Assembly: GCA_025060975.1 (NCBI GenBank)
Contig: JANZKA010000001.1
Coordinates: 28,607-92,606 of the forward strand
DNA: 64,000 nucleotides
Direction: 5' to 3'
DNA from: Candidatus Culexarchaeum nevadense
Lineage (GTDB): Archaea > Thermoproteota > Methanomethylicia > Culexarchaeales > Culexarchaeaceae
Shown here: piece after piece, positions 1 through 64,000 of the stretch
Layout of the letters: the number at the start of each line of letters is the position of its first letter
How positions within the stretch are numbered: the first letter of the stretch is position 1
Notes under the pieces: model-generated
The model's database searches: none
Told to the model about the DNA's origin: nothing
The model's input: only the letters and a program-made list of their open reading frames with translations
Made by a program: the position numbers and the translations under genes

Positions 1-119
1 GGGATATGGTCAAGAAGTATGAGAAAGATGAGCAAGGAGGATACCCACATACTGAAATCAATGGGATAAAGGTAACGTTAAAAAGTAAGAAAGAGATATC
101 ACTCTAATCGACGATTCAC

Positions 120-1058
120 ATGCCATTAATAGATGGATATGGGAGACCCATCGTAAACTTAAGAATAACATTAACACATAAATGCAATTACAAATGCATA
201 TACTGCCATATGGAGGGAGAAGAGGGGACATTTGAAGAACTAACTCCAGAAGAAATAGAAAGAATAGTTAGAGTCGCAGTTAAACTTGGAATAAATAAAG
301 TCAAGCTGACAGGTGGAGAACCATTAATTAGAGGAGACATAGAAGAAGTGGTTAGAAGGTTATCACATATAAATGGAATGGAAGAAGTATCATTAACCAC
401 AAATGGATCCCTCCTAAAAGAAAAGGTTGAGGAACTTGCAAAAGCAAAACTTAAAAGAATCAATGTAAACATCCCATCATTAAGGGAAAAGGTATACAAA
501 TATGTAACTAATAGCGAATACTCCCCACAACAAATCATAGAGGGAGTTATAGAAGCAAAGAGATTAGGGATAAACCCAATAAAAGTGAATATGGTAATCT
601 TAAAGGGGATTAATGATGATCAAATAGATGAAATGATTACATTTACGAAGAAGAATGATTTAATACTTCAATTGATAGAATTGGAGAATGTTGGAGTAAG
701 TGAAGAAATATACTCAAAATATCATGTAGATGTATCGTCAATTGAAGAGAAGATAAAACTTGAAGCTGAAAATGTTATTGTAAGAAGAAACATGCAAAAT
801 AGACGTAGATATATTTTAAGGGGTGGAGGGGAAATTGAAATAGTAAGACCATATGAAGATGGGAGCTTCTGCTCAGCATGCACAAGACTAAGATTAACTG
901 CAGATGGAAAAATAAAGCCATGCTTAATGAGAAACGATAATCTGATAAACTTAAAAGATTTATTGAGAAAAAAATTAGATGACTATGAACTTGTGAAATG
1001 TTTTGTAAAAGCCATTGAGGGGAGGGAGCCGTACTGGAAGAAGAAAATTACGCCTTAA
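120..1058 (+). CDS. moaA: GTP 3',8-cyclase MoaA (molybdenum cofactor biosynthesis, radical SAM)
   Basis: N-terminal CNYKCIYC radical-SAM triad. C-terminal second cluster cysteines (CSAC...KPC). GGEPL motif. About 310 aa, as expected for archaeal MoaA. Confidence 0.85.
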   Translation: MPLIDGYGRPIVNLRITLTHKCNYKCIYCHMEGEEGTFEELTPEEIERIVRVAVKLGINKVKLTGGEPLIRGDIEEVVRRLSHINGMEEVSLTTNGSLLKEKVEELAKAKLKRINVNIPSLREKVYKYVTNSEYSPQQIIEGVIEAKRLGINPIKVNMVILKGINDDQIDEMITFTKKNDLILQLIELENVGVSEEIYSKYHVDVSSIEEKIKLEAENVIVRRNMQNRRRYILRGGGEIEIVRPYEDGSFCSACTRLRLTADGKIKPCLMRNDNLINLKDLLRKKLDDYELVKCFVKAIEGREPYWKKKITP

Positions 1059-1129
1059 AAGTATTCTATTTAGGATTCAAATATAATGGTTTTGCAACCC
1101 AAAAAGATAAGCCTACCATTGAAGGGGTT

Positions 1130-1873
1130 TTGAGAAACATTTTTAGAAATAAGATCTATGGAAATAGGATTCACATAACTTATGCAAGTAGAACAGATAA
1201 GGGAGTGCATGCAATAGGACAAACCGTAACCATAAATGTGAAGGATATAAACGTAGATGAAGTAAATACAGAGTTACCTGAAGATATAGCCATATGGGCT
1301 TACTGTAAAGCACCGAAATATTTCGATGCTAGAAGATGCACAATATATAGACATTACAAATACATAGTTTTCAAAAGAGACTTAGATCTAGAAAAAATGA
1401 AAAATGCATCAAAAGATCTACTTGGAATACACAACTTCAAAAGATTCTGCTACAAAATTAAGGGACCTGTAATTAGAAGGATATACTATATAAAAATAGA
1501 CAAAATAGAAAATGGATATCTCACATTAGAATTCATAGGATCAAAATTTGCTAGAGGACTAATTAGAAACCTTGTAGACTTACTAACAAGAATTGGAAGT
1601 GGAGAAATTAAAAACTTAAATAGTGTATGGGAGTATAGTGGACCATTATGCATGGCACCTCCAGAAAACCTATATCTCATAGACGCATATTACCCATTAA
1701 AATACATGATTAGTGATAGTGGAGTGGAAAAAGTTATAAAAGCCATACACATGATTAACGAAGGAGAGTCAGATGAAAGGAAAATTTTAAGGAAACATAT
1801 GCTGAAGGACTTTTGGAAAATTATGAGCGATCTAAGAGAGCTCAGCTTAAAATTACATTCAACGCTTCATTAA
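1130..1873 (+). CDS. truA: tRNA pseudouridine(38-40) synthase TruA. N-terminus probably extends upstream to ~1058 without a canonical start.
   Basis: Catalytic motif RTDKGVHAIGQTV. The in-frame upstream translation (KVFYLGFKYNGFATQ) is the conserved TruA N-terminal Y-x-G-x-x-Y-x-G-F-Q box, but there is no ATG/GTG/TTG between the upstream stop (1016) and 1130. Confidence 0.75.
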   Translation: MRNIFRNKIYGNRIHITYASRTDKGVHAIGQTVTINVKDINVDEVNTELPEDIAIWAYCKAPKYFDARRCTIYRHYKYIVFKRDLDLEKMKNASKDLLGIHNFKRFCYKIKGPVIRRIYYIKIDKIENGYLTLEFIGSKFARGLIRNLVDLLTRIGSGEIKNLNSVWEYSGPLCMAPPENLYLIDAYYPLKYMISDSGVEKVIKAIHMINEGESDERKILRKHMLKDFWKIMSDLRELSLKLHSTLH

Positions 1874-3127
1874 CCTCTTTATCTCCTCACTTATACTTGG
1901 ATTATTAGTGAGGAAGTCTATCATCCTATCATCAAATCCAAGCCATGAAGCTATCCCGGCGGCCATATTAACATTATGAGTAAAAATTACCTTCAAAATT
2001 GGTAAATATTCTGAAAGAGCTGTACGTGAAGATACATGACAGTTCTTTGCTATCAGAAGAGCTATCTCATTCATAACTTCACGGACACTCATACTCTTTT
2101 GGAGAAGTCTAATACGCTCCGGGAAGGAATATTTAACAAACTTGTATTTCTCCCTCTTAGCCATGGAAACCCCTGCAGTCATAAGATCCATGGCATAGCT
2201 TAATAGAGACCAATCTTGAGAACGCTTTATTCTACCCAAATAGACATCAGCCTTTGAAAGAGCATTGTAAGCATCGATAAGCTCATACACGTTCCCATAT
2301 TGTATTGGAATATTCTCATTCAACCATTGTAGAAGCTCATCATATGAGAGATCTGATGTTATAGTGTACCTCCTAGCAGCATTACATGATATCGAGGAGA
2401 ATATGCCCCTCAAAACATCAAAAGCAGGAGTAACCCTATCCCTATACCCAAGCCATTTAACATCATCCAACTTTAATGTCTTCTTACCAGCAACACATGT
2501 TTGAAGATCATTTATAGCCGACCTAACATCCCCCTCAGATCTATCAGCAATAAACTTCAATGCTTCCTTATCATATGAAATCCCCTCAGCACGACAAATC
2601 TTCTCCAAAAACCCAACTATGGACGTACTTCTAACACCATAAAACTGTATCATCAAACACATATCCCTTAACTGCCTAAACTGTGGATCCCATGGATCGT
2701 TTGCCGTGAAGACCACTGGAAACTTTGATACTTCAATAAGCTTTATTAACGCACTCAATCCACCTCTATCCTCAGAGGTCAATATACCATCAATTTCATC
2801 AACGAGAATTATCTTCCTAGAACTTCCAAAACCAAAATGTTTTGATGCAGCCATAGCTATTCTCTCAATATCACCATAACTCCTATTATCACTAGCATTC
2901 ATTTGAACCAATTCAGCCTTATACACTATGGATGCAACCTCAACAGTAAGTGTTTTACCAACCCCAGGAGGCCCCCATAGTAGAGCAGCCTTATACTTCG
3001 CAGTTCCATTAAAGAATTCTTCAATCCAAGATCTAAACTGAGATATTGCCTCCTTATTGCCAATAATCTCATCAAAGGATTTAGGTTTATACTTATTAGT
3101 CCACAGCAACTTCTCTGCAGAACTCAT
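1859..3127 (-). CDS. rfcL: Replication factor C large subunit
   Basis: AAA+ Walker [12 protein letters not shown]. About 420 aa. 4-nt overlap with the upstream rfcS, the same order as in Sulfolobus. Confidence 0.85.
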
Positions 3128-4116
3128 TTATTACCCCTCAATTCACTGCCATAAAGAGAGAAGCATGCTAATAGATAGCTTAATTGAATCTCTTCATCAG
3201 CCCCCTCCACCATCCTAAAATTCACTTCACCTATCTTATCAGCCAAAAGCACCTTAACTTTCTCAGGTATATCCAACGCGAAAATCTCCCTATGCATTTG
3301 CTTAACAATATCAACACCAGAAAGCCCATAATTTATCATAAGCTCCCTAAGCTTACCCCTCGCACTTACAAAATCCCCTTTCAAAGCCAATGCCATCATC
3401 TCTCTAACTTCAACGGGATTTGCCTTTCCAACAACCCTATAGACAGCAGACTCATCAACCACACCGAGACTAGCAGCTGCTTGAAGAGTATTTATAGCCC
3501 TCCTCATGTCACCTTCAGCAATATACAATATTGCCTCTAAACCTCCAGAAGTTAACTTCACATTCTCCCTACCGGCAATATACTTTAACCTCTCAGCAAT
3601 ATCCTCATTGGAAAGAGGCTGAAAACGGAAAAGAGCACACCTAGACTGTATAGGCTCAATTATTTTACTTGAATAATTTGCAATCAAAATGAATCTACAA
3701 GTCCTAGTATATAACTCCATTATACGCCTCAAAGCTTGCTGAGCATCCGCAGTCATATTATCAGCTTCATCTAGAATAATCAATTTGAATGGTACATCAC
3801 CAATAGGCATAGTCCTAGCATAATCCTTTATTCTATCCCTAACAGTTTGAATTCCACGCTCATCAGAAGCATTAAGCTCCAAAATATTCTGCCTCCAATT
3901 AGCACCATAAAGATCATATGCCAAAGCCAAAGCCACAGTCGTCTTACCACAACCAGGAGGACCTGCAAAAAGCATATGAGGAACATTCTTACTTGAAACA
4001 AAACTCTTAAGTCTCGGTATAATATCCCTCTGATTAACAACTTCGTCCAGAGTTTTAGGCCTATACTTCTCAGTCCAAAGCGTAAATACATCTGAACACA
4101 TAATAACACCATTCAT
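3124..4116 (-). CDS. rfcS: Replication factor C small subunit
   Basis: [12 protein letters not shown] Walker A, DEAD-like DEADNM Walker B, SRC motif (QSRCALFRF). About 330 aa. Confidence 0.9.
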
Positions 4117-4223
4117 TATTACTATAAAAGGGAAAATATTAAGATTAACATGTCAGATTAAACAATAAGAAGAGGAAAAAATTAATACTTGGAAAATTAA
4201 AGGGAAGGTGTTAGTGTGAGATA

Positions 4224-4781
4224 ATGCTTGAATTCATAAATGAAGCATCAAAAATACTATCAAACGCAGAGATCATTAAAGCAACTGTGAAAAAAGCCTC
4301 CACCCCCATAGAGGTTGGAGGAGAGAAAATAAATCTAGACACAGAAGGTGTAGAAATACTAGTACCAAAATGGGCATCAGATAAACTAGTGAAAAACGGA
4401 TTAATAGAATTAAAATATGTTGAAGAATTGGGGATAAAAGAACTCAGGAAAGCCCTCTGGAAAGAATCAAGGGAAACCAATTTAACGAAAATAGATCCTC
4501 AATTCTACATGAAAGCAAGAGCCACCATTAAAAGGATAATGGAAGATATCAAAAGAAACCCAACACCAGAAAAAATCCAAGAAGAAAGAAAGTATAGGGA
4601 TACATTCATGGATATAGTGAATTGCAGAATGCAAAAAGTACTGCAATTAGCAATAACCGAATCAATACCACAAACGATAAGTGAAAATATGACTATAGAG
4701 GAAAAGATATTACTGAAAGAAGTAAAGAAGATGTTGACGATGTGGAAGGATCAAGTAACAAAAATAGGTGATGAAACATGA
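4224..4781 (+). CDS. gins23: Putative GINS subunit Gins23
   Basis: Small (185 aa) helical protein immediately upstream of mcm and translationally coupled to it (ATGA overlap). Gins23-mcm synteny is conserved in Sulfolobales. The sequence itself was not recognised by a motif. Confidence 0.45.
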   Translation: MLEFINEASKILSNAEIIKATVKKASTPIEVGGEKINLDTEGVEILVPKWASDKLVKNGLIELKYVEELGIKELRKALWKESRETNLTKIDPQFYMKARATIKRIMEDIKRNPTPEKIQEERKYRDTFMDIVNCRMQKVLQLAITESIPQTISENMTIEEKILLKEVKKMLTMWKDQVTKIGDET

Positions 4782-6835
4782 GTAGTCTAGAATTATTAGA
4801 AGCTGACATAAGAGAGAGATTCGCCGATTTCCTAAAATCATTCAAAAACAGTGCTGGAGAATATTACTACAAAAACATGTTAAGCCAAATGGTTGTAACT
4901 GGACAAAAACACCTAGTAATAAATTTTGAAGACCTACTGGAGTACGACCCGCAACTCGCAGAACAATTAATAGAAAAACCAACCAAAGTTATTGAAGCAG
5001 CCTCAGCAGCCATAAGAGATGTAATGATGAGTAGCATAAACATAACCTATGCAAGGAAGGTAAAAAGGTTTATAGCAAGGTTCAAAAAACTACCAGAAGT
5101 AATCCCTATAAGGAAAATCAGATCAGAACACATTGGAAAACTAATAATGATAGAAGGCATACTCACAAGAGTATCATCAATAAAACAACAGATAGTGAAA
5201 GCAGCATATAGATGTGAGAGATGCTCAGAAATAACCTATGTAGAAGCGGTCAGTTTAAATGAAAAGATAAGCCCACCGGAAAAATGCCAACATTGTGGAG
5301 GTAGAGTGTTCAAGTTAATCCCAGAAGAATCTGAATTCATAGATTGGCAAAGACTTACAATACAAGAAAGACCAGAAGAACTACCACCAGCCCAACTCCC
5401 AAGATCAATAGAAGCCATTGCAAGAGAAGATCTAGTGGATGTAGCTAAACCCGGTGATAGAATAATAGTCGTGGGAATATTGAAAGCAGTAAGGGAACAC
5501 ACTGGGATGGGAACAACATTTAGACCTGAAATAGAAGTAAACAATATAGAGTTATCAGAAAAGGGGCTGGAGGAAATAGAAATAACACCAGAAGATGAAG
5601 AGAAGATTAAGACTTTGGCAAAAGATCCAATGATACATGAGAAAATCATACAATCAATAGCACCATCAATATATGGTTATAGAGAAGTGAAGGAAGGAAT
5701 AGCATACCTACTATTTGGAGGAGTGCAAAAAACCTTACCAGATGGTGTAAGAATAAGAGGAGACATAAACATACTACTAGTCGGAGATCCTGGAACTGCA
5801 AAAAGCCAACTACTACAATACGTTGCCAGAATAGCCCCAAGAGGGATATATACTTCTGGAAAAGGGTCCACAGCCGCCGGATTAACAGCGGCAGTAGTAA
5901 AGGATAGAAGCACTGGTGATTGGTACCTTGAAGCAGGAGCACTCGTACTAGCAGATGGGGGAATCGCATGTGTAGATGAAATAGATAAAATGAGGAATGA
6001 AGATAGAGTAGCTATGCATGAAGTGATGGAACAACAAACAGTGAGCATAGCAAAAGCAGGTATAGTTGCAACATTAAATGCAAGAACATCAATATTAGCC
6101 TCAGCAAACCCAACACTTGGAAGATTCGTGGAACAAAAATCAATAGTTGAAAACGTTAATCTTCCAATCACAATACTTTCAAGATTTGACCTAATATTCC
6201 CATTGAAAGATGAGCCAGATGAAGAAAGAGATACGAAAATGAGTGACCACATACTTAGATTACATCAAACAAGGGGGTACGTTTCACCACCACCAATAGA
6301 ACCTGAACTCCTAAGGAAGTATATAGCATACATGAGGAAAAACGTTAAACCAAGATTATCTGATGAAGCTATGGAAAAAATAAAAGAGTATTATGTTGAA
6401 ATGAGGAGGCATGGGAAGAGTGGAGGGAGCATCCCAATAACCCCAAGACAACTGGAAGCATTAGTGAGAATGACAGAAGCAAGAGCAAAAATGGCCTTAA
6501 GAGATGTAGCCACAAAAGATGATGCAGAAGCAGCAATAAGACTAATGAACTACGTATTAGAGAAAACAGCATACGACATTGAAACCGAGAAAATCGATAT
6601 AGATGTATTATTAACCGGGAAAACAAGGTCGCAAAGAGAGAAAATGAACATCATAATGGATTACATAAGAAGTAAGGTTAAGGAGATAGGTGGACCAATA
6701 AAAAGGGAATTCGCCGCAGAAGAAATAGAGAAGATACATGGAATAGAGAAAAACACGGTTCTCGAGATCATAGAGAAGTTGTTAAAGGAAGGAATACTAT
6801 TCGAAGCTAGACCAGGATATGTGATGCCAACATAA
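4778..6835 (+). CDS. mcm: Minichromosome maintenance helicase MCM
   Basis: Zn finger C-x2-C...C-x2-C (CERC...CQHCGG). Walker A ILLVGDPGTAKSQ, Walker B DEIDKM, arginine finger SRFDL. 685 aa. Confidence 0.95.
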   Translation: MSSLELLEADIRERFADFLKSFKNSAGEYYYKNMLSQMVVTGQKHLVINFEDLLEYDPQLAEQLIEKPTKVIEAASAAIRDVMMSSINITYARKVKRFIARFKKLPEVIPIRKIRSEHIGKLIMIEGILTRVSSIKQQIVKAAYRCERCSEITYVEAVSLNEKISPPEKCQHCGGRVFKLIPEESEFIDWQRLTIQERPEELPPAQLPRSIEAIAREDLVDVAKPGDRIIVVGILKAVREHTGMGTTFRPEIEVNNIELSEKGLEEIEITPEDEEKIKTLAKDPMIHEKIIQSIAPSIYGYREVKEGIAYLLFGGVQKTLPDGVRIRGDINILLVGDPGTAKSQLLQYVARIAPRGIYTSGKGSTAAGLTAAVVKDRSTGDWYLEAGALVLADGGIACVDEIDKMRNEDRVAMHEVMEQQTVSIAKAGIVATLNARTSILASANPTLGRFVEQKSIVENVNLPITILSRFDLIFPLKDEPDEERDTKMSDHILRLHQTRGYVSPPPIEPELLRKYIAYMRKNVKPRLSDEAMEKIKEYYVEMRRHGKSGGSIPITPRQLEALVRMTEARAKMALRDVATKDDAEAAIRLMNYVLEKTAYDIETEKIDIDVLLTGKTRSQREKMNIIMDYIRSKVKEIGGPIKREFAAEEIEKIHGIEKNTVLEIIEKLLKEGILFEARPGYVMPT

Positions 6836-6841
6836 TGGGGG

Positions 6842-8998
6842 ATGAAGAAGATTAAGATAAGAGAGCTATCAATACCTAAAATAATAAAGGATATATTGGA
6901 AAACAATGGGATAGATGAACTTTACCCACCACAAGAGCAAGCTGTGAGGAATGGGTTACTTGAGGGAAGAAACATAGTAATAGCTATACCTACAGCTGCA
7001 GGGAAGACACTTGCAGCAGAACTAGCAATAACAAAAAGATTACTTGAAGAAGGAGGAAAAGCAATATATTTAACACCATTAAAAGCTCTTGCCTCGGAAA
7101 AGTACGAGGAATTTAAAAAATATGAATATGCTGGATTAAAAGTTGCCATAAGCACTGGAGACTACGACAATCCAGAACCACAACTCAAAAACTACAATAT
7201 AATAGTCATGACAAACGAAAAAGCAGACAGCATTCTAAGAAATAAACCTCAATGGATGAGTGAAGTCAAAGTGGTAGTAGCAGACGAAATACACCTAATA
7301 AATGATAATGACAGAGGACCAACCCTAGAAGTAGTCTTAGCAAAACTCTTATCAACAAATTCACAATTGCAAGTTATAGGTTTAAGTGCAACAATAATGA
7401 ATGCAGAAGAGATAGCTGAATGGTTAAATGCTAGACTCGTAAAAAGTCATTGGAGACCAGTACCATTAAGAAAAGGAATCTACGTGAATGGAAGAATAAT
7501 ATACGATGATGAAAACATAGTAGAGGTTACAAAAGAGAAAATAGATCCATGCCAAGCATTAACGAGACAAACCCTAGAAGATGGAGGCCAAGTATTAATC
7601 TTCACAAACACAAGAAACGATTCAAGAGAAACAGCCTTCAAACTAATACCACTAACATCAAAATACTTAAAAACAGACGACAAAAAGGAACTCTTAAACG
7701 TAGCCAACGAAATACTATCATCAGAAGAAAGCACAAGAATAAGTGAAGAATTAGCCACATGCATTAAAAATGGAATCGCATTTCACCATGCAGGATTATC
7801 AGCAACCCATAGAAATATAGTTGAAAAGGCATTTAAGGAATCCAAAATAAAGGTTATATGTGCAACCCCCACCTTAGCCGCAGGAGTAAATCTCCCAGCA
7901 AGAAGAGTGATAGTAAAGAGTTATTATAGATATGATAGTTCAACTGGATATCAAATGATACCAACATTCGAATACCATCAAATGGCTGGGAGAGCTGGAA
8001 GACCAAAATATGATGAATATGGAGACGCAATACTAATAGCCAAAAACCTCCAAGAACAAGAGTTCTTAATGGAAAACTATGTAAAGGCACCACCAGAAAA
8101 GATATGGTCTAGACTAGCATCAGAATCAGCATTAAGATCACATACACTTGCAATAATAACCACAGAATTTGCAAAGAATGAAGAGGAAGTCATGGAATTT
8201 ATAAGACGAACGTTCTATTACAAACAATATGGTGAAGAAAGACAAATAAGAAATGTACTGAGAAGAATAATGAAGTTCCTAGTGGAAAATGAGATGATTA
8301 AAGTTATTGATGAAAAAGTATACCCAACGAAGCTTGGAATAAGAGTATCACAACTATATATAGATCCACTATCAGCCATACGAATCATAAATGGACTAAA
8401 GGGAAAGAATAGTGCAAGTGAACTCGCATATATACACTTAATATGTATGACCCCAGACATGCAGAGACTACACCTTACTAGGAAAGATAGAAAGATATTA
8501 ATGCCGAAATTATTAGAACTTGAAGGAAAACTACTCGTAAATGTAAAAGAATTCACAGACGAATTCGAACAGCTAACAATGCTACAAGCACTTAAAACTG
8601 CCATGATGCTGAATGAATGGATAAATGAGGAAAAGGAAGATGTAATCATAGAAAAATATGATGTAGGACCTGGAGACATATACTCGATAGCACTTACAGC
8701 ACAATGGCTAATGTACTCAGCCACAGAAATAAGCAAATTAATGGGATTCATAAATCACTTACAAAAACTAACTGAGCTAACTAGCAGATTAGAATATGGA
8801 TGTAAACCAGAACTATTGGAACTAATAAGTTTAAAGGGTATAGGAAGAGTTAGAGCTAGACTACTTTATAGAGCAGGGTATAAAACCATAGAAGATCTAA
8901 AAAAGGCGCGTATAGAAGACTTGAGGAAAATACCATTATTCGGAGAAGAAACCATAAGGAAAATAAAGGAACAACTGGAAGAGGAAAGGCTACATTGA
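6842..8998 (+). CDS. hel308: Ski2-like DNA helicase Hel308/Hjm
   Basis: Motif I AIPTAAGKTLAAELA, DEIH box (ADEIH), motif VI HQMAGRAGR. About 720 aa with a C-terminal HhH-like tail. Starts 6 nt after the mcm stop. Confidence 0.85.
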   Translation: MKKIKIRELSIPKIIKDILENNGIDELYPPQEQAVRNGLLEGRNIVIAIPTAAGKTLAAELAITKRLLEEGGKAIYLTPLKALASEKYEEFKKYEYAGLKVAISTGDYDNPEPQLKNYNIIVMTNEKADSILRNKPQWMSEVKVVVADEIHLINDNDRGPTLEVVLAKLLSTNSQLQVIGLSATIMNAEEIAEWLNARLVKSHWRPVPLRKGIYVNGRIIYDDENIVEVTKEKIDPCQALTRQTLEDGGQVLIFTNTRNDSRETAFKLIPLTSKYLKTDDKKELLNVANEILSSEESTRISEELATCIKNGIAFHHAGLSATHRNIVEKAFKESKIKVICATPTLAAGVNLPARRVIVKSYYRYDSSTGYQMIPTFEYHQMAGRAGRPKYDEYGDAILIAKNLQEQEFLMENYVKAPPEKIWSRLASESALRSHTLAIITTEFAKNEEEVMEFIRRTFYYKQYGEERQIRNVLRRIMKFLVENEMIKVIDEKVYPTKLGIRVSQLYIDPLSAIRIINGLKGKNSASELAYIHLICMTPDMQRLHLTRKDRKILMPKLLELEGKLLVNVKEFTDEFEQLTMLQALKTAMMLNEWINEEKEDVIIEKYDVGPGDIYSIALTAQWLMYSATEISKLMGFINHLQKLTELTSRLEYGCKPELLELISLKGIGRVRARLLYRAGYKTIEDLKKARIEDLRKIPLFGEETIRKIKEQLEEERLH

Positions 8999-9008
8999 AA
9001 ACAAATAT

Positions 9009-9467
9009 TCAAAATAATTGCAAACAAACAATAATCTTTCCATCAACATTTGAAATATAAACAAATAGGAATTCACGTGACAAATTAACGTTAGAATTTA
9101 CATAACACACATCAATCAAGTATGGAAGACTCAACTTAAACTCACCTTGATCACAACATAATATCAAAGAATTCTGAAATATGGAAAGTCTATATCCAAT
9201 AAATCTAGTTGGAACAGATAATTTAATGCAAATACTGGAATTCAAACCTAAAATTCTGCAAATTTCAACTCCGTAAACTATGGACTCCTTAATACTATAC
9301 ATGAAAGAATGATAGACTCTATCATCATTAAGAATATTGAAATAAAAACCACTCATGGACATTAAAAGTAACAATATAGAAAGGATTAAGCCAAAATTGA
9401 GTATAGAGTTGGAAATGACGTTTCTCATATTTATCCACCAATCACATTGACCGATATTATAATACAA
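9009..9467 (-). CDS. Small membrane/pilin-like protein (last gene of the filament operon)
   Basis: N-terminal hydrophobic helix (ISNSILNFGLILSILLLLMS), beta-rich remainder. A likely internal start at MRNVIS would remove the overlap with the upstream gene. Confidence 0.3.
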   Translation of the reverse strand: MYYNIGQCDWWINMRNVISNSILNFGLILSILLLLMSMSGFYFNILNDDRVYHSFMYSIKESIVYGVEICRILGLNSSICIKLSVPTRFIGYRLSIFQNSLILCCDQGEFKLSLPYLIDVCYVNSNVNLSREFLFVYISNVDGKIIVCLQLF

Positions 9468-10105
9468 TTAAGTATCAATGGATTGACTCTACTTGAATTA
9501 AAAGACCAAATAAATGAGCATGTTGGACTATACAATTGCATATATGAGATTTTGGGGTTAGTAGGGCTATAGAACCTCTTTACAATATTAATGTATGGAA
9601 AGAAAGAATATTTCCCACATGATATCTTCAATGAACTATTAATATTGAACAATACAGCCCCAATCAATACTGAGTTACCATTAAAAACTATTCTCGGATG
9701 AATACTAAGGATCAACATACTCCCATTTGCTATTATCGAATAAGAGAAGTAAGTCCTATTACCTTCTTCAATTATTACATTCCCGTATGGATATAAGGAG
9801 CTGCGATAAACATACCTCAAGTTAATGGAGAAAGAAGACAACAGAGTTTCGTTATCAAAATTTATAATCTGGAAGCCGTTAATGTAAAACTCCAATACAC
9901 CATACTTTAAAGAAAAGGTGTGTACCACCATTTTACCAGATTCAATACCATCAACAAGCTTATAGAAAAATGATTTTACATCATTAATTTCAGCGAGCAT
10001 TAACACGTAGGTATTGTAGGAAGTATAAAACTGTAAGCAAACCGAACCAACTAATAGTATTAGCCCAACCAGAATAACTGATGAAGGTATCTCCGTAGAT
10101 GTCAT
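9431..10105 (-). CDS. Pilin-like/membrane-anchored protein (no canonical class III motif)
   Basis: N-terminal hydrophobic segment SSVILVGLILLVGSV. 224 aa. Start is 3 nt after the stop of the preceding gene. N-x-S/T sequons. Confidence 0.3.
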   Translation of the reverse strand: MTSTEIPSSVILVGLILLVGSVCLQFYTSYNTYVLMLAEINDVKSFFYKLVDGIESGKMVVHTFSLKYGVLEFYINGFQIINFDNETLLSSFSINLRYVYRSSLYPYGNVIIEEGNRTYFSYSIIANGSMLILSIHPRIVFNGNSVLIGAVLFNINSSLKISCGKYSFFPYINIVKRFYSPTNPKISYMQLYSPTCSFIWSFNSSRVNPLILNCIIISVNVIGG

Positions 10106-10776
10106 ATGGGCATCACATCCACAGAAATAACCTCAAAAACCAATATAACAGGACCACTTGATGTAATAATCGTTGAATAATGATCATTACTAGAAATTAG
10201 TGATATTTTAAGCTGACCAGCACACTCAAACGTGTAAATAGACTTAAATGAATCACTAACTCTCAAAACAAAGTTTCCACTGATGATACCAGAACTTTTC
10301 AAAACCATTAATCTCAAATAGATTCTGGAACCTAAATTATACACTGAAAGTGCTGGTATTAGATGTATATGATCACCATGCCCATATATTGAAAAACAAG
10401 TACCATTAAGTTGAATGGGTTGATCATAGTATATATTCGGAGAAGAAGCATAAACCTGTATGCTTAAAATTGACGATTTAAAATTCCCTAAGCATATATC
10501 GTTAACGATGATTGTTATATTGCAACAATCATCCAATTTAATAATGTAATGTGGATTGAATATCATAATTGAATCATCGATGAAATATAGTTTATCAGCC
10601 TCTAACCTCACATATCTCAAGAAGTCCACTGCATTATCAGACCTTAAACCACATTCCAAATTCCTCAAGTACATCATTCCATATTGAAGGCAAATGAAAG
10701 ATAGTGAGATAAAAACCATGAACATAATCACATTAGATAAAATATTGGAAATACCTCTAGAATTTAAATTGCCCAA
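10102..10776 (-). CDS. Class III signal peptide (prepilin-like) protein
   Basis: N-terminus MGNLNSRG|ISNILSNVIMFMVFISL: a short charged leader, then RG, then a hydrophobic helix, as in archaeal PibD substrates. 224 aa. Confidence 0.45.
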   Translation of the reverse strand: MGNLNSRGISNILSNVIMFMVFISLSFICLQYGMMYLRNLECGLRSDNAVDFLRYVRLEADKLYFIDDSIMIFNPHYIIKLDDCCNITIIVNDICLGNFKSSILSIQVYASSPNIYYDQPIQLNGTCFSIYGHGDHIHLIPALSVYNLGSRIYLRLMVLKSSGIISGNFVLRVSDSFKSIYTFECAGQLKISLISSNDHYSTIITSSGPVILVFEVISVDVMPI

Positions 10777-11422
10777 TGCATTTCACCCCTCTCCAATCAA
10801 TTACACTAAATATAAAAGTATGCACATTCAACGGGATTATAAAACGAATAACGTAATGCCCATTCATTAAACTCTTAGAATCTGGATAAAAAGTGAAAGT
10901 ACTCCCATTATAGATGTATGAAACCATGAATGTTGGCGGTTTAAGTAGAGCTTCAGAATCACCGAAAACCTCAACTACCATCTCAACATCATTAAATGTT
11001 GGAACATACGAATTTGAAGTTGTTATATTAACTATTTTAAAGCCTAAACAACAATTATAACTAAACGTATACCTACACCTATATTTGAAATCATATACTT
11101 GTAACGTGACTGAGGCTCCAACATACCCATCTTTTAAAATAACAGTATATGATGACAATTCAACTATTAATGGGTAAACATTCATAATGTCATGTAAATT
11201 TAGATTTAAACGATCAGTGAATTCTCCACCATTAATGCGATGCACCAATGCATCGCATATCAACCTTTTAAATATCAAATTTAAAGCTTGAATATAGCTA
11301 GATGGAACATCAATGTCTATTCTGTAATATGGGGTTAGATAAATTAATTGATAAATTAAGGAGATGTATAATACTGCAAACAGTATTAATATTTGTCCTC
11401 TACACCCAAACTTGCAGAACAA
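10757..11422 (-). CDS. Class III signal peptide (prepilin-like) protein
   Basis: N-terminus MFCKFGCRG|QILILFAVLYISLIYQLIYL. 221 aa. Confidence 0.4.
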   Translation of the reverse strand: MFCKFGCRGQILILFAVLYISLIYQLIYLTPYYRIDIDVPSSYIQALNLIFKRLICDALVHRINGGEFTDRLNLNLHDIMNVYPLIVELSSYTVILKDGYVGASVTLQVYDFKYRCRYTFSYNCCLGFKIVNITTSNSYVPTFNDVEMVVEVFGDSEALLKPPTFMVSYIYNGSTFTFYPDSKSLMNGHYVIRFIIPLNVHTFIFSVIDWRGVKCIGQFKF

Positions 11423-11804
11423 TTATTCTAGTCACCCCCCTCAACTTCAAGACAAATGGTGCACTAACCATGGAATTAAATATCTTGAAATTGGAAATGT
11501 ACGAGAATAATAAGTTATGATTCTCATCATATACTAGTAAGTTGAAGCTCAATTCTTGTGGTATGAGAAGTTTAATGTAATTCACTAATAAATCCCAATC
11601 CCCATTATAGGCGATTACACTTAAATCCCCATTAGAATCAAGTGTGTATAAAATGTTAAATGCTATGGAATGAAGATGGGAATTATCTACGGTATAATCA
11701 TATACTATCATGGGGATTGTTATGGTGGAATACGCTATTATCATCATTGCGATGAGAACTTCAATTATTCTTGAAAAACCACGATAAGCCATATCCACCA
11801 CCAA
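11400..11804 (-). CDS. Type IV pilin-like protein (class III signal peptide)
   Basis: N-terminus MVVDMAYRG|FSRIIEVLIAMMIIAYSTITIPMIVY. 134 aa, a typical pilin size. Confidence 0.5.
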   Translation of the reverse strand: MVVDMAYRGFSRIIEVLIAMMIIAYSTITIPMIVYDYTVDNSHLHSIAFNILYTLDSNGDLSVIAYNGDWDLLVNYIKLLIPQELSFNLLVYDENHNLLFSYISNFKIFNSMVSAPFVLKLRGVTRIIVLQVWV

Positions 11805-11813
11805 TCTACTAAA

Positions 11814-13121
11814 TCATAAATTGTTAAGTCCCGGTAAACCAGAATTACACATGCAAGTACCACTATTCTTAACCCTAATTTTACATAGCAATGAATGGTA
11901 TGCATCAACTTTGAGAAAACTATAAGTAGAATCACCTTCATTTAGAAAGCCTATTGAAACATTCAATTCTGGAATAAAGGCAACGTAAAATACTCCATTA
12001 AATGTGTAGATCATAACGTAAGGAGGACTTACATTTGGCATCGTATTCACATTAATACTCTTATCAAACCAGAGCAACCAAACTTTATCAACATTAAAAC
12101 ATGGTATATATGAGCTATGATGAGACGATGACACAATATTGTTTAACTTCAAAATGAAAGGATGAGTCCATCCACCAAGATAGATATACACATTCCCACT
12201 TGAACTTAGTTTCAGAAAGAATCTCACATTACTTCCATGAAATTCCTTCAGTAGGGGTATGTGGAAGGTAAAACTCTTAACACAACTGGAATTGATTGTG
12301 AAGAAGAAATCGGCTAAAACCATAGAATCACTGCAATTAGATCCACAAATTCCAAAAACCATATGGAGACTTCCAAAACCACTGGCAAAAAATGAGAGCT
12401 CTAAGGAGTCATTGGAAATGCTGATTGAATTTTTAAAAACTCTACTGTAAAACGAGGTTCCATTATCATTAAGTAATATGACTGAAGAGGCTCCAAAAAT
12501 ACTATCAACAATATAGTATCCACCACCAAGATTGGACAAATAGAATTGCGTTGGTCGTGCAATCATGTAACTCATTTGGAAATCTCCATATAAACCGATA
12601 CCAAACAATTGCCCATGCCTAACAAATACAACCACCAATTGAGGCTTGTACTTCAATGAAATACTTCCAAAACCATTATCCAAGTTTATATAGTAATAAT
12701 CGGTTAAGGTTCCATTACTAAATATATAAACGAAGGCTTCTCTACCACAAGATTTCATATTAACGATATCGAGGGATCTTATAATCACAGACTCACCAGT
12801 AAAGTACACTTTAACATCTAGGGATGGTGATATTTGGATGGAGAATACGTGATCTTCCATGTTAATGGTCTTCTTCAAATACTCATAGTCTAAGTAATAG
12901 CCGAAAACTTGTGAGTAAATGGGGGATAAAGCTTGAAGAGTGAATGGATCAATCCTCCCCTCAGGAGCTATTGAGTATAGTAGGCGATTGACTATTACAT
13001 CATTAGAGTATGTTGTAAAATGAAAGTATCTTTGTGCAGTGGAACTCAATATGCTTGCACTAGATGATAATAGTAAGAAGATCATGAATCCAGCGAAAAC
13101 ATATTCTACAACTTCTTCCAT
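11814..13121 (-). CDS. Membrane-anchored secreted protein of the filament locus
   Basis: N-terminal hydrophobic segment FAGFMIFLLLSSSASILS. 435 aa, beta-rich, multiple N-x-S/T sequons. No recognisable catalytic motif. Confidence 0.35.
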   Translation of the reverse strand: MEEVVEYVFAGFMIFLLLSSSASILSSTAQRYFHFTTYSNDVIVNRLLYSIAPEGRIDPFTLQALSPIYSQVFGYYLDYEYLKKTINMEDHVFSIQISPSLDVKVYFTGESVIIRSLDIVNMKSCGREAFVYIFSNGTLTDYYYINLDNGFGSISLKYKPQLVVVFVRHGQLFGIGLYGDFQMSYMIARPTQFYLSNLGGGYYIVDSIFGASSVILLNDNGTSFYSRVFKNSISISNDSLELSFFASGFGSLHMVFGICGSNCSDSMVLADFFFTINSSCVKSFTFHIPLLKEFHGSNVRFFLKLSSSGNVYIYLGGWTHPFILKLNNIVSSSHHSSYIPCFNVDKVWLLWFDKSINVNTMPNVSPPYVMIYTFNGVFYVAFIPELNVSIGFLNEGDSTYSFLKVDAYHSLLCKIRVKNSGTCMCNSGLPGLNNL

Positions 13122-16100
13122 GAATAATCACCATCAATCCACAATCCCTCAAAAACTTCATATCCAAATGCGTAAACAGTAAGCACTATTTTATGAATTC
13201 TCCTTGGAAGAGAGAATGTATAGAATTTTATGGATCCATGAGTTAATGTTATGGTGATGGATGATGAGTAGAAGAGTTCATCAAATTCGTCGTAAAACAT
13301 CACATTCAGTGTACAATTGAAATCCATGAAGCTCGATTTTGAAGTTAAAGTGAAATTAGCAAATCTCCCCTCAACATTAACATATAACAGCACACCAATG
13401 TTTTCATTCCAGCATAAATCGCATAGTTCATCTAGTCTGGAAACCCACGTATTACTAATGTCTCTGCAAAGTAACTTGATTGTAAAGTTTTTGTAAAAGG
13501 GTATTCTGAAAGTCATAGAAGCAACTCCATCTTCATCAGTTTTATAATTAAGTTTGGTGATAACAGTATCATTACAATAAACCATTAACAGCAGCTCTAG
13601 ATGTGCTGGATCACCATTGGAATAATAGAATTTAAAGTTGATATTGAAAGATAAATCTTTTACCAAAAATCTTAGGATATCACATTGTATACGTTTAAAT
13701 GGAATAACAACATATGATAAACTTGAATTCGTAGATCTGATAGTGAATGGGGAGTTAACATAGTATACGAAGAACTTAAGTGAATCATTAAAGTTAATGG
13801 GGGGAGCAATAAACTTTGCGTTTCCAAAATCATCAATTGGAGAACTCCTAAAATATCCATATGTGGAGTTCAAGACAAGTTGAAGAGCCCCCCCTCTAAA
13901 CCTTAAACTCTCATTGTTGAGACTCCAAGTTAAATGGAATAATATTTCATTGCAACTATAATCATTATTTACAATATAATACACTTTTAATCCGTCAACA
14001 TAAAATCTATTTCTACCTACAATACGTCCAGAATCATCTGAAAGTAGGATTTCATAGGATCCTAAGGGGCAATTTATACCATTTAAATAAACTATGAGTT
14101 TACATAACCCATCTTCATCAGTTGATACTGGTATGAGTGAAACGTTAAAATCGCCGAAAACGGCATTTGGAAGAATCAACGTGAGATTCCTCAGAGGCTG
14201 ATATTTAATTATAATCCCCATGGCTTCATATGGTAGAAATCTATACTCTGAATACCAATAGCCATACATCCAGTTGACATAATATAATTCGATGGAAGCA
14301 AGTCGCCTAATTTCAATGGAAAATGTGCACGAATCATTATGTGAACTGGAGAATGCATGTAATTTAAAGTTGAATATTCCAGTTAAATTTGATAATGGAA
14401 TTACACGTAACTCAACGATTTCCACAGGATTTGAATCTGATATGTAAACTGGGTTTCTAGAAAAATTATATCTGAAGAAATCCGAGTAGCTTGCATTACA
14501 TAAAACTTCGAGAGAAACATAACCGCTGAACCCATTAACGGAAGTTAAACTAACATAAAACAGTGCATCTTCACCTTCAAGAATAGATATAAATGTTGGA
14601 TATATGGAAACGTTGAAGTATCGCCCTTGCTTAACTTCCAATTTAAATGGATTACTATAAACTATCAACCCATTATGATCAACACCCTTTACTATCAGAT
14701 CATACACTCCCTCAATAGAAGAAGGAGAAGCATAAATTTCGAGGACTACACTTTTTTCATAGGAATCGATGAACAATGGATTAATGGAAAAATTATATAA
14801 ACAGTTTGGAGGATTACCCTCAACACTTAATGTGATTACACCACTATAACCATTAATTGGAGTTAAAGTTACATTGTAGAGTACACGAGACCCTTTAAAG
14901 ACGCTATTAAAAGTTGGGTTAACGGTAATTGAATATGAGGGAGCCACATAACTTTCAACGTTCAGTAATATCTTTCTACTCTGACCATCGGAACCTACGG
15001 CCAAGATTTCAATGAAGCAATCCCCAATATCATAAGATGTGAAGTCTATGTGAAACTGGAATGGAGGAATACCTCTAGTCTCACCCACCACGTTGTAACT
15101 AAGCCAACTTGGGACAGATCCTATTGTAACCTGCACAGGGAGTTCATAGCCATATAGATCGCCAACATATACGTCAATCCCCCTTGCAGAACCCAATGGT
15201 ATTCGAATACAATTATAGGAGGAACTTAAGGAGAAGGATGGTATTGTTAAATTAAAATCCTTTGAAGAAGGAAGATAGCTACTATCCCCTTCAAAAACAA
15301 TTCTTAAAATTCTCTTACCAAATTGTATATCACTTGGGATAACATATAAAAACGTAAAGGAGCCATCAGAATCGGTATGATTCGATGATATATACATGGA
15401 ATCCATATACAAATCGATTTTCGCATTCGAAATACCGTTACCGCGACTATTTATCAAGCGTCCACTTAAATATATTAGGTCTCCAATATACCCTTTAGAT
15501 GCACTTATAGAGCCAACAATGTATGAGTTCTCAAAATAGCCTATAGACAATGTTATTCGTAAACCATAACTCCCACTATAGAAGTCTGCAAAGGAATATG
15601 CGTAATCCTCTAAAGCTCCAGTAGCTATACTTCTAACAACCATTATAACTGAGAAGTCAAGCCTATCACCACTAAAAACATTTAAATCCAGATCTTGATA
15701 AACAGAAACATATTGATCACTAAAAACATATTGATCTTCACCTGAATAATAGAGGGTAAGAGTTTTTGAAGCCAAAGTAACTCTATAATTCATGAAGTCC
15801 ACATAAACCTCAATGCTAGCTTCAGCTGAAAATGTATTAGGGAGACATATGGATTTAACGTATAGTTTACCCATAAGTGTATATTTAATCGATAACTTCT
15901 TGATAACACCACTAAATGGTGAAATAAGGTAACCTTTAAAGGTGAGGGTTAAATCAGCTTCATTCAATAAGGATCCTATATTCTTCGTGGCAGAACATAT
16001 AGCTTTAAGTAAACCTCGATTCTTATCATAACTATAAGTGAAACTTCCAGTACCACAAGTATAGTAGAAAGGTTGAAATTCATTGAATGGTGGAGCAAGG

Positions 16101-16234
16101 GGGTAATATAGGATGCAATTAGAGTTTGGGAGCAAAAGTAACAATAATAGTGAAATCATTAATGGTAGGAGTAGCATCCTTCTTCTTACCATAACCTTGC
16201 ACCACCATAAATTCCAAGGATGCAAATGTAGCAA
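13106..16234 (-). CDS. Large secreted multi-domain surface protein (carboxypeptidase-regulatory-like / Ig-like repeats), putative adhesin
   Basis: 1042 aa. Signal-like segment RRRMLLLPLMISLLLLLLLP; the probable true start is the internal Met near 16192. Motifs GRLINSRGNGISNAKIDLY...TDSDGSFTF and KTDEDGVASMTF resemble prealbumin-like CarboxypepD_reg folds. Internally repeated ~80-aa units (NGYSGVITLSVEGNPP...FSINP / NGFSGYVSLEVL...FSRNP). About 20 N-x-S/T sequons. Confidence 0.5.
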   Translation of the reverse strand: MLHLHPWNLWWCKVMVRRRMLLLPLMISLLLLLLLPNSNCILYYPLAPPFNEFQPFYYTCGTGSFTYSYDKNRGLLKAICSATKNIGSLLNEADLTLTFKGYLISPFSGVIKKLSIKYTLMGKLYVKSICLPNTFSAEASIEVYVDFMNYRVTLASKTLTLYYSGEDQYVFSDQYVSVYQDLDLNVFSGDRLDFSVIMVVRSIATGALEDYAYSFADFYSGSYGLRITLSIGYFENSYIVGSISASKGYIGDLIYLSGRLINSRGNGISNAKIDLYMDSMYISSNHTDSDGSFTFLYVIPSDIQFGKRILRIVFEGDSSYLPSSKDFNLTIPSFSLSSSYNCIRIPLGSARGIDVYVGDLYGYELPVQVTIGSVPSWLSYNVVGETRGIPPFQFHIDFTSYDIGDCFIEILAVGSDGQSRKILLNVESYVAPSYSITVNPTFNSVFKGSRVLYNVTLTPINGYSGVITLSVEGNPPNCLYNFSINPLFIDSYEKSVVLEIYASPSSIEGVYDLIVKGVDHNGLIVYSNPFKLEVKQGRYFNVSIYPTFISILEGEDALFYVSLTSVNGFSGYVSLEVLCNASYSDFFRYNFSRNPVYISDSNPVEIVELRVIPLSNLTGIFNFKLHAFSSSHNDSCTFSIEIRRLASIELYYVNWMYGYWYSEYRFLPYEAMGIIIKYQPLRNLTLILPNAVFGDFNVSLIPVSTDEDGLCKLIVYLNGINCPLGSYEILLSDDSGRIVGRNRFYVDGLKVYYIVNNDYSCNEILFHLTWSLNNESLRFRGGALQLVLNSTYGYFRSSPIDDFGNAKFIAPPINFNDSLKFFVYYVNSPFTIRSTNSSLSYVVIPFKRIQCDILRFLVKDLSFNINFKFYYSNGDPAHLELLLMVYCNDTVITKLNYKTDEDGVASMTFRIPFYKNFTIKLLCRDISNTWVSRLDELCDLCWNENIGVLLYVNVEGRFANFTLTSKSSFMDFNCTLNVMFYDEFDELFYSSSITITLTHGSIKFYTFSLPRRIHKIVLTVYAFGYEVFEGLWIDGDYSWKKL

Positions 16235-17874
16235 GATACCAATGCATGCTTAAAACCTGCAAAGATAGTTCCACCAGAAATTTTCCCTACAAGTATGCCT
16301 ATGAAGAATGAAGTTAAAATTATCATAGAATTTATGGTTGAATTTAACTCAATAATCACACTTTTATCAACATTGAAGAAGATAATCTGACTCGGAATAG
16401 AATATCCAAATTCAAAAAAGCTAAGGAACCCAATTAACTGGTAAGAGACAAATATGAGCATGAGTGAAGAGAAGTATCCCACCAAAATATAGAGTTTCAA
16501 TTCATTTTCAACTCTACGCTTAAATTCATTGTACTCCCAACAGAACTTTGAAAGATGTGAGAAAATTTCAGATCTTCCACCACCAGTAGATACAGCTTCC
16601 CCAAAAAGCCAAAATATCCTCTTGGCAAACCATGAATTAACCCTAGAAATAATATCATTGAATATATCTGATATAGACTTCATGGATGACGTCAAGGAAA
16701 GGTTTATACTACGAATAATATCATCTAAAGCTTTACCATAAGATCTGCTAGAGGCAAGTATTAAAGCATTCTCGACACTTAAACCAACCTTAATATAATC
16801 GGATATATCCCTAATGAATTTTGAAAGACCAGAATCTATGACTCTACATTTAATAACATTGTATTCGTGAAAAATACTTAAAGGAGCCAATAAAACCGTA
16901 GAAGAAATTGTGAAAAGAAGTGGAAAGCTCACACCTAAATTCAAGAGTATAAGTAACGTTATGAAGAAAGAAGGGATCGAGAAGAGCAATACCCGCTTAT
17001 AATTACTAAACCTAAATGGAAATTTCAATTGACTGTAATCGATTATAATGAAGATGGAAAATGCTATTAGTGGAGTGAAAATAAAAGCATAAAGTTTTAG
17101 GAATAACAATGCATTTAATGGATTCATAATCATAAATATGCCAATTAAGCCGAGTGGGAGAAATAGGAATAGTGTTACTATGAGATCGCCAAATACGTTC
17201 ACATCACTAGCGAAATTCTTAAGCTTATTTGAAAACCGCTCACCCAATTTAAGCGTGTAATCCATTAAAGAAGAAGATGGATAACCACCACTCTCAACAG
17301 ACCTAATATATGAATCAAGATAATCCCTGAAATCTTTACATGGATGATTGTAAGCTAAGAACTTAATTGATTGCATGGGATCTTTACTAAAAAACTTATA
17401 ATCAGTAAAGAAGACTTCACTTTCAAACTTAAACCATGGAAAAACGTTTTGTGAAGATAATCTTTCAAACCCTCTAAATAGAGGCACATGAGATAAACTC
17501 AACATACTAAAATAAGTTGATATGAAAGGAAGTTCGGATTCAACACCACTAACACGTAAGGATATTCTAACCCTAGGATAAAAATGAAAAACTAAAAATA
17601 CGAATAATGCACATAAAGGTGGCAATACAAGGAAGAGAAATGAAGAAAACAAAATCAGAAGAAGAATAGATGCAATTGTGGATGCTGGTAAAACTATGAG
17701 TAAAAGGTAGAATAGGAAAATCGAACAGTACCCTTGAGGACTTATCTTTAAACCAGAACGAACTATAATTTCACTTAAATTAAGCTTATGAGAAATAGTA
17801 TTTGCAAAATTACCAAAAAGTCTATATGCTATAGAAATTGGAAAAACTTGAACACTCTTACCTTTCCAAAGCAA
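16186..17874 (-). CDS. FlaJ/TadC/PilC-type polytopic membrane platform protein of a type IV filament system
   Basis: 562 aa. Two hydrophobic blocks, each followed by a cytoplasmic helical domain (a duplicated T2SS-F-like organisation). Immediately downstream of, and overlapping, the secretion ATPase gene. Confidence 0.7.
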   Translation of the reverse strand: MLWKGKSVQVFPISIAYRLFGNFANTISHKLNLSEIIVRSGLKISPQGYCSIFLFYLLLIVLPASTIASILLLILFSSFLFLVLPPLCALFVFLVFHFYPRVRISLRVSGVESELPFISTYFSMLSLSHVPLFRGFERLSSQNVFPWFKFESEVFFTDYKFFSKDPMQSIKFLAYNHPCKDFRDYLDSYIRSVESGGYPSSSLMDYTLKLGERFSNKLKNFASDVNVFGDLIVTLFLFLPLGLIGIFMIMNPLNALLFLKLYAFIFTPLIAFSIFIIIDYSQLKFPFRFSNYKRVLLFSIPSFFITLLILLNLGVSFPLLFTISSTVLLAPLSIFHEYNVIKCRVIDSGLSKFIRDISDYIKVGLSVENALILASSRSYGKALDDIIRSINLSLTSSMKSISDIFNDIISRVNSWFAKRIFWLFGEAVSTGGGRSEIFSHLSKFCWEYNEFKRRVENELKLYILVGYFSSLMLIFVSYQLIGFLSFFEFGYSIPSQIIFFNVDKSVIIELNSTINSMIILTSFFIGILVGKISGGTIFAGFKHALVSCYICILGIYGGARLW

Positions 17875-19441
17875 TCCTAATCACCTCAGACCCCCTTGAA
17901 TAATAGAAAAGTTTAAGATGATCGATGAAATCATCATATTCACGTATACCATGAGCATGTAGATCTTCCAGAAACTGCAACCTAATTTTCAACTCATGTG
18001 AAATATCATTTATCGAAACCCCCTTCTCCTCAGCGATCTGTCTTAGAAGGAAACTTGAAGATAATAGTGAATCAACAGTGGACGGCGCAAAGATATCTCG
18101 GGATGGAACCCACTTGAAAACCTCAATATAATCGTCGGCTGATTTTATCTCATAAATACCAATAACCCTCCTCTTAACACTTCTTGCACCCTCAATCTTC
18201 TTCAATACGATGGCACAATTCATTAGTGGAATATATATTGGGGATACATTCATGGGCGGCGAAGATAAGCGCTTAATAGCGGAAATTATAGAATCAGCAT
18301 GCATCGTACACATACATCCATGCCCTGTAGCTGCAGCTTGAAATAACACATAAGCTTCTTCGCCACGAATTTCTCCAACCACAATATAGTCAGGTCTCTT
18401 ACGCATAGCTACCTTAACTAAATCGAATAGAGTAATCTCAAACTGCTTATCATCCATAAAGTATGCATGCCTAGCTACAAGTGGCTCCCAACCTTTAACT
18501 GGAATTTTAAGCTCAGGAACATCTTCAATGGAATCAACAGACCAATTTGGTTTAAACAATGCACTTAAAGCGGAAAGTAAAGTTGTCTTACCACTCGCAG
18601 TACCTCCAAGTACAAATATGTTCTTTCTATTTTCAATCAACAACCACAAATAGCAAGTCATGAGAGGACTTAAAGTTGAAAAATCATACGTTAAATGCAT
18701 AACGGTATAAGGTTTCTCTCTAAACTTCCTAATACAAATATTAGTGGATTTAGCACTAACTTCTCTCCCATAGCATATTGAAACTCTATGCTTATCAGGT
18801 AATATGGCATCAACTATTGGAAATGCTATTGAGACATGTTTACCACACATATGTGCAAGCTTAGAAGCCAGCGAATTTAATTCATATTCGTTTAAAACAA
18901 TGTTCGTTGTAAGCCAATCCAGATGCCCAAACCTCCTATGCCAAACCATAAATGGGATATTGGGACCTACACACTTAATATCCTCAATTTCCGAATCTTG
19001 AATTAACGGTTCAATATAACCATAACCCAAATCTCTAGCTATATAATATGCAACACGATTCAAACTCAATTCATAAAGATTTTTAAACCCATAATTCTCA
19101 GCCACCCTAAATATTTGCTCATGTATATAATTGAATAAATTAGTACCAGCCTCCAAAGCGGGAGGTATCTTTAATTCAAATCGCAATATCTTAGATAATT
19201 CCCTGTAAACTTTTAATTCCAGATCCATAAGCTCAGGTTCAAATACAATATATAATCCTTCACCATCATCATCTGCAATAACCACATTAACTTGATCATT
19301 ACAAACTTTATATGATGCAAGTATAGTTGCATTTATGGGAACTTTTGATCTAAAAATCTTAAAATCCATAGGATTCTCCAAATACGAAGACCCACGTTTG
19401 AAAAAACGTTTTAAGAACATTATTCGCGCATCCCCTCTCAT
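17858..19441 (-). CDS. Type II/IV secretion system ATPase (FlaI/VirB11/TadA family)
   Basis: Walker A VLGGTASGKTTLLSAL, Walker B/Asp box DYIVVGEIRGEEA, His box TGHGCMCTMHA. 527 aa with an N-terminal domain, as in FlaI. Confidence 0.85.
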   Translation of the reverse strand: MRGDARIMFLKRFFKRGSSYLENPMDFKIFRSKVPINATILASYKVCNDQVNVVIADDDGEGLYIVFEPELMDLELKVYRELSKILRFELKIPPALEAGTNLFNYIHEQIFRVAENYGFKNLYELSLNRVAYYIARDLGYGYIEPLIQDSEIEDIKCVGPNIPFMVWHRRFGHLDWLTTNIVLNEYELNSLASKLAHMCGKHVSIAFPIVDAILPDKHRVSICYGREVSAKSTNICIRKFREKPYTVMHLTYDFSTLSPLMTCYLWLLIENRKNIFVLGGTASGKTTLLSALSALFKPNWSVDSIEDVPELKIPVKGWEPLVARHAYFMDDKQFEITLFDLVKVAMRKRPDYIVVGEIRGEEAYVLFQAAATGHGCMCTMHADSIISAIKRLSSPPMNVSPIYIPLMNCAIVLKKIEGARSVKRRVIGIYEIKSADDYIEVFKWVPSRDIFAPSTVDSLLSSSFLLRQIAEEKGVSINDISHELKIRLQFLEDLHAHGIREYDDFIDHLKLFYYSRGSEVIRIALER

Positions 19442-19464
19442 CCAAAATTAGAGGGATAAACAAC

Positions 19465-19474
19465 ATATTTAAAA
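19465..19474 (-). promoter_or_regulatory. Putative BRE/TATA box for the filament-locus ATPase operon (leaderless transcript)
   Basis: The minus strand reads TTTTAAATAT, centred about 28 nt upstream of the ATG at 19441. Confidence 0.3.
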
Positions 19475-19552
19475 CCAAGATTTCATGCAACATAAACACT
19501 GGATTCTACAACAGCATTTTAATACCAAAAAATATAGCAAAAAGGTGAAAGT

Positions 19553-20554
19553 ATGTTCAAATCCAGTACAAAAGAATTATCAGAAAAGATCGATTGGATG
19601 ATGCAAATACTCAATGAGATAAATGTGAAAATAAATGATAACTCTAGCAGGATAATGAAACTTGAAGCAGAATTAAGAGGTATTCAATTAGATGAAATTG
19701 GTGAAAACATAAAAGCCATTAATGAAGGACTCTACAAAGTCAAAGAAGCAATGAATGAAGCTGGAAAAATGAGAGAGATAATATCTGCATTTAAAAACCT
19801 AAATGTGAAAGGAGAGTTTAAGGAGAATATAGATGAATTAAAGAAGAGCATTGAAGAAGTCATGCAGCAATTGCTACAAATAAAAAGCGAAGTATACTCA
19901 AACATAAAAGCATTAACAGACAAAATAAACAATATACAAACAATACATCAGGAAATCATGAAAAACATTATGAGTATAAAAGATTTAGAAGTAAACGCAT
20001 TAAAAAACATATCCACAATAACCATCATGCAAAAAGAAATAGGAGAAATGGAGGAAAATGTAAGGAAACTATTGGAGCACTACAAGGAAATTATAGATAA
20101 AACAGCATCAACAAAAATTGAATTAAACAAATTAATGAATGATATAGAAAGAAGAGATGAAGAAAGCAAAAGGAAATTGGAAGAAGTAACTATATACGAG
20201 GAAAAAATTAAGAAAAAAGAAGAAGAACTAATTGAAAGAGAGAAACTACTCACACAACTAATAAACGCATTAATTGAAAAAATAAAGGAATATGAAGAGA
20301 TAATGAAACTAACAAACTCAAGAATAACATACTTAAAAATTTTAGAAGAGAAAGGAAGAGAAATTGAAGGGAAAATTAAAGAATTAAAAGAGGAGAAAGA
20401 AAGATTGGAGAAAGAGGTCAATATTTTAATAAGAAGAAGAGATAACCTCGAAGAAGAGATATGCAAATTAAATGATATGAAAACTTGCATGGAGAAGAAT
20501 CTTAAAAGCATAATGGTGACAATGAAAGTTGAGCAATCCAGAACTAACATATAA
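19553..20554 (+). CDS. Coiled-coil protein (E/K-rich, no TM), divergent from the filament operon
   Basis: 333 aa, heptad-like E/K/L/I-rich sequence throughout. GGTGA Shine-Dalgarno-like motif 5 nt upstream of the ATG. Confidence 0.4.
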   Translation: MFKSSTKELSEKIDWMMQILNEINVKINDNSSRIMKLEAELRGIQLDEIGENIKAINEGLYKVKEAMNEAGKMREIISAFKNLNVKGEFKENIDELKKSIEEVMQQLLQIKSEVYSNIKALTDKINNIQTIHQEIMKNIMSIKDLEVNALKNISTITIMQKEIGEMEENVRKLLEHYKEIIDKTASTKIELNKLMNDIERRDEESKRKLEEVTIYEEKIKKKEEELIEREKLLTQLINALIEKIKEYEEIMKLTNSRITYLKILEEKGREIEGKIKELKEEKERLEKEVNILIRRRDNLEEEICKLNDMKTCMEKNLKSIMVTMKVEQSRTNI

Positions 20555-21254
20555 AATTATAAATCACTTGAAGGAAGAGTTATCAAGGGAAATTACGAGG
20601 GGAAGGTTAACATTCACTCCTAAAAGGATAAGCGTAAATATAGGTGAGAGAGGGAATATAAGGAAAATAAACGCTATTCTAAAGATGCTAGAAAGAGAGG
20701 GAGTAATAAAGTTCGATAAAAGAATGAAACGTTACTACATAGACGACGAAAATGCAAAGAAAATTGAAGATTACCTTATGAAAATTGAAGGAGCACTACT
20801 ATTAGAATACCATAAACCCTTAAGCAGCATAGAACCACCCATAAATGTATATAGAATAATTAAGGGGGAAAAGCAAAAGATAGCACAAGCAAAAAGGAAG
20901 AGTATAATGAAACCAATATACTATGTAAATTCCCCTGAGAAATACACGATAATATTCAGGACATATAAGATGCCAGGATTCACAATAAATAAAGGTGATG
21001 AAAAAATTTTCGAAGCATATAAACTAGGGTTCATGAAACCAATAAAAGCAATGTACAATGGAAAAGAAATGCTGATAAGAAGGAAATGGGGTAGAGAGAT
21101 CATAATAATAAGGGAAAATGAGAAAGAAATCGCTAAAATGAGGGGGTATGGAATTGAAAAAGCCATATTTACATATGAAGAAGCGTTAAGTGAAATTAGT
21201 ATACCAATATCAGTAGCATTATTTGCAATAAAACAATTTGATGTAATACTTTAA
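20529..21254 (+). CDS. Hypothetical protein with an N-terminal winged-helix-like segment
   Basis: 241 aa, basic. N-terminal RISVNIGERGNIRKINAILKMLEREGVIKF resembles a wHTH. Overlaps the upstream coiled-coil gene by 26 nt. Confidence 0.35.
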   Translation: MSNPELTYKIINHLKEELSREITRGRLTFTPKRISVNIGERGNIRKINAILKMLEREGVIKFDKRMKRYYIDDENAKKIEDYLMKIEGALLLEYHKPLSSIEPPINVYRIIKGEKQKIAQAKRKSIMKPIYYVNSPEKYTIIFRTYKMPGFTINKGDEKIFEAYKLGFMKPIKAMYNGKEMLIRRKWGREIIIIRENEKEIAKMRGYGIEKAIFTYEEALSEISIPISVALFAIKQFDVIL

Positions 21255-21334
21255 AATAAAAATATATGAAGATTAACTTAACATATGAGACTCCAATAAT
21301 TTATATTCACATAACCCATAAGATGAGGGGTTAA

Positions 21335-21850
21335 ATGAGTAATAGTAAAGGGATAAGTGCAATAATGGTCTCGATAATACTATTAGCAGTATCCATTGGA
21401 ATGGCAGTAGCCTACGCATCAACCATGATGGGATGGTTTGGAAGCGCTATGAACATAGTGAAAATAGATGCATCAGAATCTAAAATAATTCTAAACCCAT
21501 CCACAAATCAAACAAGGATACAAATAGTGCTAAGAAACATGGGAACTACAACAATAAAAGTGAGTAGCATCTCGATAGACACAGAAAAGGGGAAAGCAAT
21601 TATAAACTTTACAAAGAGTGATGTGAAAATATATATGCAAGATCAATCTCCATTTGATGGAGACGTATATGGATCTTCAAAGGATGTAACTATCTCTGAT
21701 AAGTACTTATTAATACCACAAGGTTGCACAGCAACTATATACTTTGAAATAATCTTACAAGAGCATGTATGGAAACTTGGAAACATATATAGGGCATTGG
21801 TATTCTATGATGGAGGAATGTTTGACTTTAAGATAAGCGTAGTGTATTAG
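21335..21850 (+). CDS. Archaeal type IV pilin-like protein (class III signal peptide)
   Basis: N-terminus MSNSKG|ISAIMVSIILLAVSIGMAVAYA, a canonical KG|IS PibD/FlaK-type site, followed by a beta-rich 140-aa domain with N-x-S/T sequons. GAGGGG 6 nt upstream of the ATG. Confidence 0.6.
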   Translation: MSNSKGISAIMVSIILLAVSIGMAVAYASTMMGWFGSAMNIVKIDASESKIILNPSTNQTRIQIVLRNMGTTTIKVSSISIDTEKGKAIINFTKSDVKIYMQDQSPFDGDVYGSSKDVTISDKYLLIPQGCTATIYFEIILQEHVWKLGNIYRALVFYDGGMFDFKISVVY

Positions 21851-21861
21851 AAAGACTAAAA

Positions 21862-22254
21862 TTAAAATTTAATTTTTTTCTCTACTTCAATTTTCCCACA
21901 AATTGTATCTAGAATTTCATTTAGAATTATTTTCAATTCTGTAAGAGATTCGTATATTATCATGTCCCTATGAAATAATTCATTTCCAATGGAATTTGAC
22001 TTCATGAAATCCACAAGCTCAGAAATTGCATTCTTTATATAGGCAACATTAATCTTAACTTCTTCCAATGAACTCTCTATTTTAAACAATTTTGCTAGTA
22101 TCTCTTTATCACCCAAATAAATCCCAAAATAAAAATCCCCCGTGAAATATTTCAAACCTCCACTAGGCGATACAAATTTAAAATTAAAAACATAAAATAT
22201 AACCCAAACATAATTATAAAGAAGTAATGTGGAGAAAGTTGCTCTAATATACAC
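21862..22254 (-). CDS. Hypothetical protein
   Basis: 130-aa ORF. The hydrophobic N-terminus may be spurious; the acidic helical C-terminal half could start at an internal codon. Confidence 0.2.
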   Translation of the reverse strand: MYIRATFSTLLLYNYVWVIFYVFNFKFVSPSGGLKYFTGDFYFGIYLGDKEILAKLFKIESSLEEVKINVAYIKNAISELVDFMKSNSIGNELFHRDMIIYESLTELKIILNEILDTICGKIEVEKKIKF

Positions 22255-23284
22255 TGAGGATTACCTGAAGCATGAAACGGGTAGACATGTTGAGAAAGCA
22301 TCAAGACTGATCAGAACACTTGAAGTTTTAGAAAACTCAAAAATCTACAGGGATAAAATAATTGAAATTTTGAAACCTAGAAAAGCTATTGAGGAAGAAG
22401 TATTGAAAGTGCATTCAGAGAATTTGTTAAGGAAAATAAGGAGTTTAGCATTTAAAGGAGGGGGAAGAATAGCTCCAGATACGATAGTTTCAAAACAATC
22501 ATATGATGTTGCATTGCTAGCTGCTGGAGGTGGATTAAGGGCCCTTGAATTGATAAATGAAGGACGTTTTAATAGGGTTTTCGTACTATGCAGACCCCCA
22601 GGACATCATGCTGAACATAATAGGGCAAAAGGGTTCTGTCTAATAAACAATGTTGCTATAACAGCAAAAAAAGCTTTAAAAATGGGATTAAAAAAGGTCT
22701 TCATATTTGATTTCGATGCACATCACGGTGATGGAACACAAAAGATATTCTATGAAGATCCAAACGTTGTTTACGCATCAATACATCAAGATGGGAAAAC
22801 ATTGTATCCCAGAACTGGAGGTATAAGGGAGGTAGGTGCAGGTGGAGGGGAAGGATATAAAATAAATATCCCCCTTCCACCTAGATCAACAGGTACTATG
22901 GCCTTAAAATGCCTAAAAGAAATTATATTACCAATAATGAAAGAGTATAAGCCAGAAATAATATTGGTATCAGCTGGATATGATGGACATTGGCATGATA
23001 GAACTTCAGATTTAATGTACACAACAGAGACATATTATGAATTCATGAAAGAGATCGTGAACAATGCAAGAAATGTAAATAACGGAAAAATTATAGCAAT
23101 ACTTGAAGGAGGATATGATTTGAAATATATGCCATACTCAATATTAAAAACTTTGGAAGCTATGAGTGAAAATAACTGGATAACATTAGAAAAAGAGCCA
23201 AAAATGAGTACTATTGAAAGGAAAACCGTAGAAATACTAATAAAGAAGGCAAAGAAGGTTTTATCAAAATATTGGAATATTTAG
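22229..23284 (+). CDS. Histone deacetylase-family protein (acetoin utilisation AcuC / acetylpolyamine amidohydrolase-like)
   Basis: Class I/II HDAC hallmarks RPPGHHA and DFDAHHGDGTQ, plus GGGGY near the C-terminus. Confidence 0.8.
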   Translation: MEKVALIYTEDYLKHETGRHVEKASRLIRTLEVLENSKIYRDKIIEILKPRKAIEEEVLKVHSENLLRKIRSLAFKGGGRIAPDTIVSKQSYDVALLAAGGGLRALELINEGRFNRVFVLCRPPGHHAEHNRAKGFCLINNVAITAKKALKMGLKKVFIFDFDAHHGDGTQKIFYEDPNVVYASIHQDGKTLYPRTGGIREVGAGGGEGYKINIPLPPRSTGTMALKCLKEIILPIMKEYKPEIILVSAGYDGHWHDRTSDLMYTTETYYEFMKEIVNNARNVNNGKIIAILEGGYDLKYMPYSILKTLEAMSENNWITLEKEPKMSTIERKTVEILIKKAKKVLSKYWNI

Positions 23285-23293
23285 TGATGGATT

Positions 23294-24517
23294 ATGAGGA
23301 AATTCCACATAGCATCCCCTGAAGAAATAAGGAGGGGGGAAACTACAGACGTATACTTTCAGAGAACCATGGAGGTATTAAAGGCAATAGGTAAAGATAA
23401 AACAAAAGTTGTTATGGAAGTAACTACTGGAGGATTACCAAATAATTGGGATTGGGGAGTAATATGTGGAATAGAAGAAGAAATGCATCTACTTGAAGGC
23501 ATACCAGTAAACGTTTATGCAATGCCAGAAGGAAGCATATTCTATCCATTAACGTACAATGGGATAAGGGAACCAGTAATGATAATTGAAGGGGAGTATG
23601 GAAGCTTCGGCCACCTTGAGACAGCAATACTTGGAATATTATGTCAAGCATCAGGAATAGCGACAGCAACAGCACACATAAAAGTAGCTGCAGATTTCAA
23701 ACCAATATACTCATTTGGAATAAGGAGAATGCATCCAGCCATAGCGCCAATGATAGATAGAGCTGCATATATCGGGGGTGCTGATGGGGTTTCAGGAGTT
23801 GGTGGAGCAAAACTTATTGGCAAAGAACCAGTTGGAACAATGCCACACGCATTAATCATCATAATTGGGGATCAAAGAGAAGCTTGGAGGAAATTTGATG
23901 AGGTTATTGATAGGAAAGTTCCAAGAATAGCATTAATAGACACATTCTATGATGAAAAAATCGAAGCCATAATGGCTATTGAAACTCTGGGGGAGAAGCT
24001 TTATGGTGTAAGATTAGATACGCCAAGCTCAAGGAGGGGGGATATGACCGCCATAGTTAGAGAAGTTAGATGGGAATTGAATGTAAGAGGATGTAAAAAT
24101 GTGAAGATAATGGTTTCAGGAGGATTAGATGAGGAAAGTGTAATGGAGTTAAGTAAAGCGGGAGTAGATGCATTTGGTGTTGGAACAAGTATATCGAATG
24201 CCAAAACAATAGATTTCGCATTGGATATAGTTGAGGTTGAAGGGAAACCCATTGCAAAAAGAGGTAAAGCTAGTGGTAAAAAACAAGTTTGGAGATGCCA
24301 AAACTGCCTAACAGATGTGGCTACACTAGTTAATGAAAAAGCAGAGAAGTGCCCAGTATGTGGAAACACTGAAATGAAACCAATGCTACAACAAATTATA
24401 AGAAATGGTGAAATAATAGCTGAAATAAGAGAACCATCAGAGATAAGAGAAAGAGTGTTGAATGATTTAAGGAAGCTTATTAATGTAAAGAAACAATTTA
24501 ATAAGTATCAGAAATGA
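23294..24517 (+). CDS. pncB: Nicotinate phosphoribosyltransferase (archaeal type) with a C-terminal zinc ribbon
   Basis: NAPRT-family length and motifs (GTMPHALI, MVSGGLDEESV). C-terminal C-x2-C...C-x2-C (CQNC...CPVCGN). Confidence 0.75.
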   Translation: MRKFHIASPEEIRRGETTDVYFQRTMEVLKAIGKDKTKVVMEVTTGGLPNNWDWGVICGIEEEMHLLEGIPVNVYAMPEGSIFYPLTYNGIREPVMIIEGEYGSFGHLETAILGILCQASGIATATAHIKVAADFKPIYSFGIRRMHPAIAPMIDRAAYIGGADGVSGVGGAKLIGKEPVGTMPHALIIIIGDQREAWRKFDEVIDRKVPRIALIDTFYDEKIEAIMAIETLGEKLYGVRLDTPSSRRGDMTAIVREVRWELNVRGCKNVKIMVSGGLDEESVMELSKAGVDAFGVGTSISNAKTIDFALDIVEVEGKPIAKRGKASGKKQVWRCQNCLTDVATLVNEKAEKCPVCGNTEMKPMLQQIIRNGEIIAEIREPSEIRERVLNDLRKLINVKKQFNKYQK

Positions 24518-24538
24518 GAGTATACCATATAGGGTGAT

Positions 24539-24617
24539 GGGGCCGTCGTCTAGCTTGGATTAGGATGCCAGCCTGGGGCGCTGGTGGTCCTGGGTTCAAA
24601 TCCCAGCGGCCCCACCA
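24539..24617 (+). tRNA. tRNA-Pro (anticodon GGG), CCA encoded
   Basis: Hand-folded cloverleaf. 7-bp acceptor GGGGCCG/CGGCCCC, D-arm GUCU/GGAU, anticodon stem CCAGC/GCUGG with loop CUGGGGC, T-arm CUGGG-UUCAAAU-CCCAG, discriminator A followed by CCA. Confidence 0.8.
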
Positions 24618-24619
24618 TA

Positions 24620-26080
24620 TCAAAACTTAGACTTTGTTAACCAAGGATACGTCCCTTTAAGATATTTCGTTAAGAAAGTAGCGAATTCCTTGTTGCTGGA
24701 GTAGAAGTCAAGTATCTCTTCATTCTTCAAGATCTTTTGATTCGTCATCAATAATGATTTCATAAGATTTCCCATTTTCGCATTTTTCATCTTCTCAAAC
24801 AAGAGTTGCTTGACATCGGAATACTTCCTCTTCAAATAGACAACCCATCTAAACCCTTCAATTCTAGGTCCGGAGAAAACATTTGGAGAGTTTAAATATT
24901 TGTTCAGAAATCTATTTGCTTCATCAAATATGTATACAGGGGGGCCCACATGCCTCTTTATACTTGGAAGGTTTGAGTGTTCCAATTCGAATATGAATAC
25001 AACCGTATCCTTCTCATCAGACCAAACATCACAATTAATAACATTGAAATCAAAGTTCAACAAGAGATTCCTTAAACCATTTAAGGTCTTATATAGTTGC
25101 CCCCAAAGAATTTCACTATGAACTTTTGGGCAGTTTGTAATTATAAATATTAAGTCACTCCCCCTACTACTAAATTCACTAACCATCTTGTCTTTAGATA
25201 GCGGTTCTATAGGTTCTGGGAAAAAGAACCTCAAATTTGGCGATTCAATGAACATTTTGGATGCTGAAATGAATTTAGACATAGAATCTATTGATAATGC
25301 TGCAGCAACATTCCTATTCTTATCTACCGGGTCTATCACAATTAATGGAGCATTAAATATTCTAATAGCCTCTTTAGGATTACCATAATAACCCTCAATA
25401 TCTATAACTGTGGAGAAGGGCTTCCAGTTTATTGCATTCTTCAAAACACTAATAAAGGAACCGTAATACAAGACCAATAATTCACATAAGTATCCAGAGA
25501 ATCCCTTAACTTTCATCTCAGCACCATAACAACCAATCCCTTTCATAAACCCCTTAAGCAATCTAACCTCATCCTTGGCATTTTCACTAAGATTAGCTCT
25601 CACATATGCTGTATGGAAAGGTGTTCTATCAACAGCCGTCTTCGCTTCATCGACGGAATTCAATTTCAAGCATGGTACAAGATCTATTTTTACACCCTCA
25701 TAATTTAATTCCACATAGGGATGTTCAGCATAAGCTTCAACGAAATTATCTCCAACAACTTTTCTCGCCAAGTTTAAGAGCACATTTCTAAACTCATTCT
25801 TATCATAATTCTTTGGGAATAGCAGAAAGACATCGATATCTTGCTCTTTTGAAAGCCAAGTATCCTTTGCAATTGACCCTTCAACTTCCACGTTTAAATC
25901 CAATCTAAGCTCCCTAATTCCACGTTTCAAATCATCTATTAATCGATTCAATAAACTTTCAAGCTTAATCCTCTCATCGGCACTAGGCTTTAAAACTTCC
26001 AAAGCCTTTGATAAAACTTCATTTAAATCCATAAACCTACACCAACTTGACCTCATATAGATTTGAGTATATGGGTCCAC
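24620..26080 (-). CDS. cca: CCA-adding tRNA nucleotidyltransferase (archaeal class I)
   Basis: GSIAKDTWL...DIDVF nucleotidyltransferase motif. The likely true start is the internal Met (MDLNEVL..., ~26032), which removes the overlap with ligT. Confidence 0.8.
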   Translation of the reverse strand: MDPYTQIYMRSSWCRFMDLNEVLSKALEVLKPSADERIKLESLLNRLIDDLKRGIRELRLDLNVEVEGSIAKDTWLSKEQDIDVFLLFPKNYDKNEFRNVLLNLARKVVGDNFVEAYAEHPYVELNYEGVKIDLVPCLKLNSVDEAKTAVDRTPFHTAYVRANLSENAKDEVRLLKGFMKGIGCYGAEMKVKGFSGYLCELLVLYYGSFISVLKNAINWKPFSTVIDIEGYYGNPKEAIRIFNAPLIVIDPVDKNRNVAAALSIDSMSKFISASKMFIESPNLRFFFPEPIEPLSKDKMVSEFSSRGSDLIFIITNCPKVHSEILWGQLYKTLNGLRNLLLNFDFNVINCDVWSDEKDTVVFIFELEHSNLPSIKRHVGPPVYIFDEANRFLNKYLNSPNVFSGPRIEGFRWVVYLKRKYSDVKQLLFEKMKNAKMGNLMKSLLMTNQKILKNEEILDFYSSNKEFATFLTKYLKGTYPWLTKSKF

Positions 26081-26597
26081 GTGGAGTGAGAATGCTCTTC
26101 TTCAAACGTACCGCTGTTACCGTGAAGCTACCGAAAACCTTCTCACCATAATTTATAAGGAAACTTGTTAGCGAACGTACATTCCTATCACTTCTAAGCC
26201 TCCCAATAGTGATATGAGGAATGAAATCCTTATCTTCAGACTTAAAATTCAATTTCCGCAACCCAGAATCGAGAAATCGATAAAGTTCAATGACATTATC
26301 ACTTCCCTCACCAACCCCAGCCCATATAACTCTAGGCCTAGTAACTGAGGGAAAAGCACCTAAACCTTTAACCTCTAGTGTGAAGGGGGAGACCTTCAGC
26401 CCCCTCATGACATCACAAACCCCATTAATCCTATCAGCAGTTATCTCCCCAAGAAATTTCAAAGTTAAATGAATATTCTCCCTCTCAACAAATTTTATGT
26501 CAAGATCCATTGAAGCTATAATTCCCTGAACTTTAACTAATTCATCAATTATACTCCCATTAATATCAATGGCAATGAAAGCCCTAACAAGCGACAA
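26037..26597 (-). CDS. thpR: RNA 2',3'-cyclic phosphodiesterase / 2'-5' RNA ligase (LigT/ThpR)
   Basis: Two H-x-T-x motifs (HLTLKF and HITIGR). 186 aa. The ligT-cca pairing is conserved in archaea. Confidence 0.8.
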   Translation of the reverse strand: MSLVRAFIAIDINGSIIDELVKVQGIIASMDLDIKFVERENIHLTLKFLGEITADRINGVCDVMRGLKVSPFTLEVKGLGAFPSVTRPRVIWAGVGEGSDNVIELYRFLDSGLRKLNFKSEDKDFIPHITIGRLRSDRNVRSLTSFLINYGEKVFGSFTVTAVRLKKSILTPRGPIYSNLYEVKLV

Positions 26598-26696
26598 AAT
26601 TCACACCTCAAATAGATAGGGAGAGAAAAACTAAATAAACTTTTAATAAATATTAAAGGGGGATAACATATAAAGCTAATAATATGCCTTACTGGT

Positions 26697-27224
26697 ATGC
26701 CAGGATCCGGAAAAACAACTATAAGCGAATTTGTTAAGGAAATGAAGATACCAGTAATAGCAATGGGGGACGTTGTAAGAGAAGAAGCAAAAGTTAGAGG
26801 AATGGAACCCACACCAAAAAATCTTGGAAAATTGATGATTGAAATGAGAAAGAAAATGGGGGCAAATATAATAGCCAAGAAATGCGTGGAAAAAATCAAA
26901 GAGTTAAATTCAAAAATAATATTGGTGGAGGGTGTAAGGAGCCTAGAAGAAATTGAAGAATTTAAAAAAATAGGAGATGTGAAAGTAATAGCCGTACATT
27001 CATCACCCAAAACCAGATATGAGAGGCTATTCAGAAGAGGGAGGTGTGATGATCCTAAAAGCTGGGAGGAATTCAAAGAGAGGGATTTAAGAGAATTAGA
27101 TATTGGAATAGGTAAAGTAATTTCACTAGCAGATGAAATAATTATAAATGAGGGGACAATTGAAGATTTAAAGGAAACCACATTAAAGGTTTTTGGGAAG
27201 GTTATTCAAGATGATAAAGGTTAA
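26697..27224 (+). CDS. P-loop nucleotide kinase (adenylate-kinase-like, UPF0200 family)
   Basis: Walker A GMPGSGKTT. The conserved beta-strand preceding the P-loop (KLIICLT) is encoded in-frame upstream of the first ATG with no canonical start. Confidence 0.55.
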   Translation: MPGSGKTTISEFVKEMKIPVIAMGDVVREEAKVRGMEPTPKNLGKLMIEMRKKMGANIIAKKCVEKIKELNSKIILVEGVRSLEEIEEFKKIGDVKVIAVHSSPKTRYERLFRRGRCDDPKSWEEFKERDLRELDIGIGKVISLADEIIINEGTIEDLKETTLKVFGKVIQDDKG

Positions 27225-27606
27225 AGCCATAGTTGAGGTTAAACCAACTGAAGATGTGGAGAAAGTGAAGAAGGCATTACTAAACTTAATGATACCAGAA
27301 AAAATAGAAATTGAAAACAAGGGTGAAACTCAATTCATTGTAGCTGAGGGAAGTGGAATTGAAAGCTTATTAAAACTACATGAAGCATTGAAGAGAAGAA
27401 GGATACTGACAGCTGCGAGAAATGTAATGAAACAATCAGTCATTGGAACAAATATGATAATATATCTAAACAAGCAAGCAGCATACATGGGATATGCATC
27501 ATTCTGTCAGCGAGAAGGAGAATCACCACTTGGACCTATAACTATAGAGGTAATATGTGATAGTGACAACGAGATAAATGAGTTGATAGATATACTTACT
27601 TCATAG
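27193..27606 (+). CDS. Conserved archaeal small protein (UPF0201/COG1931-like), co-transcribed with the kinase
   Basis: 137 aa. Overlaps the kinase gene by 32 nt. Gene pairing is typical in archaea; no catalytic motif recognised. Confidence 0.35.
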   Translation: MGRLFKMIKVKAIVEVKPTEDVEKVKKALLNLMIPEKIEIENKGETQFIVAEGSGIESLLKLHEALKRRRILTAARNVMKQSVIGTNMIIYLNKQAAYMGYASFCQREGESPLGPITIEVICDSDNEINELIDILTS

Positions 27607-28558
27607 GGTCAATTAAACGTCTTAAACTAACATCATTCTTTGAAATCAATAATTCAAGAAAATCTTCAGCTACAATAACATTACCGAACTTCTCTCTAGC
27701 TTGATTAAGCAATGCTTCCGTGGAAGATGAATACCTCGCACTTATATGCGTTAATACAAGCAACTTAACATTTGCTTTCAAAGCAATTTCAGCAGCCTCA
27801 CTTGCAGTAGAATGCATATCAGAAATAGCTTTATCAACTAGAGAGTCATCAAAAGTTGAGTCATGAATAAGTACATCCGCATTCATACTTAAATTCAAGA
27901 CACTTTCACATGGACGTGTATCCCCAGAGAAAACTATTTTTATACCATCCTTAGGTGGATCCATAACTTGATGTGGGAAAACTGGTTCCCCAAACATGTT
28001 TAACACGCATTTACCCTCTTGCAACATCTTCCACAAAGGCCCCTTTGGAACTCCAAGTGCTAAAGCTTTATCTGGATGAAACTTGCCAGGTTTAGGTTTC
28101 TCTTCAAAGGAGTATGCATAACTTTGCTGAAAGTGCATAGCCTCAGCAGCTCTAACCACATAATCCTTTTCTTCAACTACTATTCCAGAGTTAACCTCAT
28201 TTATATGCAGACCATAAGATATTTGAAATTGAAGGAGCTCTTTAACTTTCATTATGAAATCAACAATCCCTTTAGGTCCATACACGTACACATCGTATTT
28301 CCTATCCATTAAGGATAGCGTTTGGAGAAGTCCAGGAAGTCCTAAAACATGGTCACCATGCATATGAGTTATGAAGATTTTAAGATTTTTAGGAAAACCT
28401 ATACCAGCAATCATCATACTCCTCTGAGCTCCCTCACCACAATCAAATATTAAAAGATCACCACGATACTTAAGAACAATACATGAAAGGCCACGTTTAA
28501 CCGTAGGGAGACCCGCACTAGTTCCAAGGAATATCAATCTTACACTCATAAACCTCAC
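27596..28558 (-). CDS. rnz: Ribonuclease Z (tRNA 3' endonuclease)
   Basis: Metallo-beta-lactamase motif HMHGDHVLG. N-terminal LIFLGTSAG. About 320 aa. Confidence 0.8.
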   Translation of the reverse strand: MRFMSVRLIFLGTSAGLPTVKRGLSCIVLKYRGDLLIFDCGEGAQRSMMIAGIGFPKNLKIFITHMHGDHVLGLPGLLQTLSLMDRKYDVYVYGPKGIVDFIMKVKELLQFQISYGLHINEVNSGIVVEEKDYVVRAAEAMHFQQSYAYSFEEKPKPGKFHPDKALALGVPKGPLWKMLQEGKCVLNMFGEPVFPHQVMDPPKDGIKIVFSGDTRPCESVLNLSMNADVLIHDSTFDDSLVDKAISDMHSTASEAAEIALKANVKLLVLTHISARYSSSTEALLNQAREKFGNVIVAEDFLELLISKNDVSLRRLIDPMK

Positions 28559-29599
28559 CTATACTTTGAACACACAAATCTCTCTGATTAAACTTTTATG
28601 AACTCTCATAATATGAGATTCCACCAACTTAAATCCTACATCTAAACCAATATTCTTAAGATCAACATTTGTAGGACCAGCTATACAAATATAACCATCT
28701 TTAGACATCAACCCATATATGTCTTGCAAGAAATATTTAATTAAACTTTTCAGATCCATACCTTTCGTGGAAGCAGTTCTACCATAAGGGGGATCTGTTG
28801 CAACGAAATTCACAGATTTAAATGGTAAATTTCTGGCATCCCCCAAAATAAGGTTATAATTTTTGAGATTAAAGTACTTTAAATTACTTAGACACCCCCT
28901 AATCATCTTCGTATCAATATCTAACCCAATAACTTCACAGCCAATCAAAGCTGCTTCTATTAAGAATCCACCAAAACCACAAAAAGGATCGAAAAATAAT
29001 CCCCCAGGTCTAGCTCTACACAAATTTACAAAAAGTCTAGAGATTGCTGGTGTTAATGAGCTTGGATGAATGAATGGCCTATTCCCAACCCATCTAAAGC
29101 GAAAATCCCTCCTACAAGACTCTCCTAGGAAAACTCCCAAGACAAAATTTCCACCACTCAAAACACCAACTATAATTTCATCTGGAGATTTGAAATTCAC
29201 TTTTACAGAGCCATTTAAGCTTTTATAGATTACATCTCCCACCATTGATTCCAAAATCCTCGTAGATAAATTCGTAGATGAAGACAAAACTCTATGAACT
29301 CTAACATAGAAACTTTTACCATGTAAAAACGACCAATCAACATCTCTACAAGCTTTGAGAATACTATCATAATCTGCGTCACAGAATATCAATTCTCTAG
29401 CTCCAAAGAACGTCATACCGGATCTTTTAAGAATGGTTTTAATGGATTCCTTTGACGATGAAAATCTAAAGATACAGGGAGGAGAAAAGTTTAATCTATA
29501 TTTTATGTGTTCAGCCTCTAAAATAGCCTTAACTTCAGCCATTGGAAGTGACGGATGTTCACAAGATAATCTTAAAAAGAAATTTTCCATGTCCACCAT
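28559..29599 (-). CDS. THUMP-domain tRNA (guanine10-N2)-methyltransferase (Trm-G10/Trm11 family)
   Basis: SAM motif I DPFCGFGGF, motif IV VATDPPYG. N-terminal THUMP-like region. Confidence 0.7.
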   Translation of the reverse strand: MVDMENFFLRLSCEHPSLPMAEVKAILEAEHIKYRLNFSPPCIFRFSSSKESIKTILKRSGMTFFGARELIFCDADYDSILKACRDVDWSFLHGKSFYVRVHRVLSSSTNLSTRILESMVGDVIYKSLNGSVKVNFKSPDEIIVGVLSGGNFVLGVFLGESCRRDFRFRWVGNRPFIHPSSLTPAISRLFVNLCRARPGGLFFDPFCGFGGFLIEAALIGCEVIGLDIDTKMIRGCLSNLKYFNLKNYNLILGDARNLPFKSVNFVATDPPYGRTASTKGMDLKSLIKYFLQDIYGLMSKDGYICIAGPTNVDLKNIGLDVGFKLVESHIMRVHKSLIREICVFKV

Positions 29600-29602
29600 T
29601 AT

Positions 29603-30487
29603 TTAATGCTTATTTAATAATAGATTTATTGCAGACGCTATAATGGGTGCAACGGATACTTTACTATAATACGATTCAATGGTATCAGTAGAAATAATAT
29701 CGTAAACACCAGCATTAAACATATTGACAACAGCATTACCAATAAATAGTCCATGTGTACAACAAGCGAATATCCTATTAGCTCCATACTCTCTAAACAT
29801 CTTGATAGCATTAACCATAGTTCCACCAGTACTTATTATGTCATCAACCAGTATGACATCCCTACCAGTAACATTAAACTCTTTTAACTCAGACTCCACA
29901 GCTCCGCTACTTCTATCTCTCCTTTTAACAATGTAATCAGATTCAGCTCCAATGATCTTAGCAACAGTTTCCGCATACTTAAACGCTTTAGCATCCGGAG
30001 CTATGATAATTGGATTTACAAGTTGATATTTCAAGAGGAAATCGCCAATAAGTGGGAAAGCAGATAACTCTACTGCTCTATCCCCAAAAAACTTTAACAC
30101 TTCACTGCTATGAACATCTACAAACACATATCTATCTATATCATAAGTTTTAAGTAGATCAGCAATAACCTCAATACTTACCACTTCACCATCAAGAAAT
30201 CTTTTATCTTGACGCATATACGCAAGGTAAGGTACAACTAAAATTATATTTCTAACCTTATAATCACGTAGTAGTTTCAAGAGTAGAAATAACTCAACAA
30301 CCCTCTTATCTTGAGGGGGGGAGAGCGAATGAACTAAAATCACAGAATCATCAACATTAGATAGCAATCTAAAATAACTTTCACCATCAGGGAAAACTTT
30401 CCATTCAAAAATAATTAAATCAAAGGGTAATAGCATTGATAAACGTTTACCAAGACCGCGGGAAGATGGACCTATCATCAACTTCAA
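29603..30487 (-). CDS. prs: Ribose-phosphate pyrophosphokinase (PRPP synthetase)
   Basis: PRPP-binding loop VILVDDIISTGGT and divalent cation site. 294 aa. Confidence 0.85.
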   Translation of the reverse strand: MKLMIGPSSRGLGKRLSMLLPFDLIIFEWKVFPDGESYFRLLSNVDDSVILVHSLSPPQDKRVVELFLLLKLLRDYKVRNIILVVPYLAYMRQDKRFLDGEVVSIEVIADLLKTYDIDRYVFVDVHSSEVLKFFGDRAVELSAFPLIGDFLLKYQLVNPIIIAPDAKAFKYAETVAKIIGAESDYIVKRRDRSSGAVESELKEFNVTGRDVILVDDIISTGGTMVNAIKMFREYGANRIFACCTHGLFIGNAVVNMFNAGVYDIISTDTIESYYSKVSVAPIIASAINLLLNKH

Positions 30488-30556
30488 AGCTATACCACCA
30501 TCAGTAAAAGTATACCTATTAAAATTAATAAAGGTTAATTGCGACGCAAATGTGGT

Positions 30557-30652
30557 TGGTGCGGCGGCCGGGATTTGAACCCGGGTTTCCTGTCCAAAAT
30601 GGATAACAGGCTCGGCAAGCCTGTGTCCTAGTCCAGGCTAGACCACCGCCGC
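30557..30652 (-). tRNA. tRNA-Gly (anticodon GCC) with a ~18-nt insertion between the anticodon stem and T-arm (putative non-canonical intron), CCA encoded
   Basis: The reverse complement folds as: acceptor GCGGCGG/CCGCCGC, D-arm GUCU/GGAC, anticodon stem CAGGC/GCCUG with loop UUGCCGA, T-arm CCGGG-UUCAAAU-CCCGG, then ACCA. There are 22 nt where 4-5 variable-loop nt are expected. The inserted segment can pair with the 3' anticodon-stem strand (CCUGU/ACAGG). Confidence 0.7.
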
Positions 30653-30674
30653 AACAATAAAAATGTAGTTAGCC

Positions 30675-30690
30675 ATAAAGATAAAATTTA
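30675..30690 (-). promoter_or_regulatory. Putative TATA-like element upstream of tRNA-Gly
   Basis: The minus strand reads TAAATTTTATCTTTAT about 23-38 nt upstream of the tRNA 5' end. Confidence 0.2.
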
Positions 30691-30731
30691 CCCAAATCCC
30701 ATTTAAAAAACTATTTATAATTCCTTTATTA

Positions 30732-31127
30732 TTGAAAAATGGGTATACCATTATGAGTATTGAAGAGAGTATACAATGCCCATGTGGAACAATAATAAGC
30801 GACCCAAAACAGTACAAAATTGTATTTTTAAGAAGAGAAGCATTTGAAATAGATATATTGTGTCCCAATGACCTATGCTACCTTAAAGAATTAGGGTACG
30901 TAAAATTTAAAGTAAACGATGACAACAGCATAAAACTAATTAAAGCAGAATTCAACACACCATTCGTAACATGGAATTCAAGTAGAATTGGATATGAAAA
31001 AACATCAGAAGAACTCAAAAAACATCTTAAGAAAATAGTATTGGAATTAATAGATTGGGATAAAATTAAATGGTACCTTACGGAAAAAGTTTCGGAAACA
31101 AAATTTGAAGATATAAGTAAGAAATGA
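30732..31127 (+). CDS. Hypothetical small protein with a CPCG...CPNDLC putative metal-binding site
   Basis: 131-aa ORF with four Cys arranged C-x-C...C-x4-C. No other motif. Confidence 0.3.
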   Translation: MKNGYTIMSIEESIQCPCGTIISDPKQYKIVFLRREAFEIDILCPNDLCYLKELGYVKFKVNDDNSIKLIKAEFNTPFVTWNSSRIGYEKTSEELKKHLKKIVLELIDWDKIKWYLTEKVSETKFEDISKK

Positions 31128-31172
31128 GATAAAGGAATTATTAATTAAATGTGAAACTGAATTTTAATTGAG

Positions 31173-32126
31173 GTGAATTTAATGTCATGCTTAAAACAAG
31201 TGTTGGAAGCTATAGATATACTCGAAGATTCAAAAGTAAATGGACTTAAAATAAAAGAGGAAATGAATAAAAGAGGACTAAGTCATGTGGAAGTAAGGAG
31301 TGTGGAAGGAAAGAAGGGTAAAACAGATTTCATAAAAATTTTGATACCAGGTAAAAGGGGGAGAATGGAAGGCGGAGATAACCCAACTCTAGGCATAATC
31401 GGGAGGCTTGGAGGGATAGGCGCAAGACCACAAATGATTGGTTTAGTATCAGATGCAGATGGAGCAATAGTGGCAATAGCATCTGCAATGAAACTAGCCG
31501 ACCTAATTATGAAAGGAGACCAACTTATGGGAGATGTAATAATAACAACACATATATGTCCAAATGCACCAACAAAACCACATAAACCAGTACCATTCAT
31601 GGACTCACCAGTCGATATGAACACTATGATTCTAAATGAAGTCGATGATAGAATGGAAGCCATATTATCAGTTGATGCAACTAAGGGGAATAGGGTAATA
31701 AAAGTTGAAGGATTCGCCATAACACCAACAGTTGTTAACGGCTGGATACTAAAAGTGAGCGACGACCTAATAAACATATATGAAAGAGTAACTGGACATA
31801 GGGCATATGTAGTTCCAATCACCATGCAAGACATAACACCTTATGTTGAAGGCATATATCATATAAATAGTATAATGCAACCATGGATTGCCACGAAATC
31901 CCCGGTAGTTGGAGTAGCAATAACATCAGAAGTTCCAGTAGCTGGATGTGCAACTGGAGCAACATATATAAATAGCTTAGAGCAAGCCACGAGATTCTGT
32001 ATAGAAGTAGCAAAAGATTATACAGCAGGGTTATGCAAATTCTATGAAGAAGAAGAGTATAAGAAACTTATAAGCTTATATGGCGACATGGAGAGACTAC
32101 GTGGAAATTTCACTTCCAAGAAATAA
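31173..32126 (+). CDS. Conserved hypothetical protein (~300 aa, Gly-rich central region)
   Basis: 317-aa ORF with clean coding statistics. No motif I can name with confidence. Confidence 0.4.
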   Translation: MNLMSCLKQVLEAIDILEDSKVNGLKIKEEMNKRGLSHVEVRSVEGKKGKTDFIKILIPGKRGRMEGGDNPTLGIIGRLGGIGARPQMIGLVSDADGAIVAIASAMKLADLIMKGDQLMGDVIITTHICPNAPTKPHKPVPFMDSPVDMNTMILNEVDDRMEAILSVDATKGNRVIKVEGFAITPTVVNGWILKVSDDLINIYERVTGHRAYVVPITMQDITPYVEGIYHINSIMQPWIATKSPVVGVAITSEVPVAGCATGATYINSLEQATRFCIEVAKDYTAGLCKFYEEEEYKKLISLYGDMERLRGNFTSKK

Positions 32127-32566
32127 TTTCAAAAATATTCAAATTCTTTAAAGAATCAAAATAAGAAAGGTTTTCTATGATCAAAAGTTCCCTCAAATTA
32201 TAATCAAAAATCTTTTTAAGATACTTCTTCAAAAATGGAGATCCTATTCAAGAGGGAGATCTCTATCAGCTAAACCATCATCACCACTAATAGGAAAATA
32301 AACTATCCTATCTCGTAGAGAATCCGGTATACGAAAAGAAGGAAATCATAACATGCACATAGGATATTCTAATGCCATCCTTAAAACTATTTGACTTATA
32401 AAAGAAATCTTTGAAATCTCCAACCGTAAGTATTGTAGATCTATCAGTAGCTAAATTCTCTATTATCCTATAATCACTACATAAATCCCCAATAGACAAA
32501 AGAAAGTTTATTCTATCCACTATAGGGCTCATTCAAATTTCTAAAAAGATATACAATTACCATCCC

Positions 32567-33562
32567 CTAATAGTAAATATTCCCCTTAAAGGTAGGTTCA
32601 CGTATTTTGTTGGCTAAATCACTCCCACAATACTTACATATTCTACTCAAAAAACACTCCCCTCCACAACTTAGAAATGGCGGCAAGGGACACGCATCAC
32701 AATAATGAGTTAAGCAATTAATATTTTGAGATGTACAACAATAAGATGTAAATAAATCAAGAAAATCGTGGACGATCATAGATCCTCTACCAGAAACTTT
32801 GGAAACAAAATCCAAACATTCCCTCGTACGAATTCTTAAGGCATAATCTTCAGAGAAGGTTAAATGACACTGTATAACTCTATCCATGAACTCATCATCC
32901 AAACGGATTAAGCCACACCTTAAAATGAATGGTAAAATAGAACCATTAACAGGAAAATGAATATTGTAAACATCATTAAATGATGCTAGCCCTTTCCTAG
33001 ATAACATTTTAGCTAAGAGTAAAGCCTTATATTCAACAGGGTCATCAAATCCCATAAGCATTTTCAATCTTTCAATAAATCCAGAACCATTACGATATAG
33101 GTAGTTTAATGAAGCATGAACTATATCTAAAATTGAATTACCATATTCAGTCATGACCTTCTTAGCGACACTTCTAACCATCTTAATTCTGTAATCAATA
33201 TCAATGGTTTCAAGACCATATATCTCTCCGGAACTAAACATCCTCTCAAAAAAGTCTCTATCCAAATTTACGATACATTTAAGTGAGAAAAGTTGAGGAT
33301 CTTCATCAAAAATCAATTTGCCTAAACGCCAAAACAATCTAGAACCACAATAATATTTACCATCAATATAACCATAAAACATCGACTTTGACAAAGAATA
33401 ATCCATGAGAATCATGAAGAAAAAGTAATTTGAAACAAGATCGCGACCATAAGATAAATCTGGATAAAACTCAGTATTAGAATAAAAGTTTTGTGGAATC
33501 TCAATACTACTTAAAATCCATCCAAATGCAAGCCCTCTATCCAAATCCAACATGACTCTCAA
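32567..33562 (-). CDS. Hypothetical protein with a C-terminal 9-Cys cluster (possible Fe-S or Zn-binding module)
   Basis: 331 aa. The last ~45 residues are CC-x6-C-x4-C-x2-C-x7-C-x3-C-x6-C-x2-C. Confidence 0.35.
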   Translation of the reverse strand: MRVMLDLDRGLAFGWILSSIEIPQNFYSNTEFYPDLSYGRDLVSNYFFFMILMDYSLSKSMFYGYIDGKYYCGSRLFWRLGKLIFDEDPQLFSLKCIVNLDRDFFERMFSSGEIYGLETIDIDYRIKMVRSVAKKVMTEYGNSILDIVHASLNYLYRNGSGFIERLKMLMGFDDPVEYKALLLAKMLSRKGLASFNDVYNIHFPVNGSILPFILRCGLIRLDDEFMDRVIQCHLTFSEDYALRIRTRECLDFVSKVSGRGSMIVHDFLDLFTSYCCTSQNINCLTHYCDACPLPPFLSCGGECFLSRICKYCGSDLANKIREPTFKGNIYY

Positions 33563-33641
33563 ATCAATCTAAATCAATTACAACACGGAAAATTTAAAAT
33601 TTAACCATAAAGGATTATGAAAACAAGAAAGCTGAAAGAAT

Positions 33642-34742
33642 ATGAGAATAATAAGTTTTGACGAAAAAAGTGGAGAGTTAGTATTGAAAGTAGAAGATGA
33701 AGATGACCTCTGGTTACTCCACAACATAATTGAAAAAGACGATGAAGTATACGCAAAAACAACTAGAGAAATAAACCTTGGAAATGAAAGTGTTAGAAAA
33801 AGCATGTATATCGGAATAAAAGTAGATAAAGTAGAATTTCAACCATTCACAAATAGAATTAGAATTCACGGCACAATAATATATCATCCGGAAAAGTATG
33901 AAGAATACGGATTCCTCGGAAGCCACCACACGATAAACGTAAAAACTTCAGATGAAATAAAAATAAAGAAGGACAGATGGCAAAAGTATATAATAAAACA
34001 AATAGAAAAAAGCTGTGGAAAAAGTGAAAGAATTTTGATAATTTCAATTGACGACGAGGAAGTAGCTGCAGGAGTATTGAGAAGTTATGGACTTGAAATA
34101 ATTTTCGAAATGCAACTCAAAATTCCAGGTAAAAGGGAAGCAGAAGTCAGAGAAGAGAAGATAGATAAGGAATTGAGGGAGATTTCAAATAAGATTATGG
34201 AAATCATTAATAGAAGAGGGATAAAGATCCTAGTAATTTCCGGAATAAGCTATATGAGAGAGAAGTTGACTGAAAGAATACTTGAAGATTTAAAAGTATT
34301 GAAAGAAAAGCCAAAAATAATAAGTGAAGATACATCCAATGGCGGTATAAGAGGACTTCATGAAACCATAAAGAGAGAGAGCATAATTAAAGCGCTAAAG
34401 AAGATAAAAATGATTGAAGATACTAAAATTATAGGAGAATATTTGCAAATGCTCATAAGAAAACCATCAATAGCAATCTATGGAATAAACGATGTCTACA
34501 ACGCGTCGAAAATTGGAATTATAAAAACTCTACTCATATCAAATAGAAAACTCAAAACTTATGATGAAGAAAGAAAGAAGATTGAAGAAATAATAGAGAA
34601 TGTTGAGAAATATGGTGGAGAGATTAGAATAATATCAGATGAAAGTGAAGCTGGAAAGGAATTAAATTCGATTGGAGGAATAGCAGCAATACTGAGATAT
34701 AATGTGAGTAACTCTTTTAAACAAGAATACAAATCTGTTTAA
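33642..34742 (+). CDS. pelA: Pelota/Dom34 mRNA surveillance factor
   Basis: N-terminus MRIISFDEKSGELVLKVEDEDDLWLLHNII. eRF1-like central and C-terminal domains. 366 aa. Confidence 0.85.
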   Translation: MRIISFDEKSGELVLKVEDEDDLWLLHNIIEKDDEVYAKTTREINLGNESVRKSMYIGIKVDKVEFQPFTNRIRIHGTIIYHPEKYEEYGFLGSHHTINVKTSDEIKIKKDRWQKYIIKQIEKSCGKSERILIISIDDEEVAAGVLRSYGLEIIFEMQLKIPGKREAEVREEKIDKELREISNKIMEIINRRGIKILVISGISYMREKLTERILEDLKVLKEKPKIISEDTSNGGIRGLHETIKRESIIKALKKIKMIEDTKIIGEYLQMLIRKPSIAIYGINDVYNASKIGIIKTLLISNRKLKTYDEERKKIEEIIENVEKYGGEIRIISDESEAGKELNSIGGIAAILRYNVSNSFKQEYKSV

Positions 34743-34799
34743 AGGCTATGATGATGCGTGTAAGGTCTGAATATTGATGAACCAGCTGACTCTGAGCCT

Positions 34800-35966
34800 A
34801 TGAAAAATAAAAATAAAAAAGAAAAATTTAAAAATATGCAAAATAAAAAAATAAGAAAGTTGATCACAATGTTTGATTGGAGAGAGAGTCCAACCTTCAG
34901 GAGATATTCTAAAGCAATAGATAGAACATGTCAAAAAATAATAAAGACGTTACATGAAACAGGAACAAATAATTTGTCTCTACTAGCAAAGAAAACTGGA
35001 ATGTCGCCTGCACTAGTACATTACTACTATGACAAACTGACGAGTAAAAATATACTGAAACTAAAAGTGAAAATCAACGTAGTGAACATGGGATTACAGC
35101 CTATAGAGGTTATATTTAAAGATGAAGGGGGAGAAAGGGAATCAAACCTAGAATCACATTTAAAAAGCATCGAATATTGGAGAAATCTAGAGAAATACTA
35201 TGTACAAATGGATACTTACTGGCATGCATACTTTAATGTACCAAGAGAAGCCATAAATGAATTTAACAAGTACATAAGAAGTGTTGGGGAGAAAGCTCAT
35301 GTGAAAATAGTATACATGAACACAAACCCAATAGACATTAACCCTAAACCAAATGTAGATTGGTTTAATGATGAAGAAAGAAGATGGGAGTTTAAATGGA
35401 AAGAATGGGTAGATGAAGTAATCTTAAGCAATAAAGAGGTAGATCTAACTGTACCAAAAATGGGAGAATTCATAGTACTAGATAAACTAGATGTATTCAT
35501 AATTCAGAAGCTTGAGGAAGATGCAGAGACATCATTTAAAGAAATGGCAAATGAAATGGGCGTCACCCCACCAACTGTCAGATACCACTATTACAAGCAC
35601 TTAATAAAATATGATATTATTGAGGGTTATGAGGCTGCATTAAAACTATTCCCAGAAAATATATCGATAAATGTCTTAGGACATATTCAATTCACAAATA
35701 GAAAGAATATGAACAATTTTATAGCCTCATTAGAAGGAAAACCCTTCTCCAGTAGGGTATTGGCAAATTTAGAGGATAATAAGGCGACAGTATACTTCTA
35801 CATACCATTTGATCAAATAGTGGAATTAAATAAAGCGCTGATAAGTATAAAAAGAATGGGTATAATAAAGGATTGCATCATAGGATTAATAGATTACAAA
35901 TCAAAAATGGAGAAAAAGTTACCAATGAACTTATATGAGAAGGGGGGTTGGAAGTTAATTTTCTAA
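34800..35966 (+). CDS. Putative transcriptional regulator with two winged-helix domains and a Lys-rich N-terminus
   Basis: HTH-like segments LSLLAKKTGMSPALVHYYYDKLTSKNIL and SFKEMANEMGVTPPTVRYHYYKHLIKYDII. 388 aa. Confidence 0.4.
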   Translation: MKNKNKKEKFKNMQNKKIRKLITMFDWRESPTFRRYSKAIDRTCQKIIKTLHETGTNNLSLLAKKTGMSPALVHYYYDKLTSKNILKLKVKINVVNMGLQPIEVIFKDEGGERESNLESHLKSIEYWRNLEKYYVQMDTYWHAYFNVPREAINEFNKYIRSVGEKAHVKIVYMNTNPIDINPKPNVDWFNDEERRWEFKWKEWVDEVILSNKEVDLTVPKMGEFIVLDKLDVFIIQKLEEDAETSFKEMANEMGVTPPTVRYHYYKHLIKYDIIEGYEAALKLFPENISINVLGHIQFTNRKNMNNFIASLEGKPFSSRVLANLEDNKATVYFYIPFDQIVELNKALISIKRMGIIKDCIIGLIDYKSKMEKKLPMNLYEKGGWKLIF

Positions 35967-35976
35967 ATATTTTTAG

Positions 35977-38190
35977 CTATGGTAAAAGGAAATCTTCAAC
36001 TTTTGGCGGATTCGGAGGCAATCCCTTCCTTTTCCTAATTTGTCTAATTAACTCTTCAGCAAGCTGCTGAGGAACTACACCCCAATGGGAAAACTCAGTA
36101 CTCCAGAAACATCTGCCTTGCGTTGCACCCCTAATCTGATCAGATAAATCGAAAGTTTCTGAAACCGGTATATGACATCTAACAAACATTAATAGCTTCT
36201 GATTTTCCATAGCAATTATTTTACCCCTCTTAGAAGTTATCACACGTAACAAACCACTAACAAACTCTTGGGGCACCTTAGCTTCTAACTTTAAAATAGG
36301 CTCTAAGAGTATTGGGGAAGCTGATAAGAAAGCTGCAAAAATCGCATTCTTCGTTGCTGGCATTATTTGAGCTGGACCTCTGTGAGCAGGATCTTCATGG
36401 ATCATGGCGTCCACTAACTTAACTTTAACACCTCTAATAGGTTCTTGAGCCAATGGACCTGCCTCCATAGACCATCTAAAAGCTGAAATCAAAGTGTCTT
36501 TGATGTCCCTTAAATACTGAATACCCTTCGTGACATCCACAAATATGTTCAAATGCTGGTCTATGGCCATTATCCCCCTAGCTTCATCGGCATCCCATCC
36601 AGCTTCAGAACGTAAAATTTTGGCTCTTACACGCCAATCTTGATCTTCATACACAGCACCCGTGCTAAGTAGCTTCATTGTCACTTCATCTAATGGCTCA
36701 ATACTAATGTATATACGATTATGCCTATTGGGGGATTTACCTTCAATGGGTCCAGCAGACCCTTTAATACTCTCCCTATACACTACTATTGGTGGTGATA
36801 CATCTACGTCCATACCTCCAGTTCTTTGACGTAAATCCCATAAGGCAATCTCGAGGTGTAAAGTTCCCATACCACTAATAAGGTATTCTCCAGTTTCCTC
36901 ATTTATTTTGACGTGTAAAGTGGGATCTTCAATAGCCATTTTCCTTAAAGTATCAACTAGACGTGGTAAGTCAGCACTCTTCTTTGGTTCAATAGCCACC
37001 GTAACCACAGGTTCACTTATATAAACTAGCTTTTCGAATGGAATCATAGAATCCTTATAATCAACGCTAACTATGGTTTCTCCAGCCCTTGCATGATCCA
37101 ACCCAAGCAATGCCACGATGTTTCCAGCTAAAACTCTATCTACAACTTCCCTATAAGGACCCATATACAAACCCACTTGCTGAATTCTACCGGTAGTTTT
37201 AGCCATCATGAGATATACCTCATCACCACTAGTAGCTACACCACTAAAAATTCTCCCAGTAGCCACTAAACCCGCATGTGGATCAACGACTATTTTGCTC
37301 ACACAAATAACTAATGGTCCCTTAGGATCACATTTAAGCATAGATTGACCTATTTCGCTATCAATATCACCACGCCATATTTTTGGCACCCTATATTTCT
37401 GAGCAACTCTTGGACTTGGAATATGCTGAACAACCATATCTAAAATTGCTCTATATAATGGGAATTCATCAGCTAGCCGAGAGACTTCATCAGCCCCCTT
37501 CTCATAAGCTTTAACTATCTCACTAAATTTGATACCAGCCTTCTGAGCAATAGGTATTGTTAAACCCCACTTATGAAGCGCAGAACCAAATGCCACTTGA
37601 CCCTTCAATGGATTAACCTTCCAAATATCTTTAAATTCAGGTTCAGCATACAATTCAATTAAATTATTGAAATCCCTAATTATCTCCATAAGTTTTTGCT
37701 GAACCTCTTCAGGAGTTAATTTAAGTTCTCTAATTAACCTATCAATCTTATTAATGTACAGTAATGGTCTCACACGTTCTTCTAACCCCTGCCTAACCAC
37801 AGTTTCTGTCTGTGTCATAACACCTTCAACAGCATCAACAACAACTATGGCTCCATCCATAACTCTAAGAGATCTGGTTACATGACCAGTGAAATCAACG
37901 TGACCGGGGGTGTCAACAAGATTAATCAGATAAGCATTACCATTATATTCATGGTAAAGAGATACATTAGCAGCTTTTACAGTCATCTGTCTCATCTGCT
38001 CTATAGGCACATAATCTAAAGCCAACGCTTTACCAGCAACTTTAGGTGAAATAAGCCCAGCTGCCATTAGAAGAGAATCCGACAATGTAGTCTTACCATG
38101 ATCCACATGTGCCAAGGTACCAATATTCCTAACATTATCTAGCTCATCCATTATCTTCAAGATCTGCTCAGTGGTCTTATACTTAACCAA
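35977..38190 (-). CDS. fusA: Elongation factor 2 (aEF-2)
   Basis: G1 motif AHVDHGKTTLSD, G3 DTPGHVDF, diphthamide loop HEDPAHRGPAQI. 737 aa. Confidence 0.95.
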   Translation of the reverse strand: MVKYKTTEQILKIMDELDNVRNIGTLAHVDHGKTTLSDSLLMAAGLISPKVAGKALALDYVPIEQMRQMTVKAANVSLYHEYNGNAYLINLVDTPGHVDFTGHVTRSLRVMDGAIVVVDAVEGVMTQTETVVRQGLEERVRPLLYINKIDRLIRELKLTPEEVQQKLMEIIRDFNNLIELYAEPEFKDIWKVNPLKGQVAFGSALHKWGLTIPIAQKAGIKFSEIVKAYEKGADEVSRLADEFPLYRAILDMVVQHIPSPRVAQKYRVPKIWRGDIDSEIGQSMLKCDPKGPLVICVSKIVVDPHAGLVATGRIFSGVATSGDEVYLMMAKTTGRIQQVGLYMGPYREVVDRVLAGNIVALLGLDHARAGETIVSVDYKDSMIPFEKLVYISEPVVTVAIEPKKSADLPRLVDTLRKMAIEDPTLHVKINEETGEYLISGMGTLHLEIALWDLRQRTGGMDVDVSPPIVVYRESIKGSAGPIEGKSPNRHNRIYISIEPLDEVTMKLLSTGAVYEDQDWRVRAKILRSEAGWDADEARGIMAIDQHLNIFVDVTKGIQYLRDIKDTLISAFRWSMEAGPLAQEPIRGVKVKLVDAMIHEDPAHRGPAQIMPATKNAIFAAFLSASPILLEPILKLEAKVPQEFVSGLLRVITSKRGKIIAMENQKLLMFVRCHIPVSETFDLSDQIRGATQGRCFWSTEFSHWGVVPQQLAEELIRQIRKRKGLPPNPPKVEDFLLP

Positions 38191-38332
38191 TTACAGCACC
38201 CTCTCCTAACGAATCAAAATCAAAAAGTAAAATGTCAAAGTCTTTTTTAAACTTTACTGAGAACATAGTGCCTCATATCAAAAACTCTAAAAATTAAATT
38301 TATAACATAATTATTGTAAACTTGGGGGGAAC

Positions 38333-39130
38333 ATGAATACATTAAAGGAGTTAATGAATGAAGCAGAAAAAACACAAGTAGTAATACCAATAGGAGGAAA
38401 GGCTAAGAGAATGGGTTTACAAAACATCAATAAAGCATTAATAAAAGTCGCTGGTAAAACACTACTTGAAAGGGAAATAGAATTATATAGAAATTGTGGA
38501 TTCAAAAAATTCAAGTTATTAATAGGACATTTAGGTGAAGAAGTTATCGAGTATGCAGGTAATGGAGAGAAGTGGGGAGTTGAAATACAATATTCAATGG
38601 ACCCAAAAGTTGAAAAGGTAGGTAAAGGGAAAGCCTTGAAAAATGCATTAATAAATGGGGTCATAGAAAAAGATAAGAGATCGTTAATAACATTCCCAGA
38701 CGACTTAAAACTAAATAGATTCCTACCATTAATGTTACTTGCACAACATATATACGGAGTGGAAAAATATGGTATTTTTGCTACATCAGTACTAATAACT
38801 TCAACCACATACCAATATGGTGTGGCTGAAATAGATGAAGTGGGAAGAATAAAAAGGTTTGTGGAAAAACCACAATTAAACATCTTAACACATATAGGAA
38901 TGTGCATAATTGAACCACAAGTATACCAATTAATAAATAAACTCATAGACATAGAGAGTCAAGAAGCAATTGAATATGAAGCAACAGTACTTCCAGAATT
39001 AGCTAGAATGGGTAAATTATATAGTTTAACATTATATGCAAATGATAAGGATGACTGGATACCAATAAATACATTAAAAGAGCTGGAGCAAGCAGAAAAA
39101 TACCTTTCACAAAAAGCTAAACCTTCTTAA
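38333..39130 (+). CDS. Sugar-phosphate nucleotidyltransferase (NTP_transferase family)
   Basis: N-terminal VIPIGGKAKRMG nucleotide-binding signature. 265 aa. Confidence 0.65.
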   Translation: MNTLKELMNEAEKTQVVIPIGGKAKRMGLQNINKALIKVAGKTLLEREIELYRNCGFKKFKLLIGHLGEEVIEYAGNGEKWGVEIQYSMDPKVEKVGKGKALKNALINGVIEKDKRSLITFPDDLKLNRFLPLMLLAQHIYGVEKYGIFATSVLITSTTYQYGVAEIDEVGRIKRFVEKPQLNILTHIGMCIIEPQVYQLINKLIDIESQEAIEYEATVLPELARMGKLYSLTLYANDKDDWIPINTLKELEQAEKYLSQKAKPS

Positions 39131-39517
39131 AAATAGCTTTAGCTAGGATTGCTTTAAGGTATTGGAGAGAAGTACGTATGGAACTATATTGTAGTGAAAA
39201 ACAAAATCCATTGCAACGCACAGTCTTCAGATAATGCTTCACAAAGGAATATACACAACAATGTTAGCACACCATTTTAGATATCAAAGAACAATATAAT
39301 AATATACTTAATTTAAAACTGAAAACTTAAACTGGGACTCAAAACTTATTAATAAATTCTAGAAAGGAAATTTCAGCAAAGCCAAATCTAGAAAGTTATG
39401 ATTATAACTAGACTTCTGAAGTTGAAGTAAATACAATTTAACATGCCTTTCTCAATTCAACCTCCTAAAAAGGTAAAATGTAGGTGAAAAATTGTTGGTT
39501 GTTATAAAAATGAGTAC

Positions 39518-39880
39518 TTATTTCGTGGTTATCGTATACTTGCATCCCAAAGGCTTCAAAGCTTCATCAATCTTAGATATAAGTAACTTTAATTGCTCAA
39601 ATGTTGGTGGAACAGTCCATTCAAAATAGAAGTCATAATCACCAAGAGTCCATCCACTTTTACTTATCATGTTCTCATAATGTACACGCGCTTCCTCGCC
39701 AGATACCCCCCACCTTTCAATAATTATTGATGTCGCATCATCCTGTGATAATGCTGTTCCACCAAGAGTGTCGTAGAACATTATTTTGGGCAAATCTTTA
39801 GATACTTCGACAGCAACCCTCTCTAAAGCTTTTAAAGCTTCCAGTATTGGCGGTCCGTATATTTTAATGTAAGTTTTCAT
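39518..39880 (-). CDS. Hypothetical small protein
   Basis: 120-aa ORF, no recognisable motif. Confidence 0.3.
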   Translation of the reverse strand: MKTYIKIYGPPILEALKALERVAVEVSKDLPKIMFYDTLGGTALSQDDATSIIIERWGVSGEEARVHYENMISKSGWTLGDYDFYFEWTVPPTFEQLKLLISKIDEALKPLGCKYTITTK

Positions 39881-39957
39881 TTTAAATTACACCTCAAATA
39901 GAATTTACTGATGAAAATATTATAAACTTTTCCTTTCCTTTAAATAGAAAATAGGCG

Positions 39958-40428
39958 TTAGTTGGTTTTTAATTGGAATTGCCTTATGATAATTCCAGCA
40001 GACTTCAATAAATCCATGGAAACCGGATCTTCATATGGAGAGTCGTAAACAACCTCTTTTATTTCAGCATTTATTATCATTTTTGCACAAATGGAACAAG
40101 GGAAATCAGTAACATATAATATTGCACCACGGGTGCTAACTCCGAAAACAGCAGCTTGTATTATTGCATTTTGTTCCGCATGAACCCCCCTACAAAGTTC
40201 ATGTCTTTGACCGGAGGGAACATTTAGTTTATCCCTTAAACACCCAGTTTCTGAGCAATGAGGTAACCCTTTTGGAGCACCATTATACCCAGTGGATAAA
40301 ATATGTTTATCTTTAACAAGTACCGCACCAACCTTTCTTCTTAAACATGTTGATCTTTCCTTCACTATATGAGCAATCTTTATAAAGTATTCATCCCATG
40401 ATGGCCTAACACAAATATCTTTTTGCAA
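39958..40428 (-). CDS. dCMP/cytidine deaminase-family zinc enzyme
   Basis: HAEQNAI (H-A-E) and PCSICAKMI (P-C-x2-C) zinc-ligand motifs. 156 aa. Confidence 0.8.
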
Positions 40429-40467
40429 ACCATCACCTTTAAAAATGGTAGTTGCGAGAAAACAAAT

Positions 40468-41079
40468 TCATACCCCTTCAAGAGTGGCATGTCTACTCCT
40501 TAAATCTTCTTCTGTTTTTCCTAGTCTCTTCATAAGCTCACCCACTAAAGACTCTAAGAATATTGTAGCAGCTATTTCGAACAATGTCCCAAGTGGGGCT
40601 AATGGTTCATGTAAACCTAATACTTGCCTAGAAAAGTAGTCGGTAGTTTCAGATACCTTCGTTCTACCGGGGACGTAGACTACATGATCTGCCAATTGAC
40701 CTAAAGGAGATTCCGGATGTGAAGTTATAGCTATAACTGTACAACCAACTTTCTTTGCCGCTTGAGCGACATCAACGACTATTCCAGTACTACCAGAACC
40801 AGATATTGCTAGTAACACATCCCCCTTCCCAGCAGCTGGAGTAATGGTTTCACCAACTACATACACTTGAAATCCTAAATGCATTAATCTCATGGCGAAG
40901 GCTCTTGCTACAAGTCCAGATCTACCTGCACCTATAACAAATATTGCATGCTTAGCTGCTTGAGCATATATCAACGTGTTTATTAGCTTTTCAACTTGAG
41001 CTTCATCTATAACAGAACCAAGTTTGCTTATAAAATTGACAATAACATTCAAAAACTCTCTCATAGCTTCAAGAGGCAT
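40468..41079 (-). CDS. SIS-domain sugar-phosphate isomerase (6-phospho-3-hexuloisomerase-like)
   Basis: SIS signature VIGAGRSGLVARAFAMRL and ISGSGST. About 200 aa. Confidence 0.65.
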   Translation of the reverse strand: MPLEAMREFLNVIVNFISKLGSVIDEAQVEKLINTLIYAQAAKHAIFVIGAGRSGLVARAFAMRLMHLGFQVYVVGETITPAAGKGDVLLAISGSGSTGIVVDVAQAAKKVGCTVIAITSHPESPLGQLADHVVYVPGRTKVSETTDYFSRQVLGLHEPLAPLGTLFEIAATIFLESLVGELMKRLGKTEEDLRSRHATLEGV

Positions 41080-41103
41080 TAAATCCCTAATAAACTAACA
41101 TCT

Positions 41104-41883
41104 TCAACCCTTAAAATCTTTCCATTTATCTAAATTTAAGATGCTTTGCTTTGATGAGTCCCTTAAACCTTCAAACTTGGCATTAAAGAACTCTACCAGC
41201 TTTTCAGCTCTACTTCTACTCAAACCTTTCACCGAGGATAATTCGACAGCCGATGCTAGAACTATATTCTTTATTGATCCAAAAGTGTTTAAAAGTCTGA
41301 TAGCCAATTTATGTCCAATTCCAGGAAAACTGCTAACAACTAGTAATTGCTTTTCACTTAAACTGGATGCCCTAGATTTGCCTTTAACCATAATTGACTT
41401 CCTAAATTCACCCTGCTCATGTTTTACCATGGAAAACAAAAGTTCTGCAGTATCATACTCATCCTTTGTGAAAAAGAATGAAACACCCAAATTAAGCCAT
41501 ATAGTTGATATAGTACCATGAAAAGCTCTAGCTCCAGCCTTAAGAGTAGTGTATGCGTAATCTACATCACCCTCAATAATAATCGCAGACTTAGAATATG
41601 ATTGAGAAAGTCTGCATGCTTGATCAAAAATTCTGCCCTCCACAATACTGTTAACAAAATCCCTAATGTTCTTCCTCTCCAGAGCACAATCACTTGAAAT
41701 TATGTAATCACCAACAGGTAGCTGCCTATATAAAACATATAAACCCATCTCACTTAGGTATGATGGGACTTTAGATCCCCTCTCTCGCTCATCAACTAAT
41801 ATCCTTAAAACAGACAAAGTGTTCACCAAAATTTTTAAGTGAAAACAAATTAATATGCCATTCTGGTAATGGATAATGCTCAA
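41104..41883 (-). CDS. xpf: ERCC4-type nuclease XPF (short crenarchaeal form)
   Basis: ERCC4 motif VDERERGS, C-terminal tandem HhH (LLNTFGSIKNIVLASAVEL). The N-terminal ~25 residues of the ORF are probably not translated. Confidence 0.7.
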   Translation of the reverse strand: MSIIHYQNGILICFHLKILVNTLSVLRILVDERERGSKVPSYLSEMGLYVLYRQLPVGDYIISSDCALERKNIRDFVNSIVEGRIFDQACRLSQSYSKSAIIIEGDVDYAYTTLKAGARAFHGTISTIWLNLGVSFFFTKDEYDTAELLFSMVKHEQGEFRKSIMVKGKSRASSLSEKQLLVVSSFPGIGHKLAIRLLNTFGSIKNIVLASAVELSSVKGLSRSRAEKLVEFFNAKFEGLRDSSKQSILNLDKWKDFKG

Positions 41884-43009
41884 AATGGGTGAAAAATATT
41901 TTATTCAAGGGAATATTGCTTGTGCGGAAGCCGCTGTGATTGCTGGATGTAGATTTTTTGCGGCCTACCCCATAACACCAGCATCAGAAATAGGTGAAAG
42001 ATTATCTGAATTGTTACCAGCTGTAGGAGGCAAATTTATACAAATGGAAGATGAAATAGCTTCAATAAATGCTGTGATAGGAGCAAGTTGGGCTGGAGCA
42101 AAAGCCATGACTGCAACCAGCGGTCCAGGATTCAGCTTAATGCAAGAGGGAATTGGATACGCATTTATGACGGAAACTCCTTGCGTAATCGTTGTTGTAC
42201 AACGAGTTGGACCTGCCACAGGACAAGCCAGTAAAGGTGCTCAAGGAAACTTTTATCAATCAAGATGGGGAACCCATGGAGATTACAGCGCAATAGTCTT
42301 AGCACCAAATTCAGTTCAAGAAATGTTTGATTTAACAATAAAAGCATTTAATTATGCAGAGGAATATAGAACACCAGTAATACTTCTCGCAGATGAATTA
42401 ACTGCACATATATTCGAACCATTAGAGGTTCCGGAAAAAATAGAGATAAAGGAAAGGAAAGTTGCTGTGGATTATTCCGAACCTTTCTTTGACTCAAAAG
42501 ACCCATTAAAAGCACCACCAATGCCGAGGCTCGGTATAGGGTTAAATGTTCTAGTAACAGGATCAACACATAATGAGTGGGGGTACAGAGCAACATCAGA
42601 TCCAATGATACATAGAAAACTCGTAACAAGATTATATTACAAAATAGAAGGAAATGCTAAGAAAATATGTGAATACGAATTAGATATCAATGACGGCTCA
42701 AAGATAGGGATAATATCATATGGTTGCTCATCAAGATCGGCTTATGGAGCCATTGAAATTTTAAGTGAACATGGTTTGAAAATCTCGCATTTAAGGTTAA
42801 AAACGTTGTGGCCATTCCCAGACTGGGCTGTAAAAGAGTTATCAAGTAAAGTTGATACTATAATAGTACCAGAATTAAGTTTAGGTCAACTGGTAAGAGA
42901 AGTGGAAAGAGCATCTTATGATAAGACAAAAATAATATCTTTAACGAAGGTAGGTGGAGGGGAATTGATAAGACCGCAAGAAATAGTTGAAATCGTGAGG
43001 AGGTTGTAA
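41876..43009 (+). CDS. 2-oxoacid:ferredoxin oxidoreductase alpha subunit
   Basis: PorA/KorA-like N-terminal domain (YPITPASEI). 377 aa. Confidence 0.8.
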   Translation: MLKMGEKYFIQGNIACAEAAVIAGCRFFAAYPITPASEIGERLSELLPAVGGKFIQMEDEIASINAVIGASWAGAKAMTATSGPGFSLMQEGIGYAFMTETPCVIVVVQRVGPATGQASKGAQGNFYQSRWGTHGDYSAIVLAPNSVQEMFDLTIKAFNYAEEYRTPVILLADELTAHIFEPLEVPEKIEIKERKVAVDYSEPFFDSKDPLKAPPMPRLGIGLNVLVTGSTHNEWGYRATSDPMIHRKLVTRLYYKIEGNAKKICEYELDINDGSKIGIISYGCSSRSAYGAIEILSEHGLKISHLRLKTLWPFPDWAVKELSSKVDTIIVPELSLGQLVREVERASYDKTKIISLTKVGGGELIRPQEIVEIVRRL

Positions 43010-43011
43010 TT

Positions 43012-43782
43012 ATGAAGCACTACGCTATAAAATACTTAAGAGAAGAAGTGATACCAACCCCTTTCTGTTCAGGATGTGGAAATGGTATGGTGATAAATGC
43101 ATTATTCAAAGCATTAACTGAACTTGGATATGAAGATCTTAGAAACTTTGTATTTTGCAGTGGAATAGGTTGCGCAGCGTGGATCCCCTCCCCACATTTC
43201 AAAGCGGACACCATACACACACTCCATGGAAGAGCTATACCAGTAGCCACAGGAATAAAAATGATGAGACCAGAACTCAACGTGATCGTTATAAGTGGGG
43301 ATGGAGACCTAGCAGGAATAGGGTTAAGCCATTTAATACATGCTGCAAGAAGGAAACTTGGAATAAAGGTGATAATGGTTAACAATATGATATACGGAAT
43401 GACGGGAGGACAAGTCTCTCCAACAACGCCAAGAGGTATAAAAACAACTACAACACCATATGGAAACATAGAGAAACCATTGGATGTAGCCAGTATAATG
43501 GCAACAATGAAAGTCCCTTATGTTGCTAAATGGACAACCTACCATATGATGCCACTAAAAAATTCGTTAAAAAAGATAATCAATACGGATAAGTTTTCAT
43601 TCATAGAAGTTATAAGTCAATGTCCGACAAATTATGGAAGAAATTTGGGATTCAGAAAACCATTTGAAATGTTAAAGTGGTTTAAGGAGAATTCAATACC
43701 AATATCTAAGGCTAAAAATATGAAAGAAGAAGAACTTGAAGGAAAGATAATTGTTGGAGAATATTTAAATCAAATAGAGTGA
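43012..43782 (+). CDS. 2-oxoacid:ferredoxin oxidoreductase beta subunit (TPP-binding)
   Basis: TPP motif ISGDGD...N, Cys ligands for the Fe-S cluster. 256 aa. Starts 3 nt after alpha. Confidence 0.8.
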   Translation: MKHYAIKYLREEVIPTPFCSGCGNGMVINALFKALTELGYEDLRNFVFCSGIGCAAWIPSPHFKADTIHTLHGRAIPVATGIKMMRPELNVIVISGDGDLAGIGLSHLIHAARRKLGIKVIMVNNMIYGMTGGQVSPTTPRGIKTTTTPYGNIEKPLDVASIMATMKVPYVAKWTTYHMMPLKNSLKKIINTDKFSFIEVISQCPTNYGRNLGFRKPFEMLKWFKENSIPISKAKNMKEEELEGKIIVGEYLNQIE

Positions 43783-43791
43783 GGTGAATTT

Positions 43792-44322
43792 ATGATTAAA
43801 ATAAGGATTTGTGGATTTGGTGGACAAGGAATATTATTGGCAGGTGAAATCCTAGGCGCTGCAGCTATGATTGAAGGTAAATACTCCTCGGAAATTGGAA
43901 GCTACGGGGCAGAAGCTAGGGGGACTACAACTTTAAGCGACGTCATAATATCCGATAAGAAAATAGGCTTCCCAGTAATCGATGAATGCGATATACTCAT
44001 CGCAATGAGTCAACAAGCATTTAATGCAAACATTAAATTTGTCAAAGAAGATGGAATAATAATAGTTGATGAAGACTTAGTAAAGACTCCAGAGAATTTA
44101 AAACAAAAGGTGTTCAAAATTAGGGCAACAAAGATAGCTGAAGAAAAATTTGTAAGGGTGGTTGCAAACATGATCATCTTAGGATACTTAGCTGAAAAAA
44201 CAAAAATTGTAAGCATAGATTCATTGAAGAAAGCAATTAAAAGTAGAATTACAAGAATGATAGAAGCAAATTTGGCAGCTATAGATGAGGGAGCTAAACT
44301 AGCCAGTGAAAAAGAGATATAA
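43792..44322 (+). CDS. 2-oxoacid:ferredoxin oxidoreductase gamma subunit
   Basis: ICGFGGQGILLAGEILG gamma-subunit signature. 176 aa. No delta/ferredoxin subunit gene follows. Confidence 0.75.
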   Translation: MIKIRICGFGGQGILLAGEILGAAAMIEGKYSSEIGSYGAEARGTTTLSDVIISDKKIGFPVIDECDILIAMSQQAFNANIKFVKEDGIIIVDEDLVKTPENLKQKVFKIRATKIAEEKFVRVVANMIILGYLAEKTKIVSIDSLKKAIKSRITRMIEANLAAIDEGAKLASEKEI

Positions 44323-45078
44323 GTTTAAACTATCCTCAATATGGAAATAAAACTTTAGAAGCAACATAACTGTGGTAAAGAAGACAATCATAAGCAAAGC
44401 TATATAATCCTCCCTCTTAAAAGACAATTCAACCAAACTACTTCTCTTAGGAGATGCACCAAACGCCCTTGATTCCATAGCTTCCGCAACACTCATAGAC
44501 CTCCGCAATGCATTCACAATTAACGGAACTAGTATAGGAATGTAATTCTTTAACTTCACTATAAAGTTCCCTTTTTCAAGTTCAAGCCCCCTAGATCTTT
44601 GAGCATCTATTATGATCTGAGCTTCTCTAGCCAATGTTGGAACAAACCTTATTGACATAGTTAATGTGAGCGCAAAATCATAAGGTACACCAATATTTAC
44701 AAGCATAAGAGCAAAATCTTCGGGATATGTGGTCATGAAGAAAATTGAAAATGATGACATTAATAAAATCAACCTCAAAGTAATAGTTAAAGCTAGATAA
44801 AGACCAGAAACAAAATAGTTCAATGCAAAAACCAATATTATAAATAGTAGCGCTCCCTTCAAACTCTTAAGATAGTTTTCAAGAGATTTAGCAAAGTAAA
44901 AGAGTGGAATTATCGTCAACAAGAAGATTAAGAGCATTACGAAATTGCTGTATATGAAGGATAACGCCAAGAAAGAGATGGAAAACAGAAATTTCACGCG
45001 AGGATCTAGCCTATGAATTATGGTATCACCACGTTTAAATTCAAAAACCTTAAGAGCCATCATAAGTTCCACCTGCAA
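44299..45078 (-). CDS. ecfT: ECF transporter transmembrane component EcfT (CbiQ family)
   Basis: Multi-TM protein downstream of two ABC ATPase genes. The likely start is one of the internal Met codons near the N-terminus. Confidence 0.65.
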   Translation of the reverse strand: MQVELMMALKVFEFKRGDTIIHRLDPRVKFLFSISFLALSFIYSNFVMLLIFLLTIIPLFYFAKSLENYLKSLKGALLFIILVFALNYFVSGLYLALTITLRLILLMSSFSIFFMTTYPEDFALMLVNIGVPYDFALTLTMSIRFVPTLAREAQIIIDAQRSRGLELEKGNFIVKLKNYIPILVPLIVNALRRSMSVAEAMESRAFGASPKRSSLVELSFKREDYIALLMIVFFTTVMLLLKFYFHIEDSLNLYLFFTG

Positions 45079-45880
45079 AAATTTTTAGTATAGAATCACG
45101 AATCTCATGAACTAGTAATAGATCTTTAGGAATGCCAAACTCATGTAGAGAATAAGCTATTTGAGTTACTTGAGGTAAAACTAGATTCGCTTTCTTCATT
45201 AAATCTTCATCAGTTAATATTTTACGTGTACTACCATCAGCAATTATCCTACCTGAAGAGAGAAGGATAACTCTTGGGAAATTTTCAGCTACAAATTCAA
45301 TATCATGAGTAACCACGATCACGGTTTTCGATCTTGTATGAAGCAGTTTTATAAGCTGTGCGAGCTTCTCCTTCTGCATATAATCTTGACCTACAGTCGG
45401 TTCATCAAAAATAATTATATCAGGATCATAACATAACACTGATGCGATTGTCACACGCCTACGTTCACCCCCACTTAAAGTGAAGGGGGAGCGATCTTTC
45501 AAATCATATAGGTCAAGCAATTTCAGTACCCTCTCAACTCTTTCACTAATAACTTCTTTTGGAAAACCAAAATTCTTCAATGCGAAGGAAACCTCTTCCT
45601 CCACGGTTTCTGCAAATAACTGATGATCTGGATTTTGAAACACTAAACCAACTCGCCGTGAAAGCTGGGCAACAGTAGCATATCTGGTATCAATCCCAAA
45701 TACTTTTACGTATCCACGTTTAGGCTTTAATAACCCATTGAAGTGCTTGATTAGAGTAGTTTTTCCAGCACCATTTTCACCCATTATCGCCACAATTTCA
45801 CCAGAATTTATCTCAAGGGAAACCCCTTTTAAAACAGGGTTACTGTCATAATAAAACCATAGATCATGTACCTCGATCAT
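45050..45880 (-). CDS. ecfA2: ECF transporter ATPase EcfA (CbiO family)
   Basis: Walker A GENGAGKTT, signature LSGGERRR, Walker B IIFDEPT. Confidence 0.8.
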   Translation of the reverse strand: MIEVHDLWFYYDSNPVLKGVSLEINSGEIVAIMGENGAGKTTLIKHFNGLLKPKRGYVKVFGIDTRYATVAQLSRRVGLVFQNPDHQLFAETVEEEVSFALKNFGFPKEVISERVERVLKLLDLYDLKDRSPFTLSGGERRRVTIASVLCYDPDIIIFDEPTVGQDYMQKEKLAQLIKLLHTRSKTVIVVTHDIEFVAENFPRVILLSSGRIIADGSTRKILTDEDLMKKANLVLPQVTQIAYSLHEFGIPKDLLLVHEIRDSILKIFAGGTYDGS

Positions 45881-46731
45881 TTTCTAACAACCTCCAAGAG
45901 GTATTCCTTAAACATTTTTGGGGATAAGGGGATATTTCTCAATGCAAATCCACTATTTAAAAGATTGTGATATAATTCAACTACCTTAGGTATACCTATA
46001 CCAATACCTTTAATAGAATTAATGTTCTCCTTTGAAAAAACCGTTTTTGGATCCTCATTAAAAACTATTTTGCCCTCATTCATTATTATAAGCTTATCAC
46101 ATATGGCAACTAAGGCTTCCAATCTATGTTCAACAATAACCACTGTCAACTTTAACTTATTCTTAAGTTCATTGAGTAAGTTAAGTAATGAGTAAGCACT
46201 CACAGGATCTAAATGGGATGTTGGTTCATCTAAAACTAGGATTTTTGGTCTCATAGCTAAACACGCTGCCAAAGCAACCTTCTGCTGCTCACCACCAGAA
46301 AGCTCAAAAGGTGCCCGGTTACGTAGATGGGAAATTCCCATCAATTCCAAAACCTCATTAACCCTAAACCTAATCTCTTCTCTATCTAAACCCAAATTTT
46401 CAAGTCCAAATGCCACTTCACGTTCCACATTCAATGAAAAAAGTTGTGATTCAGGGTCTTGAAACACCATACCAACATATTTTGATAGAATAGTTATAGG
46501 AGTATTTTTGACGGACATCCCATTAACTATAACATCACCGATAAATTCACCACCATAGAAATGTGGAATTAAACCATTGAAACATCTACATAACGTGGTC
46601 TTGCCACAACCACTAGGTCCTGTTATAACAACAAATTCCCCTTCATCTATATTTAGGGAAATATCTCTAAGTGCATACTTTGATGAACCAGGATACTTAT
46701 ATGAGAGGTCTTTAACTTCAATGATCGCCAT
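45877..46731 (-). CDS. ecfA1: ECF transporter ATPase EcfA' (CbiO family)
   Basis: Walker A GPSGCGKTT, signature LSGGEQQK, Walker B LVLDEPT. Confidence 0.8.
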   Translation of the reverse strand: MAIIEVKDLSYKYPGSSKYALRDISLNIDEGEFVVITGPSGCGKTTLCRCFNGLIPHFYGGEFIGDVIVNGMSVKNTPITILSKYVGMVFQDPESQLFSLNVEREVAFGLENLGLDREEIRFRVNEVLELMGISHLRNRAPFELSGGEQQKVALAACLAMRPKILVLDEPTSHLDPVSAYSLLNLLNELKNKLKLTVVIVEHRLEALVAICDKLIIMNEGKIVFNEDPKTVFSKENINSIKGIGIGIPKVVELYHNLLNSGFALRNIPLSPKMFKEYLLEVVRK

Positions 46732-46802
46732 AAACCTCCCTCATACGCCAAATAATGTGCAAAGATAATTGCGTAATATTTTTAACTGTTTAGTAATAAA
46801 AA

Positions 46803-47804
46803 TTAGCTTTTATCCTTTGTAATTTTACTCGAAATTAGTTTTATACAGAAATCATCAATGCTATTCCTATTCCTACATCCATTGGCACCAGCAGCTGTGG
46901 AATGCCCACCTCCAGTACCACCTATAAATTCGCCTAGGGGAATCATGAGATCTCTCCCCAAATGGAACCCTGTCTCTTTATAGAAGGCTTCCGTAGACCT
47001 TGCGCTAACACGTACATCATCACCTTCACCACCAACCACTATAGCTAGATCCCCTCCAAGATCAATCAATGCCCTTGCAAGAGAAGCTTCAAAAGAACTT
47101 ACATTTGAAAAAACGATTAACCACTTCCCCCATCTAAATAATTTCAATCTTTGCGCCCCCTTGAGTCTAGCTATTCTTTCAGAGATATCCATAGGTTCTG
47201 AAATTATTGATAAAGCTAAACCGTAATCTCCACCATTCTCCATAAGGAAACATACATTCTTGAATGTTTCAATGGAAGCTATGAGGAATCTCTTCGAATC
47301 AGATAGAATTGCTGTGAGTAATGCTAACGCACTACTTTTACTAATATTCAAATGTAGCTCTTTGAAAAAATGGGTAACTATTTCAGCTGTAGAAGATACA
47401 TTAGTATTTGAAGCTACGTACAAAGCGCGCTCAATGGTTTCTTTCAACGGCTCATGATGATCAATAACCATAAGCGGAATGCTGGAACTTTTTACAAAAT
47501 CACTTAGATAACCAAGTTGAATGAATGATATTGCATCTACCATAATCAAAACGTCAACATTACCTTCAATATTTTCTAAGACGTTTACACTATCAATATG
47601 TTTCAATAACCTCCTCGACGATGAATTTAATCCTTCAGGAGCTACGATAAGGACATCTATATCTGCATACACTTTGGTTAGAAGTTCTCTTAAAGCATAT
47701 GCACTTCCAAAAGAGTCCGGGTCTGCATTACGGTGACAGAGTAAAGCCACTCTTTTCGGTGAAAGAGAATTTAATATTTCAATAAAATTTTTACATAAAC
47801 TCAA
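46803..47804 (-). CDS. DHH-family phosphoesterase (NrnA/pAp phosphatase-like)
   Basis: DHH motifs HRNADPDS (I), D-x-D, DHH (VIDHHEP), GGGH (GGGHSTAAG). 333 aa. Confidence 0.65.
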   Translation of the reverse strand: MSLCKNFIEILNSLSPKRVALLCHRNADPDSFGSAYALRELLTKVYADIDVLIVAPEGLNSSSRRLLKHIDSVNVLENIEGNVDVLIMVDAISFIQLGYLSDFVKSSSIPLMVIDHHEPLKETIERALYVASNTNVSSTAEIVTHFFKELHLNISKSSALALLTAILSDSKRFLIASIETFKNVCFLMENGGDYGLALSIISEPMDISERIARLKGAQRLKLFRWGKWLIVFSNVSSFEASLARALIDLGGDLAIVVGGEGDDVRVSARSTEAFYKETGFHLGRDLMIPLGEFIGGTGGGHSTAAGANGCRNRNSIDDFCIKLISSKITKDKS

Positions 47805-48081
47805 CGTTACTCATCCTCTTATCTAACTCTTTAAAACATTTTTCAACAGCCTCATTTATAACTGCTTCCACATCATTTTGGGAGAACTTTGGATGTAGAG
47901 TCAACTCAACATTAACGTCAAATGTTAATTGTCCATCGTCCAAAAGATGGGCATCCACGGTTATATTAAAATATAGGATATCACTAATCGAAAACTTTGA
48001 AAATATATATGACCGTATAGTTTTTTCAGCTAAAACGCAAAGTTCTTCTATTAATTTGTCGGTAAAAGTATCTTTAGTCAT
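47791..48081 (-). CDS. Hypothetical small protein in the exosome superoperon
   Basis: 96-aa ORF, no motif. Confidence 0.3.
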   Translation of the reverse strand: MTKDTFTDKLIEELCVLAEKTIRSYIFSKFSISDILYFNITVDAHLLDDGQLTFDVNVELTLHPKFSQNDVEAVINEAVEKCFKELDKRMSNVEFM

Positions 48082-48104
48082 CAGTTATCATTGATTAATT
48101 AATT

Positions 48105-48476
48105 TTATGTACCAGATCGTGGAATTGTGGAAAGAAGCTTATTTACCTCTCTTCGCAATTCTTCAAATTGTCTGCGAAGTAATGCTTCTTGCTTTTCAAG
48201 AGTTTTTATTCTTAATTCTAAAGTATCCCTCTTATCCTTTAATTCTTCCAAAACCTTAGCTTTAGTCGATTTAAACATCACGTATCCAGCCGCCTTATAA
48301 ACTTCACAATCATCGGAAAGTTTTTCAATAGCTTCTAAAGCATTTTGGGATTCAGCTAATTGAAGCTGTAATTGTTGCTTTCTAACTAAAATTAACCTTA
48401 ATTGCTCTTGAAGATCCTGTAATCTTGCAACCTTCTCTTCAACATCAGGGGGTAATCGTTCATCCAAAGAAATCAA
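48105..48476 (-). CDS. pfdB: Prefoldin beta subunit
   Basis: Two coiled-coil heptad regions flanking a central beta-hairpin (YKAAGYVMFKST). 123 aa. Confidence 0.8.
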   Translation of the reverse strand: MISLDERLPPDVEEKVARLQDLQEQLRLILVRKQQLQLQLAESQNALEAIEKLSDDCEVYKAAGYVMFKSTKAKVLEELKDKRDTLELRIKTLEKQEALLRRQFEELRREVNKLLSTIPRSGT

Positions 48477-48511
48477 CCCCTTAAAGATTAGGGGAAAGTT
48501 AAATAAAACAT

Positions 48512-48769
48512 TTACGATAAAGCTTCACTTTTCAAACTTTTAAATATTTCCTCCAATAACATGATTAACCTTAAAAATGAATTGAGTGCGGCTCTTAATA
48601 AAGATGGATTATAAGAAGATAAATATAAGAAGATTTTTGGAGGATAATGCTCTATTAAAGTATTAACCCTGCGGGATGGAGGATTAGCGACTTCAGGAGA
48701 CAGAGATTCAAAGACTATCTTTGAAATCGCTGGATCCTTAAAATCTAATGTCAACTCAACTTCAAACAT
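48512..48769 (-). CDS. pcc1: KEOPS complex subunit Pcc1-like
   Basis: 85 aa. The C-terminal LRAALNSFLRLI matches the Pcc1 ALRxxxNSxLR signature. Position in the superoperon fits. Confidence 0.55.
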   Translation of the reverse strand: MFEVELTLDFKDPAISKIVFESLSPEVANPPSRRVNTLIEHYPPKIFLYLSSYNPSLLRAALNSFLRLIMLLEEIFKSLKSEALS

Positions 48770-48805
48770 TAATTTAGCCCAATAAATATTTAAAATGAAT
48801 AATGT

Positions 48806-49363
48806 TTAAATAAACTTAGCCTTCATGATAGGCCCAATAATATATCCAGACATATTTGTGAAACGAATTATGAAGATATCTTTCTCTAAACTTTCAACAT
48901 TCATGATGGAGAGGTCATCAGGGGGTTCTCCATATTCTTTGAAACAAATTTTACAATTAAATAAGCTAGACAAATTATGTGCAACTTCCATAGCATCATC
49001 ATTTAAGCAACGTATAATGATATCATTGACTCTAACCCTCTTAGCATTTCTAATTTCAAATGTAAGTTTAACACCCAAAATCCTTAATTGAGGACGTAAT
49101 GGATTGAGGCTTTCATTTCCTACAGAATAAAATGTTAATAGTCCAGGATTTCCCATAAATGTATTAACAATTATAACCCTATTACATTTATTTTGAAGAG
49201 CCAACATATGTAAATCATTAATGGATTTCTTGCCACGATTAACTTTAATAGCAGAAGGTAATGCATAAGAGAGATCTTTACAAAAACTTCTTGTACGAGG
49301 GCTATCACGCCTAGACATTGTTATTAAAAAACGTACAGAATTTATATTATTCTTCATTTTCAT
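48806..49363 (-). CDS. Brix-domain ribosome biogenesis protein
   Basis: About 185 aa, Imp4/Brix-like. Position beside L37ae, as in other archaea. Confidence 0.55.
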   Translation of the reverse strand: MKMKNNINSVRFLITMSRRDSPRTRSFCKDLSYALPSAIKVNRGKKSINDLHMLALQNKCNRVIIVNTFMGNPGLLTFYSVGNESLNPLRPQLRILGVKLTFEIRNAKRVRVNDIIIRCLNDDAMEVAHNLSSLFNCKICFKEYGEPPDDLSIMNVESLEKDIFIIRFTNMSGYIIGPIMKAKFI

Positions 49364-49593
49364 CTCAACATTGCAGATGAGGGAACGTATGCCCCCCCAG
49401 CAAACTTATATCCACATTTTTTGCATGTCCATATACCAACACTTAAACGCTTTAATTTCCCCTTAGAGTGACACTTTGGACATTTATGAGGAGCACGCAT
49501 CAAAACTTCGATGTTTCTCACTCTCGCCCTAAGGGTGGCACCATAACGTGCACCAAATCTTCCCGCAGGACCTACTTTACTTTTAGACCCCAT
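49360..49593 (-). CDS. rpl37ae: 50S ribosomal protein L37Ae (eL43)
   Basis: C4 zinc ribbon CPKC...CKKCG. 77 aa. Confidence 0.9.
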   Translation of the reverse strand: MGSKSKVGPAGRFGARYGATLRARVRNIEVLMRAPHKCPKCHSKGKLKRLSVGIWTCKKCGYKFAGGAYVPSSAMLR

Positions 49594-50428
49594 TTAAAGC
49601 CCCCCTCACATTCTTATCCCAATTATTAAAGGATTCTAATAAAATTGACCTTAATTCCCGCCCTTTAGATTTCGCCAACTCAACGGATTTCATAACTTCA
49701 TCATAAGTGAAGGCACCTGGAAGCCCCTTCTGAACAGCACATATCTCCCCCTTAGAATTGGTAAACATAGTTAATCTTGCTTCAACCAATTCGAGCTCCT
49801 CCAATGTAGGGTCTAACAATAAGTAATTTCCAATTTTATTTATGGTCACCGACACAGGGTAATCAACTATTTTCAATGGCCTCTTCTCCTCGCGTACAAC
49901 TATTTGCGACCCTTCAACAACAACTACAGGTATTTTCGTAACCATCAAAGCAGCTATAGAAGCCAAAGCTGTGGCATCAAAAAGATCCCCACCATGATCA
50001 AGAACATAAATGTCCACCCATAAAATCCAAACCTTTTCATTTGGTATTATACATAGGTCTTTGAAATCCACAGCACCCCCATGTCTTAAACCCCTATCTA
50101 TAACCCTCGCCAGCTCTATAGAATTTTCATCAGGAGGTCCTGCTTCAAACTGTGGAGAAGCCAGCGGAACAAATTCTGAATTCACAATCAAAACACCTTC
50201 ATCAGGTGTATCGGGGAAAGGTTTCCCTATTTCAGCTTTAACCCCCACCAAAACATATGTATCTCCGATTCTTACGCTAGCAGACCCATTAGCTTTACTT
50301 ATAACGTTAAACTCAAACTTTATTGGTCTATACTCATCTAACCTACGACCATCACTTCTAACCCCCTTAGATAGGGACCCCAATATTAAGTCCCTATTTA
50401 CCGGTAAAGGAGTAATCATCATACTCAT
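49583..50428 (-). CDS. rrp42: Exosome complex component Rrp42
   Basis: RNase-PH-like fold, inactive subunit. 281 aa. Directly downstream of rrp41. Confidence 0.85.
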
Positions 50429-51162
50429 TCCTCCAACACAAGGTTTTTAATTTCTCCAAACCCATCCTTTAAAGCTTTTCTCTGAACTTCATGAATACGT
50501 TTGCAGCCTTTCATGGCAAGTTGCAATAAAGCATTAAACTCATCTGAAGTAAGTGTTCCATCCATTTGAAGTAATGTGATGATGTTTTTATTCGGCATTA
50601 TAGCAACGGGGACATCAGCCTCACCATACTTATCTTCCATATCAGATAGATCTACGATAAGTTTACCATCAGCTTTACCAACAGCGCATGCAGCAACCAA
50701 ATCCTTCATGGGGATACCAGCATCAGCAAGGGCTACGGATGCTGCAGTTATACTCGCACATCTAGTGCCACCATCAGCTTCTAAAACTTCAATGAATATG
50801 TCTATGATTGTCCTTGGAAACTCTTCAACTAAAATTGCAGGTTCCAAAGCCTCCCTTATAACTTTAGATAACTCTATCTCACGCCTTGAAGGTGCAGGAG
50901 ATTTACGTTCTTCAACAGAAAAGGGCGCCATCCTATATCTACATCTAACAACAGACCTGTCAGGTAAACTTACATGTTTAGCGAAGCTTTCTCTAGGACC
51001 ATACACCCCAACTAATATATGTGTTTTACCTTGAATTATACGTGCAGAACCATCAACATTTGAAAGAATACCCACTTCAATTTTTAATGGTCTAAGTTCA
51101 TTCCACCGCCTACCATCAACTCTTAACCCATTCTCATCAATAAGCCTCTTTTTTCCACTCAT
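50425..51162 (-). CDS. rrp41: Exosome complex exonuclease Rrp41 (RNase PH)
   Basis: [11 protein letters not shown]-terminus. Phosphate-binding GTR region. 245 aa. Confidence 0.9.
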
Positions 51163-51231
51163 AACATGGCACTCCCCATTAAAGTAAATTGGCTACAAGA
51201 AATAGAAATTACAAAAATATAAGTTAAGCGT

Positions 51232-51930
51232 TCATCTATCAATATTCCCACGCTCTTTAACAATTAAGGATTTAACTTTATCTGTAAGACCAGGCAGATG
51301 TGATTCTTCTTCCACAAGAGATATTATCTTCCTCACTAAATTGACTATTTGAGGATCTGTGGAAGATATCCAAATCCTACCATTCCTACCCATTATAATT
51401 TTGCAGCTAAGCTCTTTCTTAATCATGTTTATCATGGAACCACGTCTACCAATAAGTCTGGGCACCTTCACAGGAGAGAATGTTATTAGTGTACCATTTT
51501 CTAACTTACCGAGATCCTTTCCCTTTATGGACAATAGTGGACTTCTAAGTTTATCAAATGCTATAACCTCAGCAAGTATGACATCACCAGACTTAAGATA
51601 TCTCCTAATATCTTCTCTTGCAACATCCACGGGTTTAGATAACGCATCAGAAAACTGTAAAACTGCAATATAAGGGGAGTTTATGTCTACTTGCCAACTT
51701 GTGGGTGAATTATCTATTATTACTCCTATAACATTATCACCAACCCTCGGAATATAGAATCCTTGCAGTGGAATTATATTTACAACCCTATTCTTAATTT
51801 CGCATAACCCAAATACTGATGAAAAAATTTTATTCCCTTCAGTATAAGTATATGCACCTGCCCTAAAAGACCCTTCGGCGATAAGATCACCAGGAAAAAC
51901 TATACTTCTAGATCTAACTTTTTCACCCAC
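51232..51930 (-). CDS. rrp4: Exosome RNA-binding subunit Rrp4 (S1 + KH)
   Basis: S1 domain followed by a KH GxxG loop (IGRRGSMIN). 232 aa. Confidence 0.85.
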   Translation of the reverse strand: MGEKVRSRSIVFPGDLIAEGSFRAGAYTYTEGNKIFSSVFGLCEIKNRVVNIIPLQGFYIPRVGDNVIGVIIDNSPTSWQVDINSPYIAVLQFSDALSKPVDVAREDIRRYLKSGDVILAEVIAFDKLRSPLLSIKGKDLGKLENGTLITFSPVKVPRLIGRRGSMINMIKKELSCKIIMGRNGRIWISSTDPQIVNLVRKIISLVEEESHLPGLTDKVKSLIVKERGNIDR

Positions 51931-51940
51931 GTAACATCAC

Positions 51941-52636
51941 CTAGCGAATGACATTTATTTCCACATTCCCCTTACAAAGTTTATTCATCTTTTCTATAAA
52001 GGATGGTTGAAGCCCCGCAGGCATTTCAATTTCGCAGAGCAAGGATCCATCAGATAACCACTCAGAACGTTTTATTACACCAAAGCTTGAAATAAAACCA
52101 TAAACTTTACCAGCATACTCAGCGCCTACCTTTACATTCAATGTAACATTAGCTATCTTCAATGGCAAAACATTTCTCAAACTTTTAATAATACTTAAGC
52201 TCTGCTCCTCCGCATCTTTGAATGGATCTATCTGTACTCCAACCTCCTCCATAGCTAATTCTATCCTTTTGGGAGGATGAGGTAGATTGGTTCTGGGATC
52301 AACGCAACACTTAGATATAAGGTTTATAATCTGCCTCTTCTTATTTTCAATCATCTCCTTCCTCTGCTCACTAGTTAGCTGCAGTACACCATTCTTTAAA
52401 ATAATTGGGGCAATTTTATATATGTCAGTAGTACCAAAAACTTTGATTAAGCTCTCTTCAGAAGCTTTTAAACCCTTAGTTGCATCCTTATAGATTATCT
52501 CACCAACTAAAATGTCATTTAAATCGATATTTCCCCCTTGTTTAAAGGCCCATGCCAAATTTGGCTTTACAAGTATTTCAAAACGCTCACCTTTACATGT
52601 ATACCTAGCTATTACATAATCCCTTTTCGAACTCAT
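51941..52636 (-). CDS. SBDS-family ribosome maturation protein (Sdo1)
   Basis: N-terminal FYSH domain (ARYTCKGERFEILV). 231 aa. Confidence 0.85.
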   Translation of the reverse strand: MSSKRDYVIARYTCKGERFEILVKPNLAWAFKQGGNIDLNDILVGEIIYKDATKGLKASEESLIKVFGTTDIYKIAPIILKNGVLQLTSEQRKEMIENKKRQIINLISKCCVDPRTNLPHPPKRIELAMEEVGVQIDPFKDAEEQSLSIIKSLRNVLPLKIANVTLNVKVGAEYAGKVYGFISSFGVIKRSEWLSDGSLLCEIEMPAGLQPSFIEKMNKLCKGNVEINVIR

Positions 52637-52736
52637 TCATGGCACCACTTTATGGAAGCATCCTCCATTTATTAAATATTTGTTGTGCAAATATAATAAT
52701 TTTAAATTTTAATAAAATTAAAGAGACATCGTTATA

Positions 52737-53453
52737 CTATACTTCACTAATTAGTGAAGCCACCTCCTCTCTAGACAACTTTCTAAATATACGATCTTTT
52801 ACTGAAACAACACCTATTTCAATTTTATCTGGATCTATCGGGCTTTCAACCACGGGCTTCACTGCTGCGACAGCCAGTTTAAGAGCTTCATTTAGAGAGA
52901 TTTCAAATTTATAATTCTTTTCAAGAAATTCGGTGACTTGTTGACTGCCAGACCCTATTGCCCTAGCAAAATATAGTGCATATGCTCCGCTAGGTTCTGT
53001 CATTAATAATCTTGGACCATTATCATCAACGCCAGCTATTAGAAAAGCTACACCAAATGGTCTTACTCCGCCGCGTTGAGTAAATATCTGCATGACATCA
53101 CTAATTCTCTTAGTTAAAACTTCAACATCTATTGGTTCATCATATAAAATCCTATTTAGCTGAGCTTCTTGACGTGCATAATCTATCAGTATTCTAGCAT
53201 CAAAAGGGAAACCTGCATAAGTTATGCCAATATGTTCATCAATTTTGAATATTTTCTCAAGAGATGAATAATCTATTAATGGTAGAATCTTCCTCCTTTC
53301 AGCAACTAAAACAACGCCTTCAATACACCTGATACCTAATGCAGTAAACCCGCGTCTAACAGCTTCCATAGCATACTCAACTTGAAATAGTCTCCCGTCA
53401 GGTGAAAAAACAGTTATAGCTCTATCATAACCCATTCCAGGCGGCGTGAACAA
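52737..53453 (-). CDS. psmA: Proteasome alpha subunit
   Basis: GYDRAITVFSPDGRLFQVEYA signature. The 6-frame ORF extends to 53501. The probable start is the in-frame TTG at 53451-53453, giving M-FTPPGMGYDR, comparable to Sulfolobus MAFGPAAMGYDR. Confidence 0.9.
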   Translation of the reverse strand: MFTPPGMGYDRAITVFSPDGRLFQVEYAMEAVRRGFTALGIRCIEGVVLVAERRKILPLIDYSSLEKIFKIDEHIGITYAGFPFDARILIDYARQEAQLNRILYDEPIDVEVLTKRISDVMQIFTQRGGVRPFGVAFLIAGVDDNGPRLLMTEPSGAYALYFARAIGSGSQQVTEFLEKNYKFEISLNEALKLAVAAVKPVVESPIDPDKIEIGVVSVKDRIFRKLSREEVASLISEV

Positions 53454-53525
53454 TGCATACCACCCTTTAACCTTGTTACCTAAATTGTAGGAATTAAGCA
53501 ATAAACTTTACTATCTAATAATTTT

Positions 53526-53591
53526 GGGGTCCGTTCGTCGCGAGTACGTCATCCCTTAAGTCAGACTTCTGGGACGGCTTCTTCATACCCC
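53526..53591 (-). ncRNA. Candidate C/D-box sRNA-like structured element (GC-rich) between pop5 and psmA
   Basis: Minus strand: GGGGU-AUGAAGA(C-like)-15nt-CUGA(D')-8nt-AUGACGU(C'-like)-12nt-CGGA(D-like)-CCCC. The GGGG/CCCC terminal stem flanks the box elements. Its strong GC bias stands out against the AT-rich intergenic DNA. Confidence 0.25.
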
Positions 53592-53945
53592 AGTAATCAA
53601 TTGTTTAGACAGATTATTAAGTATTTTCTCTGCTTTTTTAAATGTTCCAGAGATCTTCACTACGCTGAAAATAACATCATCACCAGCTATTCTCCTTATA
53701 AGAGCTAAAGCAGCTCTAACTTTTATAACGCTTAAATGATCACATCGTAAAATTCCAATTCCAAGTTCAGGGCAGTATTTCATTAAACTAAAGCTTATCT
53801 TACTAGAACCCACCTCCCCAAATAAGGAAATGAATGATGAAAATATTGCATTTAAAACGTCTGAAAAACTAATTAAACGCCCACTTTTACGTATAACCCT
53901 AAAAACCATATACCTATTTTTCTTCAATTTTACCATCTTTATCAA
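53583..53945 (-). CDS. rnp2: RNase P protein component Pop5 (Rnp2)
   Basis: KKNRYMVFRV, GIGILRCDH and VVKISGTFKK align with Pyrococcus Pop5 (KKRYIAFKV, GIIRCDR, VLGVSGTIKR). About 115 aa. Confidence 0.7.
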   Translation of the reverse strand: MIKMVKLKKNRYMVFRVIRKSGRLISFSDVLNAIFSSFISLFGEVGSSKISFSLMKYCPELGIGILRCDHLSVIKVRAALALIRRIAGDDVIFSVVKISGTFKKAEKILNNLSKQLITGV

Positions 53946-54678
53946 CCCTCCCTAGCAATCTAACCCCTTTACACACCATTTCACCACTGAGTTTCTTCCT
54001 ATTTCTTTCGATTAAATTTAATGGGTTACTTGACACAAATTGCAATGCGTCAAATTCAGAAACGCCAAAGAGCGTTACTATGGATGCCATTGCCCTTGGA
54101 TCCCTCATTTCAAAGACATTTCTAGCCCCCGAGGAAACTATTACGGGAACACCGTACTTAAGAGCTAACCTAACGTTCTCAGACATTATTCTAAGAGTTT
54201 TTATCCTCTCACCAGCATTAGAACATTTAAGGATATCAACAATATTTATTTCCAGAACAGAATTACTTTTAGCAGCTAATTTCGCCTCCGAAACATCGAA
54301 AAAGTTGGATTTCCAACTTAAGAATGAAAAGTTTAAAATATCCACGCGACTATCTCTAGCAGCAAATCTAGCTACATGAATGTTATTACAAAAAACGGAG
54401 ATCACCTCAACTTTGCCCCTATAAAATCTGAGGTCTTTCTTTAAATCATCTACACTTTGAGGATAAAGGTCGACTCTACTGACCATATCTATGCCATACT
54501 CATTAAACATCTTTTTTAAATCTCCAATCATATCGATGTTATGCCTATTGAAACCGGATAAACCTATATAATTGAAGCCAAGCATAGAAGCCATATTAAT
54601 TATTTCGGGTATGGATGATGATTCAGTAGATATATCTGAGAGGACATGTAGATCAACAAAAAGTTTACCCATGATCAT
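53914..54678 (-). CDS. rnp3: RNase P protein component Rpp30 (Rnp3), PHP/TIM-barrel-like
   Basis: 254 aa. Position upstream of pop5/psmA in the conserved superoperon. FVDLHV N-terminus typical of Rpp30. Confidence 0.7.
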   Translation of the reverse strand: MIMGKLFVDLHVLSDISTESSSIPEIINMASMLGFNYIGLSGFNRHNIDMIGDLKKMFNEYGIDMVSRVDLYPQSVDDLKKDLRFYRGKVEVISVFCNNIHVARFAARDSRVDILNFSFLSWKSNFFDVSEAKLAAKSNSVLEINIVDILKCSNAGERIKTLRIMSENVRLALKYGVPVIVSSGARNVFEMRDPRAMASIVTLFGVSEFDALQFVSSNPLNLIERNRKKLSGEMVCKGVRLLGRVDKDGKIEEK

Positions 54679-55145
54679 TCACCTGAAATTAAACCAATTT
54701 CCATACACACATTCTTTACAAGTCTCCTTTTAACATTAAATTTCAGGGTTACTTTGATTACTTCACTACCATCGTTTAATCTTAATACACCATTATATGC
54801 AGCACCTTTATCAAACCTTATATGCAGAACACGAGACTCATCCAACCTATAGTCAAAGGTTCTATAGAGTAACTTCTTATCATTTTCATTAATGTTCTTA
54901 CAGAAGTACTCAACAATCTCCTTCACAGCAAGCTCATCGGAAAATTGTAATTTTAAATTTACAATGATATTACCATAATATCCCTCTAAGATGTCTTCGT
55001 AAAATACTACTCCAGATCTAATGGATTCAGGTATGAGGTTCATCATTGCAGTTTTAACCTTATTCAAGTCTTCGGTAGCATGGCAGAAAGCATTTATTGA
55101 AATTTCAGTTATTGGAATATTCCTAATTGTCATAGTTGTATGCAA
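54675..55145 (-). CDS. DUF54-family protein (predicted exosome/RNase P-associated RNA-binding protein)
   Basis: 156 aa. Conserved position between rpl15e and rpp30 in the archaeal superoperon. Confidence 0.45.
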   Translation of the reverse strand: MHTTMTIRNIPITEISINAFCHATEDLNKVKTAMMNLIPESIRSGVVFYEDILEGYYGNIIVNLKLQFSDELAVKEIVEYFCKNINENDKKLLYRTFDYRLDESRVLHIRFDKGAAYNGVLRLNDGSEVIKVTLKFNVKRRLVKNVCMEIGLISGE

Positions 55146-55187
55146 TAAATTGATAGATGAAAACTATATTAATAATGTTATTGCAAT

Positions 55188-55760
55188 TCAACTTTTAGAC
55201 GCAGAAGATCTACTTGGCCTATTCTTTACAGCCCTCGAACCCTTAACATACAGTCCTCTAGATTTCCTGCCAGCAGGAGTTAAACCTCTAAAAACTCTTC
55301 TACGCTGACTTGGGTTACAAATCCAATTAATATCTGGATCGTTTATTATGCTTGGATGATTAGGGTCGACAAGTATAACTTCGAACCACTTATATCTGCC
55401 GTCTTCTCCAACCCAGTAACTTGCAAGTACTTCCAGATTTGGGTATTTCCTAGCAGCCTTCTCCTCCGCAATCCATTGTAAGCTCTTCTTGACAGTATGT
55501 CCATGAACACCCATCCTCTTTGGACGTCTTCCACTATCAGGTCTAGCTTTACTCATACTTCCACGTTTCACTCTAACTCTAACAACTATAAACCCCTGTT
55601 TAGCTTTGTATCCAAGAGCTCTAGCTCTATCTAGTCTGGTAGGTTTTTCGATTCTAACAACGGAGGGGCCTTTACGCCATTGTATAAGTCTCTCCCTAAC
55701 GAGTTCGGGAAACGCCCCCCTTCTAATCTCCTTCCATAATAGCGAAATATGTTTGTACAT
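55188..55760 (-). CDS. rpl15e: 50S ribosomal protein L15e
   Basis: [11 protein letters not shown]...[33 protein letters not shown], highly conserved eL15. Confidence 0.9.
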
Positions 55761-55823
55761 GGATGCTCATCCCACGAAACATTTCTCCATTATCAGTTAC
55801 GAATATAAGGACTCCTTAACCTT

Positions 55824-56756
55824 TTATAAACTTTTCTTCGCAAAAGCTTCAATTATTTTATTTGCAAGCAGGATTGATGCCATTTTTTGAGCTTCAATAG
55901 TCATTGAACCTATGTGAGGAGTTACAACAACATTTTCAAGTGATATCAATTCTTTTTCCCAAGGTTCCTTTGGAGGTTCATTTTCAAAGACATCTAAACA
56001 AGCACCATAAAGATGTCCGCTCTTCAAATACTTCAGCAAAGCTTTATTATCGATTACAGCACCTCTCGAAGTATTAATAAGTATAGCTCCTTTCTTCATA
56101 ATCTTAAACTTCTCCTCATTTAGTAAGTATTTTGTCTGGGGAGTTAAAGGTACATGCAAGGTCACCACATCTGAGGTTTTCAATAAATCATCAAGCTCAA
56201 AAAACTCAACACCCAGCTCTCTCTCAACAGAGGAATCTGGCCTGAAAATATCATAATATATAACTCTCATTTCAAATGCTTTAGCCTTCTTTGCAACTTC
56301 CCTACCAATTCTACCGAACCCAATTATTCCCATGGTTTTACCCTTCAATTCAAAGCCCATTGCAAGCTTTTTAGGCCATTCACCCATCTTCATAAGTCTA
56401 TCGCATACTGATATTTTTCTAATCAATGATAGTAGCATTCCGAAAACCAATTCTGAAACTGAAGACGCAGCTATCTCAGGGGTATTTAGGACCACTATCC
56501 CCTTAGCTTCAGCTGCTTTCACATCAATATTATCTAAGCCGACACCAGCACGACCTATAAAGCGTAAATTAACACCTGCCTCTATAATATCATTATCAAC
56601 CTTAGTTCTACTACGTACAACCAGCCCTTCATAATTGGATATTATCTTCTTCAACTCATCATATGTTATATCAAATTTCAAATCAAGTTCAAATCCAGCT
56701 TTCCTAAGAATATCTATACCTTCACTAGAAATCTCATCTGCAATCAATATTTTCAA
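55824..56756 (-). CDS. serA: D-isomer-specific 2-hydroxyacid dehydrogenase (D-3-phosphoglycerate dehydrogenase-like)
   Basis: NAD-binding GIIGFGRIGREVA, catalytic R/E/H (RGA...E...H). 310 aa. Confidence 0.75.
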   Translation of the reverse strand: MKILIADEISSEGIDILRKAGFELDLKFDITYDELKKIISNYEGLVVRSRTKVDNDIIEAGVNLRFIGRAGVGLDNIDVKAAEAKGIVVLNTPEIAASSVSELVFGMLLSLIRKISVCDRLMKMGEWPKKLAMGFELKGKTMGIIGFGRIGREVAKKAKAFEMRVIYYDIFRPDSSVERELGVEFFELDDLLKTSDVVTLHVPLTPQTKYLLNEEKFKIMKKGAILINTSRGAVIDNKALLKYLKSGHLYGACLDVFENEPPKEPWEKELISLENVVVTPHIGSMTIEAQKMASILLANKIIEAFAKKSL

Positions 56757-56778
56757 ATAACTCCACCCAATAAAGACT

Positions 56779-58116
56779 TTATTTTCTAAACTTCTTTAAA
56801 GCTATTTCGGATGCTCTGACCACAGGCTCAATAATGTCAGCAACGGGTGGACTATAACAAGTCTCCATGTTAACAACGTCATCGACTATTGCTTTCATAG
56901 AAATTAAAGCTGACAATAAATTGACTCGTTGAGCTACATCACTAACCCCAATTATTTGACCCCCAATCAATCTACCATTATCAGCATTAAAAATGACTTT
57001 CACAGTTAAATCACCATGAGAAGGATAGTACTCCGCTTTAGTGTACCATTTGGTTTTACCCACAATGACCTTAATACCTTCCTTTTCAGCTTGTTCAACA
57101 TTTAACCCGGTCGCACCAATCTCATAATCAAAAACTTTCAATACCATTGAACCTAACGTTCCATGAAATTTCATAGAACCTCCAGCTGCATTTACCCCAG
57201 CGACATTCCCTTGCTTATAAGCCACCGTACCAAGATATGGTGTGAAAGGTTTTGATGTTATTAAGTGTCTTGTTTCAACACAATCTCCAGCAGAATATAT
57301 ACCAGCTTTCGATGTTTCTTGAAATTCATTAGTTTTGATAGCATAAGAGCCGATCTCTAAGCCGATCTTTTTAGCAAAATCCACATTAGCTCTAACTCCA
57401 GTAGAAACCAATACAGCGTCACAATCAATGATTTCATCATTAACAACAACGCCTTCAACAGTATTAGAACCAAGGACCTCGTTAACTCTTCCATTCAGTT
57501 TCAAAGTAACGTTATGTTTAACTATACTTTCCTGAAGAATCGAAGCCATATCATCATCCAAAATATTAGGTAAAACCTTTGGCATAAGTTCAACTACATG
57601 AACTTTAATACCCCTCCTCAAAAATGCTTCAGCACATTCCAGACCAATAGCACCAGCACCTACGATCACGAAATGCTTAACCTTCCCAAGTGCATTGATA
57701 ATTTTAACACAATCGTCAATACTTCTTAAAGTAAATACGTTGTTCAAATTTAAATTTCTGATTGGGGGTAAATAAGATTGTGAACCAGTTGCAACTATTA
57801 ATGAATCAAATTTTATTTGTTTAATTTCTCCACTATCGACCTTTTCAACGTATAAAGTATCACCAATGACATCAACAGCTCTAAAGCCCAACATTAGATC
57901 TAAACCTAATCTAAGAAGCATATTTCTAGAAACAACCATCAATTTTTCGAAACTATCAATTTGACCTCCAATAACAAAAGGTAAACCACAACGTGAATAA
58001 GTTAAATAACGTTCTTCAGAAATTACAGTTACAGATACACTTGGATCTTGCGATTTAGCAGATAATGCCGCCCTAAGACCAGCTGTGCCGAAACCAACGA
58101 TTACAATTCTTTTCAA
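56779..58116 (-). CDS. CoA-disulfide reductase / NADH oxidase (pyridine nucleotide-disulfide oxidoreductase)
   Basis: FAD fold IVIVGFGTAGL, redox-active single Cys in YSRCGLP, second NAD(P) fold VIVGAGAIG. 445 aa. Confidence 0.75.
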   Translation of the reverse strand: MKRIVIVGFGTAGLRAALSAKSQDPSVSVTVISEERYLTYSRCGLPFVIGGQIDSFEKLMVVSRNMLLRLGLDLMLGFRAVDVIGDTLYVEKVDSGEIKQIKFDSLIVATGSQSYLPPIRNLNLNNVFTLRSIDDCVKIINALGKVKHFVIVGAGAIGLECAEAFLRRGIKVHVVELMPKVLPNILDDDMASILQESIVKHNVTLKLNGRVNEVLGSNTVEGVVVNDEIIDCDAVLVSTGVRANVDFAKKIGLEIGSYAIKTNEFQETSKAGIYSAGDCVETRHLITSKPFTPYLGTVAYKQGNVAGVNAAGGSMKFHGTLGSMVLKVFDYEIGATGLNVEQAEKEGIKVIVGKTKWYTKAEYYPSHGDLTVKVIFNADNGRLIGGQIIGVSDVAQRVNLLSALISMKAIVDDVVNMETCYSPPVADIIEPVVRASEIALKKFRK

Positions 58117-58207
58117 TTACCACCACCAACTAACTTAAATATGTTAGAATACACTACTATAAATCAGGATAAAAGGTTAACTTCCAAAGATATTAATTGA
58201 AGTGTAG

Positions 58208-59434
58208 CTACAAATTGGGGGGAGAAAAATACTTTGTGGAATAGTAGGGAAACCAAACACAGGTAAATCAACATTTTTCGCAGCAGCAACACTAGTACCA
58301 GTAAAAATAGCTCCATACCCATTTACAACCATAGAACCAAATGTAGGAATAGCATATGTAAGAACGAAATGCGTATGCAAAGAATTTAACGTGAAAGATA
58401 ATCCAAAAAACTCTCTATGTATAGATGGAAATAGATTCATACCAATACAAATGATAGACGTCGCAGGTTTAGTGCCAGACGCTTGGAAAGGTAGGGGATT
58501 AGGCAACAGGTTTCTAGATGAATTAAGAAAAGCTTCGGTATTAATACATGTAGTAGACGCGTCGGGAGGAACAGATGAGGAAGGCAGAATAGTGCCTCCA
58601 GGAACACATGATCCATGTAGAGATGTAGAATTCCTTGAGAAGGAAATAGTAATGTGGATAAAACAAATACTAATCGCAGATTGGCAGAGAATTGTAAAGA
58701 GGAGAGAAAGTAGTATAGAAGAAATTCTAACGGAAAAGTTGAGTGGTCTCCAAATAAGTAAAAGAGACATTGAGAAAACACTAGAAAAAACTGATTTAAA
58801 GAGTAAAAGGCTTGAATTATGGAACGATGAAGACATAACGAGATTCTGTTACGAAATAAGAAGGGAAAATAAGCCAATTGTGATAGCGGCAAACAAAATA
58901 GATGTTCCAACGGCGGAAGATGGATTTAAAAAATTGAAAGAGAGATATGGGGGTAGTAGCATCATAATCCCATGTAGTGCCGAGGCAGAGCTCGTTCTCA
59001 GAAAAGCTGCTGAAAAAGGGTTTATCAGATATCTACCAGGAGATGATAAATTCGAAATAATAAATGAAAGTAAATTGACCTCAGAACAGAGGAAAGCACT
59101 AAAAATAATTGAAGAAAGGGTTTTAATGAAATGGAAAGGTACAGGTATCCAAGAAATAATAAATACAGCCATATTAGATGTCTTAAAAATGATAGTGGTT
59201 TATCCGGTGGAAGATGTAAATAAGCTGTCAGATCATCATGGAAACGTATTGCCCGATGCCCTACTTATTAGAGAAAGTTCTACTGCAAGAGAACTTGCAT
59301 ATATGATACATCAAGAGCTTGGAGACACTTTCCTATATGCTATCGATGTAAGAACAAAACATAAAATTGGGGAAGATGCACCATTGAAAATGAATGATAT
59401 AATAAAAATCGTCGCGACAAAAGCTAGAAAGTAA
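58208..59434 (+). CDS. Obg-like/YchF-type GTPase (OLA1 family). Canonical start missing; the 6-frame ORF begins at GTG 58391.
   Basis: The G1 motif GIVGKPNTGKST is encoded in-frame at 58241-58276, upstream of the first GTG, after a stop at 58205. G3 DVAGLV, G4 NKID. C-terminal TGS-like domain. Confidence 0.7.
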   Translation, partial: LQIGGRKILCGIVGKPNTGKSTFFAAATLVPVKIAPYPFTTIEPNVGIAYVRTKCVCKEFNVKDNPKNSLCIDGNRFIPIQMIDVAGLVPDAWKGRGLGNRFLDELRKASVLIHVVDASGGTDEEGRIVPPGTHDPCRDVEFLEKEIVMWIKQILIADWQRIVKRRESSIEEILTEKLSGLQISKRDIEKTLEKTDLKSKRLELWNDEDITRFCYEIRRENKPIVIAANKIDVPTAEDGFKKLKERYGGSSIIIPCSAEAELVLRKAAEKGFIRYLPGDDKFEIINESKLTSEQRKALKIIEERVLMKWKGTGIQEIINTAILDVLKMIVVYPVEDVNKLSDHHGNVLPDALLIRESSTARELAYMIHQELGDTFLYAIDVRTKHKIGEDAPLKMNDIIKIVATKARK

Positions 59435-59792
59435 AACTATCTTTTGAAAAGTGGGGATCCTCCTTAAAATACCAACCTGGCCCCTTTTTAGATCCAAAAA
59501 AGCGAACTCCTTTCTCTTTTAATAAAACCCTAATCTTCTCAGCTTCTTCATGAGATAACTCATTACGTCTCTCCAAATAATCCACTATTTCAAGTGCCTG
59601 TGACTCGGTATCACATCTTCTAATAAAATCGATAACATTGGGATTATAGCCTCTAAACTTCGGCACATTATGTTTTCCGCCTTTACTGGAAGAAGAATCT
59701 TTAATTCCCAATTTCATGGAACAGGTATTCTCCTCAATTTCCTTAGCCAAGTTGGGGAAATTCTTCTTAAAAGTTTCCCAATCCATAGCCAT
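59424..59792 (-). CDS. Hypothetical protein
   Basis: 122-aa ORF convergent with the GTPase (11-nt overlap). No motif. Confidence 0.3.
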   Translation of the reverse strand: MAMDWETFKKNFPNLAKEIEENTCSMKLGIKDSSSSKGGKHNVPKFRGYNPNVIDFIRRCDTESQALEIVDYLERRNELSHEEAEKIRVLLKEKGVRFFGSKKGPGWYFKEDPHFSKDSFTF

Positions 59793-59883
59793 TTTTCATA
59801 CTCCGAAAAAAGTATCAAAAATGAAGTAAATAAATATTTACTTTAATGGCTTTCTTTCGCAAAATGACTTGCTACAAATAATG

Positions 59884-61470
59884 TCACTTAATGAGCGATA
59901 GTGATTTACTATATTCATTCATTAAGAGCGAACTATCATATCCAATATCAATGCTATCCCATGGAAATTTGTATTTAAAATCCAATTTATTCACAACGAT
60001 ATCTTCTAGGGAAAAATTAAAGAATTTTTCAGCAGCATACCAAGAAGAAAGTGAACCACCATTTTTAGCAACAAAAAGCAAGATAGGCGCGATATCGGGT
60101 CCTGAGCGTGAAATAAAAGCCTGCACAATACTCTCTCTTAAATTTGGAAATCTTATATCAAAACGTCTATCTCCATATAAAGCATCTTTAATCAATTTAA
60201 CCTTCTTTTTGAGAGATTTCTTAGAATCCATTCCAAACCATTGAAATGGTGTATTTGGTTTTGGTACAAAAAATGAAAAAGATACCCGTATGCTCTTCGA
60301 ATAATCGAAACCAATATCTGCGATTTTACGCAAAGAGGATATTATCAGCTCAATATCCTCGATACTTTCACCAGGCAATCCAATCATAAAATACAGTTTA
60401 ATGTTATTGAAACCAATGTTTTTAACAAGTTTAGCTACGTCAAATAAGAGATCCTCTTCAAATCTTTTATTAATAATTTTAAGTAATTTTTGAGAAACAG
60501 TTTCAGGGGCAAATACAGGTGTTCTTTGTCCACCGAGTTTTAAGAATTTAAGAAGCTCTTCATCAACGAAATCTAATCGTAGAGATGGGAGGGAAAACCT
60601 GAATCCACATTTATACAAGTACTCTAAGATGTCTTTGAGGTTGGGATGAGCAAAAGCTGCCGAACCAATTATTATCAGATTATTTGTTGGTGTAAACCTC
60701 AAACCCTCATTTACTATTGCAAGTATCTTCCCGAAAGACCTAAATCTCATGGGAAGATAATTATAACTCTCAAGACAGAATCTGCAACCAAATCCACAGC
60801 CTCGAGAGATTTCAAGCAAAAAAGATTTTCCTAAAACTGGGTAAAATGGACTGTTAGACGGACATACTGGAATTATTTGCTTCAATGCGTGATGAGCATC
60901 ATCCAAGTTTTCAACCCAAACTCTCTTAACCCTATTATCAAATGATGGCACATACACTCCTGGAATCTTGGACACATTTTCAAGCAATTCAATTCTTCCT
61001 CTACCTTCAAATTCAATAACTGTGTCCAAGAATCTATGTAAAGTATCTTCAACTTCACCTACAAATATAACATCTGCAAAATTAGCTAATGGTCCAGGGT
61101 TAGATGTAATGGCAGGTCCCCCTAAACATATTATCGGGTCACTTTCACCACGATCTTTTGATAGTGGGGGTATACCTGATTCCAAAAGTACTTTTATAAA
61201 ATTTACATAGTCTAACTCATACTGTAATGAGAAACCAATTATGTTAAATGAATTTAAGTACCGTTTTGATTCAATAGATGTCAAAGGCATGTTTTGATCT
61301 AGAAAGAACCTCTCACATAACACATCCTTACGGGAATTTAGAAGCTCGTATAGTAGGTGAATTGCTAAACATGACATCCCAACTCTATACATATTTGGAT
61401 AACAGAGCGCGAATTTGATTGGAATACCCCTCCAATCCTTTTTAACCACATTATACTCCACTAGATTCAT
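59884..61470 (-). CDS. Radical SAM protein with N-terminal B12-binding-like domain
   Basis: CGFGCRFC (C-x3-C-x2-C) in SRGCGFGCRFCLE. 528 aa. Confidence 0.75.
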   Translation of the reverse strand: MNLVEYNVVKKDWRGIPIKFALCYPNMYRVGMSCLAIHLLYELLNSRKDVLCERFFLDQNMPLTSIESKRYLNSFNIIGFSLQYELDYVNFIKVLLESGIPPLSKDRGESDPIICLGGPAITSNPGPLANFADVIFVGEVEDTLHRFLDTVIEFEGRGRIELLENVSKIPGVYVPSFDNRVKRVWVENLDDAHHALKQIIPVCPSNSPFYPVLGKSFLLEISRGCGFGCRFCLESYNYLPMRFRSFGKILAIVNEGLRFTPTNNLIIIGSAAFAHPNLKDILEYLYKCGFRFSLPSLRLDFVDEELLKFLKLGGQRTPVFAPETVSQKLLKIINKRFEEDLLFDVAKLVKNIGFNNIKLYFMIGLPGESIEDIELIISSLRKIADIGFDYSKSIRVSFSFFVPKPNTPFQWFGMDSKKSLKKKVKLIKDALYGDRRFDIRFPNLRESIVQAFISRSGPDIAPILLFVAKNGGSLSSWYAAEKFFNFSLEDIVVNKLDFKYKFPWDSIDIGYDSSLLMNEYSKSLSLIK

Positions 61471-61522
61471 AAATGCCTTCTAGAAGATATATAAAATAAA
61501 CCAGAAATAATTAACGTTAAGT

Positions 61523-62158
61523 TCATTGTTGTACTGAAGATTGGGTGGCTGTCAATTTAATTTGCTCCGTAGTAGGTTTGGAAATCAACTTACTTTTACT
61601 TATTTCAACCTTTTTTAGGGGATAAATCTTCTTCGCAGAATTATATATGTCCGATGCTATTTTCCCTAAAACCATTTGTTGGACAAATTCATCGAAGTTT
61701 AGTTCCGCAGCTTTTGATAGCAATATCTCCTTACTAATTTTCCTAATAAGTTTAGCTTGAGAAGTTTTTGCTCTATGCCTAGTTATTGCTATAACGGTAA
61801 CTCTCAAGGTATAACCATCCTTTGTTGTAACATTGAATATTCCATCCACTAATGTTGTTCCCCTACGTATTAAGCTACGAATATAATCCCGTGAAAGCTC
61901 ATGACCTTTAAATATGGTTTTACATACAGAGTCAGACACCTCAACTATTTGGAAATACAATTTTATATGTAGAAAGGAAAAGTCTCCGATCATATCACTT
62001 AGAGAAGTTTCAATAACTCTATTATATAGTTTTGATTCATCATCAGCCAACGTCACACCAATTTCGCTTGATCCGAAAGCTGTAGAGGCAAGTACTTTGT
62101 AAGCTTTCTTCAAACGCCATTTATCACGAACTTTCGACGCCAAAGAACTCACCCTCAT
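61523..62158 (-). CDS. rps3ae: 30S ribosomal protein S3Ae (eS1)
   Basis: VRDKWRLKKAYKVLA N-terminal signature. 211 aa. Confidence 0.8.
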   Translation of the reverse strand: MRVSSLASKVRDKWRLKKAYKVLASTAFGSSEIGVTLADDESKLYNRVIETSLSDMIGDFSFLHIKLYFQIVEVSDSVCKTIFKGHELSRDYIRSLIRRGTTLVDGIFNVTTKDGYTLRVTVIAITRHRAKTSQAKLIRKISKEILLSKAAELNFDEFVQQMVLGKIASDIYNSAKKIYPLKKVEISKSKLISKPTTEQIKLTATQSSVQQ

Positions 62159-62183
62159 TAATTCGTTACATCAATAGCAGAAC

Positions 62184-62477
62184 TTACTTATATGTTTGTT
62201 GTAAACCTTTTATGCTTAAAATACACATATTGATGCTTTCAATTAGTTCATCCAATGTGTTAAGAAGAGAGCCTATACCATCTTCACATATCACAGTTAA
62301 CATTAAACATCTATCATCTAATGCGGATGAAATACTCATACCTTTTGGGAGAATTTTATTATCTGGAGTTAAAGCATTAAGTATGGATTTTAAAAGCTCA
62401 GGATCATTCAGGTAGACTCTTAAAACCCCCTTATTCATGAGTTTCACCTGAAACTTGTTTACCAATAATGTCATCAA
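62184..62477 (-). CDS. Hypothetical small protein
   Basis: 97-aa ORF between rps3ae and the RecJ-like gene. No confident motif. Confidence 0.3.
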   Translation of the reverse strand: MMTLLVNKFQVKLMNKGVLRVYLNDPELLKSILNALTPDNKILPKGMSISSALDDRCLMLTVICEDGIGSLLNTLDELIESINMCILSIKGLQQTYK

Positions 62478-63891
62478 AAACTTTAAGAAATGCTTCTTCA
62501 GAATTCAATGGAATTTCAGCTCCAGAAGCTACATCATGTCCTCCACCAATACCTCCAACACTTTCCGCTGCGATTTTTGAAGCTAAGCCAAGATTAATCC
62601 CTCTTTTAATTAAATTCCTGTCAGCTCTACAAGAAACCTTGATTTTACCATTCTTAGTAAAAGCAAAACATACGAGAGGCTTATCCATAGACATTGTTTT
62701 TGATGAGGAAATAATAGAGGCAAATGTACTCAATAATCTTTCATCAACATTATTTTCAAGATGTATGTACTGTATGTACCGGAGATTCCTAAGTTTATCC
62801 CTATTATCTTGAAACCAGCTTAACATTCTCGAAATCTCCTTACGATACTTATTTGTAATTTCAAAAGCTTTCTGTACAATTACTCCTCTAATCCCCATAC
62901 ATAAGGCAATGCCATAACTTGGAAACCCCATTCTTCCACAAGCATTTAAAACAGATGAAAATTCCCTAGCATCCCTTAAACATGAATCTGGAGCTTCCTT
63001 AATTAAGATATAATTCGTCCCGATCATCCCCTCAGCAACATCACTAGTAATACCATGATTTAACATGTACTTAACTATCTCAATGATCAATTTGCGTAAT
63101 TCATTGCTGGACAAATCAGACACTCTTCTGAAATTACCATTTTCATCAATAGGAGGAATACCAATACTTTTCAAGAAGCTTATGCAAGCATCAAAATCTC
63201 CACTTAAACCTGGAATAAAAGGGTCTATAGTATATTCTAAACTCTTAACTATAGGTCTTGATTCAAATCCAAAAAGTTTTAAACCAATCTTTACATTTAA
63301 AAGTTTATTATTAATTGCTTCTTCAACAAAAATTTTGTTCAAACCAATCAAACTAGCTTTGTCACCACAATCTTGTCTATCGCCAAGAGCACCCACAATG
63401 GCTGTTGCTGAGTGAATTACATTCTTTTCATTTATCATTCTAGCCACTAGATATGATAGACCTGAAGAACTTATTTGTGTAGATCCATCTATACCAAAAT
63501 GGTGAGGATTTACTTCAATTATACTAGTATCATGGTTTTGAAATGAAATTTTAGGCTGATGATGATCAATTATTATACAAGGAACCTTGAGCGATTTTTC
63601 TAATAAATCTCTTTGACCACTTCCAAAATCTAGAAGCACTACAATACAATTTTCATGAAAACTCATTTTGTATATAACATCGTCAGTTAATTGATTGAGA
63701 ATTCTAACCTTAAATGGAGCTCCAAGATCTTTAAGTATAGATGCAAATATTCCACCAGCAGCTAAACCATCAGCATCTAAGTGTGTGTATATATTGAACA
63801 AAATGTTATCCTTAGCCCACTCGACAATGTGGTTTGCAATATTATTTATAGTTTCAATGAACTCACGTGGAACTATATCATCAAATAGCAT
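62431..63891 (-). CDS. RecJ-like DHH-family protein (archaeal Cdc45/GAN homologue)
   Basis: DHH motif I HLDADGLAAG, motif III IIDHHQP, C-terminal DHHA1-like GGGH (GGIGGGHDVASG). 486 aa. Confidence 0.6.
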   Translation of the reverse strand: MLFDDIVPREFIETINNIANHIVEWAKDNILFNIYTHLDADGLAAGGIFASILKDLGAPFKVRILNQLTDDVIYKMSFHENCIVVLLDFGSGQRDLLEKSLKVPCIIIDHHQPKISFQNHDTSIIEVNPHHFGIDGSTQISSSGLSYLVARMINEKNVIHSATAIVGALGDRQDCGDKASLIGLNKIFVEEAINNKLLNVKIGLKLFGFESRPIVKSLEYTIDPFIPGLSGDFDACISFLKSIGIPPIDENGNFRRVSDLSSNELRKLIIEIVKYMLNHGITSDVAEGMIGTNYILIKEAPDSCLRDAREFSSVLNACGRMGFPSYGIALCMGIRGVIVQKAFEITNKYRKEISRMLSWFQDNRDKLRNLRYIQYIHLENNVDERLLSTFASIISSSKTMSMDKPLVCFAFTKNGKIKVSCRADRNLIKRGINLGLASKIAAESVGGIGGGHDVASGAEIPLNSEEAFLKVFDDIIGKQVSGETHE

Positions 63892-64000
63892 TTTATAATC
63901 AAATTAATTAAATTTCTCATGTGTTATCTAAGTTTTACTGTTTTAAAACCACTAAACTCATATTTCCAATCTTTTGGTAGTACACCTTTAGCTTTATAGT

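Follow-up and report, generated by a model that had tools for sequence, protein, structure and literature searches.

A probable type IV pilus locus with pilin-like accessory proteins and a giant secreted protein in Candidatus Culexarchaeum nevadense

Closest described systems

Loci that combine a motor, a platform, a large secreted protein and lineage-specific minor pilins were described by Makarova et al. in 2016 in Desulfurococcales (clade 4A) and Thermoproteales (4E and 4G), and the Desulfurococcales clade 4A also contains 3-4 extra components that are untraceable (PMC4858521). Minor-pilin, adhesin or S-layer-like roles were proposed by these authors for the analogous TACK loci (PMC4858521). 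The locus reported here, from Candidatus Culexarchaeum nevadense of the class Culexarchaeia, shares with the clade-4 TACK type IV pili (T4P) a FlaI-like ATPase with a TadC platform; a PilA-family major pilin, often placed in a separate transcription unit; predicted minor pilins that evolve fast and are specific to their lineage; a large protein with a signal peptide, interpreted as an adhesin or S-layer-like protein; additional membrane and cytoplasmic proteins, including coiled-coil proteins; and many conserved cysteines. This match is one of verbally described architecture and not of ATPase subclade (4A-4J) or arCOG. The locus differs in that its accessory proteins fall outside Pfam and NCBIfam and in that partners of the MinD/FleN, KaiC and TFIIB types are absent. 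Culexarchaeia were not included in the 2016 census.

The Aap and Ups pili also possess a motor, a platform and a PilA-type pilin, and the best labelled matches of the present proteins are UpsF, UpsA and AapB. However, Aap and Ups comprise 4-5 genes and have neither a giant secreted protein nor a set of six pilin-like members; scores for UpsF and UpsA stay below the cut-offs, and neither the Fe-S protein AapX nor UpsX is present. The ATPase and platform are homologous to those of the archaellum, but the equivalog thresholds of ArlI and ArlJ are not reached, archaellins, ArlH, ArlF/G, ArlX and ArlCDE were undetected in the locus, and the coiled-coil protein cc333 lacks the transmembrane (TM) anchor of ArlX. 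The bindosome assembly system (BasEF, BasABC) is similar in that it combines a T4P-like motor with multiple pilin-like proteins and a ~500-aa secreted protein; its BasE and BasF models, however, match far below their cut-offs, and its sugar-binding proteins have no counterpart in the locus. In bacteria, the FimU-PilVWXE proteins with PilY1/PilC of the type IVa pilus (T4aP), and the GspHIJK tip of the type II secretion system (T2SS), follow the same operon logic, as a functional analogy only (PMC13533445): several non-identical pilin-like proteins and a large Sec-exported non-pilin are encoded apart from the major pilin. Sequence or fold homology to these tips is absent, the giant Ig chain has no beta-propeller, and the archaeal machine, unlike bacterial T4aP, is without PilMNOPQ and PilT.

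An earlier note on this DNA had compared the locus with the pilus systems of Sulfolobales. This frame was wrong: the host is a Culexarchaeum, and a difference from Sulfolobales systems is therefore expected. The proposed distinctness from the archaellum, Ups and Bas systems was nevertheless confirmed, with ATPase, platform and pilin all below the NCBIfam cut-offs and synteny found only within Culexarchaeia; the archaellum accessory, UpsX, AapX and sugar-binding genes reported as missing were indeed undetected in the locus ORFs with Pfam and NCBIfam. The giant protein and the large minor-pilin set, which the note regarded as unusual, are present, but both have precedents in TACK archaea (PMC4858521). 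The machine is undescribed in the narrow sense that pili are unmentioned in the Culexarchaeia paper and that eight accessory proteins are without a match in Pfam or NCBIfam, but as a type of machine it is not new.

Gene layout, motor and major pilin

The locus consists of 12 genes, whose order and content are kept in 6 distinct Culexarchaeia relatives according to synteny comparison. All of the ORFs listed previously were found again at their positions. The features of the locus are as follows.

9009..9428 (-): 139-aa protein, hydrophobic helix at the N-terminus (MRN|VISNSIL); final operon gene, dN/dS 0.11
9431..10105 (-): 224-aa paralogue of s224a, MTSTE followed by a hydrophobic helix, without an RG site; dN/dS 0.12
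10102..10776 (-): s224a, 224-aa minor-pilin candidate, SRG|ISNIL; motif [RKN]G|[ILV]S conserved
10757..11422 (-): s221, 221-aa minor-pilin candidate, CRG|QILILF; class III-like site
11400..11804 (-): s134, 134-aa minor-pilin candidate, YRG|FSRIIE; class III-like site
11814..13121 (-): 435-aa protein, single hydrophobic helix at the N-terminus (MEEVVEYVFAGF...; TM residues 8-26) and a beta-rich remainder
13106..16234 (-): ORF of the giant secreted protein, a Sec-type signal peptide followed by ~10 beta-sandwich (Ig-like) domains
16186..17874 (-): TadC/FlaJ-type polytopic platform, 562 aa; T2SSF 1.5e-12, 9 predicted TM segments
17858..19441 (-): secretion ATPase of the FlaI/PilB family, 527 aa, opening the nine-gene operon; Pfam T2SSE 6.6e-29
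19442..19552 (no strand): region of the divergent promoters, two TATA-like boxes conserved (seven-locus alignment)
19553..20554 (+): cc333, 333-aa cytoplasmic coiled-coil protein without a TM segment
20529..21254 (+): 241-aa lineage-restricted protein, possible N-terminal winged helix, conserved hydrophobic C-terminus
21255..21334 (+): promoter and leader of the pilin gene, TATA-like box and GAGGGG Shine-Dalgarno (seven-locus alignment)
21335..21850 (+): PilA-family prepilin, 171 aa, SKG|ISAIMVSIILLAVS; NCBIfam UpsA 1.7e-9, below cut-off
21862..22116 (-): small helical ORF, ~84 aa, TTG start, kept next to the pilin gene within the terrestrial genus

The assembly genes, nine in number, run in one direction from 19441 to 9009 as previously noted, and they overlap or abut in a tight operon with GGTGA-type Shine-Dalgarno sites ahead of several internal genes. 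The small ORFs are real genes, kept in 6 distinct loci with dN/dS of 0.10-0.25, and purifying selection within this range acts on all tested genes (comparison with a relative at 89% identity). Membership of the ~84-aa ORF in the pilus system is uncertain. The locus is flanked by Hel308 and HDAC, in agreement with the earlier reading. Within the window, the whole 64-kb stretch of DNA that was analysed, no gene for a prepilin peptidase (PibD/FlaK) was found.

The assembly motor is formed by the FlaI-family ATPase and the TadC platform, which together with the PilA-type pilin make up a core that is usual for archaeal T4P. Both calls were upheld by Pfam, the platform matching T2SSF in two stretches and showing its 9 TM segments in a hydropathy scan. 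The best NCBIfam model for the ATPase is FlaI (324.9 bits, cut-off 550), and BasE reaches 291 (cut-off 1000). Its top PDB profile matches are Archaeoglobus fulgidus GspE2 (2OAP, 253.8 bits) and Sulfolobus acidocaldarius FlaI (~215 bits), and these structures match at 1e-62 to 1e-74. Identity of the ATPase is 63-89% to Culexarchaeia orthologues and at most 46% to the next relatives. The platform scores are 149.5 bits with UpsF (cut-off 400), 66.9 with BasF (1300) and 36.2 with ArlJ (550).

The 171-aa PilA-type protein is the probable major pilin. Its predicted cleavage site reads KG|ISAIMVS, as the earlier report of a divergent prepilin with KG|IS implied, and this class III motif is kept across orthologues. 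It scores 37.9 bits with the NCBIfam UpsA model (cut-off 130), and the top PDB profile match, which is weak (E 0.07) and spans the helix and the beta domain, is the AapB filament 8Q30. Among Culexarchaeia loci the pilin is the most conserved non-motor gene (47-80% identity), which together with its own promoter is as expected of the major subunit. PilA-like homologues adjoin ATPases in 8 other metagenomic loci.

In the divergent promoter region, TTTAAATA is invariant ~25 nt upstream of the ATPase start and TAT(T/A)AAA is kept on the cc333 side (7 loci aligned). The cc333 protein has an E+K content of 31% and only sub-threshold matches to coiled-coil Pfam models, and its gene is found at this place in every Culexarchaeia locus. 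The label "wHTH", formerly given to the 241-aa protein, could not be supported by Pfam, NCBIfam or PDB profile searches. In a set of 1.84 billion representatives this protein accounts for only 5 clusters, and its orthologues share 38-74% identity.

Accessory proteins and their relatives

Six proteins with pilin-like N-terminal helices and the giant protein are encoded in one operon with the motor. Of the six, 3 (s134, s221 and s224a) carry a conserved class III site of the form G|X, where the RG| sites proposed earlier are kept in orthologues as G|FSRIIE, [RK]G|Q and [RKN]G|[ILV]S, respectively; the other three lack a canonical site. The Gly at -1 of s134 is invariant in 9 sequences from two clades, and G9 and Q10 of s221 are invariant in 9 sequences. 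The genes for s224a and the adjacent 224-aa protein are paralogues (hhalign probability 86.7%, E 4e-6). For the last small ORF, the start is probably at 9428 (MRN|VISN), judging from orthologues; its 139-aa product is kept in Culexarchaeia and has no glycine at -1. Comparison of the accessory proteins with the major pilin gave hhalign probabilities of 5.9% or less, and homology to known pilins was undetectable by hhalign and by PDB profile searches of s134 and s221. No Pfam or PDB match was obtained for s134 and no PDB match for s221.

The 435-aa protein had been called a membrane protein. It does have one N-terminal hydrophobic helix; it is not polytopic, and should be regarded as pilin-like or bitopic, being counted among the six proteins above. 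Its AF2 model has low confidence (pLDDT 49.6), with a helix at residues 2-37 followed by beta structure. Neither Pfam nor NCBIfam gave any match, and the charge distribution yields no clear prediction of an outside orientation.

The giant protein is secreted and multi-domain, as the earlier note had described, and contains ~10 Ig-like domains, but its length of 1042 aa should be corrected: an ATG at 16192, giving 1028 aa and the start MVRRRMLLL, matches the orthologue starts and is most likely the true one. The protein would be exported by Sec. It is an all-beta, Ig-like chain with many sequons and cysteines and without an enzymatic domain, and its fold matches include the S-layer protein SbsC. 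A PilY1/PilC-like beta-propeller is absent, since the AF2 model consists of beta-sandwich domains only and gave no propeller match.

Synteny of the locus extends only to other Culexarchaeia, where it is retained by every sampled member of the class. A sister ATPase clade (grouping by neighbour joining, bootstrap 82/100) has three of the accessory families as well, following ATPase-TadC in an unchanged order: the N-terminal ~180 aa of the 435-aa protein (E 4e-12), s134 (E 1e-13 to 5e-15 in loci L012 and L017) and s221 (E 1e-9). This shared order argues that the three are functional partners of the motor. An s134-related N-domain also occurs in a Bathyarchaeia-type locus (L016), and the remaining accessory families were found in Culexarchaeia only. 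In three independent contigs the sister-clade operon divergently adjoins CedA1-like genes and a DUF87 (CedB-like) gene.

Function and evolution of the putative pilus

The locus probably encodes an archaeal (Tad/FlaI-like) type IV pilus, as predicted from its genes, and the most likely form is an adhesive pilus with a complex of minor pilins and an adhesin. A prepilin peptidase whose gene lies elsewhere would cleave the 171-aa pilin behind KG, and the shaft would be a polymer of this pilin. At the platform, the six helix-anchored proteins, of which three have G|X sites and three are leaderless, may assemble at low abundance as an initiation or tip complex. After Sec export, the giant Ig-like protein could be carried or docked by this complex as the adhesive element, a role proposed by analogy to bacterial minor pilins with PilY1 or to the T2SS tip complex. 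The cc333 and 241-aa proteins may serve as a scaffold or regulator on the cytoplasmic side. Surface or cell-cell adhesion is the likely output of such a pilus.

Several features would also fit a pseudopilus-type device for display or secretion, in which the pilin-like proteins would form a short piston or anchor that positions the giant protein in the envelope, perhaps along with the 435-aa protein, like T2SS or the Sulfolobus bindosome assembly system. Translation of the giant protein is coupled to that of the platform, the giant protein resembles Ig chains of S-layers and envelopes such as SbsC, the pilin-like proteins are many and non-paralogous, and Bas is a precedent for a T4P-like machine that makes no filament. 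However, this device is unlikely: the conserved block holds a typical, well kept PilA-type pilin with its own promoter, the BasE and BasF scores are very low, class III-signal substrate-binding proteins are absent from the locus, and the ordinary Sec signal peptide makes a pilus motor unneeded for export of the giant protein. The giant and 435-aa proteins might instead be S-layer-like envelope proteins that merely share an operon with a simple pilus, since S-layer-like proteins were noted inside T4P loci by Makarova et al. (PMC4858521) and the fold match to SbsC agrees with this. Yet their genes hold the third and fourth places in the operon of nine, where start and stop codons overlap, the strong promoter of its own expected of an abundant S-layer protein is lacking, and in the sister clade the 435-aa N-domain accompanies the motor; this explanation is quite improbable.

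A cell-cell aggregation pilus for DNA exchange, functionally like Ups, is suggested by the UpsF (platform) and UpsA (pilin) matches and by the Ced-like neighbours of the sister-clade operon. Such a function has a small probability in Culexarchaeum, however, as the UpsF and UpsA scores are far under the cut-offs, UpsX is missing, no Ced-like gene lies within the window and the tested ORFs elsewhere in it are housekeeping genes. Hel308 flanks the locus in relatives as well, but in the marine genus HSP20 stands there instead. A degenerate or unusual archaellum for swimming is extremely improbable. FlaI is the best NCBIfam model of the ATPase, but it remains below its cut-off, the platform reaches only 36 bits with ArlJ, the archaellum-specific components are undetected among the locus ORFs, and the pilin is of the PilA type.

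A further evolutionary reading may tentatively be considered, although it is unlikely: that the six pilin-like proteins and the Ig chain are the archaeal counterpart of the bacterial minor-pilin/PilY1 complex for initiation and tip, or that the machine is a T2SS-like pseudopilus displaying the giant protein, and that in either case it evolved independently in one clade made up of Culexarchaeia plus the sister group, being physically linked in the latter to a Ced-like DNA importer.

Practical impact of the locus will be limited until a culture or heterologous assay exists. The Culexarchaeia, a class described in 2022, are uncultured and their surface structures are undescribed, and no pilus candidate other than the present locus was seen here. 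Eight protein families outside Pfam and NCBIfam models are added to the parts list of archaeal pili. Moreover, the locus offers a clean case for the priming and tipping of archaeal pili, which are poorly understood compared with those of bacteria. The accessory set, partly common to the sister clade, gives a stepwise picture from a simple pilin-ATPase-TadC locus to a complex one.

A conserved chromosomal pilus locus

Every gene listed in the earlier note was recovered by the ORF scan. Nine genes run on the minus strand from 19441 down to 9009, their stops and starts overlapping or abutting, and GGTGA-type ribosome-binding sites precede several of the internal genes. Three genes are transcribed divergently:

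333-aa ORF, plus strand, coiled-coil protein
241-aa ORF, plus strand
171-aa ORF, plus strand, pilin

Two conserved TATA-like boxes are located in the intergenic region between the ATPase and coiled-coil genes. In six distinct relatives (L001; L002, the same as L003 and L006; L005; L007; L008; and L009, the same as L004), the twelve genes, nine in the operon and three divergent, keep the same order.

Identity of locus proteins in the six relatives to those of the window
ATPase: 63-89%
171-aa pilin: 47-80%
241-aa protein: 38-74%
Platform (TadC): 33-83%
Giant protein: 30-83%
Small proteins and 435-aa protein: 20-81%

Against the closest relative, dN/dS was 0.10-0.25 in all eleven genes tested, and the small ORFs are therefore genuine genes. 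The gene list holds for the most part, with two start codons moved, following the orthologues, to the probable positions 16192 and 9428. The block is flanked by HDAC and QRPTase at one end and by Hel308 at the other. These flanks are kept in the terrestrial genus; in the marine genus, HSP20 replaces Hel308. The GC content of the locus is that of the rest of the window. The locus is chromosomal and vertically inherited, not an island: a mobile-element origin is ruled out by the surroundings-like GC content, the conserved flanks and gene identities that track those of the housekeeping neighbours.

Between HDAC and the pilin gene there is a further small helical ORF of ~84 aa (21862-22116, minus strand, TTG start). 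It shows 45-83% identity among terrestrial Culexarchaeum loci, and an ORF of similar size occupies the same spot in the marine genus. The scan gave it 130 aa from GTG 22254; conservation starts at TTG 22116.

Motor, platform and probable major pilin

The 527-aa protein is a FlaI/PilB-family ATPase (Pfam T2SSE, E 6.6e-29), matching in the PDB GspE2 of A. fulgidus (253.8 bits) and FlaI of S. acidocaldarius (~215 bits). Nine hydrophobic segments and two T2SSF stretches mark the 562-aa protein as a TadC/FlaJ platform. The 171-aa protein is a PilA-family pilin, whose N-terminus, MSNSKG|ISAIMVSIILLAVS, is near-invariant among orthologues. It matched NCBIfam UpsA below the cut-off (E 1.7e-9), and the best PDB match of its profile was 8Q30, AapB of the S. 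acidocaldarius Aap pilus (E 0.07, with both the helix and the beta domain covered). A TATA-like box of its own and a GAGGGG Shine-Dalgarno site precede its gene; conservation and promoter structure suggest that this pilin is likely the major subunit. Among all locus ORFs, only the ATPase, platform and pilin were matched in Pfam and NCBIfam.

Membership in the named systems was judged by NCBIfam thresholds and by a neighbour-joining (NJ) tree of unlabelled homologues. None of the curated cut-offs for the archaellum, Bas and Ups models was reached by the ATPase, platform or pilin.

NCBIfam scores of locus proteins (bits; cut-off in brackets)
ATPase, FlaI: 324.9 (550)
ATPase, BasE: 291 (1000)
Platform, UpsF: 149.5 (400)
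Platform, BasF: 66.9 (1300)
Platform, ArlJ: 36.2 (550)
Pilin, UpsA: 37.9 (130)

The earlier note had found the archaellum set, UpsX, AapX and the Bas sugar-binding proteins missing. These absences hold, because no ORF in the locus resembles an archaellin, ArlH, ArlF/G, ArlX, UpsX, AapX or a sugar-binding protein in Pfam and NCBIfam. They are unremarkable, however, in a genome outside Sulfolobales, and the Sulfolobales frame of that comparison does not fit: the host is a Culexarchaeum, and close homologues of the ATPase (63-89%) were found only in MAGs labelled Candidatus Methanomethylicia, Verstraetearchaeota, Candidatus Culexarchaeum yellowstonense or Candidatus Culexmicrobium cathedralense. 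Outside Culexarchaeia, ATPase identity does not exceed 46%.

Accessory proteins

The remaining operon genes encode a giant protein, a 435-aa protein and five small pilin-like proteins, s134, s221, s224a, s224b (named by length) and the last operon protein:

13106-16234, minus strand, giant protein
11814-13121, minus strand, 435-aa protein
11400-11804, minus strand, s134
10757-11422, minus strand, s221
10102-10776, minus strand, s224a
9431-10105, minus strand, s224b
9009-9428, minus strand, last operon protein

The giant protein was first listed as 1042 aa; its orthologues all begin MVRRRMLLL, and its most likely start is ATG 16192, giving 1028 aa. It carries a Sec-type signal peptide, and its AlphaFold2 model (11-sequence alignment, pLDDT 78.7) is all-beta with about ten beta-sandwich domains, no enzymatic domain and no propeller. 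Fold searches returned nothing beyond generic Ig-like matches. Full-length homologues occur only in Culexarchaeia, and weak matches outside are repeat domains in unrelated contexts; two such candidates, P0131 and P0132, were rejected as relatives, with repeat-domain matches only and non-pilus contexts. The last ~15 residues (13106-13150) contain FEGxW(V/I)xG(D/E)(Y/F)SWK, kept in the terrestrial but not the marine genus; this tail could be a docking strand.

The 435-aa protein, 100% identical to MCS7368150.1 of Candidatus Culexarchaeum nevadense GBS-70-058, had been called a membrane protein. A single hydrophobic helix lies right at its N-terminus (MEEVVEYVFAGF...) and the rest is beta-rich; the reading preferred here is a large protein of pilin-like or bitopic type. 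In sequons and cysteines it is like the secreted and unlike the cytoplasmic locus proteins; the pLDDT of its AF2 model (49.6) was too low for a fold search. The terrestrial genus has a stop two codons ahead of the Met, and its protein is therefore made without a leader. The marine orthologue (L008:16272-18587 and L009:16321-18636) has 741-764 aa, with an open frame that extends upstream into what may be a leader with Gly as its last residue (…LIG|VEVVVEY).

The N-termini of the small proteins are G|FSRI[IL]E in s134 (Gly -1 invariant in nine of nine sequences), [RK]G|Q in s221 and [RKN]G|[ILV]S in s224a; s224b has M-x-S-x-E at the very start, followed by the helix, and for the last protein the probable start is 9428 (MRN|VISN). 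In all-against-all hhalign comparison of the pilin-like proteins, s224a and s224b formed the sole detectable paralogue pair (probability 86.7%), so a duplicated pilin family was rejected; none of the five showed a detectable relation to the major pilin. Profile searches of PDB and Pfam with s134 and s221 gave nothing significant. A conserved acidic residue, which recalls Glu5 of bacterial pilins and is lacking in the major pilin, stands at the helix start of s134 (G|FSRIIE), s224b (MTSTE) and the 435-aa protein (MEEVVEY in the window, HEAFEH in the sister clade).

The coiled-coil protein has no TM segment, contains 31% Glu + Lys and matched only sub-threshold coiled-coil families in Pfam. The 241-aa protein had no Pfam match and nothing significant in the PDB profile search. 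Only five clusters were found for it among 1.84 billion representatives, leaving no outside homologue to lend it a function, and the wHTH label it had received is a guess from sequence. Its C-terminus has a strongly conserved hydrophobic segment, IPLSxALFAIKQLDVII, which may be a helix that binds the membrane and is unusual in a plain transcription factor.

Relatives, origin and probable function of the pilus

In the NJ tree of the ATPase (35 representatives, 100 bootstraps), Culexarchaeia were monophyletic (100/100) and grouped with a small sister clade (P0015, P0016, P0032; 82/100) within a larger clade (100/100). The sister-clade operon comprises ATPase, TadC, homologues of the 435-aa N-domain (E 4e-12), s134 (E 5e-15) and s221 (E 1e-9), and a ~400-aa CarboxypepD_reg protein; this last, its fourth gene, showed no relation to the giant protein. 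The operon divergently adjoins CedA1-like genes and a DUF87 ATPase gene, so that in the sister clade a type IV pilus is physically linked to a Ced-like DNA-import system. Ups and Ced are not known to be linked this way in Sulfolobales. The loci are:

L012:1-9900, pilus/Ced-like locus
L017:2600-9900, pilus/Ced-like locus
L018:200-6850, pilus/Ced-like locus

The cluster beside the pilus operon holds as many as four membrane-protein paralogues of CedA1-like type (PF27251) and several unknowns of 300-560 aa; in L012, a DUF87 ATPase (HerA/VirB4/CedB-like) is part of it as well.

The Bathyarchaeia-type locus L016 encodes a 440-aa protein with an s134-like N-domain, plus large discoidin and PKD proteins. 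These two surface proteins, with which its ATPase-TadC is paired, differ from the giant protein yet hold the same operon position:

L016:6861-9845 and 17320-19695, 994-aa beta-helix/PKD and 791-aa discoidin (F5/8 type C) proteins

P0095, in the wider clade, has the simple order pilin-pilin-ATPase-TadC. Local HMMs found PilA-like pilins to be common in 80 further metagenomic ATPase loci, and the accessory families absent from them but for one weak s134 match. The picture that emerges is one of stepwise growth: a simple locus first acquired a three-protein pilin-like module, and Culexarchaeia then added the giant protein, both s224 proteins, the final small protein of the operon, and the coiled-coil and 241-aa proteins.

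Pili and archaella are not mentioned in the paper describing Culexarchaeia. Makarova, Koonin and Albers described complex pilus loci in TACK archaea. Those of Thermoproteales clades 4E and 4G contain large signal-peptide proteins, read as 'adhesin or minor pilin', and also S-layer-like proteins, components rich in cysteine, additional proteins of membrane and cytoplasm, and PilA major pilins that stand alone; an intracellular coiled-coil protein is found in some halobacterial pilus loci (PMC4858521). The present locus matches this TACK template as compared by description, Culexarchaeia lying outside that data set. The proposal of an undescribed surface-filament machine survives in part: the locus is of the type IV pilus class, appears to stand apart from all four named Sulfolobales systems and is undescribed for its lineage, but it belongs to a known, notoriously variable kind of pilus and is not a new type of machine.

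Less likely readings are that a pseudopilus-type device displays the giant protein, or that the pilus serves aggregation and DNA exchange as Ups pili do. In bacteria, minor pilins and PilY1/PilC form the initiation and tip complex (PMC13533445), which the present locus resembles in operon logic only. The reading we favour, with somewhat better than even confidence, is that the locus would encode an adhesive pilus with a dedicated complex of minor pilins and adhesin.

Follow-up and report, generated by a model that had tools for sequence, protein, structure and literature searches.

The question raised by this locus is what is encoded by five consecutive ORFs on the minus strand, which fill positions 9009-11804 of a 64-kb window (the whole stretch of DNA that was analysed) from the hot-spring archaeon Ca. 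Culexarchaeum nevadense, and whether all of their products can be regarded as minor pilins. Culexarchaeales and Methanomethylicia are recently recognised Thermoproteota, and the paper describing the Culexarchaeia makes no mention of pili or archaella. A preliminary description of the window had called all five ORFs minor pilin-like. As argued below from sequence comparisons, ORF1-5 are probably the accessory genes at the distal end of a type IV filament operon that is specific to the Culexarchaeales/Methanomethylicia lineage, in which processed and unprocessed subunits would occur side by side. Gene limits were refined from start codons that are conserved and from Shine-Dalgarno motifs of the GGTGA type lying 5-12 nt upstream of them (in the N-termini given here, a slash marks a predicted or would-be cleavage site):

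11400..11792, minus strand: ORF1, 130 aa, class-III-type N-terminus MAYRG/FSRIIE
10757..11422, minus strand: ORF2, 221 aa, TTG start, canonical class III signal GCRG/QILIL with +1 Gln
10102..10776, minus strand: ORF3, 224 aa, TTG start, class III signal NSRG/ISNIL
9431..10105, minus strand: ORF4, 224 aa, N-terminus MTSTEIPSSVILV, leaderless N-terminal helix MTSTEIPSSVILVGLILLVG; ORF3 paralogue by profile comparison
9009..9428, minus strand: ORF5, 139 aa, beginning MRNVISNSIL, a short basic N-terminus followed by a helix (MRNVISNSILNFGLIL)

The N-termini quoted in the preliminary description were exact, and [KR]G followed by a hydrophobic helix occurs in three of the ORFs and is absent from two. 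Its statement that four of the five are about 220 aa long applies to three only (ORF2-4), and the argument drawn from it, that they are much longer than typical archaeal pilins, is weak, as pilin-like proteins of 250-550 aa are known in archaeal T4P loci (PMC4858521). None of the ORFs has a Pfam, NCBIfam or PDB match and the public annotation shortens or leaves out some of them, as would be expected if some were chance open frames in AT-rich DNA. Against this, homologues in related genomes, on whose existence the preliminary description had staked its reading, are present in 11 other loci with the order and length of all five ORFs kept, all five are under purifying selection (dN/dS 0.10-0.38 at dS 0.45-1.1), their start codons and ribosome-binding motifs are kept across loci, and ORF2 gives a confident fold; the conservation in 11 loci, the dN/dS values and the ORF2 fold together leave chance frames with a negligible probability, and we regard them as ruled out. 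ORF1 (dN/dS 0.22-0.27) has a GGTGG motif ahead of its ATG, zero sequons and zero Cys. ORF3 starts with ATG in L002 and with TTG in the five other close loci. In comparisons with L004 and L005, dN/dS was 0.10-0.11 for ORF4, as low as for the secretion ATPase described below (0.22, L004 vs L005), and 0.10-0.12 for ORF5, which has a GGTGGA motif ahead of its ATG; at 50% identity, ORF4 falls into only 9 clusters among 1.84 billion proteins. The extracellular-type proteins of the operon contain 10.7-16.7% charged residues (19-39% in the cytoplasmic proteins of the window), and ORF2-5 of the window carry 0.9-2.2 sequons per 100 aa (0-1.1 in cytoplasmic proteins).

Class-III-like N-termini were found by a rule-based six-frame scan of the 64-kb window in 4 of 993 start/ORF combinations: ORF2, ORF3, a pilin gene at 21335 and, as a false positive, one internal start in a transporter gene. 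This rarity argues that the class III N-termini of ORF2 and ORF3 are not due to chance, and ORF1 fell under the hydrophobicity cut-off of the scan only because of R+3 and E+6. Gly(-1) directly before the hydrophobic helix is invariant in the orthologues of ORF1 (10/10), ORF2 (10/10) and ORF3 (12/12). In ORF1, G(-1), [RK](+3), E(+6) and A(+10) are invariant in 10 orthologues and position -2 is basic in five of them (R,R,R,R,K,Y,F,L,S,S); in ORF2, a basic -2 and a +1 Gln are each kept in 10/10; in ORF3, S(+2) is found in 12/12 and K/R at -2 in 9/12. The window's own ORF1, ORF2 and ORF3 all have K/R at -2. It has been stated that G/A/S at -1 is required in all type IV prepilins and that PibD is broadly specific at +1 and +3, and reviews call the charged -2 residue critical for archaeal peptidases (PMC4371748). 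ORF1, ORF2 and ORF3 thus carry prepilin-peptidase-type cleavage sites and are predicted to be processed; because the -2 charge called critical is missing in 5/10 orthologues of ORF1 and 3/12 of ORF3, not all of them may be. In three lineages the ORF1 leader is without any basic residue, G/[FY][ST][RK]xxE being invariant, and this pattern would imply a peptidase specificity nearer the bacterial G/FxxxE rule than the archaeal -2 K/R rule. Among the ORFs of the 64-kb window, no candidate for a prepilin peptidase gene (PibD/FlaK, peptidase A24) was found. An annotation lesson also follows: ORF2 and ORF3 begin with TTG codons that gene callers miss, so that the class III signal is cut off and both proteins escape FlaFind-type screens.

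ORF4 is leaderless in 12/12 orthologues, and an in-frame stop 9 codons upstream of its ATG makes a longer N-terminus impossible. Its helix is preceded by 2-4 polar residues, a Gly/Ala/Ser-plus-charge motif occurring in 0/12. E5 was considered as a pilin-like Glu and discarded, being kept in the 7 closer orthologues only. The preliminary description had found the five ORFs not obviously similar to each other, which holds for pairwise comparison (identity <=18%) and fails in profile-profile comparison: with 12-sequence alignments, hhalign related ORF3 to ORF4 (96.1%, E 3.7e-9, 209 columns). The pairwise HMM comparison that it had suggested as a check yielded no other related pair among the 12-sequence alignments, including ORF1-ORF5, and no ORF was related by hhalign to the 171-aa pilin beyond the N-terminal helix. 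With six-sequence alignments, an all-against-all comparison by hhalign had revealed no paralogy; in a column-shuffle control on the shallower alignments, 0/80 shuffles reached the observed ORF3-ORF4 score. ORF3 +1 pairs with residue 3 of ORF4, so that translation of ORF4 begins two residues ahead of the equivalent of ORF3's mature N-terminus. On this profile evidence, ORF3 and ORF4 are paralogues, the leader having been lost in ORF4. An AlphaFold2 model of ORF4 built with five close homologues was unusable (pLDDT 28.9), and for this reason its fold is taken solely from homology to ORF3, itself without a model.

In ORF5, R/K stands ahead of the helix in 11/12 orthologues, the leader varies in length (MRN vs MVDLRN/MVNLKN) before an [RK]-x-[VI][ILV][ST] core, and the would-be -1 residue is N (8), A, T, F or V among 12 orthologues. 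As this residue varies, ORF5 is probably an uncleaved signal anchor. The two hydrophobic N-termini that the preliminary description noted as lacking a K/R-G/A motif are thus present, with the amendment that ORF5 still has a basic R2, followed by Asn instead of Gly/Ala/Ser. If all five ORFs were prepilin-peptidase substrates, ORF4 and ORF5 would be cut at non-canonical sites (e.g., R-N/V in ORF5); the broad specificity of PibD at +1 and +3 (PMC4371748) and the variable ORF5 leader ahead of a conserved core, with a canonical R-A/VV in the orthologue of L011, are consistent with this. We consider it very improbable, as the would-be -1 of ORF5 is N, F, T or V in 11/12 where G/A/S is required (PMC4371748), and the few polar residues before the ORF4 helix offer no motif in any of 12 orthologues. 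The preliminary description had offered two readings, PibD-processed subunits mixed with unprocessed ones or paralogues that have diverged, and the comparative data fit them: the mix agrees with the invariant Gly(-1) of ORF1-3, the leaderless ORF4 and the unconserved site of ORF5, and divergent paralogy applies to ORF3/ORF4, no other pair being detectably related. The name 'minor pilin' cannot be extended to all five on this evidence, which for ORF4 and ORF5 falls short of it.

The five ORFs are the last genes of a longer operon; the preliminary description overlooked its ATPase, its platform protein, its 1,028-aa protein and its leaderless anchored 435-aa protein. The neighbouring features are as follows:

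17858..19441, minus strand: secretion ATPase, 527 aa, first gene of the operon; Pfam T2SSE (PF00437), E 6.6e-29
16186..17874, minus strand: polytopic platform protein of the TadC/PilC type, 562 aa; Pfam T2SSF (PF00482), E 1.5e-12
13106..16192, minus strand: 1,028-aa secreted protein with a Sec-type signal peptide (MVRRRMLLLPLMISLLLLLLLPNSNC), without a C-terminal anchor; candidate adhesin
11814..13121, minus strand: single-pass protein, 435 aa, with an acidic N-terminus and no leader (MEEVVEYVFAGFM); the sixth of the anchored accessory proteins
19553..21254, plus strand: divergently transcribed conserved pair (333-aa coiled-coil protein and 241-aa protein), syntenic in L002-L006
21335..21850, plus strand: canonical pilin, 171 aa (MSNSKG/ISAIMVSIILLAV), candidate major subunit in its own transcription unit

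The nine genes of the minus-strand operon run in the order ATPase, platform, 1,028-aa Sec-secreted Ig-like protein, 435-aa protein and ORF1-5, neighbours overlapping or being separated by 2-23 nt (the platform gene overlaps the ATPase gene by 17 nt, and there is an overlap of 7 nt between the platform stop and the ATG, at 16192, of the 1,028-aa protein). Every operon gene carries the public label 'hypothetical protein'. The ATPase (70-97% identity in L002-L006) matches the NCBIfam models FlaI (E 1e-97, 324.9 bits, cut-off 550) and BasE (E 2e-86, 291 bits, cut-off 1000), both under the equivalog cut-off, and the platform protein, with about 9 hydrophobic segments, has UpsF as its best NCBIfam match (E 1.3e-43, 149.5 bits, cut-off 400). 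The 171-aa pilin, preceded by an AT-rich TATA-like element and GAGGGG ahead of its ATG, matches UpsA (E 1.7e-9, 37.9 bits, cut-off 130) and keeps its position in L002-L006 (62-82% identity), 2 kb upstream of the operon and outside it. In keeping with a type IV filament locus, this UpsA-like pilin (SKG/ISAIM), ORF2 and ORF3 are all present. In the divergent pair, the coiled-coil Pfam matches of the 333-aa protein are all sub-threshold, the 241-aa protein gave no match in a Pfam scan, and both have a cytoplasmic-like composition (33-39% charged residues).

The 1,028-aa protein (16.7% charged residues, 19 N-x-S/T sequons) keeps its position in every locus long enough to show it, and its Pfam matches are Ig-like and all sub-threshold (CarboxypepD_reg, Big_1, MG4). 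It was also considered as a PySLP-like S-layer protein of Culexarchaeales, which we rejected as it has no C-terminal TM helix or basic tail; a lipobox (NSNC) in its signal peptide was dismissed likewise, the Cys being absent in L002. The 435-aa protein (12.9% charged residues, 7 sequons) gave no match in Pfam and NCBIfam scans, has orthologues of 741-764 aa in distant loci, and shows the N-terminal motif M[ED]x[VT][VI]E[YH].F in 10/10 orthologues. By the positive-inside rule, its flanking charges (E2, E3 and E6 before the helix, R31 after it) indicate an N-out/C-in orientation, which conflicts with its extracellular-type composition. Neither in it nor in ORF5 is there a conserved cleavage residue.

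The six operon proteins from the 435-aa protein to ORF5 each combine one N-terminal hydrophobic helix with an extracellular-type composition. This combination would also suit Sec signal peptides, and if those of ORF4, ORF5 and the 435-aa protein were cut by signal peptidase I, the products would be soluble secreted proteins and not pilin-like; ORF4 orthologues do keep small residues near the end of the segment (IGAVG/L, IGSIG/L), a possible -3/-1 site. Sec signal peptides, however, typically have a positive n-region, which ORF4 and the 435-aa protein are without, and each column of the ORF4 segment has its homologous counterpart in the helix that ORF3 would retain after cleavage. Conservation is also higher in the hydrophobic segments than in the mature parts, an uncommon pattern for disposable peptides (although the small hydrophobic alphabet inflates this measure). 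On these grounds, such secretion seems to us decidedly unlikely. A more specific proposal, which we put forward as speculative and rather unlikely to hold as a whole, joins a 'born-mature' ORF4, and perhaps 435-aa protein, to a peptidase specificity of the ORF1 type: a class III gene (ORF3) would have been duplicated and its leader and cleavage site deleted, so that the product starts at the mature N-terminus. If true, ORF4 could join a filament or priming complex without prepilin peptidase, a peptidase-independent route.

Full operon gene order is kept in all 8 loci long enough (L002-L006, L007, L008 and L014); the contig of L011 begins at the 435-aa gene, and the short contigs L009, L010, L012 and L013 show the distal genes in the same order. 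Identity of the accessory proteins drops to about 20%, the N-terminal helix being more conserved than the rest in all six families (32-47% vs 25-35%, a measure inflated by the small hydrophobic alphabet). Scans of up to 38 diverse members gave zero Pfam/NCBIfam matches for the six families, and profile searches of PDB were without match. The families have matches only in Culexarchaeales/Methanomethylicia-type contigs, a breadth that is a lower bound, as the collection scan used a single platform-protein query and yielded one species only.

We infer that the prepilin peptidase of the genome would process ORF1-3, which would serve as subunits of a minor pilin-like kind, that ORF4 would need no processing since it is made already 'mature', and that ORF5, with its basic N-terminus, and the 435-aa protein would stay membrane-anchored. 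Together they may make up a priming/tip or base complex, on which a filament of UpsA-like pilin (21335-21850) would be started and through which the 1,028-aa secreted protein would be coupled to that filament, with parallels in bacterial minor pilins with PilY1 and in ArlF/ArlG beside archaellins. The uncleaved ORF4, ORF5 and 435-aa protein, or perhaps all six, could instead sit in the pseudoperiplasm round the platform as a base or stator, anchoring the machine to the S-layer or opening it by analogy with ArlF/ArlG in the archaellum, and the 1,028-aa protein would then be an envelope component and not a tip adhesin. We consider this possible, though on balance unlikely: there is no sequence homology to the FlaF or FlaG families, the invariant Gly(-1) of ORF1-3 argues for pilin-like membrane release of at least these, and the 1,028-aa protein is without a membrane anchor. 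The AlphaFold model of ORF2 (pLDDT 84), the one usable model among the five ORFs, consists of a TM helix, two helices and an Ig-like beta-sandwich and matches archaellin and FlaF at the generic fold level only, CrdA and other Ig-like proteins outscoring them; Foldseek against PDB gave nothing at E <= 0.001. An archaellum was rejected, as no ArlH, ArlX or archaellin is present.

The operon layout also recalls gspE-F-G-H-I-J-K and comGA-GG, in which ATPase and platform are followed by several small pilin-like genes. It might thus encode a short pseudopilus, like that of type II secretion or the Sulfolobus bindosome, exporting or displaying the 1,028-aa protein with ORF1-5 as pseudopilins, and the matches of ATPase and platform to the BasE and BasF models and the position of the candidate major pilin outside the operon would fit. 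These scores, however, lie far under the BasE and BasF cut-offs, a canonical UpsA-like pilin is kept 2 kb away in all six close loci, and the 1,028-aa protein, for which there is no outer membrane to cross, already carries a Sec signal peptide, for which reasons a pseudopilus appears quite improbable.

This analysis defines a type IV filament operon of nine genes, conserved between loci, together with six families of accessory proteins that are new. The overall pattern was already expected from surveys of archaeal T4P loci; the step from ORF3 to ORF4 illustrates cleanly how a leader peptide is lost from a pilin-like gene in evolution, and the locus offers a natural test of whether a subunit must have its leader cleaved to enter a type IV filament.

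The combination of 4-5 heterogeneous pilin-like proteins with a large Sec-secreted non-pilin (~1,000 aa or more) resembles bacterial FimU-PilVWX with PilY1 and GspH-I-J-K of the T2SS. This is analogy only: ORF1-5 have no detectable homology to these minor pilins, the Pfam scan of the 1,042-aa ORF that encodes the 1,028-aa protein revealed no similarity to PilY1 (only the sub-threshold Ig-like matches, no PilY1/PilC beta-propeller), and there is no secretin or outer membrane here, unlike in bacterial T4aP/T2SS. To our knowledge, bacterial minor pilins all retain a cleavable leader. The PilY1/minor-pilin priming complex primes assembly and sits at the tip, and PilX/GspK deviates from the N-terminal consensus (PMC7541494).

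Family-level matches to UpsF (platform), UpsA (pilin) and BasE (ATPase) link the locus to the Ups (UpsX-E-F-A-B) and bindosome (BasEF/BasABC) systems of Sulfolobales, all scores being far under the equivalog cut-offs. An Ig-rich accessory protein (UpsX in Ups) and DNA-helicase genes as neighbours are further likenesses to Ups, which differs in having two pilins and no accessory tail of five or six genes. In Methanococcus maripaludis, several minor pilins encoded with the machinery (EpdA-D) are essential for piliation, and the Epd processing sites KG/QV and KG/QI resemble the RG/QI and KG/QV of ORF2 (PMC4371748). With EppA substrates ORF2 shares the +1 Gln (10/10), whereas it lacks their +5 Glu and gives no Pfam class-III/DUF361 match. 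We know of no EppA-like second peptidase in this lineage.

There is no sequence similarity to ArlF/ArlG (FlaF/FlaG), Pfam/NCBIfam being negative for 38 diverse members and PDB also negative, and the operon is without a KaiC-like ArlH, archaellins and ArlX/CDE. ORF4 is 224 aa long, whereas the S. acidocaldarius FlaF construct ends at residue 164. With crenarchaeal clade-4 loci the operon shares an ATPase and platform with several small, rapidly evolving proteins behind them that are secreted or anchored, a large protein with a signal peptide that is taken as adhesin, many Cys residues, and a PilA/UpsA-type major pilin encoded apart; it differs in having no MinD-like ATPase or second platform gene. 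Clade 4A (Desulfurococcales) and 4G (Thermoproteales) loci hold untraceable 'minor pilin sets' (PMC4858521; Makarova, Koonin & Albers 2016), and SPIII pilins mixed with non-SPIII pilin-like proteins have been described explicitly (PMC4858521; Sivabalasarma & Albers 2026, 10.64898/2026.04.22.720090), the leader-loss paralogy of ORF3-ORF4 not being described in the clade-4 papers (PMC4858521; 10.64898/2026.04.22.720090). FlaF itself is an archaellin-like protein without a class III signal (PMC4425475), and N-termini with and without a cleavage site likewise occur together in other archaeal pilus and archaellum systems.

The five small genes at 9009-11804 on the (-) strand, whose consecutive arrangement and N-termini in the preliminary description matched exactly, are not a separate cluster; they form the tail end of a co-oriented string of nine genes, in which neighbours overlap or abut by 2-23 nt. 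The genes of this operon and of the adjacent (+) strand group are as follows (↓, predicted prepilin peptidase cut; lengths of ORF1-ORF5 as refined here):

21335-21850, (+): canonical 171-aa pilin, MSNSKG↓ISAIM, 2 kb upstream of the operon; UpsA model, E 1.7e-9
19553-21254, (+): coiled-coil protein (333 aa) and 241-aa protein without family match, before the pilin gene and divergent from the ATPase promoter region
17858-19441, (-): secretion ATPase; Pfam T2SSE, E 6.6e-29
16186-17874, (-): polytopic platform protein; T2SSF, best NCBIfam match UpsF, E 1.3e-43, under the equivalog cut-off
13106-16192, (-): 1,028-aa protein with a Sec-type signal peptide; Ig-like matches all sub-threshold
11814-13121, (-): 435-aa protein, N-terminus MEEVVEYVFAGFM leading directly into a hydrophobic helix
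11400-11792, (-): ORF1, 130 aa
10757-11422, (-): ORF2, 221 aa
10102-10776, (-): ORF3, 224 aa
9431-10105, (-): ORF4, 224 aa
9009-9428, (-): ORF5, 139 aa

The 333-aa and 241-aa genes keep their synteny in all six close loci, and their products may assist the machine in the cytoplasm or regulate it. The remaining window content includes RFC, GINS, MCM and Hel308 genes, and no prepilin peptidase gene is present among the window ORFs. Wherever the flank is present in related loci (L002, L008, L011, L014), the pilus operon (9009-19441) is convergent with the Hel308-MCM-GINS-RFC block (3124-8998 in the window); this adjacency persists in relatives with only ~20% accessory-protein identity, and HSP20 and PAC2 genes sit between operon and block in distant loci. 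Two tRNA genes, tRNA-Pro(GGG) at 24539-24617 and tRNA-Gly(GCC) at 30557-30652, were also located. The latter may contain an intron, since ARAGORN gives it 96 nt and the Rfam model has 71 positions.

Homologues, whose absence the preliminary description had named as counter-evidence, are present in one genome locus (L002, “Methanomethylicia archaeon”) and four metagenome loci (L003-L006), and eight further contigs (L007-L015) were found by an exhaustive HMMER search with ORF4. Gene order is constant in every locus long enough (ATPase, platform protein, then proteins of ~1,030, 435-764, ~130, ~225, ~240, ~222 and ~141 aa), with identities of the accessory proteins (ORF1-ORF5 and the 435-aa protein) to those of the window as low as ~20%. 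The dN/dS ratios of ORF1-ORF5 are 0.10-0.38 at dS 0.45-1.1 (Nei-Gojobori), and that of ORF4 (0.10-0.11 vs L004/L005) indicates constraint equal to that on the ATPase. A conserved GGTGA-type ribosome-binding motif lies ahead of each of the five starts. TTG is the start codon of ORF2 and ORF3 in five or six of the six close loci (L002 has ATG at the ORF3 start), and an in-frame stop lies nine codons above the ATG of ORF4, so a longer ORF4 N-terminus is impossible. By the refined sizes three of the five proteins are about 220 aa long, not four as first described. In a set of 1.84 billion representative proteins the ORF4 family forms only nine clusters at 50% identity, with lengths of 218-224 aa throughout, and word-based searches gave matches only from Culexarchaeum, “Verstraetearchaeota” and “Methanomethylicia” MAG proteins.

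The N-terminal rules of each family were drawn from 10-12 orthologues:

ORF1: M-x(3-4)-G↓[FYI][ST][RK]xxE; G(-1), the basic residue at +3 and E+6 invariant
ORF2: [KR]G↓Q in 10/10
ORF3: G↓[ILV]S in 12/12; K/R at -2 in 9/12
ORF4: Met and 2-4 polar residues, then the helix, in 12/12; leader never present
ORF5: short N-terminus with R/K in 11/12; following residue N (8), A, T, F or V
435-aa protein: M[ED]x[VT][VI]E[YH].F in 10/10, leaderless

According to reviews, every type IV prepilin needs G/A/S at -1, and archaeal ones depend critically on a charged residue at -2 (PMC4371748). Judged by this rule, ORF2 and ORF3 are predicted canonical class III proteins. In ORF1, which is class-III-like, the -2 position is relaxed, being basic in only five of ten orthologues (the others have Y, F, L, S and S). 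ORF4, in which E5 of the window is retained only in the seven closer orthologues, and the 435-aa protein are leaderless, and ORF5 is most simply read as a putative uncleaved signal anchor. The proposed heterogeneity of N-termini was thus borne out across 10-12 orthologues, with a Gly(-1) group (ORF1-ORF3) set against a leaderless ORF4 and an ORF5 without a conserved -1 residue; non-canonical prepilin cleavage in all five ORFs is a less likely explanation of these patterns. When all six frames of the window were scanned with a rule-based search, four of 993 start/ORF combinations had class-III-like N-termini: those of ORF2, ORF3 and the 171-aa pilin, and an internal one that was a false positive. 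The invariant G↓[FY][ST][RK]xxE of ORF1 (window 11778-11792) resembles the bacterial prepilin motif G↓F[TS]LIE displaced by one position, which puts Glu at +6, and in three lineages its leader has no basic residue (MSNYG, MTSYSG, MNNFG; L002, L007, L008). Orthologues of the 435-aa protein reach 741-764 aa in distant loci (L007 6002-8278, L011 414-2708, L014 6037-8262) with the N-terminal motif M[ED]xx[VI]E[YH].F retained, therefore a large C-terminal or internal expansion occurred in part of the lineage.

Charged residues make up 10.7-16.7% of the six accessory proteins and of the 1,028-aa protein, an extracellular-type composition (window cytoplasmic proteins have 19-39%), and in ORF2-ORF5 of the window the density of N-x-S/T sequons is 0.9-2.2 per 100 residues. 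In each of the six families conservation is higher in the N-terminal helix than in the remainder, a measure inflated by the limited hydrophobic alphabet; the pattern fits a pilin-like helix that is kept, not a Sec signal that is discarded. Cleavage of the leaderless members by signal peptidase I is a less likely reading. The AlphaFold2 model of ORF2 from six sequences (pLDDT 84.0, pTM 0.75) has a low-confidence membrane helix (7-32), two further helices (40-63, 68-82) and an all-beta domain (85-220); the model of ORF4 from five close sequences reached a pLDDT of 28.9.

No accessory-family member matched Pfam or NCBIfam, and no accessory-family profile matched PDB sequences. Profile comparisons built on six sequences per family showed no significant similarity between any two families. 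When the alignments were deepened to 10-12 sequences, ORF3 and ORF4 aligned over 209 columns (96.1% probability, E 3.7e-9), and a control that shuffled columns in the globular parts of shallower alignments reached the observed score in 0/80 shuffles (z 3.0-3.6). The five are not obviously similar in pairwise comparison, as first described, but ORF3 and ORF4 are related by profile; the other family pairs gave no detectable homology in these alignments. The alignment pairs I9, the +1 residue of ORF3, with S3 of ORF4, and ORF4 is therefore a paralogue of a class III pilin-like protein that has lost the leader and cleavage site; its translation product starts two residues ahead of the equivalent of the mature N-terminus of ORF3.

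The operon tail probably encodes a pilin-like accessory module that serves a type IV filament and combines processed with unprocessed members. In this reading the genome's prepilin peptidase would cut ORF1-ORF3, which would serve as pilin-like subunits of low abundance; ORF4 would participate without processing, and ORF5, with its basic N-terminus, and the 435-aa protein would stay anchored. The N-termini predicted on this basis are F6 in ORF1, Q10 in ORF2, I9 in ORF3, M1/T2 in ORF4 and M1/R2 in ORF5. The set would nucleate a filament of the UpsA-like pilin and couple the anchorless 1,028-aa Ig-like protein to it. This specific tip or priming arrangement is tentative, and module identity and arrangement taken together are somewhat favoured; that ORF4 would enter the filament without any peptidase is distinctly doubtful. 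The proposed processing is weakened by the -2 residues of ORF1 and ORF3, which are not charged in every orthologue, and the flanking charges of the 435-aa protein favour a topology opposite to the proposed one. The main alternative, a base or stator complex in the pseudoperiplasm like ArlF/ArlG (PMC4425475), is made plausible by the large S-layer predicted for Culexarchaeales, and we regard it as rather unlikely; a short secretion or bindosome-like pseudopilus is also less likely than the accessory module.

The 171-aa pilin (21335-21850), the candidate major subunit, shows 80% amino acid identity between the window and its closest relative L003 (dN 0.118, dS 0.475), far more divergent than every neighbouring gene (92-97% identity, dS about 0.01-0.14), a contrast that points to recombination or to replacement of the pilin allele.

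Exact sequence matching assigns the window to Candidatus Culexarchaeum nevadense GBS-70-058, in whose record the operon, pilin and neighbour genes are all labelled “hypothetical protein”. The TTG starts of ORF2 and ORF3 (10102-11422) were overlooked by gene callers (L001, L008; NCBI MCS7368147.1), and the class III signal peptide and membrane helix are therefore deleted from the calls (ORF2 162, 172, 205 or 208 aa; ORF3 184 or 188 aa, the NCBI protein beginning MRNLECG). The record seems to lack an NCBI protein for ORF4, because accession and locus-tag numbering skips this gene and no NCBI entry is among its sources. The result corrects public annotation and provides a testable case: six families that lack annotation and are restricted to this lineage, encoded in a conserved operon of an archaeal order that has been little studied. 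The leader-loss paralogue ORF4 is the most interesting specific result. The overall pattern is unsurprising to a specialist. The description paper of the Culexarchaeia does not mention pili. Methanosuratincola, a cultured relative, grows as aggregates (PMC12244365).

An arrangement of this kind has already been described in surveys of archaeal type IV pilus loci, in which comparable, cysteine-rich sets were read as minor pilin sets and large signal-peptide proteins were taken as adhesins (PMC4858521). FlaF is the textbook archaellin-like protein without a class III signal (PMC4425475), and the bacterial PilY1/minor-pilin priming complex is the functional analogue (PMC7541494). The +1 Gln of ORF2 recalls EppA substrates, but ORF2 has neither the +5 Glu nor a domain match. 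Assignment to a Ups, Bas or archaellum system was rejected, as curated cut-offs were not reached. The Hel308-MCM-GINS-RFC neighbours recall the Sulfolobales ups operon, alongside which helicase and nuclease genes are conserved. By analogy, the locus would work like known pilus and archaellum systems, yet it belongs to no named family.

Follow-up and report, generated by a model that had tools for sequence, protein, structure and literature searches.

What is a large, apparently exported protein built of beta-sandwich domains doing in the middle of a pilus-like operon? The question arises in Candidatus Culexarchaeum nevadense, an uncultured hot-spring archaeon of the Methanomethylicia/Culexarchaeales, from which we analysed a stretch of 64,000 nt (GCA_025060975.1 JANZKA010000001.1:28607-92606), hereafter the window. 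Archaeal type IV pili are known chiefly through their major pilins. To our knowledge, experiments have yet to characterise any filament-associated protein of archaea that is not a pilin, and genome-based predictions date from 2016. The large protein described here most likely acts as an adhesin or effector associated with the pilus. The explanation we rate highest makes it a structural or effector part, other than a pilin, of a type IV pilus-like machine peculiar to this archaeal lineage; we give it a little less than an even chance.

An open reading frame runs from 16234 to 13106 on the minus strand, as a preliminary description had claimed, and no ORF of at least 80 aa lies on the opposite strand within it. 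The length of 1042 aa given there presumes an upstream TTG and needs correction. An in-frame ATG at 16192 (MVRRRMLLL...) yields 1028 aa and is probably the start, because the full-length homologues align from there. Homologues are 1023–1043 aa long; ten full-length ones (1023–1031 aa) are colinear with the large protein from end to end, all of them align from this ATG, and nine begin with MV and one with LV. The ATG (16192-16190) overlaps the stop codon of the platform gene (TAA, 16188-16186) within the 7-nt string ATGGTAA, and the stop of the large gene has a 16-nt overlap with the next gene (11814..13121). The overlap with the platform gene had thus been described correctly; the co-transcription deduced from it is an expectation from gene arrangement, and the overlapping codons at both ends would fit co-transcription together with translational coupling.

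The ORF is not a fusion artefact, the case named earlier as one that would undo the description. It is a single gene with colinear homologues of equal length in independent assemblies, and it is under purifying selection along its whole length (dN/dS 0.12 overall against an 83%-identical orthologue, 0.07–0.26 by domain). This value is close to those of TadC (0.13) and the ATPase (0.10) and below those of the pilin-like genes (0.22–0.25). No domain shows diversifying selection by per-domain dN/dS; the gene is intact. Coordinates of the gene, its domains and its neighbours are collected in Table 1.

Table 1. Features of the large-protein gene and the surrounding pilus-like cluster (positions in the window; amino acids counted from the corrected start)
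Feature	Position	Strand	Basis and remarks
Large-protein gene, 1028 aa	13106..16192	-	Corrected start; stop 13108-13106 included; 10 colinear homologues, dN/dS, AlphaFold2
Sec-type signal peptide, aa 1-26	16115..16192	-	RRR n-region, 16-residue h-region, invariant Pro22; cleavage judged by eye
N-domain, predicted elongated jelly-roll beta-sandwich, aa 28-231	15500..16111	-	Family-specific; invariant LAPP, GA(L/I)EDY...DF; essentially sequon-free
Domain 2, aa 232-317	15242..15499	-	Prealbumin/CarboxypepD_reg/Big_3_5-like beta-sandwich; holds ...HTDSDGSFTF...
Domains 3-5, aa 318-630	14303..15241	-	Three tandem Ig-like repeats, about 100-105 aa each
Domains 6-9, aa 631-1028	13109..14302	-	Four non-repeated beta-sandwiches (model secondary structure)
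TadC/FlaJ-type platform protein	16186..17874	-	Pfam T2SSF E 1.5e-12; NCBIfam bits/cut-off: UpsF 149.5/400 (best), BasF 66.9/1300, FlaJ 36/550
Assembly ATPase, T2SSE/FlaI/BasE type	17858..19441	-	Pfam T2SSE E 6.6e-29; NCBIfam bits/cut-off: FlaI 325/550, BasE 291/1000
435-aa protein	11814..13121	-	Conserved hydrophobic N-terminal start EYVFAG|FM (N-terminal alignment)
Five small genes	9009..11804	-	N-terminal alignments over 5-6 loci; orthologues in all loci
Divergent unit, three genes	19553..21850	+	333-aa coiled-coil protein, 241-aa protein, 171-aa pilin

The neighbourhood is that of an archaeal type IV pilus-like cluster, with a T2SSE ATPase, a TadC/FlaJ platform and at least four genes with canonical class III signals. 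It forms a fixed set of 12 genes: the ATPase, TadC, the large protein, six pilin-like or N-terminally hydrophobic proteins, and the divergent unit, which adjoins the operon in all loci. Three of the five small genes carry canonical class III signals (134 aa, G|FSRIIE; 221 aa, RG|QILI; 224 aa, RG|ISNI) and two (224 and 152 aa) have atypical hydrophobic N-termini; together they are presumed to be a minor-pilin set. The 435-aa protein is possibly a large atypical minor pilin, and the 171-aa protein of the divergent unit, with its textbook class III signal (MSNSKG|ISAIMVSIILLAVSIG), is a candidate major pilin. The cluster is assigned to none of the named Ups pili, bindosome (Bas) or archaellum, as all NCBIfam equivalog scores of the ATPase and platform fall below cut-off.

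The link between the large gene and this machine extends across the lineage. All searches confine the large-protein family to the Methanomethylicia/Culexarchaeales, and searches with the ATPase in genome contigs, with the TadC protein, and with a TadC profile in metagenome contigs recovered loci of the same lineage only. The large gene is present in six of six species genomes with a close ATPase relative. In every locus with enough flank it lies directly after TadC, in members down to 30% identity, and no copy was recovered away from the pilus cluster. Co-occurrence with the ATPase/platform pair, which the preliminary description had suggested looking for in other genomes, is therefore constant among these loci, and the contrary case, in which an S-layer or solute-binding family turns up elsewhere in the absence of pilus genes, did not occur. 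The flanking housekeeping genes (HDAC, QRPTase, Hel308, and MCM) are likewise syntenic across these genomes, so conserved gene order is in part due to the relatedness of the genomes and not to selection for function. Pili go unmentioned in the Culexarchaeia genome paper.

This constant linkage bears on the idea that the gene encodes a general S-layer or sheath protein and that the pilus genes are merely its neighbours, which we consider highly improbable. In the recovered loci the gene never occurs outside the cluster, and its codons overlap those of both neighbours. In its favour, archaeal S-layer proteins also have Ig-like domains in tandem and numerous sequons, and there are weak structural matches of single domains to Sap and SbsC. 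In PySLP-like S-layer proteins of Thermoproteota, tandem Ig-like domains go together with a beta-hairpin near the membrane, a transmembrane helix at the C-terminus and a basic tail whose last residue is Lys (preprint 10.64898/2026.08.21.746120). The Ig-like domains are common to both, but the large protein has neither the C-terminal hydrophobic segment nor the basic tail defining the PySLP-like proteins proposed for Culexarchaeales, and Ca. Culexmicrobium cathedralense has a PySLP-like candidate of its own with those C-terminal features (same preprint). Nothing specific favours a sheath role.

The ends of the protein point to an exported non-pilin. The N-terminus reads MVRRR, then come 16 hydrophobic residues and a Pro; residues ∼6–21, which correspond to the hydrophobic stretch described earlier, are the sole segment with a 19-residue Kyte-Doolittle mean above 1.6, and the h-region is 15–17 aa long in most homologues. 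Neither the large protein nor its homologues contain the class III motif [KR]G|, and there is no G/A at -1, whereas the pilin-like neighbours carry the motif (KG|ISA, RG|QIL, RG|ISN) followed by hydrophobic helices of at least 25 aa. As had been proposed, the protein is therefore not a pilin. A lipoprotein is excluded as well, since NSNC is not a lipobox and its Cys is not conserved. The large protein has no C-terminal sorting signal, anchor or further hydrophobic segment, and ends in ...DGDYSWKKL.

A Sec-type signal with neither end anchored would also suit a secreted cargo, modelled on PulA and the type II secretion system or on TcpF and the toxin-coregulated pilus, in which the six pilin-like proteins would form a short pseudopilus that pushes the 110-kDa glycoprotein through the S-layer to yield a free or matrix-bound glycan-binding protein. 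The gene lies within the operon of the machine, as does that of TcpF (PMC10191384 Table 1), and the operon has many minor-pilin-like genes. We nevertheless consider this distinctly unlikely. A good major-pilin candidate is conserved beside the operon and speaks for a real filament, and neither Pfam nor structure searches find an enzymatic or toxin-like part in the large protein. We also know of no archaeal type 4 filament that secretes a folded protein.

If the N-terminal segment were instead uncleaved, it could tether the N-domain to the membrane beside TadC, and the domain chain could span the wide pseudo-periplasm to the S-layer as a collar, stator or filament guide, in a role like that of archaellum FlaF/FlaG. 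About nine domains would measure ∼35–40 nm when extended (an estimate, at ∼4 nm per domain), and Culexarchaeales S-layers are predicted to lie far from the membrane (preprint 10.64898/2026.08.21.746120). The position of the gene right after TadC, with overlapping codons, agrees with such an arrangement, as do the short, variable linker between hydrophobic segment and N-domain (homologue alignment) and the N-domain, which is better conserved and less glycosylated than all the rest, as one would expect of an interface facing the machine. Even so, this arrangement is rather unlikely: the stretch is ∼15–17 residues long in most members and is accompanied by a conserved, helix-breaking Pro, features more typical of a cleaved signal, and it is far shorter than the N-terminal helices of the neighbouring pilins (at least 25 residues). 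Moreover, FlaF and FlaG are small, single-domain proteins, and Pfam and NCBIfam searches find no similarity between them and the large protein.

The adhesin or effector reading gains definition from the domain architecture. The AlphaFold2 model (mean pLDDT 81) is all-beta apart from the signal helix and predicts a chain of about nine beta-sandwich domains. Two carboxypeptidase-regulatory-like segments had been proposed; in the large protein itself the CarboxypepD_reg match (PF13620) is below threshold (15.5 bits against a cut-off of 32.3, E 0.022; residues 256–299 in the 1042-aa frame), but across the family seven of 11 members match at E≤0.01 (best E 1e-4). At the same threshold, Big_3_5 matches six of 11 members (best E 5.6e-8) and MG4 three of 11, with a weak MG4 match in the large protein (E 0.046, residues 856–912 of the 1042-aa frame). 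In the model, aa 232–317 form a beta-sandwich of the right size for CarboxypepD_reg, and two NCBI homologues bear the name ‘carboxypeptidase-like regulatory domain-containing protein’. Domain 6 starts with an invariant block, YYVNW..W..E..FLPYEA.G. TDEDG motifs occur in domains 6 and 8; the one in domain 6 (STDEDGL) is a third TDxDG motif, overlooked in the preliminary description.

N-glycosylation sequons give this chain a polarity. We counted 19, in agreement with the ‘about 20’ reported earlier, against 10.3 ± 2.8 in shuffled sequences, in which 19 was reached in 7 of 2000 shuffles. Each family member has 15–23. Family-wide they are concentrated in domains 5–8 (observed against expected sums, 53 against 18 in domain 5 and 45 against 17 in domain 7) and nearly absent from the N-domain (1 against 13.6), a polar pattern that is retained even at 31% identity. 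From these sequons we infer that the protein is N-glycosylated. The N-domain is also its slowest-evolving part; a slow, sequon-free domain could equally well be a surface for protein–protein docking or a ligand site.

We propose the following course for a pilus-associated adhesin or effector. The large protein would be exported via Sec and its signal peptide cut, and N-glycosylation would follow, mostly on domains 5–8. The minor-pilin complex encoded immediately downstream would then capture it and prime filament assembly at the ATPase/TadC platform. The large protein would ride out on the filament tip while the major pilin, product of the divergent 171-aa gene, polymerises under this complex. 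The glycosylated Ig-like domains would serve as a stalk and the conserved, unglycosylated jelly-roll N-domain as the working head, for which we favour a lectin-like module binding glycans on cells, S-layers or polymers. Both the tip location and the ligand are inferred.

Proteins of this kind have precedents. In 2016, a census by Makarova, Koonin and Albers (PMC4858521), from which the Methanomethylicia/Culexarchaeales lineage is missing, assigned to the large signal-peptide proteins in the type IV pilus loci of Thermoproteales and other TACK archaea (clades 4B, 4E, and 4G) the predicted role of ‘an adhesin or a minor pilin’. Like the large protein, they are big, exported and devoid of a pilin signal, and their genes stand beside those for an ATPase and TadC and a number of minor-pilin-like genes that evolve fast; searches with the large protein stayed within the Methanomethylicia and showed no sequence relationship to them. 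The family is new, and its kind, large secreted proteins in TACK-archaeal pilus loci, was predicted in 2016.

Among bacterial type 4 filaments, ‘non-pilin tip-located effectors’ are a recognised class (PMC10191384). PilY1/PilC of type IVa pili are likewise large and modular; they are exported via Sec, are not pilins and have their genes among those of minor pilins, and the place proposed here would be the same, a minor-pilin priming complex at the filament tip (PMC10191384). The large protein differs in being a beta-sandwich string from an archaeon without an outer membrane. None of 11 members has a Pfam or NCBIfam match to the PilY1/PilC beta-propeller, vWA or DUF2341, and the model contains no propeller. 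On this comparison the large protein is analogous in logic to PilY1/PilC on PilHIJK-type minor pilins, and not homologous.

Single domains of the model match invasin, intimin, Lap adhesin and macroglobulin domains and carbohydrate-binding modules. A profile search of PDB sequences returned nothing meaningful. Whole-chain Foldseek TM-scores against fibrillar adhesins (invasin/intimin, Lap-type) and macroglobulin-domain proteins are 0.10–0.16, without a global match, and the large protein has no outer-membrane or cell-wall anchor. An alpha-2-macroglobulin/thioester protein is excluded (no C.EQ motif, no global MG fold match). The N-domain shares a predicted beta-sandwich jelly-roll fold with carbohydrate-binding modules, but identity to these and to elongated beta-sandwiches of the Bd1399 type, itself of no known function, is 5–13%, and no CBM family HMM in Pfam matches across the family.

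The family offers a clean, always-linked example from uncultured, thermophilic Culexarchaeales with a confident structural model, and its polarity, a conserved unglycosylated jelly-roll head against a glycosylated Ig-like stalk, is testable. Were the tip location true, archaea would have independently reached the bacterial ‘minor pilins plus large adhesin’ arrangement, and the protein would provide a handle on the attachment targets of these organisms in hot-spring sediments. Current concepts would stand unchanged. It is a long shot that this protein represents a first among archaea, a type 4 filament effector other than a pilin that operates in a mode not yet seen in them, whether pseudopilus-driven, type II-like secretion across the S-layer or an N-terminally anchored ∼35–40 nm conduit coupling the platform to a distant S-layer canopy.

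The internal repeats of the putative stalk had been noticed earlier, and they are real, with a unit larger than the ∼80 aa first given (Table 1). Self-BLAST detects no repeats in the large protein; profile–profile comparison is required to see them. By hhalign, domain 4 (residues 418–522) matches domain 5 (residues 523–630) with a probability of 99.1% (E 5e-19), and domain 3 (residues 318–417) is a weaker third copy (75% against domain 5). In distant lineages, the counterparts of the 435-aa protein are 741–764 aa long and contain Ig repeats like those of domains 3–5 (BLASTP to L1_764). The same repeat type recurs many times in the unrelated large surface proteins P0011 and P0012.

The large gene of the pilus-like cluster is intact and somewhat shorter than first read. 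An uninterrupted ORF occupies 13106..16234 on the minus strand, and the opposite strand of this interval is free of ORFs of at least 80 aa. The preliminary description reported a 1042-aa ORF; the ORF exists, but reaches that length only with a TTG start further upstream. Ten full-length homologues (1023–1031 aa) align end to end with the window protein at identities from 97% down to 30%, and their N-termini (MV in nine, LV in one) all align at the in-frame ATG 16192. The gene is therefore 13106..16192 and encodes 1028 aa, beginning MVRRRMLLLPLMISLLLLLLLP. It does overlap the stop of the upstream platform gene, TadC, as had been noticed, with its ATG inside the string ATGGTAA; the ATG of the downstream gene lies 16 nt ahead of the large-gene stop. 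Comparison with the orthologue in a related locus, L011 (83% protein identity), gives a dN/dS of 0.12 for the whole gene and 0.07–0.26 for each of ten segments, against 0.13 for TadC, 0.10 for the ATPase and 0.22–0.25 for the pilin-like genes; the large gene is as constrained as TadC and the ATPase, and more so than the pilin-like genes. The colinear, same-length homologues and purifying dN/dS along the gene rule out a frame-fused artefact of two genes, a possibility raised at the outset.

The hydrophobic N-terminal stretch recognized earlier falls at residues ~6–21 and is the sole hydrophobic segment of the protein. Three arginines precede it, an invariant proline follows it, and it is 15–17 residues long in most relatives, a length more in keeping with a putatively cleaved Sec signal than with a membrane anchor. 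The full-length AlphaFold2 model is all-beta except for the signal helix; its mean pLDDT of 81 and pTM of 0.38 make single domains confident but not their mutual arrangement. We took a nine-domain parse from the strand pattern of the model (see table). D4 and D5 are clear repeats of each other (hhalign 99.1%, E 5e-19), with a weaker third copy in D3 (75%), so the internal repeats proposed in the preliminary description are present, with a unit of ~100–105 aa rather than ~80 aa. Unrelated large surface proteins contain numerous repeats of the D3–D5 type. The proposed carboxypeptidase-regulatory-like segments fall below threshold in the window protein, but CarboxypepD_reg is matched by seven of the 11 family members; Big_3_5 is matched by six. 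The TDxDG turn that had drawn attention to these segments occurs three times, in D2, D6 and D8.

Features of the pilus-like cluster, the large protein and neighbouring genes in the window (nucleotide positions unless marked as residues)
Feature	Position	Strand	Remarks
T2SSE-family ATPase	17858..19441	-	E 6.6e-29; upstream of large gene; start possibly Met8
T2SSF/TadC platform protein	16186..17874	-	E 1.5e-12; upstream of large gene
Domain N	residues 28-231		elongated jelly-roll beta-sandwich
Domain D2	residues 232-317		prealbumin/CarboxypepD_reg-like
Domains D3-D5	residues 318-630		three Ig-like repeats
Domains D6-D9	residues 631-1028		four non-repeated beta-sandwiches
Gene after large gene	11814-13121	-	435 aa
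134-aa ORF	11400-11804	-	likely start MAYRG, ~11792
152-aa ORF	9009-9467	-	likely start MRNV, ~9428
Divergent unit	19553..21850	+	coiled-coil protein, 241-aa protein, 171-aa protein
171-aa pilin	21335-21850	+	major-pilin candidate
TATA-like ATATTTAAAA	~19466-19475		~25-35 nt from ATPase ATG
TATA-like ATTTTAATA	~19517-19525		~30 nt from ATG 19553; GGTGA also upstream of this ATG
Operon–helicase gap	8998-9009		~10 nt
MCM helicase	4778-6835		685 aa, without intein
tRNA-Gly(GCC)	30557-30652	-	93-96 nt
tRNA-Pro(GGG)	24539-24617		normal length

Modelled alone, the N-domain reaches a pLDDT of 90 and a pTM of 0.83; its invariant residues include LAPP and GALEDY..DF. Its profile, searched without a word filter against 1.84 billion representative proteins, matched six clusters, all of the same family, and two further spurious, repetitive sequences; with matches limited to its own family, the domain is a lineage-specific invention. 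Among close relatives it also evolves more slowly than any other part of the protein: its dN is 0.038, and it is 92% identical to the homologue P0002 where the other domains are 76–85% identical. The estimate of about 20 N-glycosylation sequons held, with 19 N-x-S/T sites counted against 10.3 ± 2.8 in shuffles and 15–23 in each relative. Their distribution is polar, even in the most distant members. Summed over the 11 sequences, whose relatedness makes the sums a pattern and not a statistic, the N-domain has one sequon where its composition predicts 13.6 and D3 has two (expected 5.3); D5 has 53 (18), D6 26 (9), D7 45 (17) and D8 24 (13). This suggests a middle and C-terminal stalk with a predicted glycan coat and a bare N-terminal end. 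A conserved, sequon-free N-domain would fit equally well if the N-terminus stayed in the membrane and the protein formed a collar or guide from platform to S-layer, the main rival to a filament-associated role but one we regard as unlikely.

The genes around the large gene encode a type IV pilus-like system that belongs to none of the named kinds: the ATPase and TadC both stay below the cut-offs that NCBIfam sets for components of Ups pili, the bindosome and the archaellum. Six closely packed genes follow the large gene, none with a Pfam or NCBIfam match. In alignments of five or six loci, three of them carry canonical class III signals (G|FSRIIE, RG|Q(I/V)LI and RG|ISN); in the remaining three the N-termini are hydrophobic and atypical yet conserved, such as the EYVFAG|FM start of the 435-aa protein. 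In the divergent unit, the 171-aa protein begins MSNSKG|ISAIMVSIILLAVSIG, a textbook archaeal pilin N-terminus, and is the best candidate for the major pilin. In the 111-bp intergenic region (19442–19552) between the two units, each start codon has an A/T-rich TATA-like element at a suitable distance, a layout that would fit a pair of archaeal promoters placed back to back. For several ORFs of the operon the true start probably lies downstream of the one called mechanically; that of the ATPase is questioned because its homologues align from residue 7–11.

Named homologues of the large protein come from Candidatus Methanomethylicia. A search of species-representative genomes with the ATPase returned six loci, one of them from Ca. 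Culexmicrobium cathedralense (Culexarchaeales); five are labelled Methanomethylicia or Methanomethylicota and the sixth record Nitrososphaerota. In all five loci with enough sequence the 12-gene cluster is complete and the large gene immediately follows TadC, and the identical arrangement recurs in every locus reached via the large protein and, in metagenomes, via TadC. Among the loci recovered, none has the large gene outside the cluster or the cluster without it. The housekeeping flanks are also syntenic (HDAC and QRPTase on one side, Hel308 and MCM on the other), so the conserved order partly reflects common descent. Searches with the ATPase in genomes, the TadC protein, and the TadC profile in metagenomes reached no related pilus system outside the lineage. 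Separately, the public label of locus L008 (CAYWZQ010000001.1), ‘uncultured Nitrososphaerota archaeon’, looks inconsistent: it has the same complete cluster as Methanomethylicia/Culexarchaeales genomes, with genes identical to those of locus L003.

What, then, is the large protein? We rejected a pilin, as its signal is quite unlike the prepilin signals of its neighbours; a PilY1/PilC homologue, as no family member has that Pfam match; and a thioester/macroglobulin protein, given the absence of a CxEQ motif and whole-chain TM-scores of ~0.1. The defining features of PySLP-like S-layer proteins, a C-terminal transmembrane helix and a basic tail (preprint 10.64898/2026.08.21.746120), are both lacking here. 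Ca. Culexmicrobium cathedralense (Culexarchaeales) is reported to have a separate S-layer candidate of that kind (same preprint), and a plain S-layer role is very improbable; cargo secretion is less improbable than this, but still less likely than the collar or guide. The preliminary suggestion of a tip adhesin, sheath or matrix protein survives insofar as the protein is a pilus-linked non-pilin, and we tentatively favour a filament-associated adhesin or effector. Such a protein would be exported via Sec, glycosylated along its stalk, picked up by a minor-pilin priming complex encoded directly after it, and displayed at the tip while the major pilin polymerises, with the bare jelly-roll N-domain as a putative ligand-binding head. 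Of this scheme, the intact gene, its linkage, the type of signal and the class of fold are observed; signal cleavage, glycosylation, docking, tip position and a ligand are inferred. The logic would be that of PilY1/PilC on PilHIJK in bacteria (PMC10191384), and it agrees with the proposal of Makarova, Koonin and Albers for the large proteins with signal peptides in Thermoproteales pilus loci (PMC4858521). Large exported non-pilins in TACK-archaeal pilus loci have been predicted since 2016 (PMC4858521), and this family is a further case. The literature searched contained no description of the family, its N-domain or the Culexarchaeales pilus cluster, and pili go unmentioned in the Culexarchaeia genome paper.

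Related loci also differ in several respects. Compared with L012, a near-identical strain, most cluster genes of the window are 92–97% identical (dS about 0.07–0.14), but identity falls to 80% in the 171-aa pilin (L012 4019–4540). In the globular part of this pilin (aa 46–171) dS is 0.66 and dN 0.16, whereas the N-terminal helix has hardly changed, a pattern suggestive of allelic replacement or recombination affecting the exposed domain between strains. The gene after the large gene keeps its window length throughout the window’s clade and reaches 741–764 aa in Culexmicrobium-like genomes (L001 13102–15396, L003 13134–15359). The extra C-terminal half carries Ig-like repeats resembling D3–D5 (22–26% identity), and the two adjacent genes thus share repeat modules. 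In the window the operon adjoins the Hel308-type helicase gene; three more distant lineages have HSP20 and PAC2 (proteasome assembly chaperone) genes between this helicase and the last pilin-like gene (L001 18206–19399). In one related metagenomic lineage the MCM helicase gene (L002 21488–22938; 1212 aa) contains an intein (Intein_splicing plus LAGLIDADG). Finally, tRNA-Gly(GCC) in the window exceeds a standard tRNA by ~20 nt and probably contains an intron; tRNA introns are common in TACK archaea.

Follow-up and report, generated by a model that had tools for sequence, protein, structure and literature searches.

The stretch of DNA analysed here (the window) comprises 64,000 nucleotides from Candidatus Culexarchaeum nevadense. 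An earlier note on this DNA had described three genes on one strand, divergent from a pilus assembly operon, and all three open reading frames (ORFs) were found where they had been placed, on the plus strand and together spanning positions 19553-21850. The first (19553..20554, ATG start) encodes a coiled-coil protein of 333 aa, the second (20529..21254, TTG start) a basic protein of 241 aa, and the third (21335..21850) a type IV prepilin of 171 aa with a class III signal peptide. This rightward triad is the divergent neighbour of the ATPase/platform operon of a type IV pilus (T4P), with a promoter region at 19442..19552 between the two.

The leftward unit lies on the minus strand. Its ATPase (17858..19441) is a FlaI/BasE-like T4P assembly ATPase, which matches Pfam T2SSE with 101 bits, NCBIfam FlaI with 325 bits (cut-off 550) and BasE with 291 bits, also below the cut-off. 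Identities of at least 63% within Culexarchaeia, and of at most 46% to the next best matches, place it in a discrete clade. The polytopic, TadC/UpsF-like platform protein (16186..17874) has eight hydrophobic windows and matches Pfam T2SSF in two stretches; its NCBIfam score for UpsF is 149.5 bits against a cut-off of 400, and its identity in relatives is 32-38%. The remainder of the operon (9009..16234), recognised from its ORFs and their N-terminal hydrophobic segments, encodes a secreted or anchored 1042-aa Ig-like-domain protein (13106-16234; weak Ig-like and CarboxypepD_reg matches), a 435-aa protein (11814-13121) and pilin-like proteins at 11400-11804 (RG|FS), 10757-11422 (RG|QI), 10102-10776 (RG|IS), 9431-10105 and 9009-9467. 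Orthologues of the assembly operon occur in unchanged order in relatives. A prepilin peptidase gene was not found among the window ORFs scanned, up to about 51 kb.

The length of the divergent promoter region depends on where the ATPase starts. The 111 bp reported earlier hold if translation begins at M1 (19441), but in relatives the start is the equivalent of M8 (MFLKK..., 19420), with which the spacer becomes 132 bp. A third start, M25, chosen by automatic gene callers, is contradicted by the conservation of residues 4-24. A TATA-like box, ATATTTAAAACC, is located at 19465-19476; read on the minus strand (19474-19465) it gives TTTTAAATAT, the motif that had been proposed for the ATPase operon. 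The core of this candidate promoter box, TATTTAAA, is kept in all seven lineages aligned. A second TATA-like box, TTTTAATA, occupies 19517-19524, about 32 nt upstream of the coiled-coil ATG, and GGTGA is found at 19544-19548 ahead of the same gene. TATTTAAA and TT.(.)ATA are the sole invariant intergenic blocks in the seven-lineage alignment, and both boxes are conserved across both Culexarchaeia families. Most simply, these invariant elements would be TATA boxes. The intergenic alignment contained no conserved palindrome that might serve as an operator, and the conserved 12-mer of the region was not enriched in the window (14 matches versus 11.7 expected). A scan with sigma-70 and intrinsic-terminator models, which are inapplicable to archaea, gave no enrichment either.

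The N-terminus of the prepilin reads MSNSKG|ISAIMVSIILLAVSIG..., in which the leader is followed by ISAIMVSIILLAVSIGMAVAYA after the cleavage site (KG|IS). A class III signal peptide, as defined here by a short charged leader, K or R at position -2, G or A at -1 and a hydrophobic stretch of about 20 residues, is present in the 171-aa protein, with a hydrophobic window from residue 4. Among 18 pilin homologues, the segment from G6 to F35 is almost invariant, while position -2 varies (K, R, N or A). The structural model is a lollipop, with a long hydrophobic N-terminal helix and an Ig-like beta-sandwich, and the PDB structures that it matches best are archaeal T4P pilins and archaellins. The signal peptide and the fold match identify the 171-aa protein as a true type IV prepilin of the archaeal kind. 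The earlier description of it as the best-conserved pilin of the region is borne out: within Culexarchaeaceae it is 62-68% identical, against 40-50% for the three minor pilin-like genes open to comparison, and across relatives its identity falls to 47-50%. The spacer ahead of the gene (21255..21334) carries a TATA-like TTTATATT at 21300-21307 and a Shine-Dalgarno (SD)-like GAGGGGT at 21325-21331. AGGG(T) is found 5-8 nt upstream of the pilin start in 7/7 lineages, with an A/T-rich TATA-like stretch further upstream, pointing to a putative promoter of its own. A run of seven T residues (21873-21879) lies downstream of the stop codon, and a T-run follows the gene in all compared lineages. With its better conservation, its own TATA-like and SD-like motifs and the T-run behind it, this pilin stands out as the likeliest major subunit, a role that the earlier note had suggested and that it probably has.

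The 333-aa protein had been called an E/K-rich coiled coil, and its composition and periodicity agree with this: E and K make up 32% of its residues, proline is absent, and the heptad a/d contrast is 10 standard deviations above that of shuffled sequences (z=10). We read it as an acidic (pI 5.6), cytoplasmic protein; it has neither a transmembrane (TM) segment nor a signal peptide. Its matches in Pfam, NCBIfam and the PDB are generic coiled coils, such as SMC, Rad50 and designed coiled coils; a profile search of the family against PDB sequences likewise returned only designed or generic coiled coils, and the searches of PHROGs, Pfam and NCBIfam gave nothing beyond generic coiled-coil noise. 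A homologue is present at every related locus with 25-56% identity (25-30% in the farthest relatives), with W15, Q18 and the block KEEEL..RE...KI.EYE...N.R..YL being invariant. An SMC/kleisin-like reading of this protein and its winged-helix neighbour was given low weight, as ATPase heads are missing.

The 241-aa gene overlaps the coiled-coil gene, as had been claimed, by 26 nt in this genome and by 26-29 nt in all five resolved loci, which include both Culexarchaeia families. GGTGA or GGGTGA precedes the TTG start by 9-13 nt in four of these five loci. Translational coupling usually shows itself in this way, by an overlap preceded by an internal GGTGA. On our best reading, the two proteins form a translationally coupled cytoplasmic pair, which may also associate physically.

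The 241-aa protein has a pI of 9.7 and no TM segment. The AlphaFold2 (AF2) model folds residues 1-88 (nt 20529-20792) into a winged helix and a linker helix, the former having the topology H1-S1-H2-H3-S2-wing-S3, in agreement with the basic protein and N-terminal winged-helix segment noted before. The closest structural matches of this segment are DNA-binding domains. The other two thirds of the protein, residues 89-241 (nt 20793-21251), a part overlooked in the earlier note, are modelled as a 12-stranded barrel surrounding a C-terminal helix (218-237), with the fold of the Tubby-like superfamily (clan CL0395). Both structure models used here are predictions, and the alignments behind them were shallow (8 and 18 sequences). 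When ten members of the 241-aa family were compared with Pfam at E values up to 1, none matched Tub, LOR, Scramblase or PF21784-6; the family profile found no Tubby or DUF567 chain, and nothing meaningful, among PDB sequences; and the protein itself matched nothing in Pfam, NCBIfam or PHROGs. As these profile matches are absent, the protein, according to its model, is Tubby-like by fold and is not assigned to any of these families.

Conservation is unevenly distributed in the 241-aa protein, whose identity in relatives falls to 38-42%. Five positions are invariant in the winged helix versus about 30 in the barrel, and conservation is highest in the barrel, in the C-terminal helix and in a motif that looks exposed, YHKPL..IEPPI. 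Relatives also keep the putative recognition helix (R/K-K-I-N-A-I-L), and this, together with the high pI, provides indirect support for DNA binding, which we infer. To our knowledge, no function is established for DUF567-type Tubby-like barrels of prokaryotes; a role of this barrel in sensing or membrane association is thus proposed by analogy, on which a tie to the membrane or to lipids may exist.

The triad adjoins the ATPase/platform operon in every relative found, in both families of class Culexarchaeia. A scan of GTDB genomes recovered six loci only, all from one clade, and homologues of the coiled-coil, 241-aa and pilin families were not found outside this clade. When the 241-aa family profile was searched against 1.84 billion representative sequences, it retrieved its own family plus a 1580-aa protein (E=2.6e-4), which was rejected as a beta-repeat artefact because it is a SpaA-repeat surface protein. 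The suggestion that the coiled-coil and winged-helix proteins are specific to this system is supported, in that both are lineage-restricted and always lie beside this T4P locus. A diverged triad was sought at four out-group loci whose ATPases come next in similarity (41-46% identity); they contained no comparable divergent unit and no coiled-coil or 241-aa homologues, and two of the four carry CedA1-like genes at the divergent position. The nearest of these ATPases (41-42% identity) are divergent to CedA1-like and DUF87/HerA-like genes. Co-occurrence of the triad with the ATPase/platform pair is observed in every relative, but a functional link is not separable from plain synteny: the flanking genes for a deacetylase, NAPRTase and the CCA enzyme are in identical order in every relative, and no genome with a broken linkage between triad and T4P was found among them. 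As these housekeeping genes are just as syntenic, adjacency says nothing about function, and the two cytoplasmic proteins can be tied to the pilus only tentatively.

Our preferred account, which as a whole we believe has about an even chance of being correct, is that class Culexarchaeia possesses a T4P locus composed of two divergent transcription units, encoding a major pilin and a coupled cytoplasmic regulatory pair. It builds on what was observed: the structure of the genes, their assigned folds, the restriction to one lineage, and the conservation of the overlap and of the promoter-like boxes. The leftward unit would make the machine, that is, the ATPase, the platform protein, the large Ig-like surface protein and several minor pilins, while the rightward unit (19553-21850) would produce the coiled-coil protein, the coupled winged-helix/Tubby-like protein and the major pilin. 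A prepilin peptidase would cut the pilin at KG|IS, and the mature subunits would polymerise via their almost invariant hydrophobic helix. The coiled-coil and winged-helix/Tubby-like proteins, produced as a stoichiometric pair, would regulate the locus. DNA binding would be the task of the winged helix, with the divergent promoter or the pilin promoter as its most economical target; the barrel might be a sensor or membrane-association module; and the coiled-coil protein could be its partner or scaffold. The pair is probably a regulator with its partner. This reading is weakened by the lower conservation of the winged helix relative to the barrel, by the fact that winged helices also serve as protein-binding modules, and by the lack of a conserved palindromic operator in the intergenic alignment.

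It is also possible, although we consider it rather doubtful, that both proteins belong to the pilus machine itself, as structural or motor-accessory components on the cytoplasmic side that dock on the ATPase or the platform protein, with the winged helix used for protein contacts and the barrel located at the membrane. In archaella, the coiled-coil ArlX and other lineage-specific cytoplasmic proteins dock on the motor. Translational coupling implies a fixed stoichiometry, as expected of such parts, and conservation of the 241-aa protein peaks in the barrel, YHKPL..IEPPI and the C-terminal helix instead of the winged helix. Moreover, the identities retained by the platform protein (32-38%), the coiled-coil protein (25-30%) and the 241-aa protein (38-42%) correspond to rates typical of structural T4P components and not of housekeeping proteins, and subclade-specific cytoplasmic coiled-coil or helical T4P proteins are documented (PMC4858521). 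However, TM segments are absent from both proteins, no resemblance to ArlX, ArlH, ArlCDE or further known accessories could be detected, both genes appear to be transcribed with the pilin and not with the machine, and the winged helix finds its closest matches among DNA-binding domains.

An unlikely alternative is that the coiled-coil and 241-aa genes are unrelated to the pilus and represent an independent pair (e.g., chromatin, DNA-organising or membrane-related) held in a stable gene order. As every relative shows the same collinear gene order over about 20 kb, a stretch to which unrelated housekeeping genes also belong, adjacency carries little weight, and the pilin gene has separate promoter-like elements. 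Nevertheless, every genome has the pair inside the T4P locus, between machine and pilin, the pair occurs in precisely the same lineages as this T4P clade, and the coiled-coil protein lacks ATPase heads and other SMC features.

Comparisons with known systems bear on the kind of pilus involved. The solved pilins of Thermoproteota T4P (Pyrobaculum arsenaticum/calidifontis, Saccharolobus solfataricus, S. acidocaldarius Aap) are 13-18% identical to the 171-aa pilin. The profile of the pilin family reaches the S. acidocaldarius Aap pilin only at E=0.056, a likeness at the level of fold. The locus differs from aap and ups loci in its divergent coiled-coil/winged-helix-Tubby/pilin unit, its 1042-aa Ig-like protein and its at least five pilin-like genes. 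It does not score as an archaellum (FlaI 324.9 of 550 bits; ArlJ 36 of 550), and it contains no KaiC-like (ArlH) or ArlF/G-like gene. In Sulfolobus, the operon of the UV-inducible Ups pilus has the order upsX-upsE-upsF-upsA-upsB. Both that system and this one have a gene of unknown function accompanying the pilus genes, and in NCBIfam our platform protein and pilin match UpsF and UpsA best, but here a single, apparently separately transcribed pilin gene lies in the divergent unit behind two unrelated genes, with no UpsA/UpsB pair behind the platform gene. The UpsA match of the pilin (37.9 bits versus 130) covers residues 5-91 only, mainly the generic N-terminal helix, and UpsF (149.5/400) is also far below its cut-off; the two models are NF046073 and NF046075. 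The pilin is therefore not a member of the Ups family, and its likeness to the Aap filament is one of fold only; membership of either family would have spoken against the earlier interpretation. An Ups-like pilus for aggregation and DNA exchange, in which the winged-helix/Tubby-like protein handles DNA at the membrane and not in transcription, could draw on these best matches, on the CedA1-like and DUF87/HerA-like neighbours of the nearest out-group ATPases and on the joining of a basic DNA-binding-type domain to a fold that associates with membranes in eukaryotes (PMC2639001), but is very improbable given the low scores, the absence of Ced genes among window ORFs up to about 51 kb and of an UpsX match among the NCBIfam matches of the ten locus proteins scanned, and the lack of coiled-coil and 241-aa homologues at the out-group loci. 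We conclude that a well-known machine is present here in a hitherto undescribed, lineage-specific form, and that the locus is not a new kind of system.

The regulatory account has parallels in other archaea. Archaeal T4P and archaellum loci carry lineage-specific cytoplasmic coiled-coil or helical proteins and diverse regulators, some of them membrane-bound; the ArnR family adjoins archaellin genes and arCOG00381 adjoins haloarchaeal pilin genes (PMC4858521). Their logic, a DNA-binding regulator with a membrane device beside its presumed target subunit gene, is that proposed here for the 241-aa protein. However, ArnR and arCOG00381 belong to recognised families and use TM helices, whereas the 241-aa protein has no TM segment and no sequence similarity to them, and any membrane contact would need its barrel. 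The 333-aa protein, a soluble coiled coil confined to one T4P subclade, resembles by description arCOG07564 (haloarchaeal subclade 4F) and arCOG05610 and arCOG07479 (4G), which are soluble coiled-coil proteins, each of one subclade, presumed to be regulatory (PMC4858521). Within the Tubby/phospholipid scramblase/DUF567 (LOR) superfamily, to which the barrel of the 241-aa protein is related by fold without matching any Pfam model, the N-terminal winged-helix fusion does not feature in the descriptions consulted, and the host is an archaeon.

A bolder form of the regulatory account, to which we attach only a slim chance, would see in the 241-aa protein a prokaryotic version of the Tubby logic of eukaryotes. 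As a barrel-tethered transcription factor, it would bind a lipid headgroup or a component of the machine, be released or switched by the state of the membrane or of assembly and then act on the promoters of pilin and machine. The coiled-coil protein would serve as tether or co-sensor.

Culexarchaeia are uncultured thermophilic archaea of hot springs. The main text of the description of this class (PMC9723716) makes no mention of pili, pilins, type IV systems or archaella. Our literature search found no paper tying Methanosuratincola to type IV systems or archaella, although Methanomethylicia papers mentioning pili exist. New in this study is the conservation, in both Culexarchaeia families, of the triad, of its 26-29-nt overlap with the internal GGTGA ahead of it and of the two TATA-like boxes. 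The locus predicts a type IV pilus in Culexarchaeia and names its probable major subunit, providing a target for questions of adhesion and cell-cell contact. The more interesting part is the accessory pair, as it includes an orphan family that fuses a DNA-binding-type winged helix to a Tubby-like barrel. Because this Tubby-like fold has a fixed genomic partner, the coiled-coil protein, and a fixed pilus context, its function is experimentally approachable. If the 241-aa protein were a membrane-coupled regulator, the idea of a membrane-tethered transcription factor in the Tubby-like superfamily would be extended to archaea. Should the bolder form prove true, the protein would be the first fusion of barrel and DNA-binding domain in this superfamily with a defined target, and would represent a new archaeal way of coupling filament assembly to gene expression.

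The three same-strand genes claimed by the earlier note, those for a 333-aa coiled-coil protein (19553-20554, plus strand), a 241-aa protein (20529-21254, plus strand; TTG start, 26-nt overlap with the 333-aa gene) and a 171-aa protein (21335-21850, plus strand; N-terminus MSNSKG|ISAIMVSIILLAVSIG), are present in the ORF table. Divergent from them is a minus-strand operon encoding a T2SSE-type ATPase (17858-19441; 325 bits with NCBIfam FlaI and 291 bits with BasE, neither reaching its cut-off) and a T2SSF-type platform protein (16186-17874; NCBIfam UpsF 149.5 bits versus a cut-off of 400). Directly behind the platform gene is that of a 1042-aa protein (13106-16234, minus strand) that gives weak Ig-like/CarboxypepD_reg matches, has a hydrophobic N-terminal segment and contains 19 cysteines and 19 N-x-S/T sequons; it is 30-56% identical in all relatives and may be a pilus-associated adhesin or S-layer-like component. 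A 435-aa protein (ORF table, minus strand) and five smaller proteins, each with a hydrophobic N-terminal segment, complete this operon, and clear RG| prepilin-type sites are present in three of the five.

The scanned remainder of the window consists of housekeeping genes: MCM, RFC and Hel308 to the left, and deacetylase, NAPRTase, tRNA-Pro, CCA enzyme, EF-2, aRF1 and exosome subunits to the right. The tRNA gene, tRNA-Pro(GGG), occupies 24539-24617 on the plus strand, with the NAPRTase gene on one side and the CCA-enzyme gene on the other, so that a 41-aa ORF there on the opposite strand is probably spurious. Adjoining the aRF1 and EF-2 genes, a 388-aa protein (34800-35966, plus strand) contains winged-helix modules at two separate places, HTH_24 (residues 41-87) and an AsnC-type HTH (227-261), making it an unusual tandem regulator. 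The pilin has the same sequence as a protein of archaeon GBS-70-058, the bin that serves as type material for Ca. Culexarchaeum nevadense, class Culexarchaeia (PMC9723716), and the main text of that description mentions no pili, pilins, type IV systems or archaella.

Homologues of the pilin (25 clusters at no less than 50% identity) and of the 241-aa protein (7 clusters at no less than 37%), where sources are named, all come from Culexarchaeia or "Methanomethylicia/Verstraetearchaeota" MAGs. When 1.84 billion representatives were searched in full with an HMM of the 241-aa family, five family members were recovered, plus one further protein, a SpaA-repeat protein that was rejected as spurious. 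Scanning 185,579 species genomes yielded six loci, including those of Ca. Culexmicrobium cathedralense and C. profundum from the marine family; in every locus with sufficient flank, the ATPase/platform operon is followed by the divergent coiled-coil, 241-aa and pilin genes. Identities to the window in Culexarchaeaceae and Culexmicrobiaceae, respectively, are 70-76% and 63-64% for the ATPase, 62-68% and 47-50% for the pilin, 51-53% and 38-42% for the 241-aa protein, 48-56% and 25-31% for the coiled-coil protein, and 52-61% and 32-38% for the platform protein. The minor pilin-like genes were compared in Culexarchaeaceae only (40-50%), the Culexmicrobiaceae copies lying beyond the fetched flanks. 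The ATPase clade has a sharp boundary, the next best ATPases anywhere being at most 46% identical, and none of four out-group loci encoding such ATPases has a comparable divergent unit.

The divergent spacer, aligned over seven lineages, contains only two conserved blocks: an invariant TATTTAAA, extending to GTATTTAAAACC (19465-19476), and TTTTAATA (19517-19524), about 32 nt upstream of the coiled-coil ATG. The TATA-like TTTTAAATAT that the earlier note proposed for the ATPase operon is the minus strand of the first block. By sequence, the two blocks look like back-to-back archaeal TATA boxes. The ATPase may start at M1 (19441), which lies at a leaderless-type distance from the conserved TATA box, or at M8 (19420, MFLKRFF), at the equivalent of which the relatives begin; the spacer is therefore 111 bp, as previously stated, only with M1, and 132 bp with M8. 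The M25 start of automatic gene callers (503 aa) was rejected because it would cut off residues 4-24, a conserved stretch of the long ORF.

The coiled-coil and 241-aa genes overlap by 26-29 nt in the five loci resolved by script and by 23 nt in a sixth (gene calls). In the window and in two related loci, GGTGA precedes the TTG start by 9-13 nt; a fourth locus has GGGTGA at the equivalent position. This combination is the usual signature of translational coupling and points to production of the two proteins at a constant ratio. Upstream of the pilin start are a TATA-like TTTATATT (21300-21307) and a conserved AGGG(T) motif, and a T-run (21873-21879) comes after the stop, with equivalents in all lineages. 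A short inverted repeat rich in G+C, of the CTGGCTGACAGCCAG type, separates the 241-aa and pilin genes of the marine relatives (L007 ~9990-10000; L011 ~10770-10790; L016 ~10760-10790), where it might act as a hairpin (terminator or attenuator) or as an operator; in terrestrial relatives TTAACTGCACAAA takes its place.

The 171-aa protein is a type IV prepilin of the archaeal kind. In its model (pLDDT 84), an N-terminal helix of 31 residues sits on a sandwich of 11 strands, and the sole Foldseek match with E < 1e-3 was the S. acidocaldarius Aap filament. Against the UpsA model it scored 37.9 bits (cut-off 130), in a match confined to residues 5-91, which places it outside the Ups family. We are dealing, very probably, with a lineage-specific type IV pilus locus of which this protein is one pilin. 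Its conservation, own expression signals and size make it the probable major subunit. Convergent to it, with stops 11 nt apart, is an ORF of about 84 aa (21862-22116, minus strand, within a 130-aa ORF at 21862-22254), helical and with no family match, which is 39-55% identical in Culexarchaeaceae relatives; marine Culexmicrobium loci have a called ORF of 87 aa in the corresponding place. The small ORF may belong to the same module.

The 333-aa protein is a cytoplasmic coiled coil (E+K 32%, no proline, no hydrophobic segment), its a/d heptad contrast exceeding that of shuffled sequence by 10 sd over nearly the whole length; database searches matched only other coiled coils. The basic 241-aa protein (pI 9.7) belongs to a family of which ten members received no assignment from Pfam, NCBIfam or PHROGs. 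A confident AlphaFold2 model built on eight members (pLDDT 87, pTM 0.83) predicts a canonical winged helix (H4-24, E26-29, H31-37, H41-56, wing E61-63/E68-72), a linker helix (73-88), exactly twelve beta-strands (90-216) and a hydrophobic C-terminal helix (218-237). The Tubby/scramblase/DUF567 fold is defined as a barrel of 12 strands that encloses a central hydrophobic helix from the C-terminus (PMC2639001; PMC10584680). The protein is thus, as modeled, a winged helix fused to a Tubby-like barrel, Tubby-like by fold only because no clan sequence profile matched; the previous label of wHTH protein was right but incomplete. The best-conserved segments are the C-terminal helix SIPLSVALFAIKQLDVI and a YHKPL..IEPPI motif at the barrel start.

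For the cytoplasmic pair a regulatory role is favored, which, taken jointly with the reading of the pilin, is an even bet. The winged helix would bind DNA, its activity being governed via the barrel and the coiled-coil partner, in line with a pattern seen repeatedly in archaea, where regulators, some of them bound to the membrane, are encoded next to filament genes (PMC4858521). A version in which a Tubby-style transcription factor tethered to the membrane couples the state of the pilus or membrane to expression is distinctly improbable. The main rival, that the pair is a structural cytoplasmic part of the pilus machine, gains from the barrel being conserved more than the winged helix, and we give it perhaps half the weight of the regulatory reading. 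The pair could also be a neighbor unrelated to the pilus, which seems unlikely; the deacetylase, NAPRTase and CCA-enzyme genes are equally collinear in all these genomes, so adjacency alone does not prove a functional link. An Ups/Ced-like DNA-exchange role is the least probable. Two of the four out-group loci have CedA1-like and DUF87 genes in the divergent position. In L020 (1-9900) and L021 (600-7900), from metagenomic archaea, the nearest out-group ATPase/platform pairs (ATPase 41-42% identical to the window's) are divergent to CedA1-like genes, and L020 additionally carries a DUF87/HerA-like ATPase gene, which places Ced-type DNA-import genes directly beside a type IV pilus locus.

The pilus machinery and the pilin add members to a well-known kind; newness lies in the accessory pair, above all the orphan wHTH-Tubby-like protein, whose genomic context is consistently a pilus locus. 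For specialists in archaeal surface structures the locus is useful, not startling. For those studying the Tubby/scramblase superfamily, the fusion and its pilus context might give a handle on function.
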